A model generated the notes under the pieces. That model did not search any database. It was not told the DNA's origin and saw only the letters and a list, made by a program, of their open reading frames with translations. The translations under genes were made by a program, and so were the position numbers. This document shows positions 1 through 33,875 of a DNA stretch of 33,875 nucleotides, piece by piece. This DNA is from a virus. The stretch lies in the UHGV virus genome UHGV-1463555; one strand, 5' to 3'. How positions within the stretch are numbered: the stretch's first letter is position 1; the number at the start of each line of letters is the position of its first letter.

Positions 1-716
1 AAGAAAGCACGGAAACTAGCATCAGGGTGTTGAATGGTCAGATTGCATTGAAAGTGAGCAAAGATAAACTGTGTTCAGAAATATCAGCGACATCAGATGC
101 AATCACTTTTAAAACGGGTTACTTAATTATCGACACAAACAATTTTAAGTTATACAAAGATGGTACTGCATCATTTAGCGGGACAATCAATGGTGGATCT
201 ATCAATATAAATGATAAGTTTAAGGTATCATCTTCAGGCGCAGTGAGTGTAGATGCCATAACCTATGCAGACACGATCACTACACAGGGACTTTTGTATA
301 CAAATTATATGCGAATATCAGGGAATGCGGATGTCAGTGGAACGCTGACTGCAAATACAGTAACGGTATCTGGCGATGTGTCATGCGAAACATTGTATGA
401 AAGATCAGATAGGAGATTGAAGGAAAATATCAAAGAGATTCCGGATGAAACAGCCTTAAATTTAGTCTTGGGAATGAGACCAGTTACTTTTAAGTTTAAA
501 GATTCTGATCAAAGGTCAATGGGATTGATTGCCCAGGAGCTGGATGCACTTCAGAAAAAACTTGGAACAAATCTTCCTTTGGTAGATCATTCCGAAGAAT
601 ACCTATCAATTCCATATGGAAACAACAGCGTGTTATTTGCCGGAGCAATAAAGGCGCAGCAAAAGGAAATCAAAGAATTGGAAAAAGCTTTAAAAGAGCT
701 TAAGGAGGCAGCTTAG
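1..716 (+). CDS. Tail fibre protein, C-terminal part. Open from base 3 in frame 3 with no start, and continuous in frame with the ORF that runs off the window end (33650..33875). Ends in a peptidase-S74-type intramolecular chaperone / auto-cleavage domain.
   Basis: Frame 3 is open from position 3. The motif 'SDRRLKENI' followed by 'GLIAQEL' matches the start of S74 intramolecular-chaperone domains of phage tail fibres and endosialidases. 'GTINGGSININDKF' is shared with the 32695..33663 paralogue ('GNITGGSININNRF'). The coding repeat ggtggatctatcaatat is identical in both genes. Confidence 0.7.
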   Translation, partial: ESTETSIRVLNGQIALKVSKDKLCSEISATSDAITFKTGYLIIDTNNFKLYKDGTASFSGTINGGSININDKFKVSSSGAVSVDAITYADTITTQGLLYTNYMRISGNADVSGTLTANTVTVSGDVSCETLYERSDRRLKENIKEIPDETALNLVLGMRPVTFKFKDSDQRSMGLIAQELDALQKKLGTNLPLVDHSEEYLSIPYGNNSVLFAGAIKAQQKEIKELEKALKELKEAA

Positions 717-889
717 TGAAGATTGTTTTTGAAGAAAGTGATATTAATACAGCACTGATCGCATTAAATCAGTTAAAAGTTGAGGGAGTAACACAGGCAG
801 GGATTCTGCTTACAATCAATCGAATGCTCCAAAATGGAGAAAGAATGGAATCTGAGACTAAGGACCAGCCGGAAGATAAGAAAGGGGAA
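716..889 (+). CDS. Small hypothetical protein (57 aa) between the tail fibre and the Q/N-rich protein. Below the ORF-track cutoff.
   Basis: GTG at 716 overlaps the upstream TAG (tagtg). The frame is open to TAA at 887-889. The sequence reads VKIVFEESDINTALIALNQLKVEGVTQAGILLTINRMLQNGERMESETKDQPEDKKGE. It fills an otherwise gene-free 180-bp gap in a tightly packed operon. Confidence 0.3.
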
Positions 890-894
890 TAAGT

Positions 895-2160
895 ATGGCA
901 GTTGCATCTATTGTTGATTATTTGAAAAGCCGTAACATGGACAGCTCTTACGGAGCCAGAAAAAACCTTGCATCTCAGTATGGAATTACTGGATACAGCG
1001 GAACTGCACAGCAGAATATGTCACTGTTGAAGTCATTGCAGCAGTCTCAGAAATCACAGGCTGCGGGGCAGCAGAGTAATGCCAACAACCAGAATCAGAA
1101 CGTAACAATTACACCGGTGAGCGATGATGGCAAGACCGGACCGGGACATCCGGCGGCTACATACTTGACGGATTATAACTATGCAAAGTTTTCGCCATCT
1201 GCACGGACAACGGATTATGCTGACAGATTGGATGAAATTGAAAATAATAAGCCGGATGAATACTATAGCAAGTATCAAGGAACAATTGATGGGATCATTG
1301 ATAATATATTAAACAGGAAGTCATTTGACACGAATAGTGTATATGATTCAGATCTGTATAAAAACTACCGGGAACAGTATATCCAGCAGGGACAGAAAGC
1401 CATGAGGGATACCATGGGAGCAGCAACAGCGGCAACAGGTGGTTACGGATCCACTTATGCACAGGCAGCAGGACAGCAGGCGTATGACAATTACCTGAGC
1501 CAGCTGAACGATAAGTCATTTGACATATATGACCGTGTATATCAGCAGTATCTGAATGAAGGACAGGAATTGTATAACCGTCTGAATGCAGTAAATAACC
1601 AGGATAACATTGATTATAGCAGGTATAGAGACAGTGTAAATGATTACTACAATGATCTAAATTATTACGCTGGACGATATGATAGCTCATATAACCAGGA
1701 TTTTGGAGCATACCAGACAGATCTTTCTGCGCAGCAGTGGGCGGAACAGTACGCATACCAGAAGACCCAGGATGCACTTGCACAGCAGAACTGGCAGACA
1801 CAGTTTGACTATCAGAAACAGCAGGATGCATTGCAGCTGGAATTGCAGAGACAGCAGTTGGCGGCATCACTGGCTAAAAAAGCATCCGGAGGCAGTGGAG
1901 GAAGTAAAAGAGGTGGTAAATCAAGCAAGAAAACTTCTAGCTCTGCAACGGACCTGTCTAACTATGTGGCAGATGCGAAGAAGCTCCTTAATGCGAAAGA
2001 TGGTCATGGCATTAATTATTATGACGATTCGTATGTGATTGAGTATATCGCTGATAAATATCCAAGTCTTACAGATAGCCAGATTAAAAAAGTTATGACC
2101 CAGGCTGGTGGAGATTATGATAAGGGTCTGAGAACACTGAAAAAGATTACCGAAGAATAG
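895..2160 (+). CDS. Q/N/Y/D-rich low-complexity (prion-like composition) protein with an N-terminal ~45-aa module resembling short peptidoglycan-binding repeats (LysM/CW_7-like). Likely virion-associated.
   Basis: SD ggggaataagtATG. The N-terminus is 'VDYLKSRNMDSSYGARKNLASQYGITGYSGTAQQNMSLLKSL'. Residues ~150-330 are dominated by Q, N, Y and D (for example 'YDNYLSQLNDKSFDIYDRVYQQYLNEGQELYNRLNAVNNQDNIDYSRYRDSVNDYYNDLNYYAGRYDSSYNQDFGAYQ'). A GGSGGSKRGGKSSKK linker follows. The gene sits inside the late structural operon. Confidence 0.55.
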   Translation: MAVASIVDYLKSRNMDSSYGARKNLASQYGITGYSGTAQQNMSLLKSLQQSQKSQAAGQQSNANNQNQNVTITPVSDDGKTGPGHPAATYLTDYNYAKFSPSARTTDYADRLDEIENNKPDEYYSKYQGTIDGIIDNILNRKSFDTNSVYDSDLYKNYREQYIQQGQKAMRDTMGAATAATGGYGSTYAQAAGQQAYDNYLSQLNDKSFDIYDRVYQQYLNEGQELYNRLNAVNNQDNIDYSRYRDSVNDYYNDLNYYAGRYDSSYNQDFGAYQTDLSAQQWAEQYAYQKTQDALAQQNWQTQFDYQKQQDALQLELQRQQLAASLAKKASGGSGGSKRGGKSSKKTSSSATDLSNYVADAKKLLNAKDGHGINYYDDSYVIEYIADKYPSLTDSQIKKVMTQAGGDYDKGLRTLKKITEE

Positions 2161-2172
2161 GGGGCATAGAAA

Positions 2173-5100
2173 GTGGCTACTACGTTATCCAGTGTACTGA
2201 AAAAGAAGAAGGCAATGGAGGGATATCATCCTAAATTTGATAATGAGGATAATGATCCGCTAAGAAATGCGTCTGGAGAAAGAAGCTATGCCTCACAAGG
2301 AGGCGGAGCAGAGGAATACAGTGAACTGCGTACAATGTTAAATAAAAAAAAGGAAAGAGAACGGAAACAAAGGGAAGAGGCAGAAGCTGTAAGAAAAAAG
2401 CAAAGCGAAGAAAGAGCACAAAAAATACGTATTGAAGCTACAAAGCAACATACAACTGCCATGACAGATTTTGTACGTAGTGATCGCGAAAAGGTAGCAG
2501 AAAGCGCTATTCCTATGGCAGATGCAATAAAAAAGTATAAAGAATATAAAAAAAGCCAGCAAGAGCAACAGATATGGGAAAAAGCAAAGAACAAAATCGA
2601 TAAGGAAGAAAAAGAAAGCGGAATTGATTGGAATAATGTTGAAAATCAGTATGATGAACAGTATGATAGGGAGATTATCAAAGATTATAAGAAGAAAAAG
2701 TTAGATGAAAAAAAAGAGTTAAATAAACAGCAGGCAGAACGAAATAAAGTTGGTGTTGATTATGGTGGCTCTTTTATTAAATATACTGACATTCCTGAAA
2801 TGGATGATTTCAAAGAACAGGTTGAAAACGGAAAAAATAAACCCAATGCCGTATCAGGGATTCAGGTATTTACGCCACTTGATTATTTAAGTAAAGACAG
2901 GCGGGCATTAAGAAGATCATCCAAGGCTACAAATGATTGGATGAATGACGATGAAAAAAATGTATATTATTATTTGAACGGGAAAATTGGTCCACAAGCT
3001 GCGGAAAAATACATTGATTCGTTGCAAGCTGTATTAAATGAAAGAAGTGCAACTGATATCAAGGCTAATGCGCAGGACTTTGCAAAAAAACATCCAGTTG
3101 CAGGGGTAGTGGCAGATGCATTGACAGCAACATCAACAATGGCGGCATATCCGGCAATGGTTGCAAAATATGGATGGAGTGCTGCAAATGGCGATAAAGA
3201 TAATATAGATCCGAACGATCCTATGTTTACGGCCAGCGTATTAAACGAAGGATTTCAAAAAGGGGTATCAGAAAACGAAAGTCTTACCACACTTATCCCT
3301 AATGAAAATATAAGAAATTTTGCAGTGGGAACGGGTATGTCAATGGCGGAAAACATTGGACGGTTGCCTATGGGAGCGGTAGGATTAGCAGCAGCCGCAG
3401 GAGGAGCAGGATTATCCGCAACGAAAGATGCTGCTGAACGCGGAGGAAACATTCAACAGTCATTAGAGCTGGGAGCGGCAAATGCAGCAGCAGAGGCATT
3501 TTTCGAAAAGTTTTCGTTGGAGGGACTTGAAAAATTTAAGACACATCCTGGAAAGGGTGTAAGAGAATTTTTGAAAAATGTTGCAAAACAGGCAGTGACG
3601 GAAGGGTCGGAAGAAGTATTTACAGAAATTGCTAACACGCTATCTGATCAACTTATAATGGGAGAATTGTCTCAATATAACCAAGAATATGAAATATATA
3701 AAGCAAAAGGATTCAGTGAAAGTGAGGCTAGGAACAGGGCATTTGAAGATTTTTTGAAAAATGTAGCCATGTCGGGATTGGGAGGTGCTGTATCTGGTGG
3801 AATCATGGGAGCTGGTGGTCAGATCCTTGGAAATACTGAGAATAATAGAAGACTAGCAGACTACGGAAGCAGATTAAACCCTGATTACAGGGATTATTCG
3901 GAAGGAATTGATACAGACAGAAGCAGCTATCAGAATGAGGAAAGCTGGAAAGAGGCGGTAGATTTACAGCAGCTTGCTAAAGAATATGCAGAGCGGCAGA
4001 AAAACAAAGAATTTATTAAGAATCGAGACAAAGCTGAATATGACATTCGTATGCAGGAATGGTTTAATCGTGTACAGGCAGAACAGTCATCAGGTTCGGA
4101 TGCGAATGAAGGATTTCAGGATACACAGAATCAGATGAAAGAAGAACCGGTACAGGAAGAACCGCCAGTGCAGGAAGAAGAGCCGGTACAGGAAGACTGG
4201 TCAGTGCAAGGAGAGCAGCCAACGCAGGAAAATGTACAACAGAATACAGAGCAGAACCAGGCTGAACCTCAAATACAAAATGTACAGAATCCTACGGAAA
4301 ATGTACAAGAAACAGCAGACAATGTACAGAATCCGGTCACAGACACTCAGGAGGCGAAAGAGTACCGTTCAGGATATGGAAAGAACGGTGGTGAGGCTTT
4401 GGTCAATACATATGATGGATCTGTAGATGTATCTACATTCAACAAAGCATTTGGCCGTGCTTATGACGCAGGCTATAATCAGATCGATCTGGACACAGCT
4501 ACTCACTCGGCTTTAATGTCTCTTTTATCCGATCAGCAGATAGAAGCTGCCTACCGTGCCGGTATCCAGGATTATAATCTAGATAACCAGATTAAACCTC
4601 AGTACACACAGGGACAGCCCAAAGAGGGCGGTTTAGGCACTGTATCTGACTACGCAACACAGGATCAGCGCAATGTAGCAGAGCATATAGGAAAGAAAAC
4701 AGGCATTAAGATTAACCTGGTAGACAACCTTTCCCAGGAGAATGCAACAGCATCATATAAACCAGGAGAGATAACCATAAACATCAACTCCGAGGATTTT
4801 AACGGATCTCTTTCTCACGAATTGACACATTTTATTAAAGATACAGCCCCAGAATCTTACCGCTTGTATCAGGAGATCGTGACAGAAGCACAAATGAAGA
4901 CAACCGGAAAAGCCTGGGAAGATTTAGTAGAATCATACACCAACCGCTATAAGGATGCCGGGCAAGACCTCACCCGTCAGCAGGTAATGGAAGAGATTGC
5001 CGCAGATGCGACACAGAAATTCTTGAACGATCCGGATTTTATCGACCAGGTAGTAAAAAAAGATCGCAACTTAGCCCAGAAGATCATTGATTTCCTGTCA

Positions 5101-8100
5101 GATGTGATCGATTCGATCAAGAACCTGATCAAAACCGGCAGCACCCGTGCAGCAGCAAAGAATCTGGAACAGGATGTACAGATGTATGAAGATGCCCGCT
5201 ATGCTTGGCTGCTTGGTCTGGAGCAAGGTAGCAAGGACTATAAAGCAGGTAAAGAAAGAGCGGATAACATCATGCAAAGCAGCAAGTATGAATTAAATCA
5301 GTTTGGATTTGAGGAATACGGAGAGAAAGAGAAAGGCTGGTGGAAAAATAACGACAGTATCATAATATGCAACACAAAACAAGATATTGCAGATTTTTAC
5401 CGCGATCATGTCCACAAAAAACCATATGCAAGATTATATATTGGAAAAATAGGTCCAGAGCTCGCGCAACGGATTTACAAAGACACAGGAGTCAATACAG
5501 AAAATTTAAATGTTGCCATTACAAGCGAGTTTGAAGACAGCCATAGCAATCCAGAAAAAGAAAGATCGAGAGGGCAGACACCGGTAACGCCGGAGATACT
5601 ATCAAGACTTCCGGAAATTATATCAAGCTACGATAAGGTAGAAAATACAACCAGTTCCAAAGATAGAAAACCAGTTCTGAAATTCGAGAAGGATATTAAT
5701 GGAAAAAATGTTGCCGTAGAATATGTTAGAAGCAAGAAAGGAATGCTTGAGCTGCACACAATGTATGCGTGGGAAAATAAAAATAGCAGGAGTGTATCCA
5801 CTACGCTTACAATGCCAGAAAAAACTGACCCGTACAGAACGTCCGAAACGTATAGCGTCATTACTCCTGCTACTAAGGACAATATACAACCAGGTACAGA
5901 AAAAAGCAAGACTCGTTTCCAGTTGGATGATGTAGACGATACTATGAGTGAACGTAGAATTCAGGCATTGCAAGACCAAAATGAAGCTTTAAAGCAGGCG
6001 AATGATCTTCTGGAACAGCAGTTTAAGTTGACAGACAAGGATGCAGTGCGGACTGAGGATATCAAAAAAGTTGCAAGGAATATTTTGAAAGAGTATGGTA
6101 GCAAATATCCGAGTGAAACATTGGAAAGAAATCTGTCTAAGCTTTATCAGTATATCCGTGGTGCTGATCAGGTGGATGGACAAGCCATTACAGAAGCAGC
6201 TACCAGTATGGGTAAAAGCATCTTGAAAAAGTCACAATCGGTGGAAACAGAACAGACTGAAAGATATAAAGATGTGCGAGACTTGATAAAGAATACAAAA
6301 ATCTCAATTTCGGATCAAGATAAACCAGATCTTGCATCTGAAGGGGGATATAATGATTTCAGAAGACATAATTTTGGAAGGATGAAATTGGGAGCTGATG
6401 GAGTATCAATAGATTCATTTTATACAGATACATTAAACCCGGCAGATCCTGAAAAATTCCCTTTGAGCATAACACATCCAGCTGACCGACTGAAACAAGT
6501 AGCAGCATTTTTAGATGAAACAGCTCCGCAAGTTATAAATCCGTATGCTGCTGATATGGAAGAAATGTCATACATGATCGGTCAAGAAATTTTAGATTCG
6601 TATTTTGATGTGAGAAAACCAAGTGCGACGTTTGCTGATAAAAAAGAGGCTCAGATGCAAAAATTGCGCTGGCAGTATCAGCAGAAGATAAGAGACTATA
6701 AAAATGATTTGAAATCAAAGTATGATGAAAGCCTTAAACAGATTAAAAAGCAGAACCTTGAAGAAAGCGCACGCCTGGCAGAACAGTATAAAAACCTCAC
6801 AGAAGCAGAGCGAAAAGAGCAGAGGGAGTATTATAAAAAAAGGATGGATGATCTGCGAAACAGCAAGAACCAGGAATTGGCAGCCATGCAGCAGAGGAGC
6901 AAAGAGCGGATCAAGTCATTGAGGGAGAATCAGCAGAAAAGGGAAGATAAGAGACAGATCATCAAAGAAAGAAAAAAATTACAGAATTGGTTGCTGAAAC
7001 CGACTGATTCAAAGCATATTCCAGAGGGACTGAGACAATCTGTAGCGGCTTTCCTGAACAACATTGATTTTTCTCCAAATGATGAGGATAGTGAGATCAA
7101 GACCCAACGAAAAGAAGACTGGAAAGCAGCCCAGGATGCATTTAAGGAGATTCTAGATAATGGCGGTGTTTATGTGGACCCGAAGACTGGTGATACCATG
7201 ACCATGGATATTGACCCAGATATTGCACAGCGCATTCAGGAACTAATTGAAAAAACAAAGGGAATTGATAAACTGGATAACTTGGATGCATATAGCATGG
7301 GTGAGCTTAAAAAGACAGTTATGGCTATGAAAAAGGCTATAACAGAAGTAAATGATCTTAAGAGCAACAAAAAATCTGGAGAACTGAGTATTCTGGCAGA
7401 TGGAGTGTTTAGAGATCTGGAGCAGAGGCGGAATAAGGTGGAGTATGTAGGACCTGCGGGAATGGGAGATAAAATGTTGAATTATGACATGCTGGATCCG
7501 CAGACCATGTTTGGAAAAATGGGAGACAACATGAAGTCCACCTATGATGCATTGCGTAGCGGACTGGATAAAAAGACAGAAAAATTGAGATCTGCTCAGG
7601 AGTATGTGGATGATATTGTGGATAAGTATGGAATCAAGCCTAAAGAATTGCGTGAATGGACGGGATCAAATGCCAAGACACAGCATTTTAAGACTTCGAG
7701 AGGTGAGATTGATCTTACTGTAGCCCAGGTGATGTCGCTGTATGAGTTAAATAAAAGAAGCCAGGCCAGAGGACATATGTACGATCGAAAAGGCGGTATT
7801 AAGCAGGCACCGGTACTTGGAAAAGCTAAACTGGAAGGGAAAACTTATACACCGGCCCAGATAAAAAAGAACTATCGTCCTGTAAAGGTTACAGAGGCAG
7901 ATGTAGCAATGATTACAAAGACTTTAACACCGGCGCAGCGTGCTCTTGCGGATGGATTGCAGCAGTTTATGGGAGATCAGTGTGCAGCCTGGGGAAATGA
8001 AGTAACCATGGACATGTATGGTTATGAAAAATTCACAGCAAAGAACTACTTCCCAATTAGCACGGATAAAAACTATGTGGCAACCAGGCAGGGAGATGCG

Positions 8101-10239
8101 GGAAATAAAGAGGCAACTATTAAGAACATGGGAATCACCAAGAGTACAACCCCATATGCGAATAATCCATTGATTATTGAGGACATCTTTGATGTGTTTA
8201 GCCGCCAAGTTGATAATATGAGTACATACAATGCCTATGTGGTCCCACTGTCAGATCTTAATAAGGTGTACAACTATAAGGACGCAAGAGGAACAACAGA
8301 GTTTGGATCATCTATCAAAGAAGAGATAGAGAGGACTTTTGGAAAAGAGGGAAATGATTATATCAACAAACTGGTATTGGATATAAATGGTAGCATTAAT
8401 AAGGAACGAAGCATTAGTGATACGCTATTTTCCAACATGAAAGCAGCATCAGTTGCTGGAAATCTTCGCGTAGCCATTCAGCAGCCTACAGCGTATGTCA
8501 GAGCCTCAATGGAGATAAGCCCCAAGTATTTAGCACAAGGTGCTTTTACTATTACCAAGAAAGGCCAGTGGGACCTAATCTGCAAATATGCACCGATCGC
8601 GCAGTGGAAAGACTGGGGATTTTATCGGATGGATACCAGCCGCCAGATGAAAGACATCATGTTTAATACAGACAGCGCAAAGCAGAGGTTTGTGAACAGC
8701 ACAATGATCCTGGCAGAGAAAGGCGATGAGTTAGCTTGGAATCGCCTTTGGAGAGCTTGCGAATTTGAGTGTAAAGATCAGCATCCAGAATTAAAAGAAG
8801 GTTCAGAGGAGTTTTACACCCAGGTAGGTAAACGCTTTGGTGAAGTGGTAGATAAGACTCAGGTTGTTGATTCTGTATTGCATAGAACGCAGATCATGCG
8901 TAGCGAGAAAGATTTTAATAAATTAATAACAAGTTTTATGGCAGAACCACTAAAGACGTATGATATGTTATATCGGGCGGCTGTAGATTTAAAAACAGGC
9001 AAACCAGGTTCTCGGAAAATGGCTGTAAGAGCGGCGACTGTATTTACAATGACTAACATTATCACAGCGCTTGCGGCATCAGTGGTTGATGTGATGCGCG
9101 ATAACGATCGCGATAAGAACCTTAAGGAGAAGTACCAAGAAAACGTAGAATCTAATTTTTGGGACAACATGAATCTCTTAAATAATGTACCATATGTAAA
9201 AGAAGTTTTCTCTATGATGGCCGGATATTCTCCTAAGCGTGCAGATTTAGCAAGCATTGAGGATTTGTATTATGCCTGGAATCGTATCGATCAGTTACGA
9301 GAGGGAAACAGTCAATATACACCGCAGTATGTGGCGATATATTCTGCTCAGATGGCAAGTAAATTAACAGGTATCCCGATTAAGGGTCTTACACGTGATA
9401 TGGGAGCTGTAGCGGATACGATATTTGATAGCATAGGAGGAAAAGCAGACTATGCTTGGTTAAAACAGAAGTACGATATTGGAAGCAAGCAGAACTTGAA
9501 TATGTATGTTGGTATGATGGTGCAGGCACATAGAAGCGGAGATCAGGACTTCCAGCAAAAAATCAAAACGGATCTTAATAAGGCTGGCATCGATAACGAT
9601 ACCATTACAAAAAAAATTAAGACCATTATCAAATCAGAACTGATCACTAAAACCACAGTGAATCCGCTTGTTGATGCGGCAGCCCAGGCAAAAACAGCCT
9701 ATGATCTGGAAAAATATGAAAAGATAGCAGAGCAGCTGACAGCTCAGGGGTATGCGCCTAAACTGGTTAAGTCAGCCATAGATGCAAGAATTAAGCAGCT
9801 TGAAGGCTCTGGGGATGATATAGACTGGGAAGAAGAGGCAGAAACAGAACCGGATAGCCTGTATGGAGATATCCTGATGGATCAGGATGCATCAGAGGAT
9901 AGCAGCAGTGTAACATTCTATAGCAATTCGGATCTTCTGGCAGCAATAGGCCAGTATGATAATAAAAATGCTAAATCTCTGGATCCTTTTAAAAAGATGG
10001 CAGATGCCATTGTAAAAAGTAAAGTGGATGAAGGAAAGACACAGAAAGAGGCTGCAGGTTCGATTAAAACATCCATTACGAGTCATTATAAGCCTTTATG
10101 GATTGCAGCCGACAGAAAAGGCAGAGAAGAGATCCAGAATGTCCTTAAACAGCTTAAGGTAAATGGAAAGGCATTGTATACCGGAGAGGATTGGACGAAT
10201 TGGAATAAGGCAGCAAAAAAGAAGCAAAAGAAGCAGTAG
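2173..10239 (+). CDS. Giant (2,688 aa) multidomain virion-associated protein. It contains a zincin-like HExxH metallopeptidase motif. It is a candidate ejected internal or polyvalent protein.
   Basis: A single uninterrupted frame-1 ORF with start GTG/ATG near 2173-2215. The N-terminus is lysine/glutamate-rich. An acidic E/P/V/Q tandem-repeat tract lies at ~aa 655-730. The motif 'SHELTHFIKD' (HExxH) is at ~aa 875. All antisense ORFs inside are short and low-complexity. It is the last gene of the late operon, after the tail fibres. Confidence 0.75.
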   Translation: MATTLSSVLKKKKAMEGYHPKFDNEDNDPLRNASGERSYASQGGGAEEYSELRTMLNKKKERERKQREEAEAVRKKQSEERAQKIRIEATKQHTTAMTDFVRSDREKVAESAIPMADAIKKYKEYKKSQQEQQIWEKAKNKIDKEEKESGIDWNNVENQYDEQYDREIIKDYKKKKLDEKKELNKQQAERNKVGVDYGGSFIKYTDIPEMDDFKEQVENGKNKPNAVSGIQVFTPLDYLSKDRRALRRSSKATNDWMNDDEKNVYYYLNGKIGPQAAEKYIDSLQAVLNERSATDIKANAQDFAKKHPVAGVVADALTATSTMAAYPAMVAKYGWSAANGDKDNIDPNDPMFTASVLNEGFQKGVSENESLTTLIPNENIRNFAVGTGMSMAENIGRLPMGAVGLAAAAGGAGLSATKDAAERGGNIQQSLELGAANAAAEAFFEKFSLEGLEKFKTHPGKGVREFLKNVAKQAVTEGSEEVFTEIANTLSDQLIMGELSQYNQEYEIYKAKGFSESEARNRAFEDFLKNVAMSGLGGAVSGGIMGAGGQILGNTENNRRLADYGSRLNPDYRDYSEGIDTDRSSYQNEESWKEAVDLQQLAKEYAERQKNKEFIKNRDKAEYDIRMQEWFNRVQAEQSSGSDANEGFQDTQNQMKEEPVQEEPPVQEEEPVQEDWSVQGEQPTQENVQQNTEQNQAEPQIQNVQNPTENVQETADNVQNPVTDTQEAKEYRSGYGKNGGEALVNTYDGSVDVSTFNKAFGRAYDAGYNQIDLDTATHSALMSLLSDQQIEAAYRAGIQDYNLDNQIKPQYTQGQPKEGGLGTVSDYATQDQRNVAEHIGKKTGIKINLVDNLSQENATASYKPGEITININSEDFNGSLSHELTHFIKDTAPESYRLYQEIVTEAQMKTTGKAWEDLVESYTNRYKDAGQDLTRQQVMEEIAADATQKFLNDPDFIDQVVKKDRNLAQKIIDFLSDVIDSIKNLIKTGSTRAAAKNLEQDVQMYEDARYAWLLGLEQGSKDYKAGKERADNIMQSSKYELNQFGFEEYGEKEKGWWKNNDSIIICNTKQDIADFYRDHVHKKPYARLYIGKIGPELAQRIYKDTGVNTENLNVAITSEFEDSHSNPEKERSRGQTPVTPEILSRLPEIISSYDKVENTTSSKDRKPVLKFEKDINGKNVAVEYVRSKKGMLELHTMYAWENKNSRSVSTTLTMPEKTDPYRTSETYSVITPATKDNIQPGTEKSKTRFQLDDVDDTMSERRIQALQDQNEALKQANDLLEQQFKLTDKDAVRTEDIKKVARNILKEYGSKYPSETLERNLSKLYQYIRGADQVDGQAITEAATSMGKSILKKSQSVETEQTERYKDVRDLIKNTKISISDQDKPDLASEGGYNDFRRHNFGRMKLGADGVSIDSFYTDTLNPADPEKFPLSITHPADRLKQVAAFLDETAPQVINPYAADMEEMSYMIGQEILDSYFDVRKPSATFADKKEAQMQKLRWQYQQKIRDYKNDLKSKYDESLKQIKKQNLEESARLAEQYKNLTEAERKEQREYYKKRMDDLRNSKNQELAAMQQRSKERIKSLRENQQKREDKRQIIKERKKLQNWLLKPTDSKHIPEGLRQSVAAFLNNIDFSPNDEDSEIKTQRKEDWKAAQDAFKEILDNGGVYVDPKTGDTMTMDIDPDIAQRIQELIEKTKGIDKLDNLDAYSMGELKKTVMAMKKAITEVNDLKSNKKSGELSILADGVFRDLEQRRNKVEYVGPAGMGDKMLNYDMLDPQTMFGKMGDNMKSTYDALRSGLDKKTEKLRSAQEYVDDIVDKYGIKPKELREWTGSNAKTQHFKTSRGEIDLTVAQVMSLYELNKRSQARGHMYDRKGGIKQAPVLGKAKLEGKTYTPAQIKKNYRPVKVTEADVAMITKTLTPAQRALADGLQQFMGDQCAAWGNEVTMDMYGYEKFTAKNYFPISTDKNYVATRQGDAGNKEATIKNMGITKSTTPYANNPLIIEDIFDVFSRQVDNMSTYNAYVVPLSDLNKVYNYKDARGTTEFGSSIKEEIERTFGKEGNDYINKLVLDINGSINKERSISDTLFSNMKAASVAGNLRVAIQQPTAYVRASMEISPKYLAQGAFTITKKGQWDLICKYAPIAQWKDWGFYRMDTSRQMKDIMFNTDSAKQRFVNSTMILAEKGDELAWNRLWRACEFECKDQHPELKEGSEEFYTQVGKRFGEVVDKTQVVDSVLHRTQIMRSEKDFNKLITSFMAEPLKTYDMLYRAAVDLKTGKPGSRKMAVRAATVFTMTNIITALAASVVDVMRDNDRDKNLKEKYQENVESNFWDNMNLLNNVPYVKEVFSMMAGYSPKRADLASIEDLYYAWNRIDQLREGNSQYTPQYVAIYSAQMASKLTGIPIKGLTRDMGAVADTIFDSIGGKADYAWLKQKYDIGSKQNLNMYVGMMVQAHRSGDQDFQQKIKTDLNKAGIDNDTITKKIKTIIKSELITKTTVNPLVDAAAQAKTAYDLEKYEKIAEQLTAQGYAPKLVKSAIDARIKQLEGSGDDIDWEEEAETEPDSLYGDILMDQDASEDSSSVTFYSNSDLLAAIGQYDNKNAKSLDPFKKMADAIVKSKVDEGKTQKEAAGSIKTSITSHYKPLWIAADRKGREEIQNVLKQLKVNGKALYTGEDWTNWNKAAKKKQKKQ
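4141..4340 (+). repeat. Coding low-complexity tandem repeats inside the giant gene (EEPVQ x3, then NVQN/NVQE x5).
   Basis: gaagaaccggtacaggaagaaccgccagtgcaggaagaagagccggtacaggaa followed by repeated aatgtacag(a/g)a units. Translates to EEPVQEEPPVQEEEPVQ...QNVQNPTENVQETADNVQNP. Confidence 0.6.
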
Positions 10240-10245
10240 GAATAG

Positions 10246-10539
10246 GGAGGACCAGGTATCATAAAAAGTACCTGGTTTTTTCTATGCAATAGTAATTTAA
10301 ACTTTTATTATAGAGGCGAAAATCCAAATAAAGATGTAAAAACATTAGCAAGTGGTATTTACCAAATTGACGGTGGAAATGAAGCATACACCCCCACCAG
10401 ATGGGGAATGTTGATTGTCTTTTCGGCACCTAATTATGGATATGCCCTATTTACTCATACAGATGGATCTGTGTACGTGCGCACATGGTCTCAAAGGAAT
10501 GGTAGTTATTATATCGACTGGAAGAAGTTATCCAATTAA
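10246..10539 (+). other. Start-less open cassette (97 sense codons) directly after the TAG-GAA-TAG at the end of the giant gene and in the same frame. Putative alternative or archived receptor-binding C-terminal domain (cassette A+).
   Basis: Frame 1 is open from 10246 to TAA at 10537-10539 with no ATG, GTG or TTG before the repeat. It encodes GGPGIIKSTWFFLCNSNLNFYYRGENPNKDVKTLASGIYQIDGGNEAYTPTRWGMLIVFSAPNYGYALFTHTDGSVYVRTWSQRNGSYYIDWKKLSN. It is homologous to the current C-terminus of the 26357..27814 tail fibre (MLIVFSAPNY against MILFAISPNW, and GSVYVRTWSQRNG against GSFRVFGNLSSKQ). Confidence 0.55.
10287..10299 (+). repeat. Junction repeat copy 1 (caatagtaattta, in-frame N-S-N-L). Inverted partner at 10889..10901. 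A 16-mer caatagtaatttaaac is shared with 28322..28337 (reverse complement).
   Basis: Exact 13-bp match to the reverse complement of 10889..10901 and of 28325..28337. The codons aat-agt-aat are in frame in all four copies. Confidence 0.8.
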
Positions 10540-10585
10540 AATCATGCATCTGTTTTTTTTAGAAGTATACATGTAAATGATCATT

Positions 10586-10912
10586 TTACTTATGCGTCAA
10601 CGTAAAATCTCTATTGGATATAATGACGCATTCATCCCAAGTACCCATTCCAGTAATTGATAAACGCGCTACCTTTCCCACACTATTGCAAGCCACTTTA
10701 TATGTAGACCGATTTACAAGAGCAGTGACATTTCCAATATTATGAAAAGAATATAGTCCTCCATCAGCTATGACCAAACCGCAAAAATGACTGCTGTCTA
10801 TTATGGATGTTGCAAATACTTGTGTGTATTCTCCTTCATTGGCAATTTTTTTGATGTATACATTACTGATGCAGCTGCTAACGATTGCTAAATTACTATT
10901 GTGAGAGTGCAT
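10586..10912 (-). CDS. Small protein (108 aa) beginning MHSHNSNL. Putative variable receptor-binding tip protein or cassette (A-). It is the only cassette with its own start codon.
   Basis: ATG at 10910-10912 (minus strand). Codons 4-8 are the junction repeat (HNSNL). The body 'AIVSSCISNVYIKKIANEGEYTQVFATSIIDSSHFCGLVIADGG...' shares motifs with the start-less minus-strand cassette at 28034..28337 (IKKIANEG against IKIAEVG, and VIADGG against VIATLCGG). Confidence 0.55.
   Translation of the reverse strand: MHSHNSNLAIVSSCISNVYIKKIANEGEYTQVFATSIIDSSHFCGLVIADGGLYSFHNIGNVTALVNRSTYKVACNSVGKVARLSITGMGTWDECVIISNRDFTLTHK
10889..10901 (-). repeat. Junction repeat copy 2 (inverted).
   Basis: The plus strand reads taaattactattg, which is the reverse complement of caatagtaattta. 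Confidence 0.8.
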
Positions 10913-10966
10913 CCACTGTGCTATAATTCGATTGTCTAGAAGGAATTATAACCAGTTGAACAGTGG
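10913..10966. promoter_or_regulatory. Nested inverted repeats (ccactgt...acagtgg and tataattc...gaattata) immediately upstream of the minus-strand MHSHNSNL gene. Probable promoter or operator.
   Basis: The 7-bp and 8-bp arms are exact reverse complements. A TATAAT on the minus strand (reverse complement of 10945..10950) lies ~30 nt upstream of the ATG. Confidence 0.35.
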
Positions 10967-11000
10967 AAACACTTACAGCAGAACAAAAACATATGTTTTC

Positions 11001-11038
11001 CGCGGAGACAATGCCTGCATTGTTTCCGTATTTTTTAT
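11001..11038 (+). terminator. Rho-independent terminator closing the late operon, possibly bidirectional.
   Basis: The 12-bp stem cggagacaatgc / gcattgtttccg has one G-U pair and is followed by tatttttta. An A-run lies upstream. Confidence 0.6.
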
Positions 11039-11102
11039 TGCAGCAATAGTTGAATGATATTATCATGAGTTTTTACAGTATGGTGGGCCGTAATGCAAAA
11101 CC

Positions 11103-12575
11103 TCATAATGTGTAGTAAAAGAAAGTAAAAGTGCCGGTTTTACGGTCAAAAACGATCTTTTTCAGGATGCGGCGGAGCGCGTTGCTTTTTTCAACATAAC
11201 TTACATCAGGATCAAGGATAAGGTCATAAACAGTGGAGATCTGGGCCAGTAGCTTTTCTTTACTTTGCTGTGGATTCGGGGCAGAGGGCTGGCCCTGCTG
11301 CAGCTTCTCTAGCTGCGAAAGAATTTCCGCACGTTCTGATTTCAGTCTTACTTTATTATTCTTGTATTCTTCCAGTGTGTCAATTTCGCTTTCATAAGCT
11401 TCTTTTATTCGTCTTTCTTTCACATCCAGCCGGGACAGAGCTTCTTTTAACAAAGCTTCCTCTGTTAGTGTTACAGGATTCTCCGGAGGGATGTACTCAT
11501 AAGTGACATCATGACTTTCCAGGGCAGAGCGCAGGGAGTCCAAAACAGCCCGCTCAGCTATACTTACGGAAACACTGCAGGAATCAGGATGTACCCCTTT
11601 GCTGTACTTCCAGCACTGAAAAAAAGAGGGGCGCCGCTTCTCGTCTTTCGTGCGGTTAAACCCCAAGCTCCCACCACAGACACCACATTTCAGCAATCCA
11701 GACAGCCAATGAGCAGTGGCAGAGGCCTGCTTGCGGTGACGGGGCTGGTATTCGGACTGGATCCGCGCCTGAACAGACTCAAACACAGAAGTTACGGCCG
11801 GAATCGTCTCATGGGTGCCATGAAACGTGATCCCATTCCAAGTCACATCACCAACATAGAACCGGTTAACCAGAATTCTTTGGACACCGCGAAGCTCAAA
11901 GGGACATCCGCGGTTGGTTTTATATCCTTGCAGGTTCAGATCCCTGGCAATGGTCAACATGTCTTTTCCCTGGCTGTACGCCTGGAAGATGTACTCAACG
12001 ATAGGCACCGCATCTGGATCCAGCACAAAAGGCCGGCCGCCGCCCACAGCTTTATATCCAAGGCATGGGACTGCCTGATAGCCGGACCGGAGCGCTTTTT
12101 CGGTCATTCCCCTGAGAACTTCACCAGAAAGATTATAAGAGTAGTATTCATCAAACCATTCTATGATTGTTTCAATCAGTCGGCCAAACATGCCGTCTGC
12201 AATAGGTTCAGATACGCTTTTGATCTCCACGCCGCATTTTTTGCGCAGGATTCCTTTGTAAAATGTGCTTTCTTCCTGGTTGCGGGCAAAACGGGAGAAT
12301 TTCCACAGGTACAGCCGCTTGAAGGGTGAAGGCTTCTGAGACTTGGCAACTGCAATCATTCTCTGAAATTCCGGCCGGTTGTCAGCCTTACGGCCTGAGA
12401 TCCCCTTCTTTTCCTCAAAGATAAATTCCTTTGGAATAATATAACCATCAGCTTTAGCTGTTTCCATAATCACACGGATCTGGGCGTCTGGTGACAATTC
12501 TGCCTGATCATCTGTACTGACTCTGATATAGGCAGCACCGATTTCAAGACTTTTTGGTGTAGGTTTATCTGACAT
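11103..12575 (-). CDS. Large serine recombinase (phage serine integrase).
   Basis: The N-terminal resolvase fold carries the catalytic serine in 'AAYIRVSTDDQ'. A recombinase domain, a Cys-rich zinc ribbon (CGVCGG...CWKYSKGVHPDSC) and a C-terminal coiled coil follow. It is 490 aa and is the only long minus-strand gene. Confidence 0.9.
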   Translation of the reverse strand: MSDKPTPKSLEIGAAYIRVSTDDQAELSPDAQIRVIMETAKADGYIIPKEFIFEEKKGISGRKADNRPEFQRMIAVAKSQKPSPFKRLYLWKFSRFARNQEESTFYKGILRKKCGVEIKSVSEPIADGMFGRLIETIIEWFDEYYSYNLSGEVLRGMTEKALRSGYQAVPCLGYKAVGGGRPFVLDPDAVPIVEYIFQAYSQGKDMLTIARDLNLQGYKTNRGCPFELRGVQRILVNRFYVGDVTWNGITFHGTHETIPAVTSVFESVQARIQSEYQPRHRKQASATAHWLSGLLKCGVCGGSLGFNRTKDEKRRPSFFQCWKYSKGVHPDSCSVSVSIAERAVLDSLRSALESHDVTYEYIPPENPVTLTEEALLKEALSRLDVKERRIKEAYESEIDTLEEYKNNKVRLKSERAEILSQLEKLQQGQPSAPNPQQSKEKLLAQISTVYDLILDPDVSYVEKSNALRRILKKIVFDRKTGTFTFFYYTL

Positions 12576-13025
12576 ATGATCATCTCCTTCTCTATACGTA
12601 TGAAAAATGAGTATAAAAATAACACCCTTGCCAGGATGTTCCGAAAATGATATAATTCAGATGTTCTAAGTCTGGATTAATCAAACCGGAGTTTAAAGAA
12701 GAAATTTGAAAGCTTATTTGGAGAATAAATATATGAAGAAATACGTAGGATATTTGACTAAATCAGGAAAATATATCTCTACAGGATTATTTTTCAACAT
12801 TAACAACTGGATTTATAAAATCATAACAATACCATATGGTGGAGGTGCCTAGTGAAGAATATAATGCTAGATTTCATGATGGGAATGATTTGTATTTTAT
12901 TAACAATAACAGTAATCAGCATTAGAAGATGAAAATTAAGAATGTTATCGTAGTTGAAGCAATGGCTCTGGTTTTATCTGGAGATTTGGACAAGCTAGAG
13001 GCCGAAATAGAAAGAGAGGAACAGG

Positions 13026-13181
13026 ATGTGTAAGAACGAATGTACATTCGGATCACCGTACTGCTGCCTGGAGTGTCCGTCAAATGACACTTGCAGGTCA
13101 CAGTGCGATTATATGGATGCTTACGAGTATGCGGTAGAGTGTCCAGATTATGTAGAGGAAGTGAAAAAATGCAGAATGTAG
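13026..13181 (+). CDS. Small cysteine-rich protein (51 aa). Below the ORF-track cutoff.
   Basis: Runs from ATG at 13026 to TAG at 13179-13181. Reads MCKNECTFGSPYCCLECPSNDTCRSQCDYMDAYEYAVECPDYVEEVKKCRM. It is the first plus-strand ORF of the early region, divergent from the integrase. Confidence 0.35.
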   Translation: MCKNECTFGSPYCCLECPSNDTCRSQCDYMDAYEYAVECPDYVEEVKKCRM

Positions 13182-13363
13182 TATACATCGTTATGGCTTG
13201 TGGATTTGCCGATGATAGTTATTATGTTATCGACAGTGTATGGACATCTGAAAGAAAAGCTTTAAAACGGCAAGAAGAACTTAATAAAAATGGTGTCGAT
13301 GGCATTATTGAAAATAGAGGGTGTGGTCTGTTCGATATTTGTACAGAAGTTATAAGTCATTAG
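13091..13363 (+). CDS. Hypothetical early protein. The real start is probably ATG 13169 (64 aa), because the listed upstream part overlaps the Cys-rich ORF in another frame.
   Basis: The ORF track gives 13091..13363. An SD-like aggaag lies upstream of ATG 13169 (MQNVVYIVMACGF...). Confidence 0.5.
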   Translation: MQVTVRLYGCLRVCGRVSRLCRGSEKMQNVVYIVMACGFADDSYYVIDSVWTSERKALKRQEELNKNGVDGIIENRGCGLFDICTEVISH

Positions 13364-13762
13364 ATGCAGGAAGGAAAGATGATGAGATATCCTAATTTAG
13401 AATTGATCGAGTATAAGACAAGGCTGATTTTAAGCAAGGATCCTGAGTTTCAGGCGGCACTTGAAGCTAAACGGAAAGAGAGCAAATATGCATATTTAGA
13501 GTTCCAGGCAATGGTCTTTCCGCAGGTGTGGGGAAGCACATGTACTGGCTTTGATGTTACTGAGGACGGAATGCCAACAATGGGAGGAAGCATGATGACT
13601 ACGGAGTATACAACAGTATTCCATGAGCTACTGACCAATACATACGTTGTGTGCTTTGGAGACAGGCCATGTTACAGCACAAAAGATCCCAGTGAGGCCT
13701 TTTTAGCTGATCTCAGCAAAATGAACATGGCAAGCATGAGCGAAGCAAAAAAGAAGTATTAG
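13364..13762 (+). CDS. Hypothetical early protein.
   Basis: ORF of 132 aa. SD ggaaggaaag lies before the ATGs at 13379/13382, which are the likely true start. No recognisable motif. Confidence 0.5.
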   Translation: MQEGKMMRYPNLELIEYKTRLILSKDPEFQAALEAKRKESKYAYLEFQAMVFPQVWGSTCTGFDVTEDGMPTMGGSMMTTEYTTVFHELLTNTYVVCFGDRPCYSTKDPSEAFLADLSKMNMASMSEAKKKY

Positions 13763-13778
13763 ACCAGGAGGATAGCAT

Positions 13779-14135
13779 ATGAGATATCAGAGTAACCCAG
13801 TCATAGTAGAGGCTTTTCAGTATGACGGTGATTTAATGGGTTCAGACGGAAAGTATTATGTGCCGGACTGGGCGGTAGAGGCTTATGAAAAAAGAGTTAT
13901 GTATTATAAGGCCATGAGGATAGGAGAACCGCCATGCGAGCTGTTTGTTGATACGCCGGCAGGTACACTGCATGTAAGCGTGGGAGATTATGTAATCAAA
14001 GGAACTAAAGGTGAGCTGTATCCGTGCAAGCCGGATATCTTTCAGGAAATATATAGCAGGTACGTTCCTTTATCTCCGCTGCATGAAGAGCCTGTGACTT
14101 TAGGAGGCAAAAATGAAGAAAGGGCTAAGATGTGA
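13779..14135 (+). CDS. Hypothetical early protein.
   Basis: ORF of 118 aa with SD caggaggatagcatATG. No recognisable motif. Confidence 0.5.
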   Translation: MRYQSNPVIVEAFQYDGDLMGSDGKYYVPDWAVEAYEKRVMYYKAMRIGEPPCELFVDTPAGTLHVSVGDYVIKGTKGELYPCKPDIFQEIYSRYVPLSPLHEEPVTLGGKNEERAKM

Positions 14136-14190
14136 GGCAACATATGGTGCTGCCGAGACGATTAAGGCGTTTTTGGATTATTGCAAAATA

Positions 14191-14287
14191 TCACGAGATA
14201 GTCACGAGATAAAATGATTTGAAAAACGGGATAAAATCAAGGAATTTTAAGTTAAAAATACGGAAATCACGAGATAGTCACGAGATA
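14191..14287. promoter_or_regulatory. Four direct 10-bp iterons (tcacgagata) arranged as two tandem pairs 76 bp apart. Candidate operator or origin-type binding array.
   Basis: Exact copies at 14191-14200, 14202-14211, 14267-14276 and 14278-14287. Each pair reads atcacgagatagtcacgagata. The array lies in the 185-bp intergenic gap before the Zn-ribbon gene cluster. Confidence 0.6.
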
Positions 14288-14320
14288 GCGAATCCATATT
14301 AAGATTTGGAGGATTAAAGC

Positions 14321-14728
14321 ATGAGTTATTTACATTGTCCATATTGCGAAATCAAGGAAAATGCAAAGATCAAAACGGTGTACGAAGCATTACAACCTAT
14401 TGATGGAAAATGCCCAGATTGTGGTGCCTGGATTATTGATGAAGGACAGCATTCTATCAGGATTAATGGTTACGTTGATATCTATAAAGGCGCATTAAAT
14501 CTCATTGAAGATGTGGTGCAGCAGGTCAATAATATTTTGGACTATCTGGGAGTTGATACGAAGATTGATGGGGAAACACCTTGTATCCAATTTTACACAA
14601 GCGAAATAATTAGAAGTTTATTTGTCCCATATGTAGGGGGAACCAGTAGATGCAATATGAAAAAAGCTCTTGATATTAAAGAAGACGAATTGAAGTTTGA
14701 AATTAAGGCAGAGCAGCATGAATGGTAA
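14321..14728 (+). CDS. Small Zn-ribbon protein (CPYCE...CPDCG).
   Basis: ORF of 135 aa with SD ggaggattaaagcATG and two CxxC pairs near the N-terminus. Confidence 0.55.
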   Translation: MSYLHCPYCEIKENAKIKTVYEALQPIDGKCPDCGAWIIDEGQHSIRINGYVDIYKGALNLIEDVVQQVNNILDYLGVDTKIDGETPCIQFYTSEIIRSLFVPYVGGTSRCNMKKALDIKEDELKFEIKAEQHEW

Positions 14729-14764
14729 GCAAAACTGAAATTAAGATTGAGGTGAAAGTAAATA

Positions 14765-14968
14765 ATGAAGAGTTTACAGCTATATGTGTGCGAACATTGC
14801 GGAACGCAGTACAAAGATAAGAATGAATGTAAAAAATGTGAGGATAGTCATAAGGTTGCGTTGGAAATTCATGATATGAGGTTCCATGCTTGCAAAGATA
14901 GTGATAACTATCCTGATAAGGTAGAATTGAAAATGGTTGATGGCAAGATGGTTTGGTATCATCGGTAA
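14765..14968 (+). CDS. Small Zn-ribbon protein (CEHCG...CKKCE).
   Basis: ORF of 67 aa with SD gaggtgaaagtaaataATG. The stop lies inside the repeated junction motif. Confidence 0.5.
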   Translation: MKSLQLYVCEHCGTQYKDKNECKKCEDSHKVALEIHDMRFHACKDSDNYPDKVELKMVDGKMVWYHR

Positions 14969-15000
14969 ACTGAAAGTTAAGATTTTACGAGGAAATTAAA

Positions 15001-15261
15001 ATGGCAAAAATATCAAAGAAAACAATAGAAGAACTTGAGGACATTTTAGACAGAGGCTGCGACTATGCCGATACTCAGACAGTTGTAACAGAATATGCAA
15101 ACGAAGCACTAAAAGAAAGTGGTTGCGATATTTGTCAGTGTGACGATGCGATGATAGTTGACTGGGATGACAAGCCAATTTGCACTGTTGAAGAATTTGC
15201 AAATATCTTCTGGGATAAAGCAGTAGAGGGCATATTAAATGTGTTAAAAACACAAGAATAA
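15001..15261 (+). CDS. Small acidic Cys-containing protein.
   Basis: ORF of 86 aa with SD gaggaaattaaaATG. Ends ...VLKTQE inside the repeated gtgttaaaaacaca element. Confidence 0.5.
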   Translation: MAKISKKTIEELEDILDRGCDYADTQTVVTEYANEALKESGCDICQCDDAMIVDWDDKPICTVEEFANIFWDKAVEGILNVLKTQE

Positions 15262-15295
15262 GGATTTGAGAGGTAAACTGAAAGTTAAGATTTGG
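15257..15295 (+). promoter_or_regulatory. Repeated intergenic junction element (aataaggatttgagaggtaaactgaaagttaagatt), copy 1. It carries the stop of the upstream gene and the SD of the next.
   Basis: The 36-bp block is identical at 16429..16464. The core aaactgaaa(g)ttaaga occurs about six times (14732, 14967, 15277, 15599, 16449 and ~16798). Confidence 0.55.
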
Positions 15296-15306
15296 AGGAA
15301 ATGTGA

Positions 15307-15606
15307 ATGAGTAAGATTACGAGTTTTAACAAAGAAGTAGAACGCAAGAGACATTTAACGTATGCTGCTATTATGGGAAGAGCTACTGTCATGGGCTTGA
15401 TGAAAGAGACGGAAGCTACAGAACGTATGATGGATATTGAAAGCGCAGATAAAAAGTTTCACCTTCGTTTGGATGTTTGGCTGAATGCGGATGATTTCAA
15501 CTTTATGCACGATTTTTACGGAATTAGAAACAACATAAACAGAAAGAATGGTTTTCCAGCAACTGATTTTGGTTTTTTTGTTCCGAGATTTGCTGGAGAA
15601 AACTGA
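15307..15606 (+). CDS. Hypothetical early protein.
   Basis: ORF of 99 aa with SD ggaggaaatgtgaATG. The stop lies in the aaactgaaatt motif. Confidence 0.5.
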   Translation: MSKITSFNKEVERKRHLTYAAIMGRATVMGLMKETEATERMMDIESADKKFHLRLDVWLNADDFNFMHDFYGIRNNINRKNGFPATDFGFFVPRFAGEN

Positions 15607-15650
15607 AATTAAGAATGTGTTAAAAACACAGGAATAAGGATCAGGTATAA

Positions 15651-16265
15651 ATGGACATATATGGATACATGAGAGTATCATCGAAAGAACAAAATGAGGA
15701 TAGGCAAAGAATTGCTCTAATGGCAGCAGGAGTGCATGAAAAGAATATCTTTATTGATAAGCAGTCCGGCAAAGATTTTGAGAGGACACAGTATAAGCGG
15801 ATGCTCAGAAAACTTAACGAGGACAGCGTGCTGTACATAAAATCTATTGACAGGCTTGGAAGGAATTATGCAGATCTGAATGAGCAATGGCGTATCATCA
15901 CGAAAGAGAAGAAAGCCGATATTGTGGTAATTGATATGCCTCTGCTGGATACACGCAGGGAGAAGAATCTGCTGGGAACATTCATAAGCGATATTGTTCT
16001 GGCATTGCTCAGTTATGTCGCAGAAAACGAACGGATCAATATCAAGCAAAGGCAGGCAGAGGGAATTGCTGCAGCAAAAGCAAGAGGTGTTATATTTGGC
16101 AGACCGTCATTACCAATCCCGGAGAATTTTGATCAAATGCATAAGGATTGGAGAGCTGGAAAGATCAAGATAGAGTATGCTGCCAGAGCCTGCAATATGT
16201 GTTCCAAGACCTTCTATAGCAAGGCGGTGAAACTTGAAAAGGAGATGAATGTAGATGGATATTGA
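15651..16265 (+). CDS. Small serine recombinase of the resolvase/invertase family (Hin/Gin-like).
   Basis: The 204-aa protein has 'GYMRVSSKEQNEDRQ', matching the catalytic-serine motif of Hin/Gin/resolvases (GYIRVST.DQ). 'DRLGRN' and a C-terminal HTH-like tail are present. Confidence 0.85.
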   Translation: MDIYGYMRVSSKEQNEDRQRIALMAAGVHEKNIFIDKQSGKDFERTQYKRMLRKLNEDSVLYIKSIDRLGRNYADLNEQWRIITKEKKADIVVIDMPLLDTRREKNLLGTFISDIVLALLSYVAENERINIKQRQAEGIAAAKARGVIFGRPSLPIPENFDQMHKDWRAGKIKIEYAARACNMCSKTFYSKAVKLEKEMNVDGY

Positions 16266-16428
16266 AAAGTGTAAAACATGTAAGCACTTTGGAACAATGT
16301 ATGTAACAGGAGATTCGCGAAAATATCCACGTTGCCGTATCAATCAAAATAAAGCAACATGGGATGTAAAAGAAAAGGAATGTCAATACGAGGAATACGA
16401 GGGAATCTTATCGGTTCGTAGGCTTTAG
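16255..16428 (+). CDS. Small Cys4 zinc-ribbon protein (57 aa). Below the ORF-track cutoff.
   Basis: ATG 16255 overlaps the recombinase gene end. Reads MDIEKCKTCKHFGTMYVTGDSRKYPRCRINQNKATWDVKEKECQYEEYEGILSVRRL. The stop runs into the 36-bp junction element. Confidence 0.35.
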   Translation: MDIEKCKTCKHFGTMYVTGDSRKYPRCRINQNKATWDVKEKECQYEEYEGILSVRRL

Positions 16429-16466
16429 AATAAGGATTTGAGAGGTAAACTGAAAGTTAAGATTGG
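16429..16466 (+). promoter_or_regulatory. Repeated intergenic junction element, copy 2.
   Basis: Identical 36-mer to 15257..15292. Confidence 0.55.
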
Positions 16467-16479
16467 TGGTGATTTGAAC

Positions 16480-16806
16480 ATGAAAAAAGTGTGCCTCAAT
16501 ACGGAAAGAATGCTTGACGAGGCGGATCCACAAGATGATGATTATAATCTTTGGAAAAAAGTTTACGAGCTTGTGAATGGGGAAGATGCTTTTGTTTATG
16601 AAAGCCCAATAGAAAAAGGCAAATGGGTCTTCTGTGGTCTGGTCGATGGGAAAAAGAATAAGGATCTGTTTTACTTGATCGAACAGGATAGCATGATTGG
16701 AAGATATATCGGAGACTGGGAAGAGTTTGAAGCAGATTGGGAAAGCGGAGCTTACGAACCAGATGGATGTATTTATTTGGATTTGAGAGATATTAACGAA
16801 AATTGA
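16480..16806 (+). CDS. Hypothetical acidic early protein. The ORF track starts at TTG 16438 inside the repeat element, and ATG 16480 is the more likely start.
   Basis: MKKVCLNTERMLDEADPQDDDYNLW... with SD ggtggtgatttgaacATG. Confidence 0.5.
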   Translation: MKKVCLNTERMLDEADPQDDDYNLWKKVYELVNGEDAFVYESPIEKGKWVFCGLVDGKKNKDLFYLIEQDSMIGRYIGDWEEFEADWESGAYEPDGCIYLDLRDINEN

Positions 16807-17000
16807 AATTGAATGTGAAGTAGCTCTAAATAAATACAGTGCACAGCTTTGTGCAGATTGGGATGAAACAAGGACCAGGATGCTTAAAGGTGATGGCAAA
16901 TGGTTTAGAGAAGAAAGGAGAAAAGCCGATGGAAACAGAACACAGTAACAAAAAAACAGGCAGATCATTAACCGCCCAAGGTACCATGATCCGCCGTTCT

Positions 17001-17037
17001 GCTTAAGATAAGTATATCATATATACCCTTCTTAAGC
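17001..17037. promoter_or_regulatory. An 8-bp inverted repeat (gcttaaga / tcttaagc) flanking a 21-bp AT-rich spacer upstream of the tyrosine recombinase gene.
   Basis: Exact reverse-complement arms at 17001-17008 and 17030-17037. The spacer is taagtatatcatatataccct. It lies 20 bp before the SD and ATG at 17057. Confidence 0.35.
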
Positions 17038-17056
17038 AAGGAAAAGGAGGATATCT

Positions 17057-18094
17057 ATGACAAATGAGAATGTTAAAACACAGGTTATTAATGATGTAAT
17101 CGTTGCCATGTCAGCATATATTGCTGCTGATTTAATCCAAATTCTGGAGCGTGTGATAGTTGACAAGACGATAGATGTGGTTATGGAAAGAATCAATACG
17201 CTACCGGCAGAGATTAAGGATAGTGTGGATCAACAGAATGAGTACATAATTAAACTCTTTTTATATAAGAAGAAAAAGCTTCGTGAAGGGACTAAATATG
17301 GTTATATGGCATCAATCAAACGCCTGATCACGGTGTTGGACAAGCCACTGGTGCAGATGGATGAACATGATATATTTTATTACCTAAATTGGTATGAGAA
17401 CCGGAATGTACCAGTAACCGGACGAAAAAATCAGAACTCAACTTTGAATAGCGAAAGAAGGTATTTGTCCGCTTTCTTTTCCTGGATGCGGAAAGAAAAG
17501 CTTATAACGGTAAATCCAGTTGAAGCAATCGAGCCATTAAAGGTGCAGAGAAAGCCTATAGATTTCTTTACACCGGAAGAAATGGCACGTTTAAGAGACA
17601 GTTGCCGGACCTTACGGGAACGAGCCTTAATTGAAGTACTGCGCAGTACCGGGGCACGCGTAGGAGAAATTGTTGAGATAACTGTTGACCAGATCAACTG
17701 GGAAACAGGGGATATTTTGATTCTAGGTGAAAAAAGTAACCGGTATCGGACCATATATCTGGATCCGGATGCTTTATACCATTACAAAAAATATTGGAAC
17801 TCTAGGACAGACAACAATGAACATATGTTCGTATCGAAGAGCAAGCCTTATAAGCCAATAGGGACATCTTCGGTACGGACAATCATGAAAGAAATTGCGG
17901 AACACGCAGGTGTGACAAACCGGTGTTATCCTCACAAGATGAGGAAGACACTGGGAATGGAGTTGAAAAACAGAGGCGTAGATATAGGAACGATCCAGGA
18001 AGTCCTGGGTCACGCGGATTCTAAAGTAACGAGTATGTACTATGCTCAATCAACACCGGACACGTTGAGGATGATTAGAAAAAGGGCAGTTTAA
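17057..18094 (+). CDS. Tyrosine site-specific recombinase (phage integrase / XerC-D family).
   Basis: The 345-aa protein has an N-terminal SAM-like domain. Catalytic signature residues are present in 'TGARVGEI' (Arg), 'HKMRKT' (His-x-x-Arg), 'VLGHAD' and 'TSMYYAQ' (Tyr). Confidence 0.85.
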   Translation: MTNENVKTQVINDVIVAMSAYIAADLIQILERVIVDKTIDVVMERINTLPAEIKDSVDQQNEYIIKLFLYKKKKLREGTKYGYMASIKRLITVLDKPLVQMDEHDIFYYLNWYENRNVPVTGRKNQNSTLNSERRYLSAFFSWMRKEKLITVNPVEAIEPLKVQRKPIDFFTPEEMARLRDSCRTLRERALIEVLRSTGARVGEIVEITVDQINWETGDILILGEKSNRYRTIYLDPDALYHYKKYWNSRTDNNEHMFVSKSKPYKPIGTSSVRTIMKEIAEHAGVTNRCYPHKMRKTLGMELKNRGVDIGTIQEVLGHADSKVTSMYYAQSTPDTLRMIRKRAV

Positions 18095-18107
18095 TAGAAA
18101 AAGGATT

Positions 18108-18126
18108 GGGGCCTGTAACGGGCCCC
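18108..18126. other. GC hairpin (ggggcc-tgtaacg-ggcccc) between the recombinase and rep, flanked by A-tracts. Candidate double-strand origin/nick hairpin or weak terminator.
   Basis: A 6-bp G/C stem with a 7-nt loop. Located ~100 bp upstream of the HUH rep gene. Confidence 0.3.
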
Positions 18127-18226
18127 ATAAAAAAAGGTCAGGGGGAAATCCTCTTTGCCGTCCTTGTAATGGGTATTAACAAACGGAAGAAATATCATAA
18201 ATATTTAGGAACTAAAGAGGAGCAGC

Positions 18227-19132
18227 ATGAAGCACTACGATAACTATGATTATGAATCAGCATTTAATCAACAGGCAGATAAGTTACAAGAATGGGAGAT
18301 TGAAAAGTTGATCTCTGAGCAGCGGGTGAGCTGCCTTTATAGGACAACAACGAATAGATCTAAAAATCTGGTGAGTGGTGACGAGCTGCTAGAATCACAG
18401 GTGTATCCATCCTTCCTGAAAAGGGGAGATATGCCAGTAACCCTGAAAAAGAGAGAAACCAAACCGTCACAAAAAAATCTGAATGATAAGAACTCAAGAA
18501 GGTATTGCATCAGACTGGCCTGCATCAATTTTGGCAAAGGCGATATCTGGGCAACATTTGGTTGGAATGATGAGTACATGCCAGGAGATGCCAAAGCTGC
18601 TATCAAGGATATTCGGAATTTTATTACGAGGATAAACTATCGCAGAAAAAAGAATGGACTGAAAAATATTAAATACATATACATCCTGGCATTTGATGGA
18701 AAAGTCCGTCCACATTTCCACATCCTTATGACAGGAGAGGGTGTGGATCGTGATGAGCTGGAAGATATGTGGAAAAAGTGTGACCGAAAAAATACTCGGA
18801 GAATTAAGCCAGATGAGGATTTTTTGATTACAGGATTAGCAACATACATTACGAATAACCCAAGAGGTACAAAAAGATGGTGTGCCTCCAAGAACCTGAA
18901 AAAGCCACCGGAACCGACCAGAAGTTACGGAAAGTTCCGCAGAGGGAAAGTGAACCGGATGGTAAAAAATGATGATACCATGCGACAGGAAATGGAAAAA
19001 GCCTATCCAGGATATAAGTTCCTCGATGCAGAGGTTAAATACAATCCGGATCTGGCGATGTTTTACATCTATGCCCGGATGATTAAGCATGGATCCTGTG
19101 AAGATATGCAGAAAGTGGGAAAGAGAAGTTGA
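18227..19132 (+). CDS. rep: Rolling-circle replication initiator, HUH endonuclease superfamily (pC194/Rep_1-like).
   Basis: 'RPHFHILM' matches the HUH motif 2 of RCR initiators (NPHFHVL). The downstream 'LATYITN' supplies a candidate catalytic Tyr. The protein is 301 aa and basic. Confidence 0.6.
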   Translation: MKHYDNYDYESAFNQQADKLQEWEIEKLISEQRVSCLYRTTTNRSKNLVSGDELLESQVYPSFLKRGDMPVTLKKRETKPSQKNLNDKNSRRYCIRLACINFGKGDIWATFGWNDEYMPGDAKAAIKDIRNFITRINYRRKKNGLKNIKYIYILAFDGKVRPHFHILMTGEGVDRDELEDMWKKCDRKNTRRIKPDEDFLITGLATYITNNPRGTKRWCASKNLKKPPEPTRSYGKFRRGKVNRMVKNDDTMRQEMEKAYPGYKFLDAEVKYNPDLAMFYIYARMIKHGSCEDMQKVGKRS

Positions 19133-19374
19133 ATTATAGTGTACGGGTAAGATGCCCTTACTATGAAACTATGGCAAGTGACACAAAAAAGCAGGCAACA
19201 ATAACCTGCCAGAACATATGCTGCAATCTGGGGTTTGAGATCAAAAACCAGATCGTTTTTACGTGCCATGAAGAAAAAAGCAACTTTGCCGGGATATTTT
19301 GCGAAGATATGTATGAGACATGCCCTTACTTTAAGGGAATCTATAAAACACAAATGGAGGATGAGAAGAAATGA
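19129..19374 (+). CDS. Small Cys-rich protein (CPYY...C..C...CPYF), translationally coupled to rep.
   Basis: ORF of 81 aa. Its start overlaps the rep stop (ttgaATtatagtg...). Eight Cys residues are present. Confidence 0.45.
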   Translation: MNYSVRVRCPYYETMASDTKKQATITCQNICCNLGFEIKNQIVFTCHEEKSNFAGIFCEDMYETCPYFKGIYKTQMEDEKK

Positions 19375-19658
19375 AAAAGAAAATGAGCTTAATGGAGAGA
19401 GTGAAGATTGCAGAACGGAGAGAGGCAGAGGCAAAACGCCAGGCAGAGAGGGACAGAAAAAGATTTATGGAGGCAGATCTGATTGCAAAAGGAGCCATGG
19501 TTTGGGTGTCAGCTCTGGCAAGAAGAGAAGGCCCAGTGATCCATGTGAGCGCTGAAGAAATTGAAAAAGCAAGAGCGGGAAAATATAAATGCCGTATGGT
19601 AGCAGATGGATCTGTTGATATGGTGGAAGAAGGATATTTTGAGAAATTTTATGAGTAA
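19371..19658 (+). CDS. Hypothetical charged protein.
   Basis: ORF of 95 aa overlapping the previous stop (atgaaaaagaaaATG). A lysine/arginine/glutamate-rich N-terminal helix. Confidence 0.45.
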   Translation: MKKKMSLMERVKIAERREAEAKRQAERDRKRFMEADLIAKGAMVWVSALARREGPVIHVSAEEIEKARAGKYKCRMVADGSVDMVEEGYFEKFYE

Positions 19659-19713
19659 ACACAATCGGACATGCTGATGTGCGCATACATGCGCGCGCGG
19701 TAAGTTAGTAGAG

Positions 19714-19737
19714 AAGCCCTGATATAGGGCTTTTTTG
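19714..19737 (+). terminator. Rho-independent terminator between the replication and packaging modules.
   Basis: Stem aagccct / agggctt, loop gatat, then ttttt. Confidence 0.7.
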
Positions 19738-19816
19738 CGTGGGAAAAACCGGACAAAGGTGGGGTGGTAGAGAAGGGACAGGAAAAAATATAAAATTGAT
19801 GCTATGAGGTGGTGAT

Positions 19817-20356
19817 ATGGCGGAAAAGAAGCGAAAAGCAGCAGGCCGCCAGAAATGGCGGGAATGGGCAGAAAGTGAAGAGCATCAGGCGGTTCTGTCA
19901 GCTTGGGCAAGAGCCGGAATGACAGATGAAGAAATAGCAAAGCAGATAGGGATAAGCAGATCCACGCTGGCGGAATGGAAAAAGAAATATGCACCAATTA
20001 ATGCGGCGCTGGCAACCGGGAAAGACTTTGCGGATCGTCTGATCGAGAACAGTTTGTACAAAAAGGCCATTGGCTTTTATGCAAGTGAGCAAAAGGCTTT
20101 TAAAGTTAAGACTGTAGAATATGACGAAGCAACAGGAAGAAAGATAAAAGAGTTTGAAGAATTAAAGACGGCGGAAGAGGTCCACTATTTTGAACCGGAT
20201 ATAAAAGCAATCATATTCTGGCTGAAGAACCGTAAACCGGATATCTGGAAAGAAAAAGTTGCAGAGGCTATGGCAGATGATGAGGGAACTGGTGTTATTG
20301 TTTTGACGCCAACCCAGGTGGAGCAGATCAGCAAGGAAGTAAAAAAGGATGAGTAA
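19817..20356 (+). CDS. terS: Terminase small subunit.
   Basis: The 179-aa protein has an N-terminal HTH ('MTDEEIAKQIGISRSTLAEWKKKY'). It lies immediately upstream of, and overlaps, the large terminase gene. SD ggtggtgatATG. Confidence 0.65.
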   Translation: MAEKKRKAAGRQKWREWAESEEHQAVLSAWARAGMTDEEIAKQIGISRSTLAEWKKKYAPINAALATGKDFADRLIENSLYKKAIGFYASEQKAFKVKTVEYDEATGRKIKEFEELKTAEEVHYFEPDIKAIIFWLKNRKPDIWKEKVAEAMADDEGTGVIVLTPTQVEQISKEVKKDE

Positions 20357-21797
20357 CCAAAGAATTGTATGGGCACCGCAGCCCCGGCAGGAAATAATGA
20401 TGTCACGTCCAGAATTTGAGGCTTTATACGGTGGAGCTGCTGGCGGTGGAAAGAGTGATTATTTAGTGGCAGAGGCACTGAGACAAGTCCAAATCCCACA
20501 GTATCGCGCAATCATTTTCAGAAAGACTTACCCTGAGCTGGAAGACATCATAAGCCGCAGCCATGAGCTTTACGGCTCAGCTTTCCCAAGAGCTAAATAC
20601 AACGAAAGTAAGCATGCCTGGAGGTTTCCATCTGGTGCAATGATCTATTTCGGGCAAATGCAGCACACGAAGGACAAGCTTAAATACCAGGGCCGACATT
20701 TTGATTTTGTGGGATTTGATGAACTGACGCATTTTGCGAAAGAAGAGTATATGTATCTCTTTTCCCGTGTCAGATCATCAGCACCTGGATTAAGAACATA
20801 TATCAGGAGTACGGCGAACCCAGGCGGTCCAGGACATCCGTGGGTGAAAGCACGATTTGTGAGCATAGCGAAGCCGGAGACTAAGATAGTGCAGGAAGTG
20901 AATATCACTAAACCATCCGGTGAGGTGATAAAGCGTACCAGAGACAGGATATTTATCCCTAGCTCGGTGTTTGACAATAAAGCTTTGCTGGACAACAACC
21001 CGGAGTATATCGCATCACTGGCTATGCTGCCAGAAGCAGAAAGAAATGCGCTTTTGTATGGTGATTGGGATTCGTTCAGCGGACAGGTGTTCTCAGAATG
21101 GGAAAATGACCCGTCAAATTATGAAAGCCGAGAATGGACCCATGTTATTGAGCCGTTTAAGATACCGGAAGGATGGCTGATCGGAAGAAGCTACGATTTT
21201 GGATATACTAAACCGTTCTCGGTTGGCTGGTATGCTGTTGATTATAGTGGATGTGTGTATCGGATCCGTGAGCTGTACGGTTGCAAAGAGGGACAGGCAA
21301 ATGTAGGACTGGAAGTGGATCCCGCAGAGCAGGCGCGGATGATCCGGGAAGTAGAAGAGACTGATCCAAACCTTAAGGGAAGAAAAATAGCAGGCATAGC
21401 AGATCCATCAATCTTTGATGTGAGCAGAGGCAATTCTATAGCGGACATCATGGCCCGAAATGGAGTGTATTGGAGCCCAGGCGATAATCATCGAATTGCC
21501 GGGAAAATGCAATATCATTACAGACTGGCATTTAATGCAGATGGACATCCGCTATTTTACGTTTTTAACACATGTAAGGGATTTATAAGGACGATCCCAC
21601 AGCTGGTATATGATGAAAAGAACGTAGAAGATATTGACACTACACAGGAAGATCATATTTATGATGAGTGCAGATATTTCCTGATGCAGTACCAGATCGC
21701 AAAGCGTGCGAATGTAAAGAAAAAACCGCCGCTGGATGATCCTTTGGATCTGTATAAGGCAGAACGTGAAAAAGCATATAAAATCATTAGGATTTAG
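20349..21797 (+). CDS. terL: Terminase large subunit (ATPase plus nuclease).
   Basis: Walker A 'GGAAGGGKSD' and Walker B 'FDFVGFDELTHF' are present. The C-terminal half is acidic and nuclease-like. The protein is 482 aa. The gene order terS-terL-portal supports the call. Confidence 0.85.
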   Translation: MSNQRIVWAPQPRQEIMMSRPEFEALYGGAAGGGKSDYLVAEALRQVQIPQYRAIIFRKTYPELEDIISRSHELYGSAFPRAKYNESKHAWRFPSGAMIYFGQMQHTKDKLKYQGRHFDFVGFDELTHFAKEEYMYLFSRVRSSAPGLRTYIRSTANPGGPGHPWVKARFVSIAKPETKIVQEVNITKPSGEVIKRTRDRIFIPSSVFDNKALLDNNPEYIASLAMLPEAERNALLYGDWDSFSGQVFSEWENDPSNYESREWTHVIEPFKIPEGWLIGRSYDFGYTKPFSVGWYAVDYSGCVYRIRELYGCKEGQANVGLEVDPAEQARMIREVEETDPNLKGRKIAGIADPSIFDVSRGNSIADIMARNGVYWSPGDNHRIAGKMQYHYRLAFNADGHPLFYVFNTCKGFIRTIPQLVYDEKNVEDIDTTQEDHIYDECRYFLMQYQIAKRANVKKKPPLDDPLDLYKAEREKAYKIIRI

Positions 21798-21805
21798 GAG
21801 CGAAA

Positions 21806-23686
21806 ATGGACGAAGAACTTGTAAAAAAGAAAATTGGTAAAAAAGAAGTAGATGATGCTTATGCCAGGTTGCAGAAGTATAAAGAGGGAAAAGCAGCATT
21901 AGAAACAAGAATTGTAGGTGCAGAGGAATGGTGGAAGAATAACCACTGGCAGCGCTTTAACAGTGAATTTCGCAACGCAAATGATCCCCAGCCGGTGAGC
22001 GCATGGCTTTTTAACAGCCTGATTAATAAACATGCGGATTTTATGGACAATTACCCATGCCCGGCTATTCTTCCCAGAGAACGGTCAGATGAGGATACGG
22101 CGAAAATCCTTTCTCAGGTGGTGCCGGTTATACTGGATCAGAATAATTTTGAGCAAGTATACAATGACTGCTCTTGGGATAAGCCCAAAACTGGGACAGC
22201 CATTTACGGGGTCTTTTGGAACAAAGAAAAAGAAAACGGCTTAGGAGACGTTGATGTAAAATGCCAGGATATCATGAATATCTACTGGGAGCCTGGTATA
22301 AAGGACATACAGCGATCAAAGGATGTGTTTACAACAGAACTTATGGACCTGGATGAGCTAAAAGAAGCATATCCAGAACTCGAAGATAAAACAGTAGGCA
22401 CAGGCGAACTGATAAAGTCAGAGTATATCTATGATGAGAACATCGATACAAGCAACAAGGTGCAGGTCATTGACTGGTACTACAAAAAAAGAATACTGCT
22501 TGCAACTGGCGGAGTTAAGACGGTGCTGCACTACTGCAAATTTATTCCGGGAATTGTGTTGTATGCATCTGAGGATGATGAAACATGCACCAATGGATGG
22601 TATGAGCATGGGAAATATCCGTTTGTATTTGATGTAATGTTCCCGGAAAAAGGATCGCCGGCAGGATTTGGATACCTGGATGTAATGGTAAATCCCCAGG
22701 AATATATAGACAAGCTGGATTCGGTGATACTCAAGTCTGCAAATTTGAGCAAACCGAGATATTTTGTATCGTCAGGATCAAATGTAAATGCAGAGGATTT
22801 TGCTGATTTAAGCAAAGATTTGGTGGAAGTATCTGGAACAATGGACGAAACCAAAATTAAGCAGATCCAGCCGCCACAGCTTCCGGAATATGTTATCAAC
22901 ATGCGAACAATCAAAGTGGATGAGCTGAAAGAAACAAGCGGAAACCGGGATTTTTCTCAGGGATCCACAGCATCGGGAGTAACTGCGGCTTCAGCTATCG
23001 CAGCATTGCAGGAAGCAGGAAGTAAACTGAGCCGGGATATGATCAAAACAAGCTACACCGCACATGCAGAGGTTGTGACACTGATTATTGAGCTTATCAG
23101 GCAGTTTTATGATCTGCCTCGTTGCTATCGGATCACTCAGCCGAATGGTGATGCACAGTATGTGATGATGGATAAGAGCGAATTACAGGAACAGACAGCA
23201 ACAATGATGGACGGGGAAATATTGACTAGAAGACCAGTGTTTGATGTCAAAATATCAGCACAGAAGGCAAGCCCGTATAGCAGGATCGCAAACAACGAAC
23301 TGGCAAAAGAACTCTTTGGTATGGGACTGTTTAATCCTCAGATTGCGGATCAGGCCCTTGCGGTAGTATCTATGATGGATTTTGATCGTAGAGAAGAAGT
23401 GATTAAAAAGATATCAGAGAATGGCACCATGTATCAGGAGATCCAGCAGTTGCAGCAGATATTAGCGCAGCTTGCACCGATGGTTGCTGAAATGACTAAC
23501 CGTCCGGATCTGGTACAGGCTATTGATGGATTGATCGGAAATAACCAGATGGCTATGACTGATGTGAATGTGAACCAAGGGAATAGCATAAAGACAAATT
23601 CTTTAGGACAGGCAGTGAATACAGATACCAGTCAGGCAGGAAAGGCCAGGGAAAAGGCAGCTACAGCAACGGAGGTAAACCAGTGA
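21806..23686 (+). CDS. Portal protein (by position and size).
   Basis: The 626-aa protein directly follows terL and precedes the head protease and scaffold. It has an acidic, Q-rich C-terminus. No family-specific motif could be named with confidence. Confidence 0.6.
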   Translation: MDEELVKKKIGKKEVDDAYARLQKYKEGKAALETRIVGAEEWWKNNHWQRFNSEFRNANDPQPVSAWLFNSLINKHADFMDNYPCPAILPRERSDEDTAKILSQVVPVILDQNNFEQVYNDCSWDKPKTGTAIYGVFWNKEKENGLGDVDVKCQDIMNIYWEPGIKDIQRSKDVFTTELMDLDELKEAYPELEDKTVGTGELIKSEYIYDENIDTSNKVQVIDWYYKKRILLATGGVKTVLHYCKFIPGIVLYASEDDETCTNGWYEHGKYPFVFDVMFPEKGSPAGFGYLDVMVNPQEYIDKLDSVILKSANLSKPRYFVSSGSNVNAEDFADLSKDLVEVSGTMDETKIKQIQPPQLPEYVINMRTIKVDELKETSGNRDFSQGSTASGVTAASAIAALQEAGSKLSRDMIKTSYTAHAEVVTLIIELIRQFYDLPRCYRITQPNGDAQYVMMDKSELQEQTATMMDGEILTRRPVFDVKISAQKASPYSRIANNELAKELFGMGLFNPQIADQALAVVSMMDFDRREEVIKKISENGTMYQEIQQLQQILAQLAPMVAEMTNRPDLVQAIDGLIGNNQMAMTDVNVNQGNSIKTNSLGQAVNTDTSQAGKAREKAATATEVNQ

Positions 23687-24048
23687 CAGAAATAACATTT
23701 GAAAACGTGCCAGGATACTTTCGCTTAAAGGTGGAAGGCCATGCCGGATATGGATGCGCTATGGGACTTCCGGAAGGGCATGACATCGTGTGCGCTGCGG
23801 TATCTGCCATTGGACAGACGGCAGCACAGTGTATGATCGACCTAGGAGAAGAAAAAGCAGTAGTGATTCAGGACTTGCAGATCAAAGATGGATTGATAGA
23901 TATTCGCGTTTTGGTCAAGAAAAAAGCACAGAAGCGCCTGAATGCAATGGTTTATACCATACAGAGAGGGTATGAAACATTAAGCAAATCTCACCCGGAA
24001 TTTGTCCATATGAACGTAAAGTCTGGGGTGGTAGAGAAGAAAAAATGA
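23683..24048 (+). CDS. Prp-like cysteine protease (ribosomal-processing protease YsxB/DUF464 family), the putative head-maturation protease.
   Basis: 'EGHAGYGCAMGLPEGHDIVCAAVSAIGQTA' matches the Prp signature 'GHAG...G.DIVCAAVS' with the catalytic His and Cys. The protein is 121 aa. The gene lies between portal and scaffold. Confidence 0.75.
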   Translation: MTEITFENVPGYFRLKVEGHAGYGCAMGLPEGHDIVCAAVSAIGQTAAQCMIDLGEEKAVVIQDLQIKDGLIDIRVLVKKKAQKRLNAMVYTIQRGYETLSKSHPEFVHMNVKSGVVEKKK

Positions 24049-24130
24049 ATGTGATACCATGAAATACAGAACGCGCGGGAAAGACCGCTGAATTTTAAGA
24101 CACGCAGGAAAGACTGCTGAGAGGAGCAAA

Positions 24131-24997
24131 ATGAAGAGAATCATCGAAATGAACTTAAGACTTTTTGAAGGTGAAGGTGGTGGAACCGGTGCGGCAGCAC
24201 CAGCAGCAGATCAAACGGGAGAAAATGTCCAGAACACCACTGGAAGCACTGGGGCAGAGGAAGGCCAGGAACAGGAAGAAACACCGGAAGAGCGGCAGGC
24301 AGGTTATGAAAAATTCAAGGAAAAGTATCGTGATCTGTATGGTAAAGACGTAAAAAGCCATATTGACCGAAGATTTAAGGATGAGCAGCGGCTGCATGAA
24401 CAGCTCAATTCATATGCGCCTTTGATGTCGTTGCTATCCGAAAGATACGGTATCGAAGACGGAAATGTAGCAAAGATCATGGAAGCCATCGACAATGATG
24501 ACTCTTTCTGGGAAGAGCAGGCTCTTAAAGAAAACATGACTGTTGATCAGCTGAAAAGAATGAGAAAGACAGAGGCTCAGAATAGACAGTTGGTTGAAAG
24601 CGCCCAGAGAGCGCAGCAGATCAGGCAGAGGGATGATATCTATGCCAGATGGGACCGAGAGGCTGAGCTTTGTAAGCAGCATTTCCCAGAATTTGATATG
24701 GCAAAAGAATGTGAGAATGAGGCTTTTACCAGGCTGTTGGGAGCCGGAGTAGAAGTCGAAAACGCCTATAAAGCAGTTCATTTCAACGAGATCACACAAG
24801 GGTTAATGGCCCAGACAGAGAGAGATACAAAGAAAAAAGTTGCGGATTCAATCCGATCTGGCAATGGCAGACCGTCCGAAAATGGTGTGGGTGCCGGTAG
24901 CGCAAATGGAACGAAAGTGAGTGCATGGGATTTATCACATGAAGAGTTCCGCAAAGTCATGGAGCGCGCAGCCAGAGGGGAGACCATTACGATGTAG
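24131..24997 (+). CDS. Scaffolding protein with a cleavable N-terminal leader.
   Basis: The N-terminus is 'MKRIIEMNLRLFEGEGGG' (an L27-like Prp cleavage motif). The protein is acidic and helical and lies between the protease and the capsid gene. Confidence 0.6.
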   Translation: MKRIIEMNLRLFEGEGGGTGAAAPAADQTGENVQNTTGSTGAEEGQEQEETPEERQAGYEKFKEKYRDLYGKDVKSHIDRRFKDEQRLHEQLNSYAPLMSLLSERYGIEDGNVAKIMEAIDNDDSFWEEQALKENMTVDQLKRMRKTEAQNRQLVESAQRAQQIRQRDDIYARWDREAELCKQHFPEFDMAKECENEAFTRLLGAGVEVENAYKAVHFNEITQGLMAQTERDTKKKVADSIRSGNGRPSENGVGAGSANGTKVSAWDLSHEEFRKVMERAARGETITM

Positions 24998-25009
24998 AAA
25001 GGAAAAAGC

Positions 25010-26020
25010 ATGAAAAAGACTATTATTTACATGAATCTTAGATTATTTGACGCACCGGCGAATACAACTACAGCATCAGGCATGTCTGTAGAAATGAAGA
25101 CATTTTATGATCGCAATCTGATCGAGAATGCAGAACCGGAACTTGTACATGATCAGTGGGCACAGACAAGAAACATTCCAAAGAATGGTGGTAAGACCAT
25201 TGAGTTCCGTAAGTATGATCAGCTGCCGAAAGCAATGACACCATTGACCGAAGGTGTAACACCGACCGGTAAAGCTATGAACGTTACCAAGATCGAGGCA
25301 ACGGTAAAGCAGTATGGTGATTTCATCGAACTATCTGATTTACTGATCTTAACAGCAATCGACAATAACATTGTTGAAGCAACCACCTTAATTGGATCTC
25401 AGGCAGGTAGAACCCTGGATACAATCTCAAGAGAAGTCCTGGCAGCCGGAACTAATGTACAGTATGCAGAGGGACAGGTAACTTCCAGAGCGGCCTTAAC
25501 CTCTGAGATGAAACTGACAGTTAAGGCTGTTAAAAAAGCAGTTCGATTCCTTAAAAAGCAGAATGCAAAGAAAATCAACGGATATTATTACGGTATTGTA
25601 CATCCAGACTGCTCCTACGATCTTACAGAAGATGAGCGCTGGATTGATGCGGTTAAGTACAAAAACCCAGAAAGAATTTATAACGGAGAGATTGGAGAAA
25701 TCGAGGGCGCTAGATTTGTTGAAACCACAGAAGCTAAAATCTGGGCTAAGGCCGGAGCGGCAAAGAGCACATCTGATGCCACAAAAATTGATGTATATGC
25801 AACTCTGATCTTCGGTGCAAATGCATATGCGACTACAAAAATTGAGGGCGGCGGCTTACAGACAATTATTAAACAGCTTGGTAGTGCTGGAACTGGTGAT
25901 CCACTGGATCAGAGGGCTACTGTGGGCTGGAAGGCGCTCAAAGTAACTGAAATCTTAACAGAGGCTTATATGATTCGTATTGAGACAGCATCTACATTTA
26001 GCGATGGAGAAGCGAACTAA
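25010..26020 (+). CDS. Major capsid protein (HK97-like) with a cleavable N-terminal leader.
   Basis: The N-terminus is 'MKKTIIYMNLRLFDAPAN', repeating the NLRLF motif of the scaffold. The protein is 336 aa. The composition and the position after the scaffold are typical of an HK97-fold MCP. Confidence 0.7.
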   Translation: MKKTIIYMNLRLFDAPANTTTASGMSVEMKTFYDRNLIENAEPELVHDQWAQTRNIPKNGGKTIEFRKYDQLPKAMTPLTEGVTPTGKAMNVTKIEATVKQYGDFIELSDLLILTAIDNNIVEATTLIGSQAGRTLDTISREVLAAGTNVQYAEGQVTSRAALTSEMKLTVKAVKKAVRFLKKQNAKKINGYYYGIVHPDCSYDLTEDERWIDAVKYKNPERIYNGEIGEIEGARFVETTEAKIWAKAGAAKSTSDATKIDVYATLIFGANAYATTKIEGGGLQTIIKQLGSAGTGDPLDQRATVGWKALKVTEILTEAYMIRIETASTFSDGEAN

Positions 26021-26034
26021 GGAGGTTTAAAAAC

Positions 26035-26337
26035 ATGGGAAGAACTGCAAAGGTAGAGGATGCAGTAGTAGAACAGGCTGCGGTAGAGGATGCAGTAGTA
26101 AAGCAGGATGCAGAGCCACAGAAAAAGGGAGAGAAGCTGATCAGATTCAAGATCCCGCTGGGAAGTGCAGATAAGGATCGTGCAGATGTTTTTGTTGCAG
26201 TAAACGGAAAGTCTTATCTGATTAAGCGAGGAGTACCAACAGAACTTCCGGAATCTGTTGTAGAGGTTCTGGAAAATGCAGAAGCTCAGCGTGAATATGC
26301 AATCGAATTTGAAGAAAGCGCAAGATACAAGGAGTAA
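26035..26337 (+). CDS. Small acidic head-associated protein (decoration or connector candidate) with an internal 10-aa duplication.
   Basis: The 100-aa protein contains 'VEDAVVEQAA/VEDAVVKQDA'. It directly follows the MCP. Confidence 0.45.
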   Translation: MGRTAKVEDAVVEQAAVEDAVVKQDAEPQKKGEKLIRFKIPLGSADKDRADVFVAVNGKSYLIKRGVPTELPESVVEVLENAEAQREYAIEFEESARYKE

Positions 26338-26356
26338 CTGAAAGGGGGCGGAAGAT

Positions 26357-27814
26357 ATGATAACTGTACGGGGAAGAGAATTGGTGATCCCGGTAGCAGA
26401 AAGACAGATAGGGACACAGTTCGATAACAATTCAGAAACCAGACAGTTTAAGATCAACCGCCTCACTGTAGGCGGTATTGACATATCTAACCTGGATTTT
26501 CGTATTGATCTGAGATACGGAAAGGAAACTAAGGATACTGACGTACTTGAAAAAGAAATAACAGATGAGCATGTGATATTGACATGGACCGTGAGTGCTG
26601 CAAGTGTACAGCAGATAGGCACGGTATGGATCGCTCTTCGTGGATCTGATGATTTTGGAACCATAAAGTGGGCAACGAATCAGGGGTTTTTGTATGTTGG
26701 AAAGACTATAAACACGCCAGATGGTGCACAAATGGCGCTTTCTGAACTGGAAAAACTGGAAAAACGGATTGACCAGAAGACTGAATCAATGGATGCTGCG
26801 GAAAGCAGCAGGGTGGAAGCAGAAAAGATCCGCCAGGAAAATGAATCAGCCAGGCTGAAAAATGAAGCAGAGTGGCAGAAGCAGGGTGAAGCTGCGGTAG
26901 AAGCGGCTAAGACAGCGACCGCAGCGAAGAGTGCAGCCAGTGCTAGTGCAGAGGCAGCGGCCGAAAGTGCTGGAACAGCTGGTAGCGCAGCGCAGACAGC
27001 AACAGAAGCTGCCAGTGCAGCCAGTGCCAGTGCAGAGGCGGCATCTGGAAGCGCAGAAACAGCCAGTAGTGCGGCACAGACAGCGACCGCAGCGAAGAGT
27101 GCAGCCAGTGCCAGTGCAGAGGCGGCATCCGGAAGTGCTGGAACAGCCAGTAGTGCGGCACAGACAGCGACCGCAGCCCAAAGTGCAGCCAGCACCAGTG
27201 CAGAGGCGGCAGCTGGAAGCGCAGAGACAGCTAGTAGTGCAGCTCAGACAGCTACCCAAAAAGCATCAGAGGCTAGTAGCAGTGCATCCGCAGCAGCATC
27301 AGATGCAAATGAAGTGAAAGAGCTGATACAGGGATTGGGCGGATTTAACGGAAAAGCATCGTCTGTATCAGCTGTGGATTCTTTAGGATTATTAGGTACG
27401 GAAAATGCGACAAGTACGGTCCAGGCGTTGATCGATGTGATAGCGGATAAGGTGCTAAATCAGCTGTTATCAAGAAGTAATGTGGTAAACAATGCATTAA
27501 CCACGGAAGAAGGCTATGCACTGGATGCACGTATGGGAAAGTCCTTGCAGGATCAGATCACCGCTCAAAATAGTAATATTGAGAAGGTAAAAATAAAGAA
27601 GATGTCGTTTACCGCTACTGTTGATCAATGGTCACAGATACAGTTAGTCCCTCAAGAAAAAATGATACTATTTGCGATTTCACCCAATTGGTTATTGATT
27701 CATCAGGGGGCAGGCTCATTTAGGGTATTCGGAAATCTTAGTTCTAAACAACTAAACATAATCTCAAGTGGGACTGTAGTAAACGGAACACTTTTTTATC
27801 TTGATTCAGATTGA
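26357..27814 (+). CDS. Tail fibre or receptor-binding protein with A/S/T-rich 27-aa tandem repeats. Its last ~80 aa form a switchable C-terminal cassette.
   Basis: The N-terminal domain is followed by four to five copies of 'KSAASASAEAASGSA(E/G)TASSAAQTATAA'. Then comes 'NNALTTEEGYALDARMGKSLQDQI', a motif common in Gram-positive phage fibres. The junction repeat (QNSNI) is at 27569..27577. Confidence 0.7.
   Translation: MITVRGRELVIPVAERQIGTQFDNNSETRQFKINRLTVGGIDISNLDFRIDLRYGKETKDTDVLEKEITDEHVILTWTVSAASVQQIGTVWIALRGSDDFGTIKWATNQGFLYVGKTINTPDGAQMALSELEKLEKRIDQKTESMDAAESSRVEAEKIRQENESARLKNEAEWQKQGEAAVEAAKTATAAKSAASASAEAAAESAGTAGSAAQTATEAASAASASAEAASGSAETASSAAQTATAAKSAASASAEAASGSAGTASSAAQTATAAQSAASTSAEAAAGSAETASSAAQTATQKASEASSSASAAASDANEVKELIQGLGGFNGKASSVSAVDSLGLLGTENATSTVQALIDVIADKVLNQLLSRSNVVNNALTTEEGYALDARMGKSLQDQITAQNSNIEKVKIKKMSFTATVDQWSQIQLVPQEKMILFAISPNWLLIHQGAGSFRVFGNLSSKQLNIISSGTVVNGTLFYLDSD
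26905..27250 (+). repeat. An ~81-bp tandem coding repeat (about 4 copies) in the fibre gene.
   Basis: Repeated block aagagtgcagccagtgccagtgcagaggcggcatcYggaagYgc...agtagtgcggcacagacagcgaccgcagc. It produces the spurious overlapping ORFs at 26680..27317 on both strands. Confidence 0.75.
27569..27577 (+). repeat. Junction repeat copy 3 (aatagtaat, in-frame N-S-N; a degenerate 9 of 13 match) inside the fibre gene.
   Basis: caaaatagtaatatt against tgcaatagtaattta. It lies in the same codon phase as the other three copies. Confidence 0.6.
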
Positions 27815-27882
27815 GTTATCTTTACCAAAGACATATATTGGACAGCCATGGAACCGTAAATGATCAATTTAGTTATTAGAAA

Positions 27883-28047
27883 ATGAATAAAATACTGCAA
27901 TATTTGATAGATGTCTCGTCCACACCGCATGTATATCGTTTGGATAATGATACAAACGGAGCGGTATCAATAGATCCAGATACAAAGATTGCGACCATAA
28001 CATATTGTAGTTTTTATCATACAGGTGTTATTTTTAAGCTAGTTTAA
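27883..28047 (+). CDS. Small ORF (54 aa) between the fibre gene and the minus-strand cassette. Uncertain.
   Basis: Reads MNKILQYLIDVSSTPHVYRLDNDTNGAVSIDPDTKIATITYCSFYHTGVIFKLV. It overlaps the 3' end of the minus-strand cassette convergently. Confidence 0.25.
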   Translation: MNKILQYLIDVSSTPHVYRLDNDTNGAVSIDPDTKIATITYCSFYHTGVIFKLV

Positions 28048-28337
28048 ATTGATTATTTTTCACGACAACAAGGTAACTAATATAAAAGGAATAATCGGAA
28101 CCAACTGGCGATGTTGTATACGTCTTAAAAGTGGCACCATTATTTTTAATGCTCATTACTTTACAGCCAGCTCCTACATACCCTTGCCCGCCGCATAATG
28201 TCGCAATAACAATAGGATCAGTATAACTTTTTTGAAAACTAATAGATGTGTTGACTTCTTTTGACGATGGATTTATCGGAATTGCGTCAGTTACGCCAAC
28301 TTCTGCGATTTTTATTAAACTGTTTAAATTACTATTG
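28034..28337 (-). other. Start-less minus-strand cassette (B-). Alternative C-terminal domain for the 26357 fibre after inversion between 27569..27577 and 28325..28337.
   Basis: The minus frame is open for 118 codons (28390 down to 28037) and the first in-frame ATG is deep inside. It encodes ...FFFWFAYNSNLNSLIKIAEVGVTDAIPINPSSKEVNTSISFQKSYTDPIVIATLCGGQGYVGAGCKVMSIKNNGATFKTYTTSPVGSDYSFYISYLVVVKNNQFKLA. It begins with the junction repeat in the same codon phase. Confidence 0.55.
28325..28337 (-). repeat. Junction repeat copy 4 (inverted). Together with 6 flanking bases it forms a 16-mer identical to 10287..10302.
   Basis: The plus strand reads taaattactattg. The minus strand reads caatagtaatttaaac, preceded by ctggttt as at 10271. 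Confidence 0.8.
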
Positions 28338-28374
28338 TAAGCAAACCAGAAAAAGAAAGGAAAGGTGAATAAAT

Positions 28375-28638
28375 ATGAGCAATGCTGAATTTATTCGCAT
28401 TTCTAAAGAAAAGGTATGTGCTTATACCAATGAGCACATGGATAAGACAGATAAGAAAAAAATCACAGTAGATGATGTGTATGTGGTTTGGTGCTGCAAG
28501 ACATTACAGAACCACAAAGCATTATTAAGCACTACCGCTCCGGATGGAATGTATTATGAGTTTACATATAATGGGGACAAAGATGAACTTTATATGGATG
28601 CTTATAAAAAATGGGAAAATATTTGTTACAAAATGTAA
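28375..28638 (+). CDS. Hypothetical protein.
   Basis: ORF of 87 aa with SD aaaggtgaataaatATG. Confidence 0.5.
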   Translation: MSNAEFIRISKEKVCAYTNEHMDKTDKKKITVDDVYVVWCCKTLQNHKALLSTTAPDGMYYEFTYNGDKDELYMDAYKKWENICYKM

Positions 28639-28653
28639 GGAGAGAGAAAAATT

Positions 28654-28977
28654 ATGAAGAAAGCAATGCTTAGTCAGCCAATGGCTGGAAAAACAGATGA
28701 AGAGATTATTGCAACTAGGGAACAGGCAATCAAGGCCCTGGAAGCCAAAGGCTATGAAATTGTAAACACCTTGTTTACTGATGAATGGTACAGCAATGAA
28801 AAGATGAAAGAACGTGGAGTGGTACAGATTCCTCTTTGCTTTCTTGCTAAAAGTCTGGAAAATATGTCACTTTGTCATGCAGCTTATTTCTGCAAGGGTT
28901 GGGAAAATGCCAGAGGGTGCCGGATTGAGCATGATGCAGCAGTAGCTTATGGGTTAGATGTGATTTACGAAGCGTAA
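28654..28977 (+). CDS. Hypothetical protein. Faint resemblance to DUF4406 / nucleoside-deoxyribosyltransferase-like phage proteins.
   Basis: The 107-aa protein starts 'MLSQPMAGKTDEEI...EQAIKALEAKGYEIVN'. SD ggagagagaaaaattATG. Confidence 0.45.
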   Translation: MKKAMLSQPMAGKTDEEIIATREQAIKALEAKGYEIVNTLFTDEWYSNEKMKERGVVQIPLCFLAKSLENMSLCHAAYFCKGWENARGCRIEHDAAVAYGLDVIYEA

Positions 28978-28992
28978 GTTAAAGGAGAAAAA

Positions 28993-29397
28993 ATGAACAA
29001 AGACAAAATTGTTTTAAAAAATGAAACAGCTGTTGAACTGGAAGCAGCTGCCAGTCTTGAAAACATGAAAGCTGTATTCGAAGATATGACAGCAGTAGAT
29101 CAGTTTTGGAAGAGATGCACAGATGAGAACATGTCTGAGGTGCGGATCCTGAATGGTGAAGGCTTGACCGTAGGTACATACAAAGATATGTGTCTGATGT
29201 CACCGGCGTTTACTTTGGACAAAACCGAAGATGGAAAGATCATGGCAACATTTGGTATTCGTGAGCTGACAGATATCGAAAAACTGAAAGCACAGGTTTC
29301 CGCTAATACCGAAACACTAGCAGTCCATGATGGAGCTATTGGAGATATGGGTGCAGTAATGAGTGCCATGGCAGACCAGGAAGGAGTGACATCATAA
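28993..29397 (+). CDS. Hypothetical protein.
   Basis: ORF of 134 aa with SD aaggagaaaaaATG. Confidence 0.5.
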   Translation: MNKDKIVLKNETAVELEAAASLENMKAVFEDMTAVDQFWKRCTDENMSEVRILNGEGLTVGTYKDMCLMSPAFTLDKTEDGKIMATFGIRELTDIEKLKAQVSANTETLAVHDGAIGDMGAVMSAMADQEGVTS

Positions 29398-29521
29398 TGG
29401 GCAGGTATTATGGATTAAAAATCAGATCCGGAGAAATGACACTGGAGCAGGTGCCAAAACTTTGGAAAACAGTAACAGAAAAGTGGTTAAAGGAAAATCT
29501 AGAGAAAAGTGAGTGAGGTAA

Positions 29522-29968
29522 ATGAAGTTGGAAAGATTTAAAGCAATATTTATCACTATAATGAGTGCAGCATTTGCCTATCTTGGAGTATTGGCAGTAC
29601 CGGTGTTTGCTCTCGTAGCACTGAATTTTACTGATTATATAACCGGAATAGTTGCATCGAAGTATCGTCAGGAACATGTGACAAGCTACAAGGGGATTCG
29701 AGGCATTTGTAAAAAAATCGGAATGTGGATCCTGATCGGTGTAGGATGGCTCATGGATAGGATGATCATATATGCAGGACAATATATAGGGTTGGACATA
29801 AAAATACCGTTTGTGATTGCTACCGTAGTAGCTGTTTGGCTTATTTGCAATGAGATCATATCCATCCTAGAGAATTTACTTGATATTGGTGTTGCTATGC
29901 CTCCGTTCCTGATGCCGCTTGCAAAAGCAATTAAAGGTCAGGTCGAAGACAAAACAAAATTGGAGTGA
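29522..29968 (+). CDS. Holin (multi-TM phage_holin_4 / LL-H-like).
   Basis: The 148-aa protein has three or four hydrophobic spans (AAFAYLGVLAVPVFALVAL, IGMWILIGVGWLM and VIATVVAVWLICNEII) and a charged C-terminus. It lies immediately upstream of the endolysin. Confidence 0.75.
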   Translation: MKLERFKAIFITIMSAAFAYLGVLAVPVFALVALNFTDYITGIVASKYRQEHVTSYKGIRGICKKIGMWILIGVGWLMDRMIIYAGQYIGLDIKIPFVIATVVAVWLICNEIISILENLLDIGVAMPPFLMPLAKAIKGQVEDKTKLE

Positions 29969-29978
29969 CACATCTTTA

Positions 29979-30004
29979 GGCTTAGGATATCCTAAGCCTT
30001 TTTT
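29979..30004 (+). terminator. Hairpin plus T-run between holin and endolysin (attenuator or terminator).
   Basis: ggcttagga-tat-cctaagcc followed by tttttt. Confidence 0.55.
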
Positions 30005-30018
30005 AATAGGAGGTACAC

Positions 30019-30762
30019 ATGAAAATTTCAGAGAATGGTTTGAAACTGATAAGAAGCTTTGAAGGATGCAGATTAGAAGCTTATAAGTGCCCGGCAGGAG
30101 TATGGACCATTGGTTGGGGACACACAGGAAATGTAAAAGCAGGTCAGAGGATTACACAGGCAGAGGCAGATAGGATGTTGACGGATGATATGGGACCATA
30201 TGAGCGCAATGTAGACAAATATGGAACGAAATACATGTGGAATCAAAATGAATTTGATGCCCTGGTATCATTTGCATACAATGTAGGATCTATAGATCAG
30301 TTGACAGCAAAAGGAACCAGATCGCGGGCTGAGATATCAGAAAAGATCCTGGCATATAACCGCGGTGGTGGTAAGATTTTGGCTGGCCTGACCAGAAGAA
30401 GACAGGCAGAACAGAAGCTATTTTTAACTCCAATAAGCGAACAAAAGAAAAAAGGATGGCAGCAAGAGGATGGAGATTGGAAGTATTACCTCGGAAGCGG
30501 GGAGCCTGTAAGAAATGACTGGTATTGGTACGATGATAAATGGTACTGGTTTGATGGTGCAGGAAGAATGGTCAAGAATACCTGGTATAAATACAAAGAT
30601 AAATGGTATTACCTTGGCGCGGATGGAGCTATGCTGACCGGTCAGCAAACCATTGATGGGAAATGGTACGTGCTGAATGAAGATGGAGCTATGGTTACAG
30701 ACCCGGTAACTTTAACCCCTGACCAGGATGGAGCGCTTACCTGGCCGGGACTGAAAGAGTAG
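30019..30762 (+). CDS. Endolysin. An N-terminal GH24 (T4-type) lysozyme is fused to C-terminal cell-wall-binding (choline-binding-type) repeats.
   Basis: 'LIRSFEGCRLEAYKCPAGVWTIGWGHT' matches the GH24 catalytic motif (E...TIGYGHT). The C-terminus carries repeated 'WYYLGADGAMLTGQQTIDGKWYVLNEDGAMV' and 'WYWYDDKWYWFDGAGRMV' units. Confidence 0.9.
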   Translation: MKISENGLKLIRSFEGCRLEAYKCPAGVWTIGWGHTGNVKAGQRITQAEADRMLTDDMGPYERNVDKYGTKYMWNQNEFDALVSFAYNVGSIDQLTAKGTRSRAEISEKILAYNRGGGKILAGLTRRRQAEQKLFLTPISEQKKKGWQQEDGDWKYYLGSGEPVRNDWYWYDDKWYWFDGAGRMVKNTWYKYKDKWYYLGADGAMLTGQQTIDGKWYVLNEDGAMVTDPVTLTPDQDGALTWPGLKE

Positions 30763-30770
30763 GTGCTTAT

Positions 30771-31142
30771 ATGACAGTAAACGATTTGATTAGTGATATC
30801 ACATCTTTAAGAGGGCAGCAGTATGGTACAGACATGATCATGGGATGGATCAATGAAATTGAGGGACAGGTCATTGAAGAAGTAATCAACCGGGCGGAAG
30901 GATATGATCTGGAATTTATTCCAATGGAATATGAAAAAGACCAGGATAAAAAATTAAGTATTCCGGATCGGTTCAAGGATGTCTATGTTAATTATCTGCT
31001 TTCAAAGATTGATTATCACAATGAAGAAACTGAACGCTATAACAATGACGTTGTAATGTACAACTCCGCTTATGATGCATATGCTGCATGGTTCAGGCGC
31101 TGCAATCGGGCAAAAAAAGCACCATTATTTTCCAAATTTTAA
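30771..31142 (+). CDS. Hypothetical (structural?) protein.
   Basis: ORF of 123 aa. Its SD overlaps the end of the endolysin gene. Confidence 0.45.
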   Translation: MTVNDLISDITSLRGQQYGTDMIMGWINEIEGQVIEEVINRAEGYDLEFIPMEYEKDQDKKLSIPDRFKDVYVNYLLSKIDYHNEETERYNNDVVMYNSAYDAYAAWFRRCNRAKKAPLFSKF

Positions 31143-31154
31143 GGAGGAGCTTTA

Positions 31155-32723
31155 ATGGGACGATTACCAATGCTGACAATGACACCGAGAGGGGACAGCA
31201 AACAGATAGGATCCTTTGGGGGACTGAACCAAGGTCTTGTAATTGGAGAAAATGAGTTTTCGGACATGAAAAACATGTCTTCAGATGTTTTCCCGGCGAT
31301 AGCGGTCAGAAAGCCAAGAGGAGAAATCCTGAAAAGTTTATCAAAACCTCATGGGATAATTTATAAAAATGGTTTGGCCTATGTGGATGGGACAAAGCTG
31401 TATTACAAAGATAAAGAAATTGCAACAGTCCAGGATACAGACAAGCAGCTGGTGAGTTTGGGAGCCTATATTGTGGTATTCCCGGATAAAATTATGTATA
31501 ACACATCCACTGGAGAAAAGACAGCATTAGAGGCTTCCTGGAGCCAGGCTGCAACAGCAACATTTGCACAGACGACAACCGGAAGTACCATGGTAAAGAT
31601 TAGTTGTACCGGAATCGGAAAGCAATTTAATCAGTTTGACGGTGTGGAAATATCCGGTTGTACAAACAGTAGCTTTAACAAGACTACGGTGATTCAGGAA
31701 AAAGCAGATGACTACATTGTGATCATAGGTGATCTATCATCCAGCTTTACTCAGGAATCTGGGCTAAAGCTTACCAGAAAAGTACCGGATATGGATTATA
31801 TTTGTGAGAATGGCAACCGCTTGTGGGGTTGCTCCAGCGCAAATCATGAGGTATATGCAAGCAAGCTGGGAGATCCAACAAACTGGAATGCGTTTGAAGG
31901 GATCAGTACAGATTCGTATGCGGCTACAGTTGGATCAGATGGAGATTTTACAGGCTGCCTGTCTCATATGGGATATGTGCTGTTTTTCAAGGAAGATACG
32001 ATCCATAAGGTTTATGGAGATAAACCAAGTAATTTTCAGATCAATACATCATTCCCGGTCAGAGGTGTTGCAAAAGGGTGTGAGAAGACAGCATGTGTTG
32101 TAAATGAAACATTATTGTATGTGTCCAGGAGCAATGTATGCAGTTTTGACGGAGCGTATCCGGAATCTGTATCGGATGCACTGGCAGAGGTACGGTTTCA
32201 GGGCGGTGTGGCTGGTCAGCATAACGGAAAATACTATGCATCGTTACAGGATGTATCAGGGCAGTGGAATATCTATGTGTATGATTTAAAAAAGGGTATG
32301 TGGCACAAAGAAGATGATATGCAGGCTTTGTTTATGGCATACGGTGAAGGACAGCTATACTGTGTTGATTCCACAGGAAAACTTTTTACAATCAGCGGTT
32401 CAAGGGATGAGCAGATAGAGTGGATGCTAGAGAGCGGAGACCAGTTGGATGGAAGTGTGGAGTATAAGTTCTTAAAAAGACTGCTTTTTAACTTGAAACT
32501 GGATCCTGGAAGTGAAGTGGACGTATTTATAAAATGTGACAGTGAACCAGAGTTTGAAAAGAAAATTTCTTTTACTTCTCAGGGATATAGAACGCAGGTG
32601 CTTAATATAACCCCAGCCAGATGCCAGAGATACCGGTTCCGCCTGGAAGGGAAAGGACCGGCTGTTCTGATTGCCATGAGTAAATATATAGGATATGGGA
32701 GTGATATTCATGGCAGTATTTAA
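31155..32723 (+). CDS. Large structural protein (tail/adaptor candidate).
   Basis: The 522-aa protein has SD aaggaggagctttaATG. It overlaps the downstream fibre gene by 29 nt. No motif could be named. Confidence 0.5.
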   Translation: MGRLPMLTMTPRGDSKQIGSFGGLNQGLVIGENEFSDMKNMSSDVFPAIAVRKPRGEILKSLSKPHGIIYKNGLAYVDGTKLYYKDKEIATVQDTDKQLVSLGAYIVVFPDKIMYNTSTGEKTALEASWSQAATATFAQTTTGSTMVKISCTGIGKQFNQFDGVEISGCTNSSFNKTTVIQEKADDYIVIIGDLSSSFTQESGLKLTRKVPDMDYICENGNRLWGCSSANHEVYASKLGDPTNWNAFEGISTDSYAATVGSDGDFTGCLSHMGYVLFFKEDTIHKVYGDKPSNFQINTSFPVRGVAKGCEKTACVVNETLLYVSRSNVCSFDGAYPESVSDALAEVRFQGGVAGQHNGKYYASLQDVSGQWNIYVYDLKKGMWHKEDDMQALFMAYGEGQLYCVDSTGKLFTISGSRDEQIEWMLESGDQLDGSVEYKFLKRLLFNLKLDPGSEVDVFIKCDSEPEFEKKISFTSQGYRTQVLNITPARCQRYRFRLEGKGPAVLIAMSKYIGYGSDIHGSI

Positions 32724-33663
32724 ACCCATGATCATCCAGAAAAATGAAACTGACATAGGAAAAGTTGTACGGCAGTTATACCGGTTTAGTGAGGATCTCA
32801 AATATACGATTTCAAATTTGAGCCTGGAAGATAACATTTCAAATGATGTTTTAAATTCTATTACGGATAGAAACAACAAAGTAAGAAAAATCCAGTTTTC
32901 AACGGATGCGCTGAACATTGAATATGATGATTATGCCTCATCTGTACAAACTAAGTTATCCCAGTCTTCTGCAAGTATTCAGTTGTTGGTAGCAACAGGA
33001 AACGTTGTTAATGAAATGCTTACCAGAATGGAGATGTATGGGGAATATATCCGACTAACTAGCGGACACCTGATTATCGATGCCCAAAATATGAAGTTAG
33101 ATAAGCCTGGAAATGCATATTTTTCTGGAAATATAACGGGTGGATCTATCAATATCAACAATCGTTTTGCAGTATCTCCTTCCGGAGATGTGTACATAGA
33201 TGATGCACTGACTACAACTACCTTAAATCCTGCTAAAGCTATCGTGGCTGCTAATATGGAAATTTACAATGATAATGATTATATCAACGTGATCGGAAAA
33301 ACAGCTACATGCAGCGAACTTTATGTATCTGAAAATCTGACCTGCCGGAAGGTGCGGTATACATCAGACAAAAGGAAAAAACAATGCATTAAAGATATTG
33401 AGAAAGTGGATTTTGCTGAACTGATACCGGTATCGTATTCTTTTCGAGATTCAGGCAATAGGGCGATAGGATATATTGCACAGGACATCTATCTGACACA
33501 GGAGAATGGAGAAAATGCTTTAGGGGTAAATCGGTCGGGTAAATATTTAGAACTGCCGTATGTGGCTTACAGCGCTTTGTATGCAAAAGGAATACAGGAG
33601 AATCAGAAAAGAATAAACAAATTAAAAGAGCAGATCAAGAAGGTGAGAGATGTCAAGCTTTAA
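32695..33663 (+). CDS. Tail fibre protein with a C-terminal S74-type intramolecular chaperone domain.
   Basis: The 322-aa protein contains 'GNITGGSININNRFAVSPSGDV' and 'SDKRKKQCIKDIEKV...IGYIAQDIY'. It is paralogous to the gene that wraps around the window ends. Confidence 0.7.
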   Translation: MGVIFMAVFKPMIIQKNETDIGKVVRQLYRFSEDLKYTISNLSLEDNISNDVLNSITDRNNKVRKIQFSTDALNIEYDDYASSVQTKLSQSSASIQLLVATGNVVNEMLTRMEMYGEYIRLTSGHLIIDAQNMKLDKPGNAYFSGNITGGSININNRFAVSPSGDVYIDDALTTTTLNPAKAIVAANMEIYNDNDYINVIGKTATCSELYVSENLTCRKVRYTSDKRKKQCIKDIEKVDFAELIPVSYSFRDSGNRAIGYIAQDIYLTQENGENALGVNRSGKYLELPYVAYSALYAKGIQENQKRINKLKEQIKKVRDVKL

Positions 33664-33875
33664 TATGCCTGCGTTAGGTGGGCAAGATCAAAATATGAAA
33701 AAAGTTTATAACTATATCCAAATGTTGAATGAACAGCTTAGATATAGCTTGAGCAATATAACTCCGGAAGACAATTTTACAAAAGATTCTTTTCTTAAGT
33801 ACCAGGAAACAGATGAATCCATTAGTCAATTGGAAGTAACTATGAATGGATTTATCAGCCAGTTTACCAATCTGA
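33650..33875 (+). CDS. N-terminal part of a second tail-fibre paralogue. It runs off the window end and is continuous in frame with 1..716.
   Basis: The ATG at 33650 overlaps the upstream stop. MSSFNMPALGGQDQNMKKVYNYIQMLNEQLRYSLSNITPEDNF... parallels the N-terminus of 32695 (KVVRQLYRFSEDLKYTISNLSLEDNIS). There are 75 codons plus 1 nt to the end of the window. Confidence 0.65.
   Translation, partial: MSSFNMPALGGQDQNMKKVYNYIQMLNEQLRYSLSNITPEDNFTKDSFLKYQETDESISQLEVTMNGFISQFTNL

What the first reader, a model, noticed from the sequence alone, without database searches (positions are those of the whole stretch)
2173..10239. 2,688-aa protein with a zincin HExxH motif, charged N-terminus and acidic repeats: candidate ejected polyvalent or internal virion protein
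The sequence shows one continuous ORF occupying 24 percent of the genome, placed last in the late operon. It has a K/E-rich N-terminus, an EEPVQ/NVQN repeat tract, the motif SHELTHFIKD (HExxH, zincin-like metallopeptidase) near residue 875, and long Q/K/E-rich coiled regions in the middle third. No Walker ATPase motif is found. As an inference, short-tailed phages commonly package very large internal proteins that are ejected into the host. Very large multidomain polyvalent proteins carrying a zincin-like peptidase domain have been described in phages and conjugative elements as anti-defence or host-takeover effectors. Its domain composition beyond the HExxH motif could not be resolved by eye.
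Basis: partly seen in the sequence, partly recalled or inferred. Interest (0 to 1): 0.7.

Follow-up and report, generated by a model that had tools for sequence, protein, structure and literature searches.

The report
Giant cassette-carrying phage polyvalent protein

Summary
ORF 2173..10239 (+) is intact, 2,688 aa and 23.8% of a closed 33,875-bp temperate podovirus-like genome. It is the last late gene and a terminator hairpin follows it. HELTH (aa 882-886) is not fortuitous: H, E and H are invariant in 150/150 cluster representatives, and Y896 and E941 are near-invariant, giving a gluzincin signature. A tiled Pfam scan finds a PBECR3 predicted RNase (aa 1092-1204). Relatives carry ART-PolyVal, LPD3, PBECR5 or MuF_C in the same slot, or nothing. 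It is therefore a polyvalent protein in the sense of Iyer et al. 2017. The family (phrog_22978) has been noticed in Enterocloster prophages.

New here:
- The architecture is fixed: N-domain, zincin, variable cargo slot, ~1,200-aa core with no solved structural counterpart, C-tail.
- A peptide motif, (I/V)-R-F/Y-Q/S-L-acidic, starts every cassette and the core. It is kept through synonymous codon change.
- A 594-nt ART cassette is present or absent between 98%-identical genes, with the break inside the motif.
- In some relatives the gene and its 421-aa partner lie between the portal and scaffold genes.

Packaging, ejection and self-cleavage at the motif are inferred, not shown. The nearest experimental precedent is the analogous phi24B gp47, found in virions by mass spectrometry.

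The parts
2173..10239 (+). Giant ORF, 2688 aa, GTG start. Polyvalent protein of family phrog_22978.
   Evidence: the PHROG profile is collinear over the whole length. One search finds 422 homologues.
895..2160 (+). p421, the constant upstream partner gene. It has an N-terminal DUF3597-like 50 aa, a conserved middle block and a Q/N/Y-rich region.
   Evidence: It lies directly upstream of the giant gene in 43 of 77 genome loci.
2173..3042 (+). aa 1-290: K/E-rich, probably coiled or disordered N-terminus.
   Evidence: Composition. Missing from some homologues, which start at query residue 173 or 210.
3070..4092 (+). aa ~300-640: conserved Gly/Ala-rich, partly hydrophobic helical region, with glycine-zipper-like GLGGAVSGGIMGAGG and LPMGAVGLAAAAGGAGLSA.
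   Evidence: conserved in 15 distant representatives, invariant E/E pair; phrog_22978 positions 424-667. The structure model here has low confidence.
4120..4452 (+). aa ~650-760: acidic or Q-rich repeat linker, with an 18-nt array at 4139-4196 and a 21-nt array at 4277-4334.
   Evidence: Copy-number variation among relatives is. pLDDT is below 50.
4510..5277 (+). aa 780-1035: zincin-like (gluzincin-type) metallopeptidase domain. HELTH is at 4816-4830 (aa 882-886), Y896, and putative third ligand E941 at 4993-4995.
   Evidence: 4695 representatives; invariance. One search gives topology helix, three strands, HExxH helix, insert, Glu helix at pLDDT 60-83. One search is hhalign to the phi24B gp47 HExxH region.
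5284..5295 (+). Junction motif 1, K1038-Y-E-L, at the start of the cargo cassette.
   Evidence: It lies in a linker with pLDDT below 50.
5284..5913 (+). aa 1038-1247: cargo cassette. The PBECR3 predicted RNase is at 5446-5784 (aa 1092-1204), with conserved H1124, E1130, R1133 and T1196.
   Evidence: PF18812, E 1.3e-14, 54.5 bits against gathering score 30. (conserved residues). (replaced, extended or absent in relatives).
5914..5925 (+). Junction motif 2, R1248-F-Q-L (followed by DDVDD), at the start of the core. It is the breakpoint of the ART cassette insertion seen in a 98%-identical relative.
   Evidence: Model residues 1-11 have pLDDT below 50.
5914..9492 (+). aa 1248-2440: conserved core module. 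It is mostly helical, with two very long helices at aa ~1487-1608, plus a well-predicted alpha/beta part at aa ~1780-2250. Many polar residues are invariant (H1868, N1942, K2090, Q2104, R2110, K2146, D2185, D2233).
   Evidence: pLDDT 78.9, pTM 0.67; no solved counterpart; 92 viral predicted structures share it.
9019..9099 (+). aa 2283-2309: the most hydrophobic helix of the protein, followed by a conserved RDDDRD acidic cluster.
9493..10236 (+). aa 2441-2688: C-terminal tail. It is conserved only in the nearer clades and is replaced by a Peptidase_M23 domain in a distant clade.
10251..10282 (+). Terminator-like hairpin (ACCAGGTA / TACCTGGT) followed by TTTTTT, directly after the stop codon.
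   Evidence: Read from the sequence. The automatic scan missed it because the loop is 10 nt.

Best explanation
The ORF encodes a polyvalent virion cargo or ejection protein of a temperate, P22-portal, short-tailed phage of Lachnospiraceae (Enterocloster-like hosts).

Shown:
- The protein is a fixed chassis. It has an N-terminal charged and Gly/Ala-rich region, a gluzincin-type metallopeptidase, one internal cargo slot, a ~1,200-aa conserved core and a C-tail.
- The slot holds a PBECR3 (BECR-fold) predicted RNase here. In relatives it holds ART, LPD3, PBECR5 or MuF_C, or nothing.
- Each cassette, and the core itself, begins with the peptide motif (I/V)-R/K-F/Y-x-L.

Inferred:
- The protein is built into the head together with its partner p421.
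- It leaves through the portal and tail channel at infection, before or with the DNA.
- Its helical core and hydrophobic segments help cross the Gram-positive envelope. Distant relatives add an M23 wall hydrolase at the same end.
- The built-in zincin then cuts at the junction motifs and frees the RNase cargo, which acts on host RNA in takeover or counter-defence.
For: Domain content:
- PBECR3 is above the Pfam gathering score, and its BECR-type His, Arg and Thr are conserved.
- The zincin signature is invariant in 150 representatives.
- Cargo in relatives is ART-PolyVal, LPD3, PBECR5, MuF_C or LPD23.

Architecture:
- 111 of 118 representatives of at least 2000 aa have the zincin followed by the core, with a gap ranging from about 1 to about 1,130 aa.

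Junction motif:
- It is found at the core start in 58 of 100 representatives (7 expected) and at the zincin end in 65 of 100 (8.7 expected).
- Motif number rises with slot length, r = 0.69.
- Every Pfam cargo domain checked is bracketed by consecutive motifs.
- A 594-nt ART cassette is inserted exactly at the motif between 98%-identical genes.
- The motif codons are synonymous-diverse, so selection acts on the peptide.
- Both motif sites lie in low-confidence linkers of the structure models.

Virion context:
- The gene sits in the structural operon after the fibre genes.
- In L052, L057, L062 and L068 the p421-giant pair lies between portal and scaffold/MCP. This is the classical place of MuF/gp7 minor head proteins (own knowledge).
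- A distant clade fuses Peptidase_M23 to the core.

Precedents:
- phi24B gp47 is a 2,811-aa polyvalent protein of a temperate podovirus. It was abundant in virions by mass spectrometry but invisible in cryo-EM. It has the same genome layout, being the last gene preceded by a 421-aa gene, and a related HExxH region.
- Iyer et al. 2017 predicted packaging of phage-type polyvalent proteins and processing by the metallopeptidase.
- Relatives in C. clostridioforme LM41 phi1 and phi4 are released as podovirus-like particles.
Against: - There are no virion protein data for this phage or for any member of the family.
- The core shows no similarity to T7, P22 or N4-type ejection proteins, or to phi24B gp47. 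The ejection role therefore rests on context and analogy only.
- The zincin fold could not be confirmed by a significant structural match, and no Pfam zincin model reaches threshold.
- No true transmembrane segment is predicted in the N-terminal region; the maximum hydropathy there is 1.35.
- Cleavage at the motif is untested. The motif could serve another purpose, such as a docking or assembly signal.
- N4 vRNAP, which also carries such a peptidase, is packaged uncleaved.
- The many invariant polar residues in the core suggest it may be an unrecognised enzyme rather than a conduit.
Confidence: 0.62

Rival explanations
1. It is a non-packaged, cytoplasmic late or lysogeny-expressed protein, such as a host-takeover, superinfection-exclusion or abortive-infection factor. 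It would act inside the cell that makes it and would not be delivered by the virion.
For: - It lies at the prophage end next to the attachment site, a typical place for morons.
- No virion data exist.
- It carries a toxin-like RNase.
- Variability among close relatives is concentrated in particular segments, as in conflict genes.
Against: - It is co-oriented and contiguous with the structural genes, with no promoter-sized gap. The p421 stop codon overlaps the giant gene's ribosome-binding site.
- In other lineages the pair sits between portal and scaffold.
- Some relatives fuse a cell-wall hydrolase (M23) to the core, which makes sense only for a protein that meets the wall from outside.
- The analogous phi24B protein is found in virions.
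Confidence: 0.15
2. The protein is packaged and ejected, but the zincin does not process it. The peptidase would instead attack host targets (defence proteins or wall peptides) or be needed only for encapsidation. The junction motif would be an assembly, docking or folding element, not a cleavage site.
For: - N4 vRNAP keeps its peptidase-containing region for encapsidation and is packaged unprocessed.
- The phi24B authors propose a wall-degrading role for their peptidase.
- Nothing here shows cleavage.
Against: - The motif precedes cassettes of unrelated folds as well as the core. It lies in predicted flexible linkers and is conserved at the peptide level. This is the pattern expected of a recognition site.
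- The zincin always sits upstream of the slot.
- Basic, aromatic, x, Leu fits the preference of many zincins for a hydrophobic P1' residue (own knowledge).
Confidence: 0.25
3. It is a conventional structural tail protein (tape-measure-like, needle or hub) with a chance HExxH.
For: - It is very long, helical and partly coiled-coil, with Gly/Ala-rich hydrophobic stretches, as in tape-measure proteins.
- It is encoded after the fibre genes.
Against: - The HExxH, Tyr and Glu signature is invariant across 150 cluster representatives.
- A Pfam RNase cargo domain is present.
- No tail tube, sheath or tape-measure chaperone genes were found, and the portal is P22-type.
- The cargo slot changes in length from about 1 to about 1,130 aa, which is incompatible with a ruler function.
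Confidence: 0.03
4. It is a virion-carried RNA polymerase of the N4 kind.
For: - It has giant size, belongs to a podovirus, and carries a zincin-like peptidase. N4-like vRNAPs are always fused to such peptidases.
Against: - There is no polymerase family hit in Pfam, NCBIfam or PHROGs.
- There is no sequence match to solved structures.
- The phage is temperate and has its own repressor-type genes.
Confidence: 0.02

Closest known systems
Polyvalent proteins of phages and conjugative elements (Iyer, Burroughs, Anand, de Souza, Aravind 2017, PMC5512222)
   Same: - Several unrelated effector-type domains sit in one giant polypeptide encoded among virion genes.
- A zincin-like metallopeptidase acts as the hub.
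- PBECR, ART, LPD and MuF_C domains serve as cargo.
- Domain mosaicism occurs between orthologues.
   Different: - This family has a fixed chassis with a single internal cargo slot.
- It has a ~1,200-aa core that is not among the described domains (no Pfam hit).
- It has a peptide motif marking every cassette start. None of these is described in that paper.
- Its zincin is not captured by Pfam MPTase-PolyVal.
The 8-kb ORFs of Clostridium clostridioforme LM41 prophages phi1 and phi4 (PMC11318856), and PHROG family phrog_22978
   Same: - They belong to the same protein family. P0104 from E. clostridioformis is 51% identical over 97% of the length and lies on a 7.78-Mb contig.
- The gene has the same position at the 3' end and takes about 20% of the genome.
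- Particles are podovirus-like.
- phrog_22978 is collinear with the whole protein.
   Different: Those sources record only 'hypothetical, some similarity to LPD3' or 'unknown function'. The cargo here is PBECR3, not LPD3.
gp47 of Stx phage phi24B / 933W-like phages (bioRxiv 10.64898/2026.04.10.717836)
   Same: - It is a giant (2,807-2,811 aa) polyvalent protein of a temperate short-tailed phage.
- It is the last gene of the genome and is preceded by a 421-aa gene.
- Its HExxH regions are weakly related to this one (hhalign E 1e-4 over 42 columns).
- It carries MuF_C cargo.
- It was detected in virions.
   Different: - The core, the N-terminus and the partner gene share no detectable homology.
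- It has other domains (LPD5, LPD1, LPD38) and two HExxH motifs.
- The junction motif is not evident.
- Its host is Gram-negative.
Podovirus ejection or internal core proteins (T7 gp14-16, P22 gp7/gp16/gp20, N4 gp50 vRNAP)
   Same: - They are large, mostly helical proteins encoded in the structural module, stored in the head and expelled to bridge the envelope.
- T7 gp16 carries a wall hydrolase, as the M23 clade of this family does (the T7 facts are own knowledge).
   Different: - No sequence or fold similarity was found.
- One polypeptide here would replace several.
- This protein carries exchangeable enzymatic cargo.
Polymorphic toxins with demarcation motifs (CdiA VENN, Rhs PxxxxDPxGL) and MuF-toxins of temperate phages
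   Same: - A conserved delivery part is joined to exchangeable toxin-type domains (BECR RNases, ARTs).
- A short conserved peptide lies exactly at the exchange point.
   Different: - The cassettes are internal, not C-terminal, and can be stacked.
- No immunity gene was identified next to the gene.
- The motif is different.
- Delivery would be by a virion rather than by a secretion system.

Membership tests
Polyvalent proteins (Iyer et al. 2017) | Two or more domains of disparate biochemical activity in one polypeptide | tested here: met
   There is a zincin-type HExxH domain plus a PBECR3 predicted RNase.
Polyvalent proteins (Iyer et al. 2017) | [quoted passage not shown] | tested here: met
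   PF18812 scores 54.5 bits against a gathering score of 30. Orthologues carry PF18760, PF18798, PF18814, PF18819 and PF18838.
Polyvalent proteins (Iyer et al. 2017) | Encoded by a phage or conjugative element in the context of packaging or virion genes | tested here: met
   Terminase, P22-type portal, MCP, fibres, holin, lysin and integrases lie in the same closed genome. Synteny holds in 77 loci.
Polyvalent proteins (Iyer et al. 2017) | Transferred into the host together with the DNA | not testable with these tools
   This needs virion proteomics and transfer assays. The only precedent is the analogous phi24B gp47.
Zincin-like metallopeptidase (gluzincin type) | HExxH motif in a helix | tested here: met
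   H882, E883 and H886 are each 150/150. They lie in predicted helix 587-602 of the model.
Zincin-like metallopeptidase (gluzincin type) | Third zinc ligand (Glu) on a downstream helix | tested here: met
   E941 is kept in 148/150 (plus 2 Asp), within (D/E)-E-x-x-A-(D/N) in predicted helix 646-662. Its role as a ligand is inferred.
Zincin-like metallopeptidase (gluzincin type) | Zincin fold (N-terminal helix, three-stranded sheet, two active-site helices) confirmed by a structural match | tested here: inconclusive
   - The predicted topology fits at pLDDT 60-83, but the whole model is poor (mean 48.6).
- Foldseek finds nothing significant.
- A profile search against PDB sequences gives 7 zincins among 10 weak hits, all with E of 0.59 or more.
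Pfam MPTase-PolyVal (PF18818) | Score at or above the gathering threshold (27.5 bits) | tested here: not met
   There is no hit in the window protein, whole or tiled. The best hit in a relative is 16.4 bits, E 0.01. The phi24B HExxH regions are not covered either.
PBECR3 (PF18812), BECR-fold RNases | Pfam gathering score, and conserved active-site His with C-terminal Thr/Ser | tested here: met
   The score is 54.5 bits, E 1.3e-14. H1124, E1130, R1133 and T1196 are conserved in 11 diverse homologues. The residue pattern is as described.
PBECR3 (PF18812), BECR-fold RNases | BECR fold by structural match; RNase activity | tested here: inconclusive
   The top Foldseek hits are the CdiA-CT toxin 6cp9 and HigB2 5jaa, but with E 0.6-2.2. 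Activity is not testable here.
Podovirus ejection proteins (T7 gp14-16, P22 gp7/16/20) | Homology or shared fold with known ejection proteins | tested here: not met
Podovirus ejection proteins (T7 gp14-16, P22 gp7/16/20) | Encoded within the virion gene module of a short-tailed phage | tested here: met
Podovirus ejection proteins (T7 gp14-16, P22 gp7/16/20) | Present inside the capsid and released on infection | not testable with these tools
   No proteomic data exist for this family.
N4-like virion RNA polymerase | Single-subunit RNAP fold or motifs | tested here: not met
Tail tape-measure proteins | Long-tailed phage context (tube, chaperones) and length constraint | tested here: not met
   No such genes were found. 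The internal slot length varies from about 1 to about 1,130 aa.
MuF / SPP1 gp7 minor head proteins | Phage_Mu_F domain | tested here: not met
   There is no Pfam hit. Only the gene position in some relatives (between portal and scaffold) and MuF_C cargo in relatives resemble it.
Polymorphic toxin systems | Conserved demarcation motif at the point where variable toxin domains are exchanged | tested here: met
Polymorphic toxin systems | C-terminal toxin followed by a cognate immunity gene | tested here: not met
   The cassettes are internal. The small downstream ORF is conserved only in the nearest relative. Immunity genes were not searched for systematically.

The most novel reading that the evidence does not exclude
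The family is a phage-borne, cassette-swapping effector delivery chassis. The peptide (I/V)-R/K-F/Y-Q/S-L-(acidic), which opens every cassette and the core, would be the recognition site of the built-in gluzincin. After ejection the polyprotein would then cut itself into an N-terminal and peptidase part, one or more free effectors (RNases, ADP-ribosyltransferases, LPDs), and a ~165-kDa core. The same motif would define the in-frame joints at which cassettes are exchanged between phages. The core would be a new fold that does, in Gram-positive gut podoviruses, the envelope-crossing job of T7 gp15/16 or the P22 E-proteins.
Probability: 0.3. Interest if true: 0.8.

Novelty: new member of a known kind. 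Interest (0 to 1): 0.55.

Why it matters
Polyvalent proteins were predicted in 2017 to be injected with phage DNA and then cut into active pieces by their own metallopeptidase. Neither the cut sites nor the rules of domain exchange have been defined.

This family is very large. Its peptidase domain has 4,695 cluster representatives, and it is common in Lachnospiraceae and Oscillospiraceae prophages of the human and animal gut. It offers a clean test bed, with one peptidase, one slot, and a short motif at every joint.

If the motif is the cleavage site, the processing hypothesis becomes testable with three point mutants, and effector boundaries can be read from sequence alone. The slot would also show how temperate gut phages trade RNase and ADP-ribosyltransferase payloads, and it could be used to load chosen cargo into virions.

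If not, the locus is still a well-delimited example of a known class.

Tried and rejected
- Whole-protein Pfam scan: no significant hit (one chance match, E 0.66), a false negative. Tiling recovered PBECR3.
- NCBIfam on all parts: nothing.
- PDB sequence searches found only low-complexity helical or non-significant hits. They used the whole protein, the core profile, and two zincin profiles.
- A second word-indexed homologue search with the HExxH region alone returned only 6 fragments.
- GenBank phage collection: megablast found nothing. tblastn found only two unannotated faecal scaffolds, even with a distant core as query. No cultured phage is available for comparison.
- AlphaFold of aa 290-1250 was poor (pLDDT 48.6), so the Foldseek search with it was uninformative.
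- Homology of the core to phi24B gp47 is rejected (hmmsearch, hhalign).
- Homology of p421 to the phi24B 421-aa protein is not shown. There is only a biased Q-rich match, so the equal length may be coincidence.
- A link to Pfam MPTase-PolyVal through phi24B failed, because Pfam does not cover the phi24B HExxH regions either.
- The junction motif is not seen at the core-to-M23 boundary, nor clearly in phi24B gp47.
- DNA microhomology as the reason for the motif is rejected. Copies within one gene share about 60% of their 12 nt, and codons are synonymous-diverse.
- The literature on Tenacibaculum phage Gundel_1, a weak BFVD hit annotated 'structural protein', gave nothing usable.
Full report
1. 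THE OBSERVATION

The ORF is real: 2173..10239 on the + strand, GTG start, 2,688 codons and no internal stop. A GGGGG ribosome-binding site lies 8 nt upstream and overlaps the stop codon of the preceding gene. There is no Walker A pattern. The first 200 residues hold 46 K/R and 41 D/E.

The EEPVQ/NVQN tract consists of two short imperfect tandem arrays, 18 nt at 4139-4196 and 21 nt at 4277-4334. Their copy number differs among near-identical relatives. The Q/K/E-rich middle (aa ~1480-1600) is predicted as two helices of 54 and 65 residues.

A 313-aa tail-fibre gene reads without interruption from the window's end into its start. The window is therefore a closed 33,875-bp genome, and the ORF takes 23.8% of it. 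A hairpin plus T-run follows the stop codon directly (10251-10282). In an integrated copy the gene is the last prophage gene before host genes.

2. THE PHAGE

The genome encodes:
- small and large terminase subunits, a P22-type portal (PF16510), a major head protein, a holin and a lysozyme with choline-binding repeats;
- two fibre genes with Peptidase_S74 chaperone domains;
- a serine integrase, a tyrosine integrase, an invertase and a replication initiator.

No tape-measure, tube or sheath gene was found. Named relatives come from Clostridium sp. AM22-11AC and from Enterocloster bolteae, clostridioformis, citroniae and lavalensis. It is a temperate, podovirus-like phage of Lachnospiraceae.

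A 2024 paper on C. clostridioforme LM41 reports the following for prophages phi1 and phi4:
- they carry 'an unusually large (8 kb) ORF at their 3' ends', about 20% of the genome, with limited similarity to LPD3;
- they are released spontaneously;
- the particles seen are mostly podovirus-like.

P0104 from E. clostridioformis lies on a 7.78-Mb contig and is 51% identical to the window protein over 97% of its length. The family has thus been noticed before but not analysed.

3. WHAT THE PROTEIN IS MADE OF

A whole-protein Pfam scan found no significant hit. Tiles of 400 aa, however, gave PBECR3 (PF18812) at aa 1092-1204, E 1.3e-14 and 54.5 bits against a gathering score of 30. [quoted passage not shown] Its His1124, Glu1130, Arg1133 and Thr1196 are conserved in divergent homologues. 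That matches the His plus C-terminal Thr/Ser configuration described for these domains.

The HExxH region was tested through its relatives.
- HELTH is invariant in 21 homologues down to 47% identity. It is also present in relatives of 23-28% identity.
- A profile of aa 780-1035 searched against 1.84 billion cluster representatives found 4,695 proteins at E <= 1e-3 and 3,119 at E <= 1e-10. Most of the best 150 are 2,000-3,650 aa long, with the domain at residues ~600-1100.
- In 150 of them H882, E883 and H886 are 150/150, T885 148, Y896 147, E941 148 (plus 2 Asp), A944 143 and D945 116 (plus 29 Asn).

This is the HExxH-plus-downstream-Glu signature of gluzincins, with a ~55-residue insert between the two helices. 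Iyer et al. describe the same arrangement for metallopeptidases of polyvalent proteins.

The AlphaFold model of aa 290-1250 is poor overall (pLDDT 48.6). It nevertheless gives this region the expected order at pLDDT 60-83: helix, three strands, HExxH helix, insert, Glu helix.

A significant fold match could not be obtained.
- Foldseek found nothing.
- A profile against PDB sequences brought up selecase, thermolysin and aureolysin aligned on the motif, but only at E >= 0.59.
- No Pfam zincin model reaches threshold in this protein or in relatives. The best is MPTase-PolyVal at 16 bits.

The motif is therefore certainly functional and very probably part of a zincin active site. Membership of the Pfam family is not met.

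Pairwise mapping against homologues divides the protein into five blocks.
- Block 1 is aa 1-~760. It holds a charged coil, a conserved Gly/Ala-rich and partly hydrophobic region (aa ~300-640, also conserved in distant members), and the acidic repeat linker.
- Block 2 is the zincin, aa ~780-1035.
- Block 3 is a variable slot, aa ~1038-1247.
- Block 4 is a conserved core, aa 1248-~2440.
- Block 5 is a C-tail, aa 2441-2688.

PHROG family phrog_22978 (unknown function, 3,513 positions) is collinear with all of these blocks. Of 118 representatives of at least 2,000 aa, 111 have the zincin followed by the core, with a gap of about 1 to about 1,130 aa between them.

4. THE CARGO SLOT AND ITS BOUNDARY MOTIF

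The slot holds different cargo in different proteins:
- window protein: PBECR3;
- P0011 (98-99% identical flanks): PBECR3 plus ART-PolyVal;
- P0086, P0097, P0115: LPD3;
- P0088: PBECR3 plus PBECR5;
- MT838554 (faecal phage scaffold): LPD3 plus PBECR3;
- P0192: ART;
- 14 of 15 long-slot representatives: PBECR5;
- several others: MuF_C or LPD23;
- P0094: nothing.

Reading the joints showed a short motif at each one. In the window protein it is K1038-Y-E-L at the cassette start and R1248-F-Q-L-DDVDD at the core start.

Evidence from 100 representatives:
- The pattern [RK][FYW]x[LIVM] lies within 20 residues of the core start in 58 (7 expected from its overall density). It lies near the zincin end in 65 (8.7 expected).
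- The logo is (I/V)-R-F-(Q/S)-L-(E/K)-(D/E)-(V/T)-(D/E).
- Its density is 0.48 per 100 aa in the slot against 0.11 elsewhere.
- Its count rises with slot length: means of 0.6, 1.5, 2.8, 3.0 and 4.8 for increasing length classes, r = 0.69.

Every Pfam cargo domain examined is bracketed by two consecutive motifs. This holds for P0011, P0088, the MT838554 protein (L002), P0251, P0192 and the window protein.

At the DNA level, the window gene and that of P0011 (locus L085) are 98% identical on both sides of a 594-nt insertion carrying the ART domain. The insertion has 35% GC against 41% for the gene. The break lies inside the Q-L codons of the motif, and the motif flanks the insertion on both sides.

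The two copies use different codons (CGT TTC CAG TTA against AGA TAT CAG CTG). Across loci the motif residues are encoded by five Arg, four Ser and six Leu codons, and copies within one gene share only ~60% of their 12 nt. Selection therefore acts on the peptide, not on a DNA recombination site.

Both motif sites of the window protein fall in low-confidence, presumably flexible stretches of the models. The 2017 paper does not mention cut sites or boundary motifs.

N- and C-halves also have different histories. P0084 is 54% identical upstream of residue ~1250 and 88% downstream; P0086 is 47% and 74%. The core-start joint is therefore a recombination point.

5. THE CORE

A search started from a distant faecal-phage fragment (MT838833, 35% identical) gave 203 further proteins. 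These delimit a common module equal to aa ~1250-2420 of the window protein.

In one clade the C-tail is replaced by Peptidase_M23, a cell-wall endopeptidase.

The 59-sequence alignment shows many invariant polar residues and motifs such as WGNE, YFPI, QQPTA..RA, W.WG and TQVVDS.

AlphaFold gives pLDDT 78.9 and pTM 0.67. The model is mostly helical, with a confident alpha/beta part.

Comparisons:
- Sequence profiles find nothing in the PDB.
- Foldseek against predicted viral structures gives 92 hits at E <= 1e-3. Nearly all are pieces of giant proteins of uncultured tailed phages, and those with informative names are called after MuF_C, nuclease, ART-PolyVal or LPD domains. TM-scores are 0.4-0.58 at 10-30% identity.

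6. CONTEXT

The core was found in 77 loci of species-representative genomes. Nearly all are Clostridia from gut or rumen: Lachnospiraceae, Oscillospiraceae, Ruminococcaceae and Christensenellales.

The 421-aa gene upstream (895..2160) is a constant partner, found in 43 of 77 loci.

Two gene orders occur.
- MCP-p100-p123-p522-(fibres)-p421-giant, as in the window.
- terL-portal-p121-p421-giant-scaffold-MCP-p100-p123-p522, in L052, L057, L062 and L068. L058, L063 and L078 agree as far as they reach.

The second order puts the pair between portal and scaffold. By established knowledge of SPP1 and Mu-type head modules, that is where minor head proteins such as gp7/MuF are encoded.

No cultured phage in the GenBank collection has the module.

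7. PRECEDENT

A 2026 preprint on Stx phage phi24B reports that gp47 (2,811 aa, with LPD5, LPD1, LPD38 and MuF-C) is abundant in virions by mass spectrometry but is not seen in cryo-EM maps. The authors propose that it is an encapsidated ejection protein.

In the phi24B genome this gene is the last one and is preceded by a 421-aa gene, the same layout as here.

The zincin profile built here matches both phi24B HExxH regions. hhalign gives E 1e-4 over 42 columns around the strands and the motif.

The core, the N-terminus and the partner show no homology. phi24B gp47 is an analogue with a related peptidase, not an orthologue.

8. HOW IT MOST LIKELY WORKS

Shown:
- the domain make-up;
- the fixed chassis with one slot;
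- the boundary motif;
- cassette gain and loss at the motif;
- the virion-module context.

Inferred:
- the protein and p421 are built into the procapsid;
- they are expelled through the portal and tail at infection, as N4 vRNAP and the T7 and P22 core proteins are;
- the helical core, the hydrophobic helix at aa 2283-2309 and the Gly/Ala-rich N-region help pass the Gram-positive wall and membrane, with an M23 hydrolase added in some lineages;
- the zincin cuts at the basic-aromatic-x-Leu joints, which fits the hydrophobic P1' preference of many zincins (own knowledge), and so releases the PBECR3 RNase;
- the RNase cleaves host RNA for takeover or counter-defence, as Iyer et al. proposed for PBECR domains.

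My estimates:
- polyvalent protein with an active-type zincin and an RNase cargo: ~0.9;
- packaged and ejected: ~0.65;
- self-cleavage at the motif: ~0.35.

Rival explanations are a non-packaged cytoplasmic factor, a peptidase with another job and a motif that is not a cut site, a tail or tape-measure protein, and a virion RNA polymerase. They are weighed in their own section. The last two are contradicted by the data.

9. NOVELTY AND SCORE

The class is known (2017). The family is catalogued (phrog_22978) and was remarked upon in 2024. Virion packaging of an analogous protein was reported in 2026.

As far as the searched literature shows, three things are new:
- the single internal cargo slot;
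- the peptide motif at every joint, which turns the long-standing autoprocessing hypothesis into a three-mutant experiment;
- the recognition of a ~1,200-aa core of unknown fold shared by thousands of giant phage proteins.

Interest is 0.55.

Noticed in passing
window 33650..33875 joined to 1..716: A 313-aa tail-fibre gene with a Peptidase_S74 chaperone domain reads seamlessly across the window ends. The window is therefore a closed circular genome of 33,875 bp with no terminal repeat.
   Followed up: yes
window 895..2160: p421 is the constant upstream partner of the giant gene (43 of 77 loci). It has an N-terminal ~50 aa DUF3597-like domain, a conserved block 'AM.DT.G.AAALTGGYGSSYA', a Q/N/Y-rich region, and no known family. 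phi24B has a gene of exactly 421 aa in the same place, but homology could not be shown.
   Followed up: partly
window 28654..28977; L004/L005 2418..2927: A small DUF4406 / nucleoside 2-deoxyribosyltransferase-like gene sits between the head and lysis genes. At the same spot close relatives carry a Tad2-like (PF11195) gene; Tad2 is an anti-Thoeris protein (own knowledge). The position therefore looks like an exchangeable counter-defence moron slot.
   Followed up: no
window 8770..9970 (aa ~2200-2600 of the giant protein): Among 69 near-identical relatives the N-terminal half is 98-99.9% identical, but aa 2201-2400 drop to 71-78%. This is a local hot spot of divergence or recombination inside the core and C-tail.
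   Followed up: partly
window 4139..4196: The 18-nt EEPVQE repeat varies from about 1 to 7 copies among otherwise 92-99% identical proteins. This accounts for part of their length differences; other indels, notably near aa 1250, account for the rest.
   Followed up: yes
window 11103..12575 (-), 15651..16265 (+), 17057..18094 (+): There are three site-specific recombinases in a 34-kb phage: a large serine integrase, a small serine invertase/resolvase and a tyrosine integrase.
   Followed up: no
window 18227..19132: The replication initiator matches phrog_3584 and, just above threshold, Pfam REP_ORF2-G2P. That is a rolling-circle-type Rep family and is unusual for a tailed temperate phage.
   Followed up: no
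window 10290..10540 (+): An open frame without a start codon ends ...GYALFTHTDGSVYVRTWSQRNGSYYIDWKKLSN*. It looks like the leftover C-terminus of a fibre-like gene, between the giant ORF and the integrase. The neighbouring 108-aa ORF on the minus strand (10586..10912) is conserved only in the nearest relative.
   Followed up: partly
window 23683..24048: A 121-aa protein lies between the portal and scaffold genes and matches phrog_4478 ('peptidase'). It travels with the portal in relatives (L052, L062, L068). It is an alternative candidate for processing the giant protein.
   Followed up: no
window 2173..10236: Method note: hmmscan of the whole 2,688-aa protein against Pfam missed the PBECR3 domain, which scores 54.5 bits in a 400-aa tile. 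This is presumably a composition-bias filter effect of the K/E-rich regions. Giant biased proteins should be scanned in tiles.
   Followed up: yes

What the first reader, a model, noticed from the sequence alone, without database searches (positions are those of the whole stretch)
23683..25070. Phage-encoded Prp-like cysteine protease with matching L27-type leader peptides (MNLRLF) on both scaffold and major capsid protein
The sequence shows the 121-aa ORF carrying the Prp/YsxB signature GHAGYG...GHDIVCAAVSA. The next two genes begin MKRIIEMNLRLFEGEGG and MKKTIIYMNLRLFDAPAN. They share N-L-R-L-F-(E/D) at residues 7-12 and 8-13, followed by small residues. From established knowledge, Prp removes the N-terminal extension of ribosomal protein L27 after a conserved (L)NLQFFA motif. 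In Staphylococcus phage 80alpha the scaffold and capsid proteins carry the same leader and are cut by Prp. Here the element appears to bring its own protease together with two cognate substrates. That is a compact and little-studied head-maturation scheme. It lacks a conventional prohead protease of the HK97 or ClpP type.
Basis: partly seen in the sequence, partly recalled or inferred. Interest (0 to 1): 0.65.

Follow-up and report, generated by a model that had tools for sequence, protein, structure and literature searches.

The report
Phage-borne Prp protease with matching leaders
A gut Clostridia phage carries its own copy of the small cysteine protease that bacteria use to trim ribosomal protein L27, and its scaffold and capsid proteins begin with a matching, slightly altered L27-like tag, so the phage most likely trims its own head proteins with a private protease-and-tag pair.

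Summary
ORF 23683-24048 is a Prp-family cysteine protease: Pfam PF04327 at 54.8 bits against a cutoff of 27, a His20/Cys37 dyad aligned to S. aureus Prp, and an AF2 model whose top 14 PDB matches are all Prp structures. The next two genes, a putative scaffold and an N4-gp56-family capsid protein, start with MKRIIEMNLRLF|E and MKKTIIYMNLRLF|D. That motif occurs nowhere else in the six-frame translation.

Comparative evidence supports a protease-substrate pair. Among 62 capsid lineages with an intact head module:
- 52 have Prp plus a leader.
- 0 have Prp without a leader.
- 7 lack Prp and all keep the canonical L27 motif N(L/I)Q(L/H)FA, as in 80alpha, which uses host Prp.
- 3 lack both, including Bacillus phage Pony and Paenibacillus phage API480.

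The length of the protease's His-to-Cys loop co-varies with the substrate's P3 and P1' residues. The window's clade has a 5-residue loop insertion, P3 Arg and an acidic P1'. No conventional prohead protease is present.

The module is not unique. Cultured phages phiFL3A, TP712, phi9805 and DO134P1 have it with canonical motifs, annotated only as 'peptidase'. I found no paper describing it. Cleavage itself is inferred, not shown. Verdict: a real feature, a new variant of a known kind, of moderate interest.

The parts
19817..20356 (+). Small terminase subunit (context: start of the head/packaging module)
   Evidence: phrog_309 terminase small subunit at 2.4e-39; HTH domains
20349..21797 (+). Large terminase subunit
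   Evidence: Pfam Terminase_6N at 2.6e-16; phrog_979 at 6.4e-61
21806..23686 (+). Portal protein (P22-like). Its stop codon overlaps the Prp start.
   Evidence: Pfam P22_portal at 2.1e-31; phrog_156 at 3.4e-83. The GTGA overlap is shown.
23683..24048 (+). Phage-encoded Prp-family cysteine protease, 121 aa. Catalytic His20 (codon 23740-23742) and Cys37 (codon 23791-23793). The His-to-Cys loop carries a 5-residue insertion relative to S. aureus Prp.
   Evidence: Pfam PF04327 at 1.2e-14, 54.8 bits against a cutoff of 27. phrog_4478 'peptidase'. Alignment to PDB 4peo/7kld/2g0i places His and Cys on the catalytic dyad. His and Cys are invariant in 45 distinct homologues. AF2 pLDDT 85.8, and the top 14 Foldseek PDB hits are all Prp structures.
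24131..24166 (+). Predicted 12-residue leader of the scaffold protein, MKRIIEMNLRLF, with predicted cleavage F12|E13
   Evidence: Motif position and conservation in homologues. By analogy with the F|A cleavage in L27 and 80alpha (PMC5744158, PMC9405229). Cleavage is inferred.
24131..24997 (+). Putative scaffolding protein, 288 aa, acidic, all-alpha
   Evidence: Lies between the protease and the MCP. phrog_13908 (function unknown) at 1.1e-77. No Pfam, NCBIfam or PDB match. pI 5.1. Single-sequence AF2 model is all helical with long helices and a disordered Gly/Ala/Glu-rich N-terminal region, at low confidence. The scaffold role is inferred from position and architecture.
25010..25048 (+). Predicted 13-residue leader of the major capsid protein, MKKTIIYMNLRLF, with predicted cleavage F13|D14
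   Evidence: The leader lies outside the conserved capsid family: TIGR04387 aligns from residue 20. Leaderless relatives (Pony, API480, L158) begin within a few residues of the predicted cut.
25010..26020 (+). Major capsid protein, N4-gp56 family, 336 aa
   Evidence: NCBIfam TIGR04387 at 1.3e-99, 333.6 bits against a cutoff of 60. phrog_1357 at 2.2e-97. Pfam Phage_capsid_4 and Phage_capsid_3.

Best explanation
The window is most of a temperate podovirus-like phage of gut Clostridia. A 98%-identical prophage sits in Clostridium sp. AM22-11AC.

Its head module encodes, directly after the portal gene and probably translationally coupled to it, a paralogue of the bacterial L27-processing cysteine protease Prp. 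The next two genes, a putative scaffold and the major capsid protein, each begin with a short leader of 12 and 13 residues. Both leaders end in M-N-L-R-L-F. This mimics the N-terminal extension of Lachnospiraceae L27 (M-N-L-Q-F-F|A) but has Arg at P3, Leu at P2 and Asp/Glu at P1'.

The most likely mechanism is that the phage Prp, using His20 and Cys37, cuts both proteins after the Phe during procapsid assembly or maturation. That would make it the phage's head-maturation protease in place of an HK97- or ClpP-type enzyme.

Because the phage carries its own enzyme, the tag has been free to drift away from the host L27 sequence. In this clade that drift goes together with a 5-residue insertion in the loop between the catalytic His and Cys, the loop that reads P3 in S. 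aureus Prp. The result is probably a protease-tag pair at least partly insulated from the host Prp/L27 system.

Shown here: family membership, an intact dyad, the fold, the shared leader, and phylogenetic co-occurrence and co-variation. Inferred: that cleavage happens, its exact site, its timing, and independence from host Prp.
For: Protease identity:
- Pfam Peptidase_Prp above the curated cutoff.
- Dyad alignment to S. aureus Prp H22/C34 and conservation of the GHD(I/V)VC motif.
- His and Cys invariant in 45 distinct homologues that are otherwise as low as about 25% identical.
- AF2 model at pLDDT 85.8 with a beta-beta-alpha-beta-beta-alpha-beta fold; the top 14 PDB hits are all Prp.

Substrates:
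- The strict motif occurs twice in the window against 0.0 expected.
- The motif is conserved while the residues upstream of it vary freely in length and sequence.

Co-occurrence:
- 75 of 75 viral loci with enough upstream DNA have a Prp gene between portal and scaffold.
- Over 62 capsid clusters: Prp+/leader+ 52, Prp+/no leader 0, Prp-/canonical leader 7, Prp-/diverged leader 0, Prp-/no leader 3. Fisher p = 0.003 and 0.002, not phylogenetically corrected.
- Natural negative controls: Bacillus phage Pony and Paenibacillus phage API480 lack both the gene and the leaders.

Co-variation:
- Both substrates of one phage change together, for example DLHMFD on both in L030.
- His-to-Cys spacing 12 (S. 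aureus-like): P3 = Q in 32/41.
- Spacing 17 (this clade): P3 = R in 23/28 and P1' = D/E in 26/28.
- Spacing 8: no Q in 36.

Published structure work assigns P3-Gln recognition to this loop and reports a size limit at P1' (PMC9405229). Lachnospiraceae L27 begins M(L/M)(N/K)MNLQFF'AHKK.

No other head protease is present. The same module occurs in cultured phages with unrelated head genes.
Against: - No experimental data exist for this phage or any close relative. Cleavage, its site and the responsible enzyme are all inferred.
- The host is a Firmicute with its own Prp, so the host enzyme could contribute. Two close relatives (L090, L093) mix a canonical NLQLFA capsid leader with an NLRLFE scaffold leader. 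This shows that the long-loop enzyme, or the host enzyme, must cope with both.
- In 80alpha, cleavage of both proteins is dispensable and only the intact scaffold leader is required (PMC5744158). The leader's primary role may therefore be assembly rather than cleavage.
- The ORF scores far below the NCBIfam equivalog cutoffs for ribosomal Prp (37 against 171 bits).
- The co-occurrence statistics ignore shared ancestry.
- A Prp gene lying more than 6 kb from the capsid gene in the 'Prp-minus' loci cannot be excluded.
- Four loci (L131-L134) have non-canonical leaders with no Prp nearby, although they also lack the whole head module.
- A simple charge-complementarity idea failed.
Confidence: 0.72

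Rival explanations
1. Host Prp does the cutting, as in 80alpha. The phage copy is redundant, merely boosts capacity late in infection, or acts on host L27 or ribosome biogenesis rather than on head proteins.
For: Hosts are Clostridia, which encode Prp and long L27 (PMC9405229). Relatives without a phage Prp keep leaders and presumably rely on the host enzyme. Nineteen Prp+ lineages retain a fully canonical QxFA motif that host Prp could plausibly cut.
Against: The window's sites have Arg at P3 and Asp/Glu at P1'. Structural work describes these positions as critical (P3 Gln) and size-limited (P1') for Prp, and even C. difficile Prp fails on the S. aureus L27 peptide. Diverged motifs occur only where a phage Prp is present, 33 lineages against 0. 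The protease loop co-varies with the phage leaders, not with a fixed L27. The gene sits in the prohead-protease slot, coupled to the portal gene.
Confidence: 0.13
2. The leaders are assembly or folding signals that are bound but not necessarily removed. The Prp homologue acts mainly as a chaperone or assembly factor, and any cleavage is incidental.
For: In 80alpha, uncleavable capsid and scaffold proteins give viable phage, but scaffold lacking its leader makes no capsids (PMC5744158). A chaperone role of Prp towards L27 has been suggested (PMC9261936).
Against: The catalytic His and Cys are invariant across very divergent phage Prps, which argues for selection on catalysis. P1 Phe and small or acidic P1' residues are conserved like a scissile site. 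Leaderless relatives start at the predicted mature N-terminus.
Confidence: 0.1
3. The shared N-terminal hexapeptide is a coincidence or a duplication remnant, and the Prp-like ORF is an unrelated passenger gene.
For: None beyond the shortness of the motif.
Against: Zero occurrences were expected by chance against two observed, both at N-termini. The motif is conserved on two unrelated proteins across lineages down to 47% capsid identity, and also in phages with unrelated head genes. It co-occurs strictly with the protease gene.
Confidence: 0.01

Closest known systems
Staphylococcus phage 80alpha scaffold (gp46) and capsid (gp47) processing by host Prp
   Same: Both scaffold and major capsid protein carry a short N-terminal L27-mimicking leader ending in hydrophobic-N-L-x-x-F. 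A Prp-family Cys protease cuts after the Phe. No HK97- or ClpP-type prohead protease is present (PMC5744158; PMC9405229).
   Different: In 80alpha the protease is the host's ribosomal Prp and the motif is canonical (NLQFF|A, NLQHF|A). Here the protease gene is on the phage, between portal and scaffold. The motif has Arg at P3 and Asp/Glu at P1'. The capsid family is also different (N4-gp56 type).
Bacterial ribosomal-processing protease Prp (YsxB, DUF464, MEROPS C108) acting on pre-L27
   Same: Same Pfam family, fold and His/Cys dyad, with the conserved GHD(I/V)VC segment. Cleavage after Phe of an N-terminal extension.
   Different: The gene is not in the rplU-prp-rpmA operon. It scores far below the NCBIfam equivalog cutoffs. 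It has 5 extra residues in the His-to-Cys loop. Its presumed substrates are head proteins, not L27.
Prp-homologue genes in cultured Firmicute siphophages: Enterococcus phiFL3A gp45, Lactococcus TP712 orf36, PLgT-1, Oenococcus phi9805/phiS13/phiS11, Dorea phage DO134P1
   Same: A Prp homologue lies directly after the portal gene, and L27-like leaders sit on both scaffold and capsid proteins. Examples: LLNLQFFA|E and MNLQIFA|A in phiFL3A; FNLQRFA|E and FNLQRFS|G in TP712.
   Different: Those phages have SPP1-type portals, a Mu-F-like minor head protein and unrelated capsid proteins. Their motifs are near-canonical (P3 Gln, P1' Ala or Ser) and their loop is S. aureus-like in length. They are annotated only as 'peptidase', 'ribosomal protein' or 'unknown', and the ORF is unannotated in DO134P1.
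Streptococcus phage Cp-1 maturation protease (the only other member of MEROPS clan CR)
   Same: A phage-encoded cysteine protease of the same clan that removes an N-terminal extension from the major capsid protein (as described in PMC9405229 and PMC9261936).
   Different: It belongs to a different family and removes a leader of about 40 residues that is not L27-like. I did not compare sequences directly. tblastn of the window ORF found no match in the phage collection.
HK97-type (S78/U35) and ClpP/S49-type prohead proteases
   Same: Same genomic slot between portal and scaffold/capsid genes, and the same presumed role of trimming head proteins during maturation.
   Different: Unrelated fold and catalytic type (Ser against Cys). 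Those enzymes usually remove long delta domains or digest the scaffold from inside the procapsid. Here only 12-13 residues would be removed, and no such Pfam domains are present.

Membership tests
Prp cysteine protease family (Pfam PF04327 / DUF464 / MEROPS C108) | Sequence match to the family profile above the curated threshold | tested here: met
   PF04327 at 1.2e-14, 54.8 bits against a gathering cutoff of 27, covering profile positions 1-89 of 90. Homologues in the public protein collection also carry PF04327.
Prp cysteine protease family (Pfam PF04327 / DUF464 / MEROPS C108) | Catalytic His/Cys dyad (S. aureus Prp H22/C34) plus the structural Asp (D31) in the G-H-D-I-V-C segment | tested here: met
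   His20, Asp34 and Cys37 align with H22, D31 and C34 of 4peo/7kld. His and Cys are invariant in 45 distinct phage homologues.
Prp cysteine protease family (Pfam PF04327 / DUF464 / MEROPS C108) | Prp fold (beta-beta-alpha-beta-beta-alpha-beta) | tested here: met
   AF2 model at pLDDT 85.8 with elements E2-9, E12-18, H33-56, E60-68, E71-78, H80-103, E108-113. Foldseek PDB ranks 1-14 are all Prp structures at probability 1.00 and TM 0.60-0.78.
Prp cysteine protease family (Pfam PF04327 / DUF464 / MEROPS C108) | Proteolytic activity with cleavage after the P1 Phe of the leader | not testable with these tools
   Needs an enzyme assay or N-terminal sequencing.
Ribosomal-processing Prp (orthologue of YsxB acting on L27) | NCBIfam equivalog score above the curated cutoff | tested here: not met
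   The best model, NF011133, scores 37.4 bits against a cutoff of 171. All ten Prp equivalog models fall far below their cutoffs.
Ribosomal-processing Prp (orthologue of YsxB acting on L27) | Gene located between rplU (L21) and rpmA (L27) | tested here: not met
   The gene lies between the portal and the scaffold/capsid genes of a phage head module. The same context holds in 75 of 75 related viral loci.
80alpha-type Prp substrates (L27-mimic leaders) | Short N-terminal extension on both scaffold and major capsid protein ending in hydrophobic-(N/D)-L-x-(L/F/H/M)-F | tested here: met
   MKRIIEMNLRLF and MKKTIIYMNLRLF. In the motifs collected from relatives, P4 is Leu in 62/68 capsid and 52/53 scaffold motifs. 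P1 Phe was required by the motif search, so its constancy is not independent evidence.
80alpha-type Prp substrates (L27-mimic leaders) | Canonical L27 consensus (D/N)LQ(F/L)F|A(S/H): Gln at P3 and Ala at P1' | tested here: not met
   The window has Arg at P3 and Glu/Asp at P1'. The consensus comes from PMC9405229. The L27-like regex finds no hit in the window.
Conventional prohead proteases (HK97 S78/U35, ClpP/S49, T4 gp21 S77) | Profile match to any such family anywhere in the element | tested here: not met
   Pfam scans of 28 window ORFs give no such hit. Precomputed Pfam annotation on near-identical 36-37 kb contigs gives none either.
N4-gp56 family major capsid protein | NCBIfam TIGR04387 equivalog above the cutoff | tested here: met
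   1.3e-99, 333.6 bits against a cutoff of 60. The alignment starts at residue 20, which leaves the leader outside the family core.
Phage scaffolding protein (for ORF 24131-24997) | Homology to a characterised scaffold, or demonstrated presence in procapsids and absence from virions | tested here: inconclusive
   No Pfam, NCBIfam or PDB match, and phrog_13908 has no known function. Only its position, acidity and an all-alpha low-confidence model support the assignment.

The most novel reading that the evidence does not exclude
The window's clade has evolved an orthogonal protease-tag pair. A 5-residue insertion in the His-to-Cys loop re-tunes the phage Prp to M-N-L-R-L-F|(D/E). The insertion's conserved L-P-E-G segment may supply a Glu that contacts the P3 Arg. 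Under this reading, host Prp cannot process the phage head proteins and the phage enzyme does not touch pre-L27. More broadly, phage-borne Prp paralogues would form a distinct, widespread and so far undescribed class of head-maturation protease in Firmicute phages. Their recognition sites diversify only once the phage stops depending on the host enzyme, which would amount to a natural library of small co-evolved protease and 6-residue-tag pairs.
Probability: 0.4. Interest if true: 0.68.

Novelty: new variant of a known kind. Interest (0 to 1): 0.55.

Why it matters
Prp-dependent trimming of phage head proteins is known only from 80alpha, where the enzyme belongs to the host. This locus and its roughly 150 relatives show a graded series within a single capsid family:
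- no leader and no protease;
- an L27-identical leader and no protease, implying dependence on the host;
- a leader plus a phage-borne protease;
- a diverged leader plus a remodelled protease loop.

If cleavage is confirmed, four things follow:
- It adds a small (about 110 aa) cysteine protease class to the catalogue of head-maturation proteases of tailed phages.
- It gives a natural data set for the specificity determinants of Prp, which is being pursued as a narrow-spectrum antibiotic target.
- It bears on the open question of why Firmicute L27 carries a cleavable extension and how that relates to phages.
- It offers compact, co-evolved protease and tag pairs that could serve as orthogonal processing tools.

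It would also correct database annotation. These genes are currently labelled 'ribosomal protein', 'peptidase' or 'unknown', or are not called at all.

Tried and rejected
- tblastn of the window Prp against 50,697 deposited phage genomes found nothing at E <= 1e-3. Cultured examples appeared only when I queried with canonical-type phage Prps from related loci.
- Single-sequence phmmer lost the protease in loci with capsid identity below about 66%. An iterated profile recovered it in all of them.
- Charge complementarity: the window Prp is basic (pI 8.4), which suggested pairing with acidic P1'/P2' residues. Across the family, however, Prps with acidic-P1' substrates are not more basic (median pI 5.3 against 6.9). 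Rejected.
- L131-L134 looked like counter-examples, with diverged leaders and no Prp. They have host-like genes upstream and no portal, terminase or scaffold, so they say nothing about the head module. L110 is similar.
- Literature: eight full-text searches found no description of phage-encoded Prp with cognate leaders. The two key primary papers, Wall et al. 2015 (PMC4418427) and 2017 (PMC5397363), are not held. From memory I cannot exclude that they or Wall's thesis mention DUF464 genes in phage morphogenesis clusters.
- The scaffold ORF has no match in Pfam, NCBIfam or the PDB.
- I considered the internal Met (M7/M8) as an alternative start. Shine-Dalgarno-like sequences precede the upstream ATGs, and homologues have upstream extensions of variable length, so I kept M1.
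Published Lachnospiraceae L27 N-termini served instead.

Full report
**1. What is in the sequence**

The region holds a colinear head module on the + strand:
- small terminase, 19817-20356;
- large terminase, 20349-21797;
- P22-like portal, 21806-23686;
- a 121-aa ORF, 23683-24048;
- a 288-aa ORF, 24131-24997;
- a 336-aa major capsid protein, 25010-26020.

The 121-aa ORF starts at a GTG that overlaps the portal stop codon (GTGA) and is preceded by GGAGG. This suggests translational coupling to the portal gene.

The two downstream proteins begin MKRIIEMNLRLF-EGEGG and MKKTIIYMNLRLF-DAPAN. NLRLF[DE] occurs exactly twice in the six-frame translation of all 33,875 bases, both times at these N-termini. 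None was seen in 100 shuffles, and a relaxed motif finds no further site. These two proteins are therefore the only candidate substrates in the window.

**2. The 121-aa ORF is a Prp-family protease with an intact active site**

- It matches Pfam Peptidase_Prp (PF04327) at 54.8 bits against a gathering cutoff of 27, over the whole profile. It also matches phrog_4478 'peptidase'.
- Against PDB sequences it aligns with Streptococcus mutans SMU.848 and S. aureus Prp. His20, Asp34 and Cys37 fall on S. aureus H22, D31 and C34.
- An AlphaFold2 model (pLDDT 85.8, pTM 0.79) has the Prp topology. The one low-confidence stretch lies between the catalytic residues, where crystal structures have a mobile loop.
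- The top 14 Foldseek hits in the PDB are all Prp structures: 2g0i/j, 7jvs, 7kld, 2idl, 1s12 and 4peo, at probability 1.00 and TM 0.60-0.78.
- In 45 distinct homologues from related phage loci, many below 30% identity to the window protein, the His and the Cys are invariant.

It is not an orthologue of the ribosomal enzyme. All ten NCBIfam Prp equivalog models score far below their cutoffs (best 37 against 171 bits). The gene context is a phage head module rather than rplU-prp-rpmA.

**3. The flanking proteins**

The 336-aa protein is an N4-gp56-family major capsid protein (TIGR04387, 1.3e-99). The family profile starts at residue 20, so the leader lies outside the conserved capsid core.

The 288-aa protein has no informative homology. 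It is acidic. A low-confidence single-sequence model is entirely helical, with long helices behind a disordered Gly/Ala/Glu-rich stretch. Together with its position, this fits a scaffolding protein, but that role is inferred.

**4. No other head protease**

Pfam scans of the remaining window ORFs give only Peptidase_S74 tail-fibre chaperone domains. Precomputed annotation on near-identical 36-37 kb contigs shows the same.

**5. Host and relatives**

The capsid protein finds 80 viral contigs at 61-100% identity and 80 bacterial contigs at 47-98%. The bacterial contigs are essentially all Clostridia: Lachnospiraceae, Oscillospiraceae, Butyricicoccus and others. They include a 98% match in the isolate Clostridium sp. 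AM22-11AC.

The element carries integrases, so it is a temperate phage of gut Clostridia. These hosts have their own Prp and a long L27. Published Lachnospiraceae L27 N-termini are MLNMNLQFF'AHKK and MMKMNLQFF'AHKK (PMC9405229).

**6. Protease and leaders travel together**

With an iterated profile, every one of the 75 viral loci that extend far enough upstream has a Prp homologue between portal and scaffold. I pooled all loci that have an intact head module and collapsed them to 62 capsid clusters at 90% identity:

| Phage Prp gene | Capsid leader | Clusters |
|---|---|---|
| present | canonical QxFA | 19 |
| present | diverged | 33 |
| present | none | 0 |
| absent | canonical N(L/I)Q(L/H)FA | 7 |
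| absent | diverged | 0 |
| absent | none | 3 |

Fisher tests give p = 0.003 for Prp against leader presence and p = 0.002 for canonical against diverged motif. These are not corrected for shared ancestry.

In the 7 clusters without Prp but with a leader, the portal or terminase is directly followed by scaffold and capsid genes. The 3 clusters with neither are Bacillus phage Pony, Paenibacillus phage API480 and L158. In these leaderless relatives the capsid protein begins within a few residues of the predicted cleavage site.

The family therefore shows three states: no system, an 80alpha-like host-dependent state, and a self-sufficient state. Motifs that depart from the L27 consensus occur only in the self-sufficient state.

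**7. Protease and leaders co-vary**

The two substrates of one phage change together. L030 has DLHMFD on both, and L033 has NLRMF on both.

The number of residues from the catalytic His to the catalytic Cys sorts with the substrate residues:

| His-to-Cys spacing | P3 | P1' |
|---|---|---|
| 12 (as in S. aureus Prp) | Gln 32/41 | Ala 24/41 |
| 13 | Arg 16/16 | Asp/Glu 15/16 |
| 17 (the window's clade) | Arg 23/28 | Asp/Glu 26/28 |
| 8 | never Gln, 0/36 | Asp 32/36 |

Structural work on S. aureus Prp assigns recognition of the P3 Gln to exactly this loop (Gly29, Asp31). It also reports a tight size limit at P1', and notes that C. difficile Prp cannot cut the S. aureus peptide (PMC9405229; PMC9261936).

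Within the long-loop clade, enzymes that keep Glu in the L-P-E-G segment have Arg at P3 on nearly all substrates. Those with Ala or Gln at that loop position are the ones with Thr, Asn or Gly at P3 on one substrate. This is a lead, not a result.

**8. Mechanism proposed**

The phage Prp, probably a dimer like its bacterial relatives, recognises the M-N-L-R-L-F leader on newly made scaffold and capsid proteins. It cuts after Phe12 and Phe13, releasing mature proteins that begin EGEGG and DAPAN.

Carrying its own enzyme frees the phage from the host's L27 sequence. It may also insulate head maturation from ribosome biogenesis. Timing (before or inside the procapsid) and necessity are unknown. 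In 80alpha, cleavage is dispensable but the scaffold leader is essential for assembly (PMC5744158), so the leader may have an assembly role as well.

**9. Rivals**

- Host Prp does the cutting and the phage copy is auxiliary, or targets L27. This is disfavoured by the P3 and P1' changes, by the 33-to-0 distribution of diverged motifs and by the loop co-variation. It is not excluded, especially since L090 and L093 mix canonical and diverged sites.
- The leader is a signal that is bound but not cleaved. This is disfavoured by the invariant dyad and by the scissile-site-like conservation.
- Chance. This is excluded.

**10. Comparison with what is known, and novelty**

Host-Prp processing of 80alpha is established. 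The reviews describe the phage Cp-1 protease as the only other member of clan CR.

Phage genomes with a DUF464 gene are already in the databases. Enterococcus phiFL3A gp45, Lactococcus TP712 orf36, PLgT-1, three Oenococcus phages, two Latilactobacillus phages and Dorea phage DO134P1 all have a Prp homologue right after the portal gene. In the four loci I examined (phiFL3A, TP712, phi9805 and DO134P1), the scaffold and capsid proteins start with near-canonical L27 leaders. These phages have head genes unrelated to the window's. The genes are labelled 'peptidase', 'ribosomal protein' or 'unknown', and the DO134P1 ORF is not annotated at all.

Eight full-text searches found no paper that describes phage-encoded Prp paired with cognate leaders. 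The two primary Prp papers are not in the library, so prior mention cannot be ruled out.

I therefore rate the window as a new variant of a known kind. It has the known Prp/L27-mimic logic, but the enzyme is phage-borne and the recognition site and active-site loop have diverged.

**11. Caveats**

- Everything about cleavage is inferred.
- Motif extraction used a regular expression that required Phe at P1 and a restricted set of residues at P4 and P2, so the conservation figures for those positions are partly built in.
- Loci were examined only within +/-6 kb of the capsid gene.
- The statistics treat 90% clusters as independent.

Noticed in passing
window 2173-10239 (+): A 2688-aa ORF with no Pfam or NCBIfam hit but a very strong match to phrog_22978 (function unknown, profile 3513 long). 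In a phage with an N4-gp56-type capsid it could be a giant virion-packaged protein. It carries no Prp-type motif.
   Followed up: partly
L131-L134 (Clostridia MAG contigs), capsid genes at about 6001, 6001, 4412 and 3768: Capsid homologues with leaders (DLRAFDG, NLQAFG/A) sit next to host-like genes. No portal, terminase, scaffold or Prp lies within 6 kb. Conserved ORFs of 118 aa and about 510 aa follow them in L132-L134. They look like orphan or domesticated capsid modules, or satellites.
   Followed up: partly
L126, L128, L135, L140, L141, L144, L161, L162, L165: Relatives in the same capsid family have no phage Prp but keep a strictly canonical L27-like leader (FNLQHFA|A, FNLQLFA|D/E). They presumably depend on host Prp as 80alpha does, which would extend that mechanism to Clostridia phages.
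   Followed up: partly
L116, L121, L122, L147, L160, L163, L166 and others: Some Prp-positive relatives carry the leader on the capsid protein only. Their scaffold-position proteins start without it.
   Followed up: no
L172 (Dorea phage DO134P1, OP172779), about 4460-4760 in locus coordinates: An unannotated ORF encodes a Prp homologue (…ISGHANYAACGQDIICAGV…) between genes 00011 and 00010. The next two genes start MANLQLFA|EGDG and MHDIRKLGLQVFT|APDG.
   Followed up: yes
window 26357-27814 (+): A 485-aa protein with long Ala/Ser-rich repeats (…AAKSAASASAEAA…). Its length varies from 471 to 499 aa among otherwise near-identical contigs, which suggests repeat expansion and contraction. It is possibly a head decoration or fibre protein.
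   Followed up: no
window 11103-12575 (-), 15651-16265 (+), 17057-18094 (+): One roughly 34 kb element carries three recombinases: a large serine recombinase, a small resolvase-type serine recombinase and a tyrosine integrase.
   Followed up: no
window 30019-30762 (+) and 29522-29968 (+): An endolysin with a phage lysozyme domain plus choline-binding repeats, next to a holin. This implies a host with choline-decorated cell-wall polymers.
   Followed up: no
window 27-716 and 32695-33663 (+): Two tail-fibre-like proteins with Peptidase_S74 intramolecular chaperone domains lie at opposite ends of the window. This fits a circularly permuted, nearly complete phage genome.
   Followed up: no
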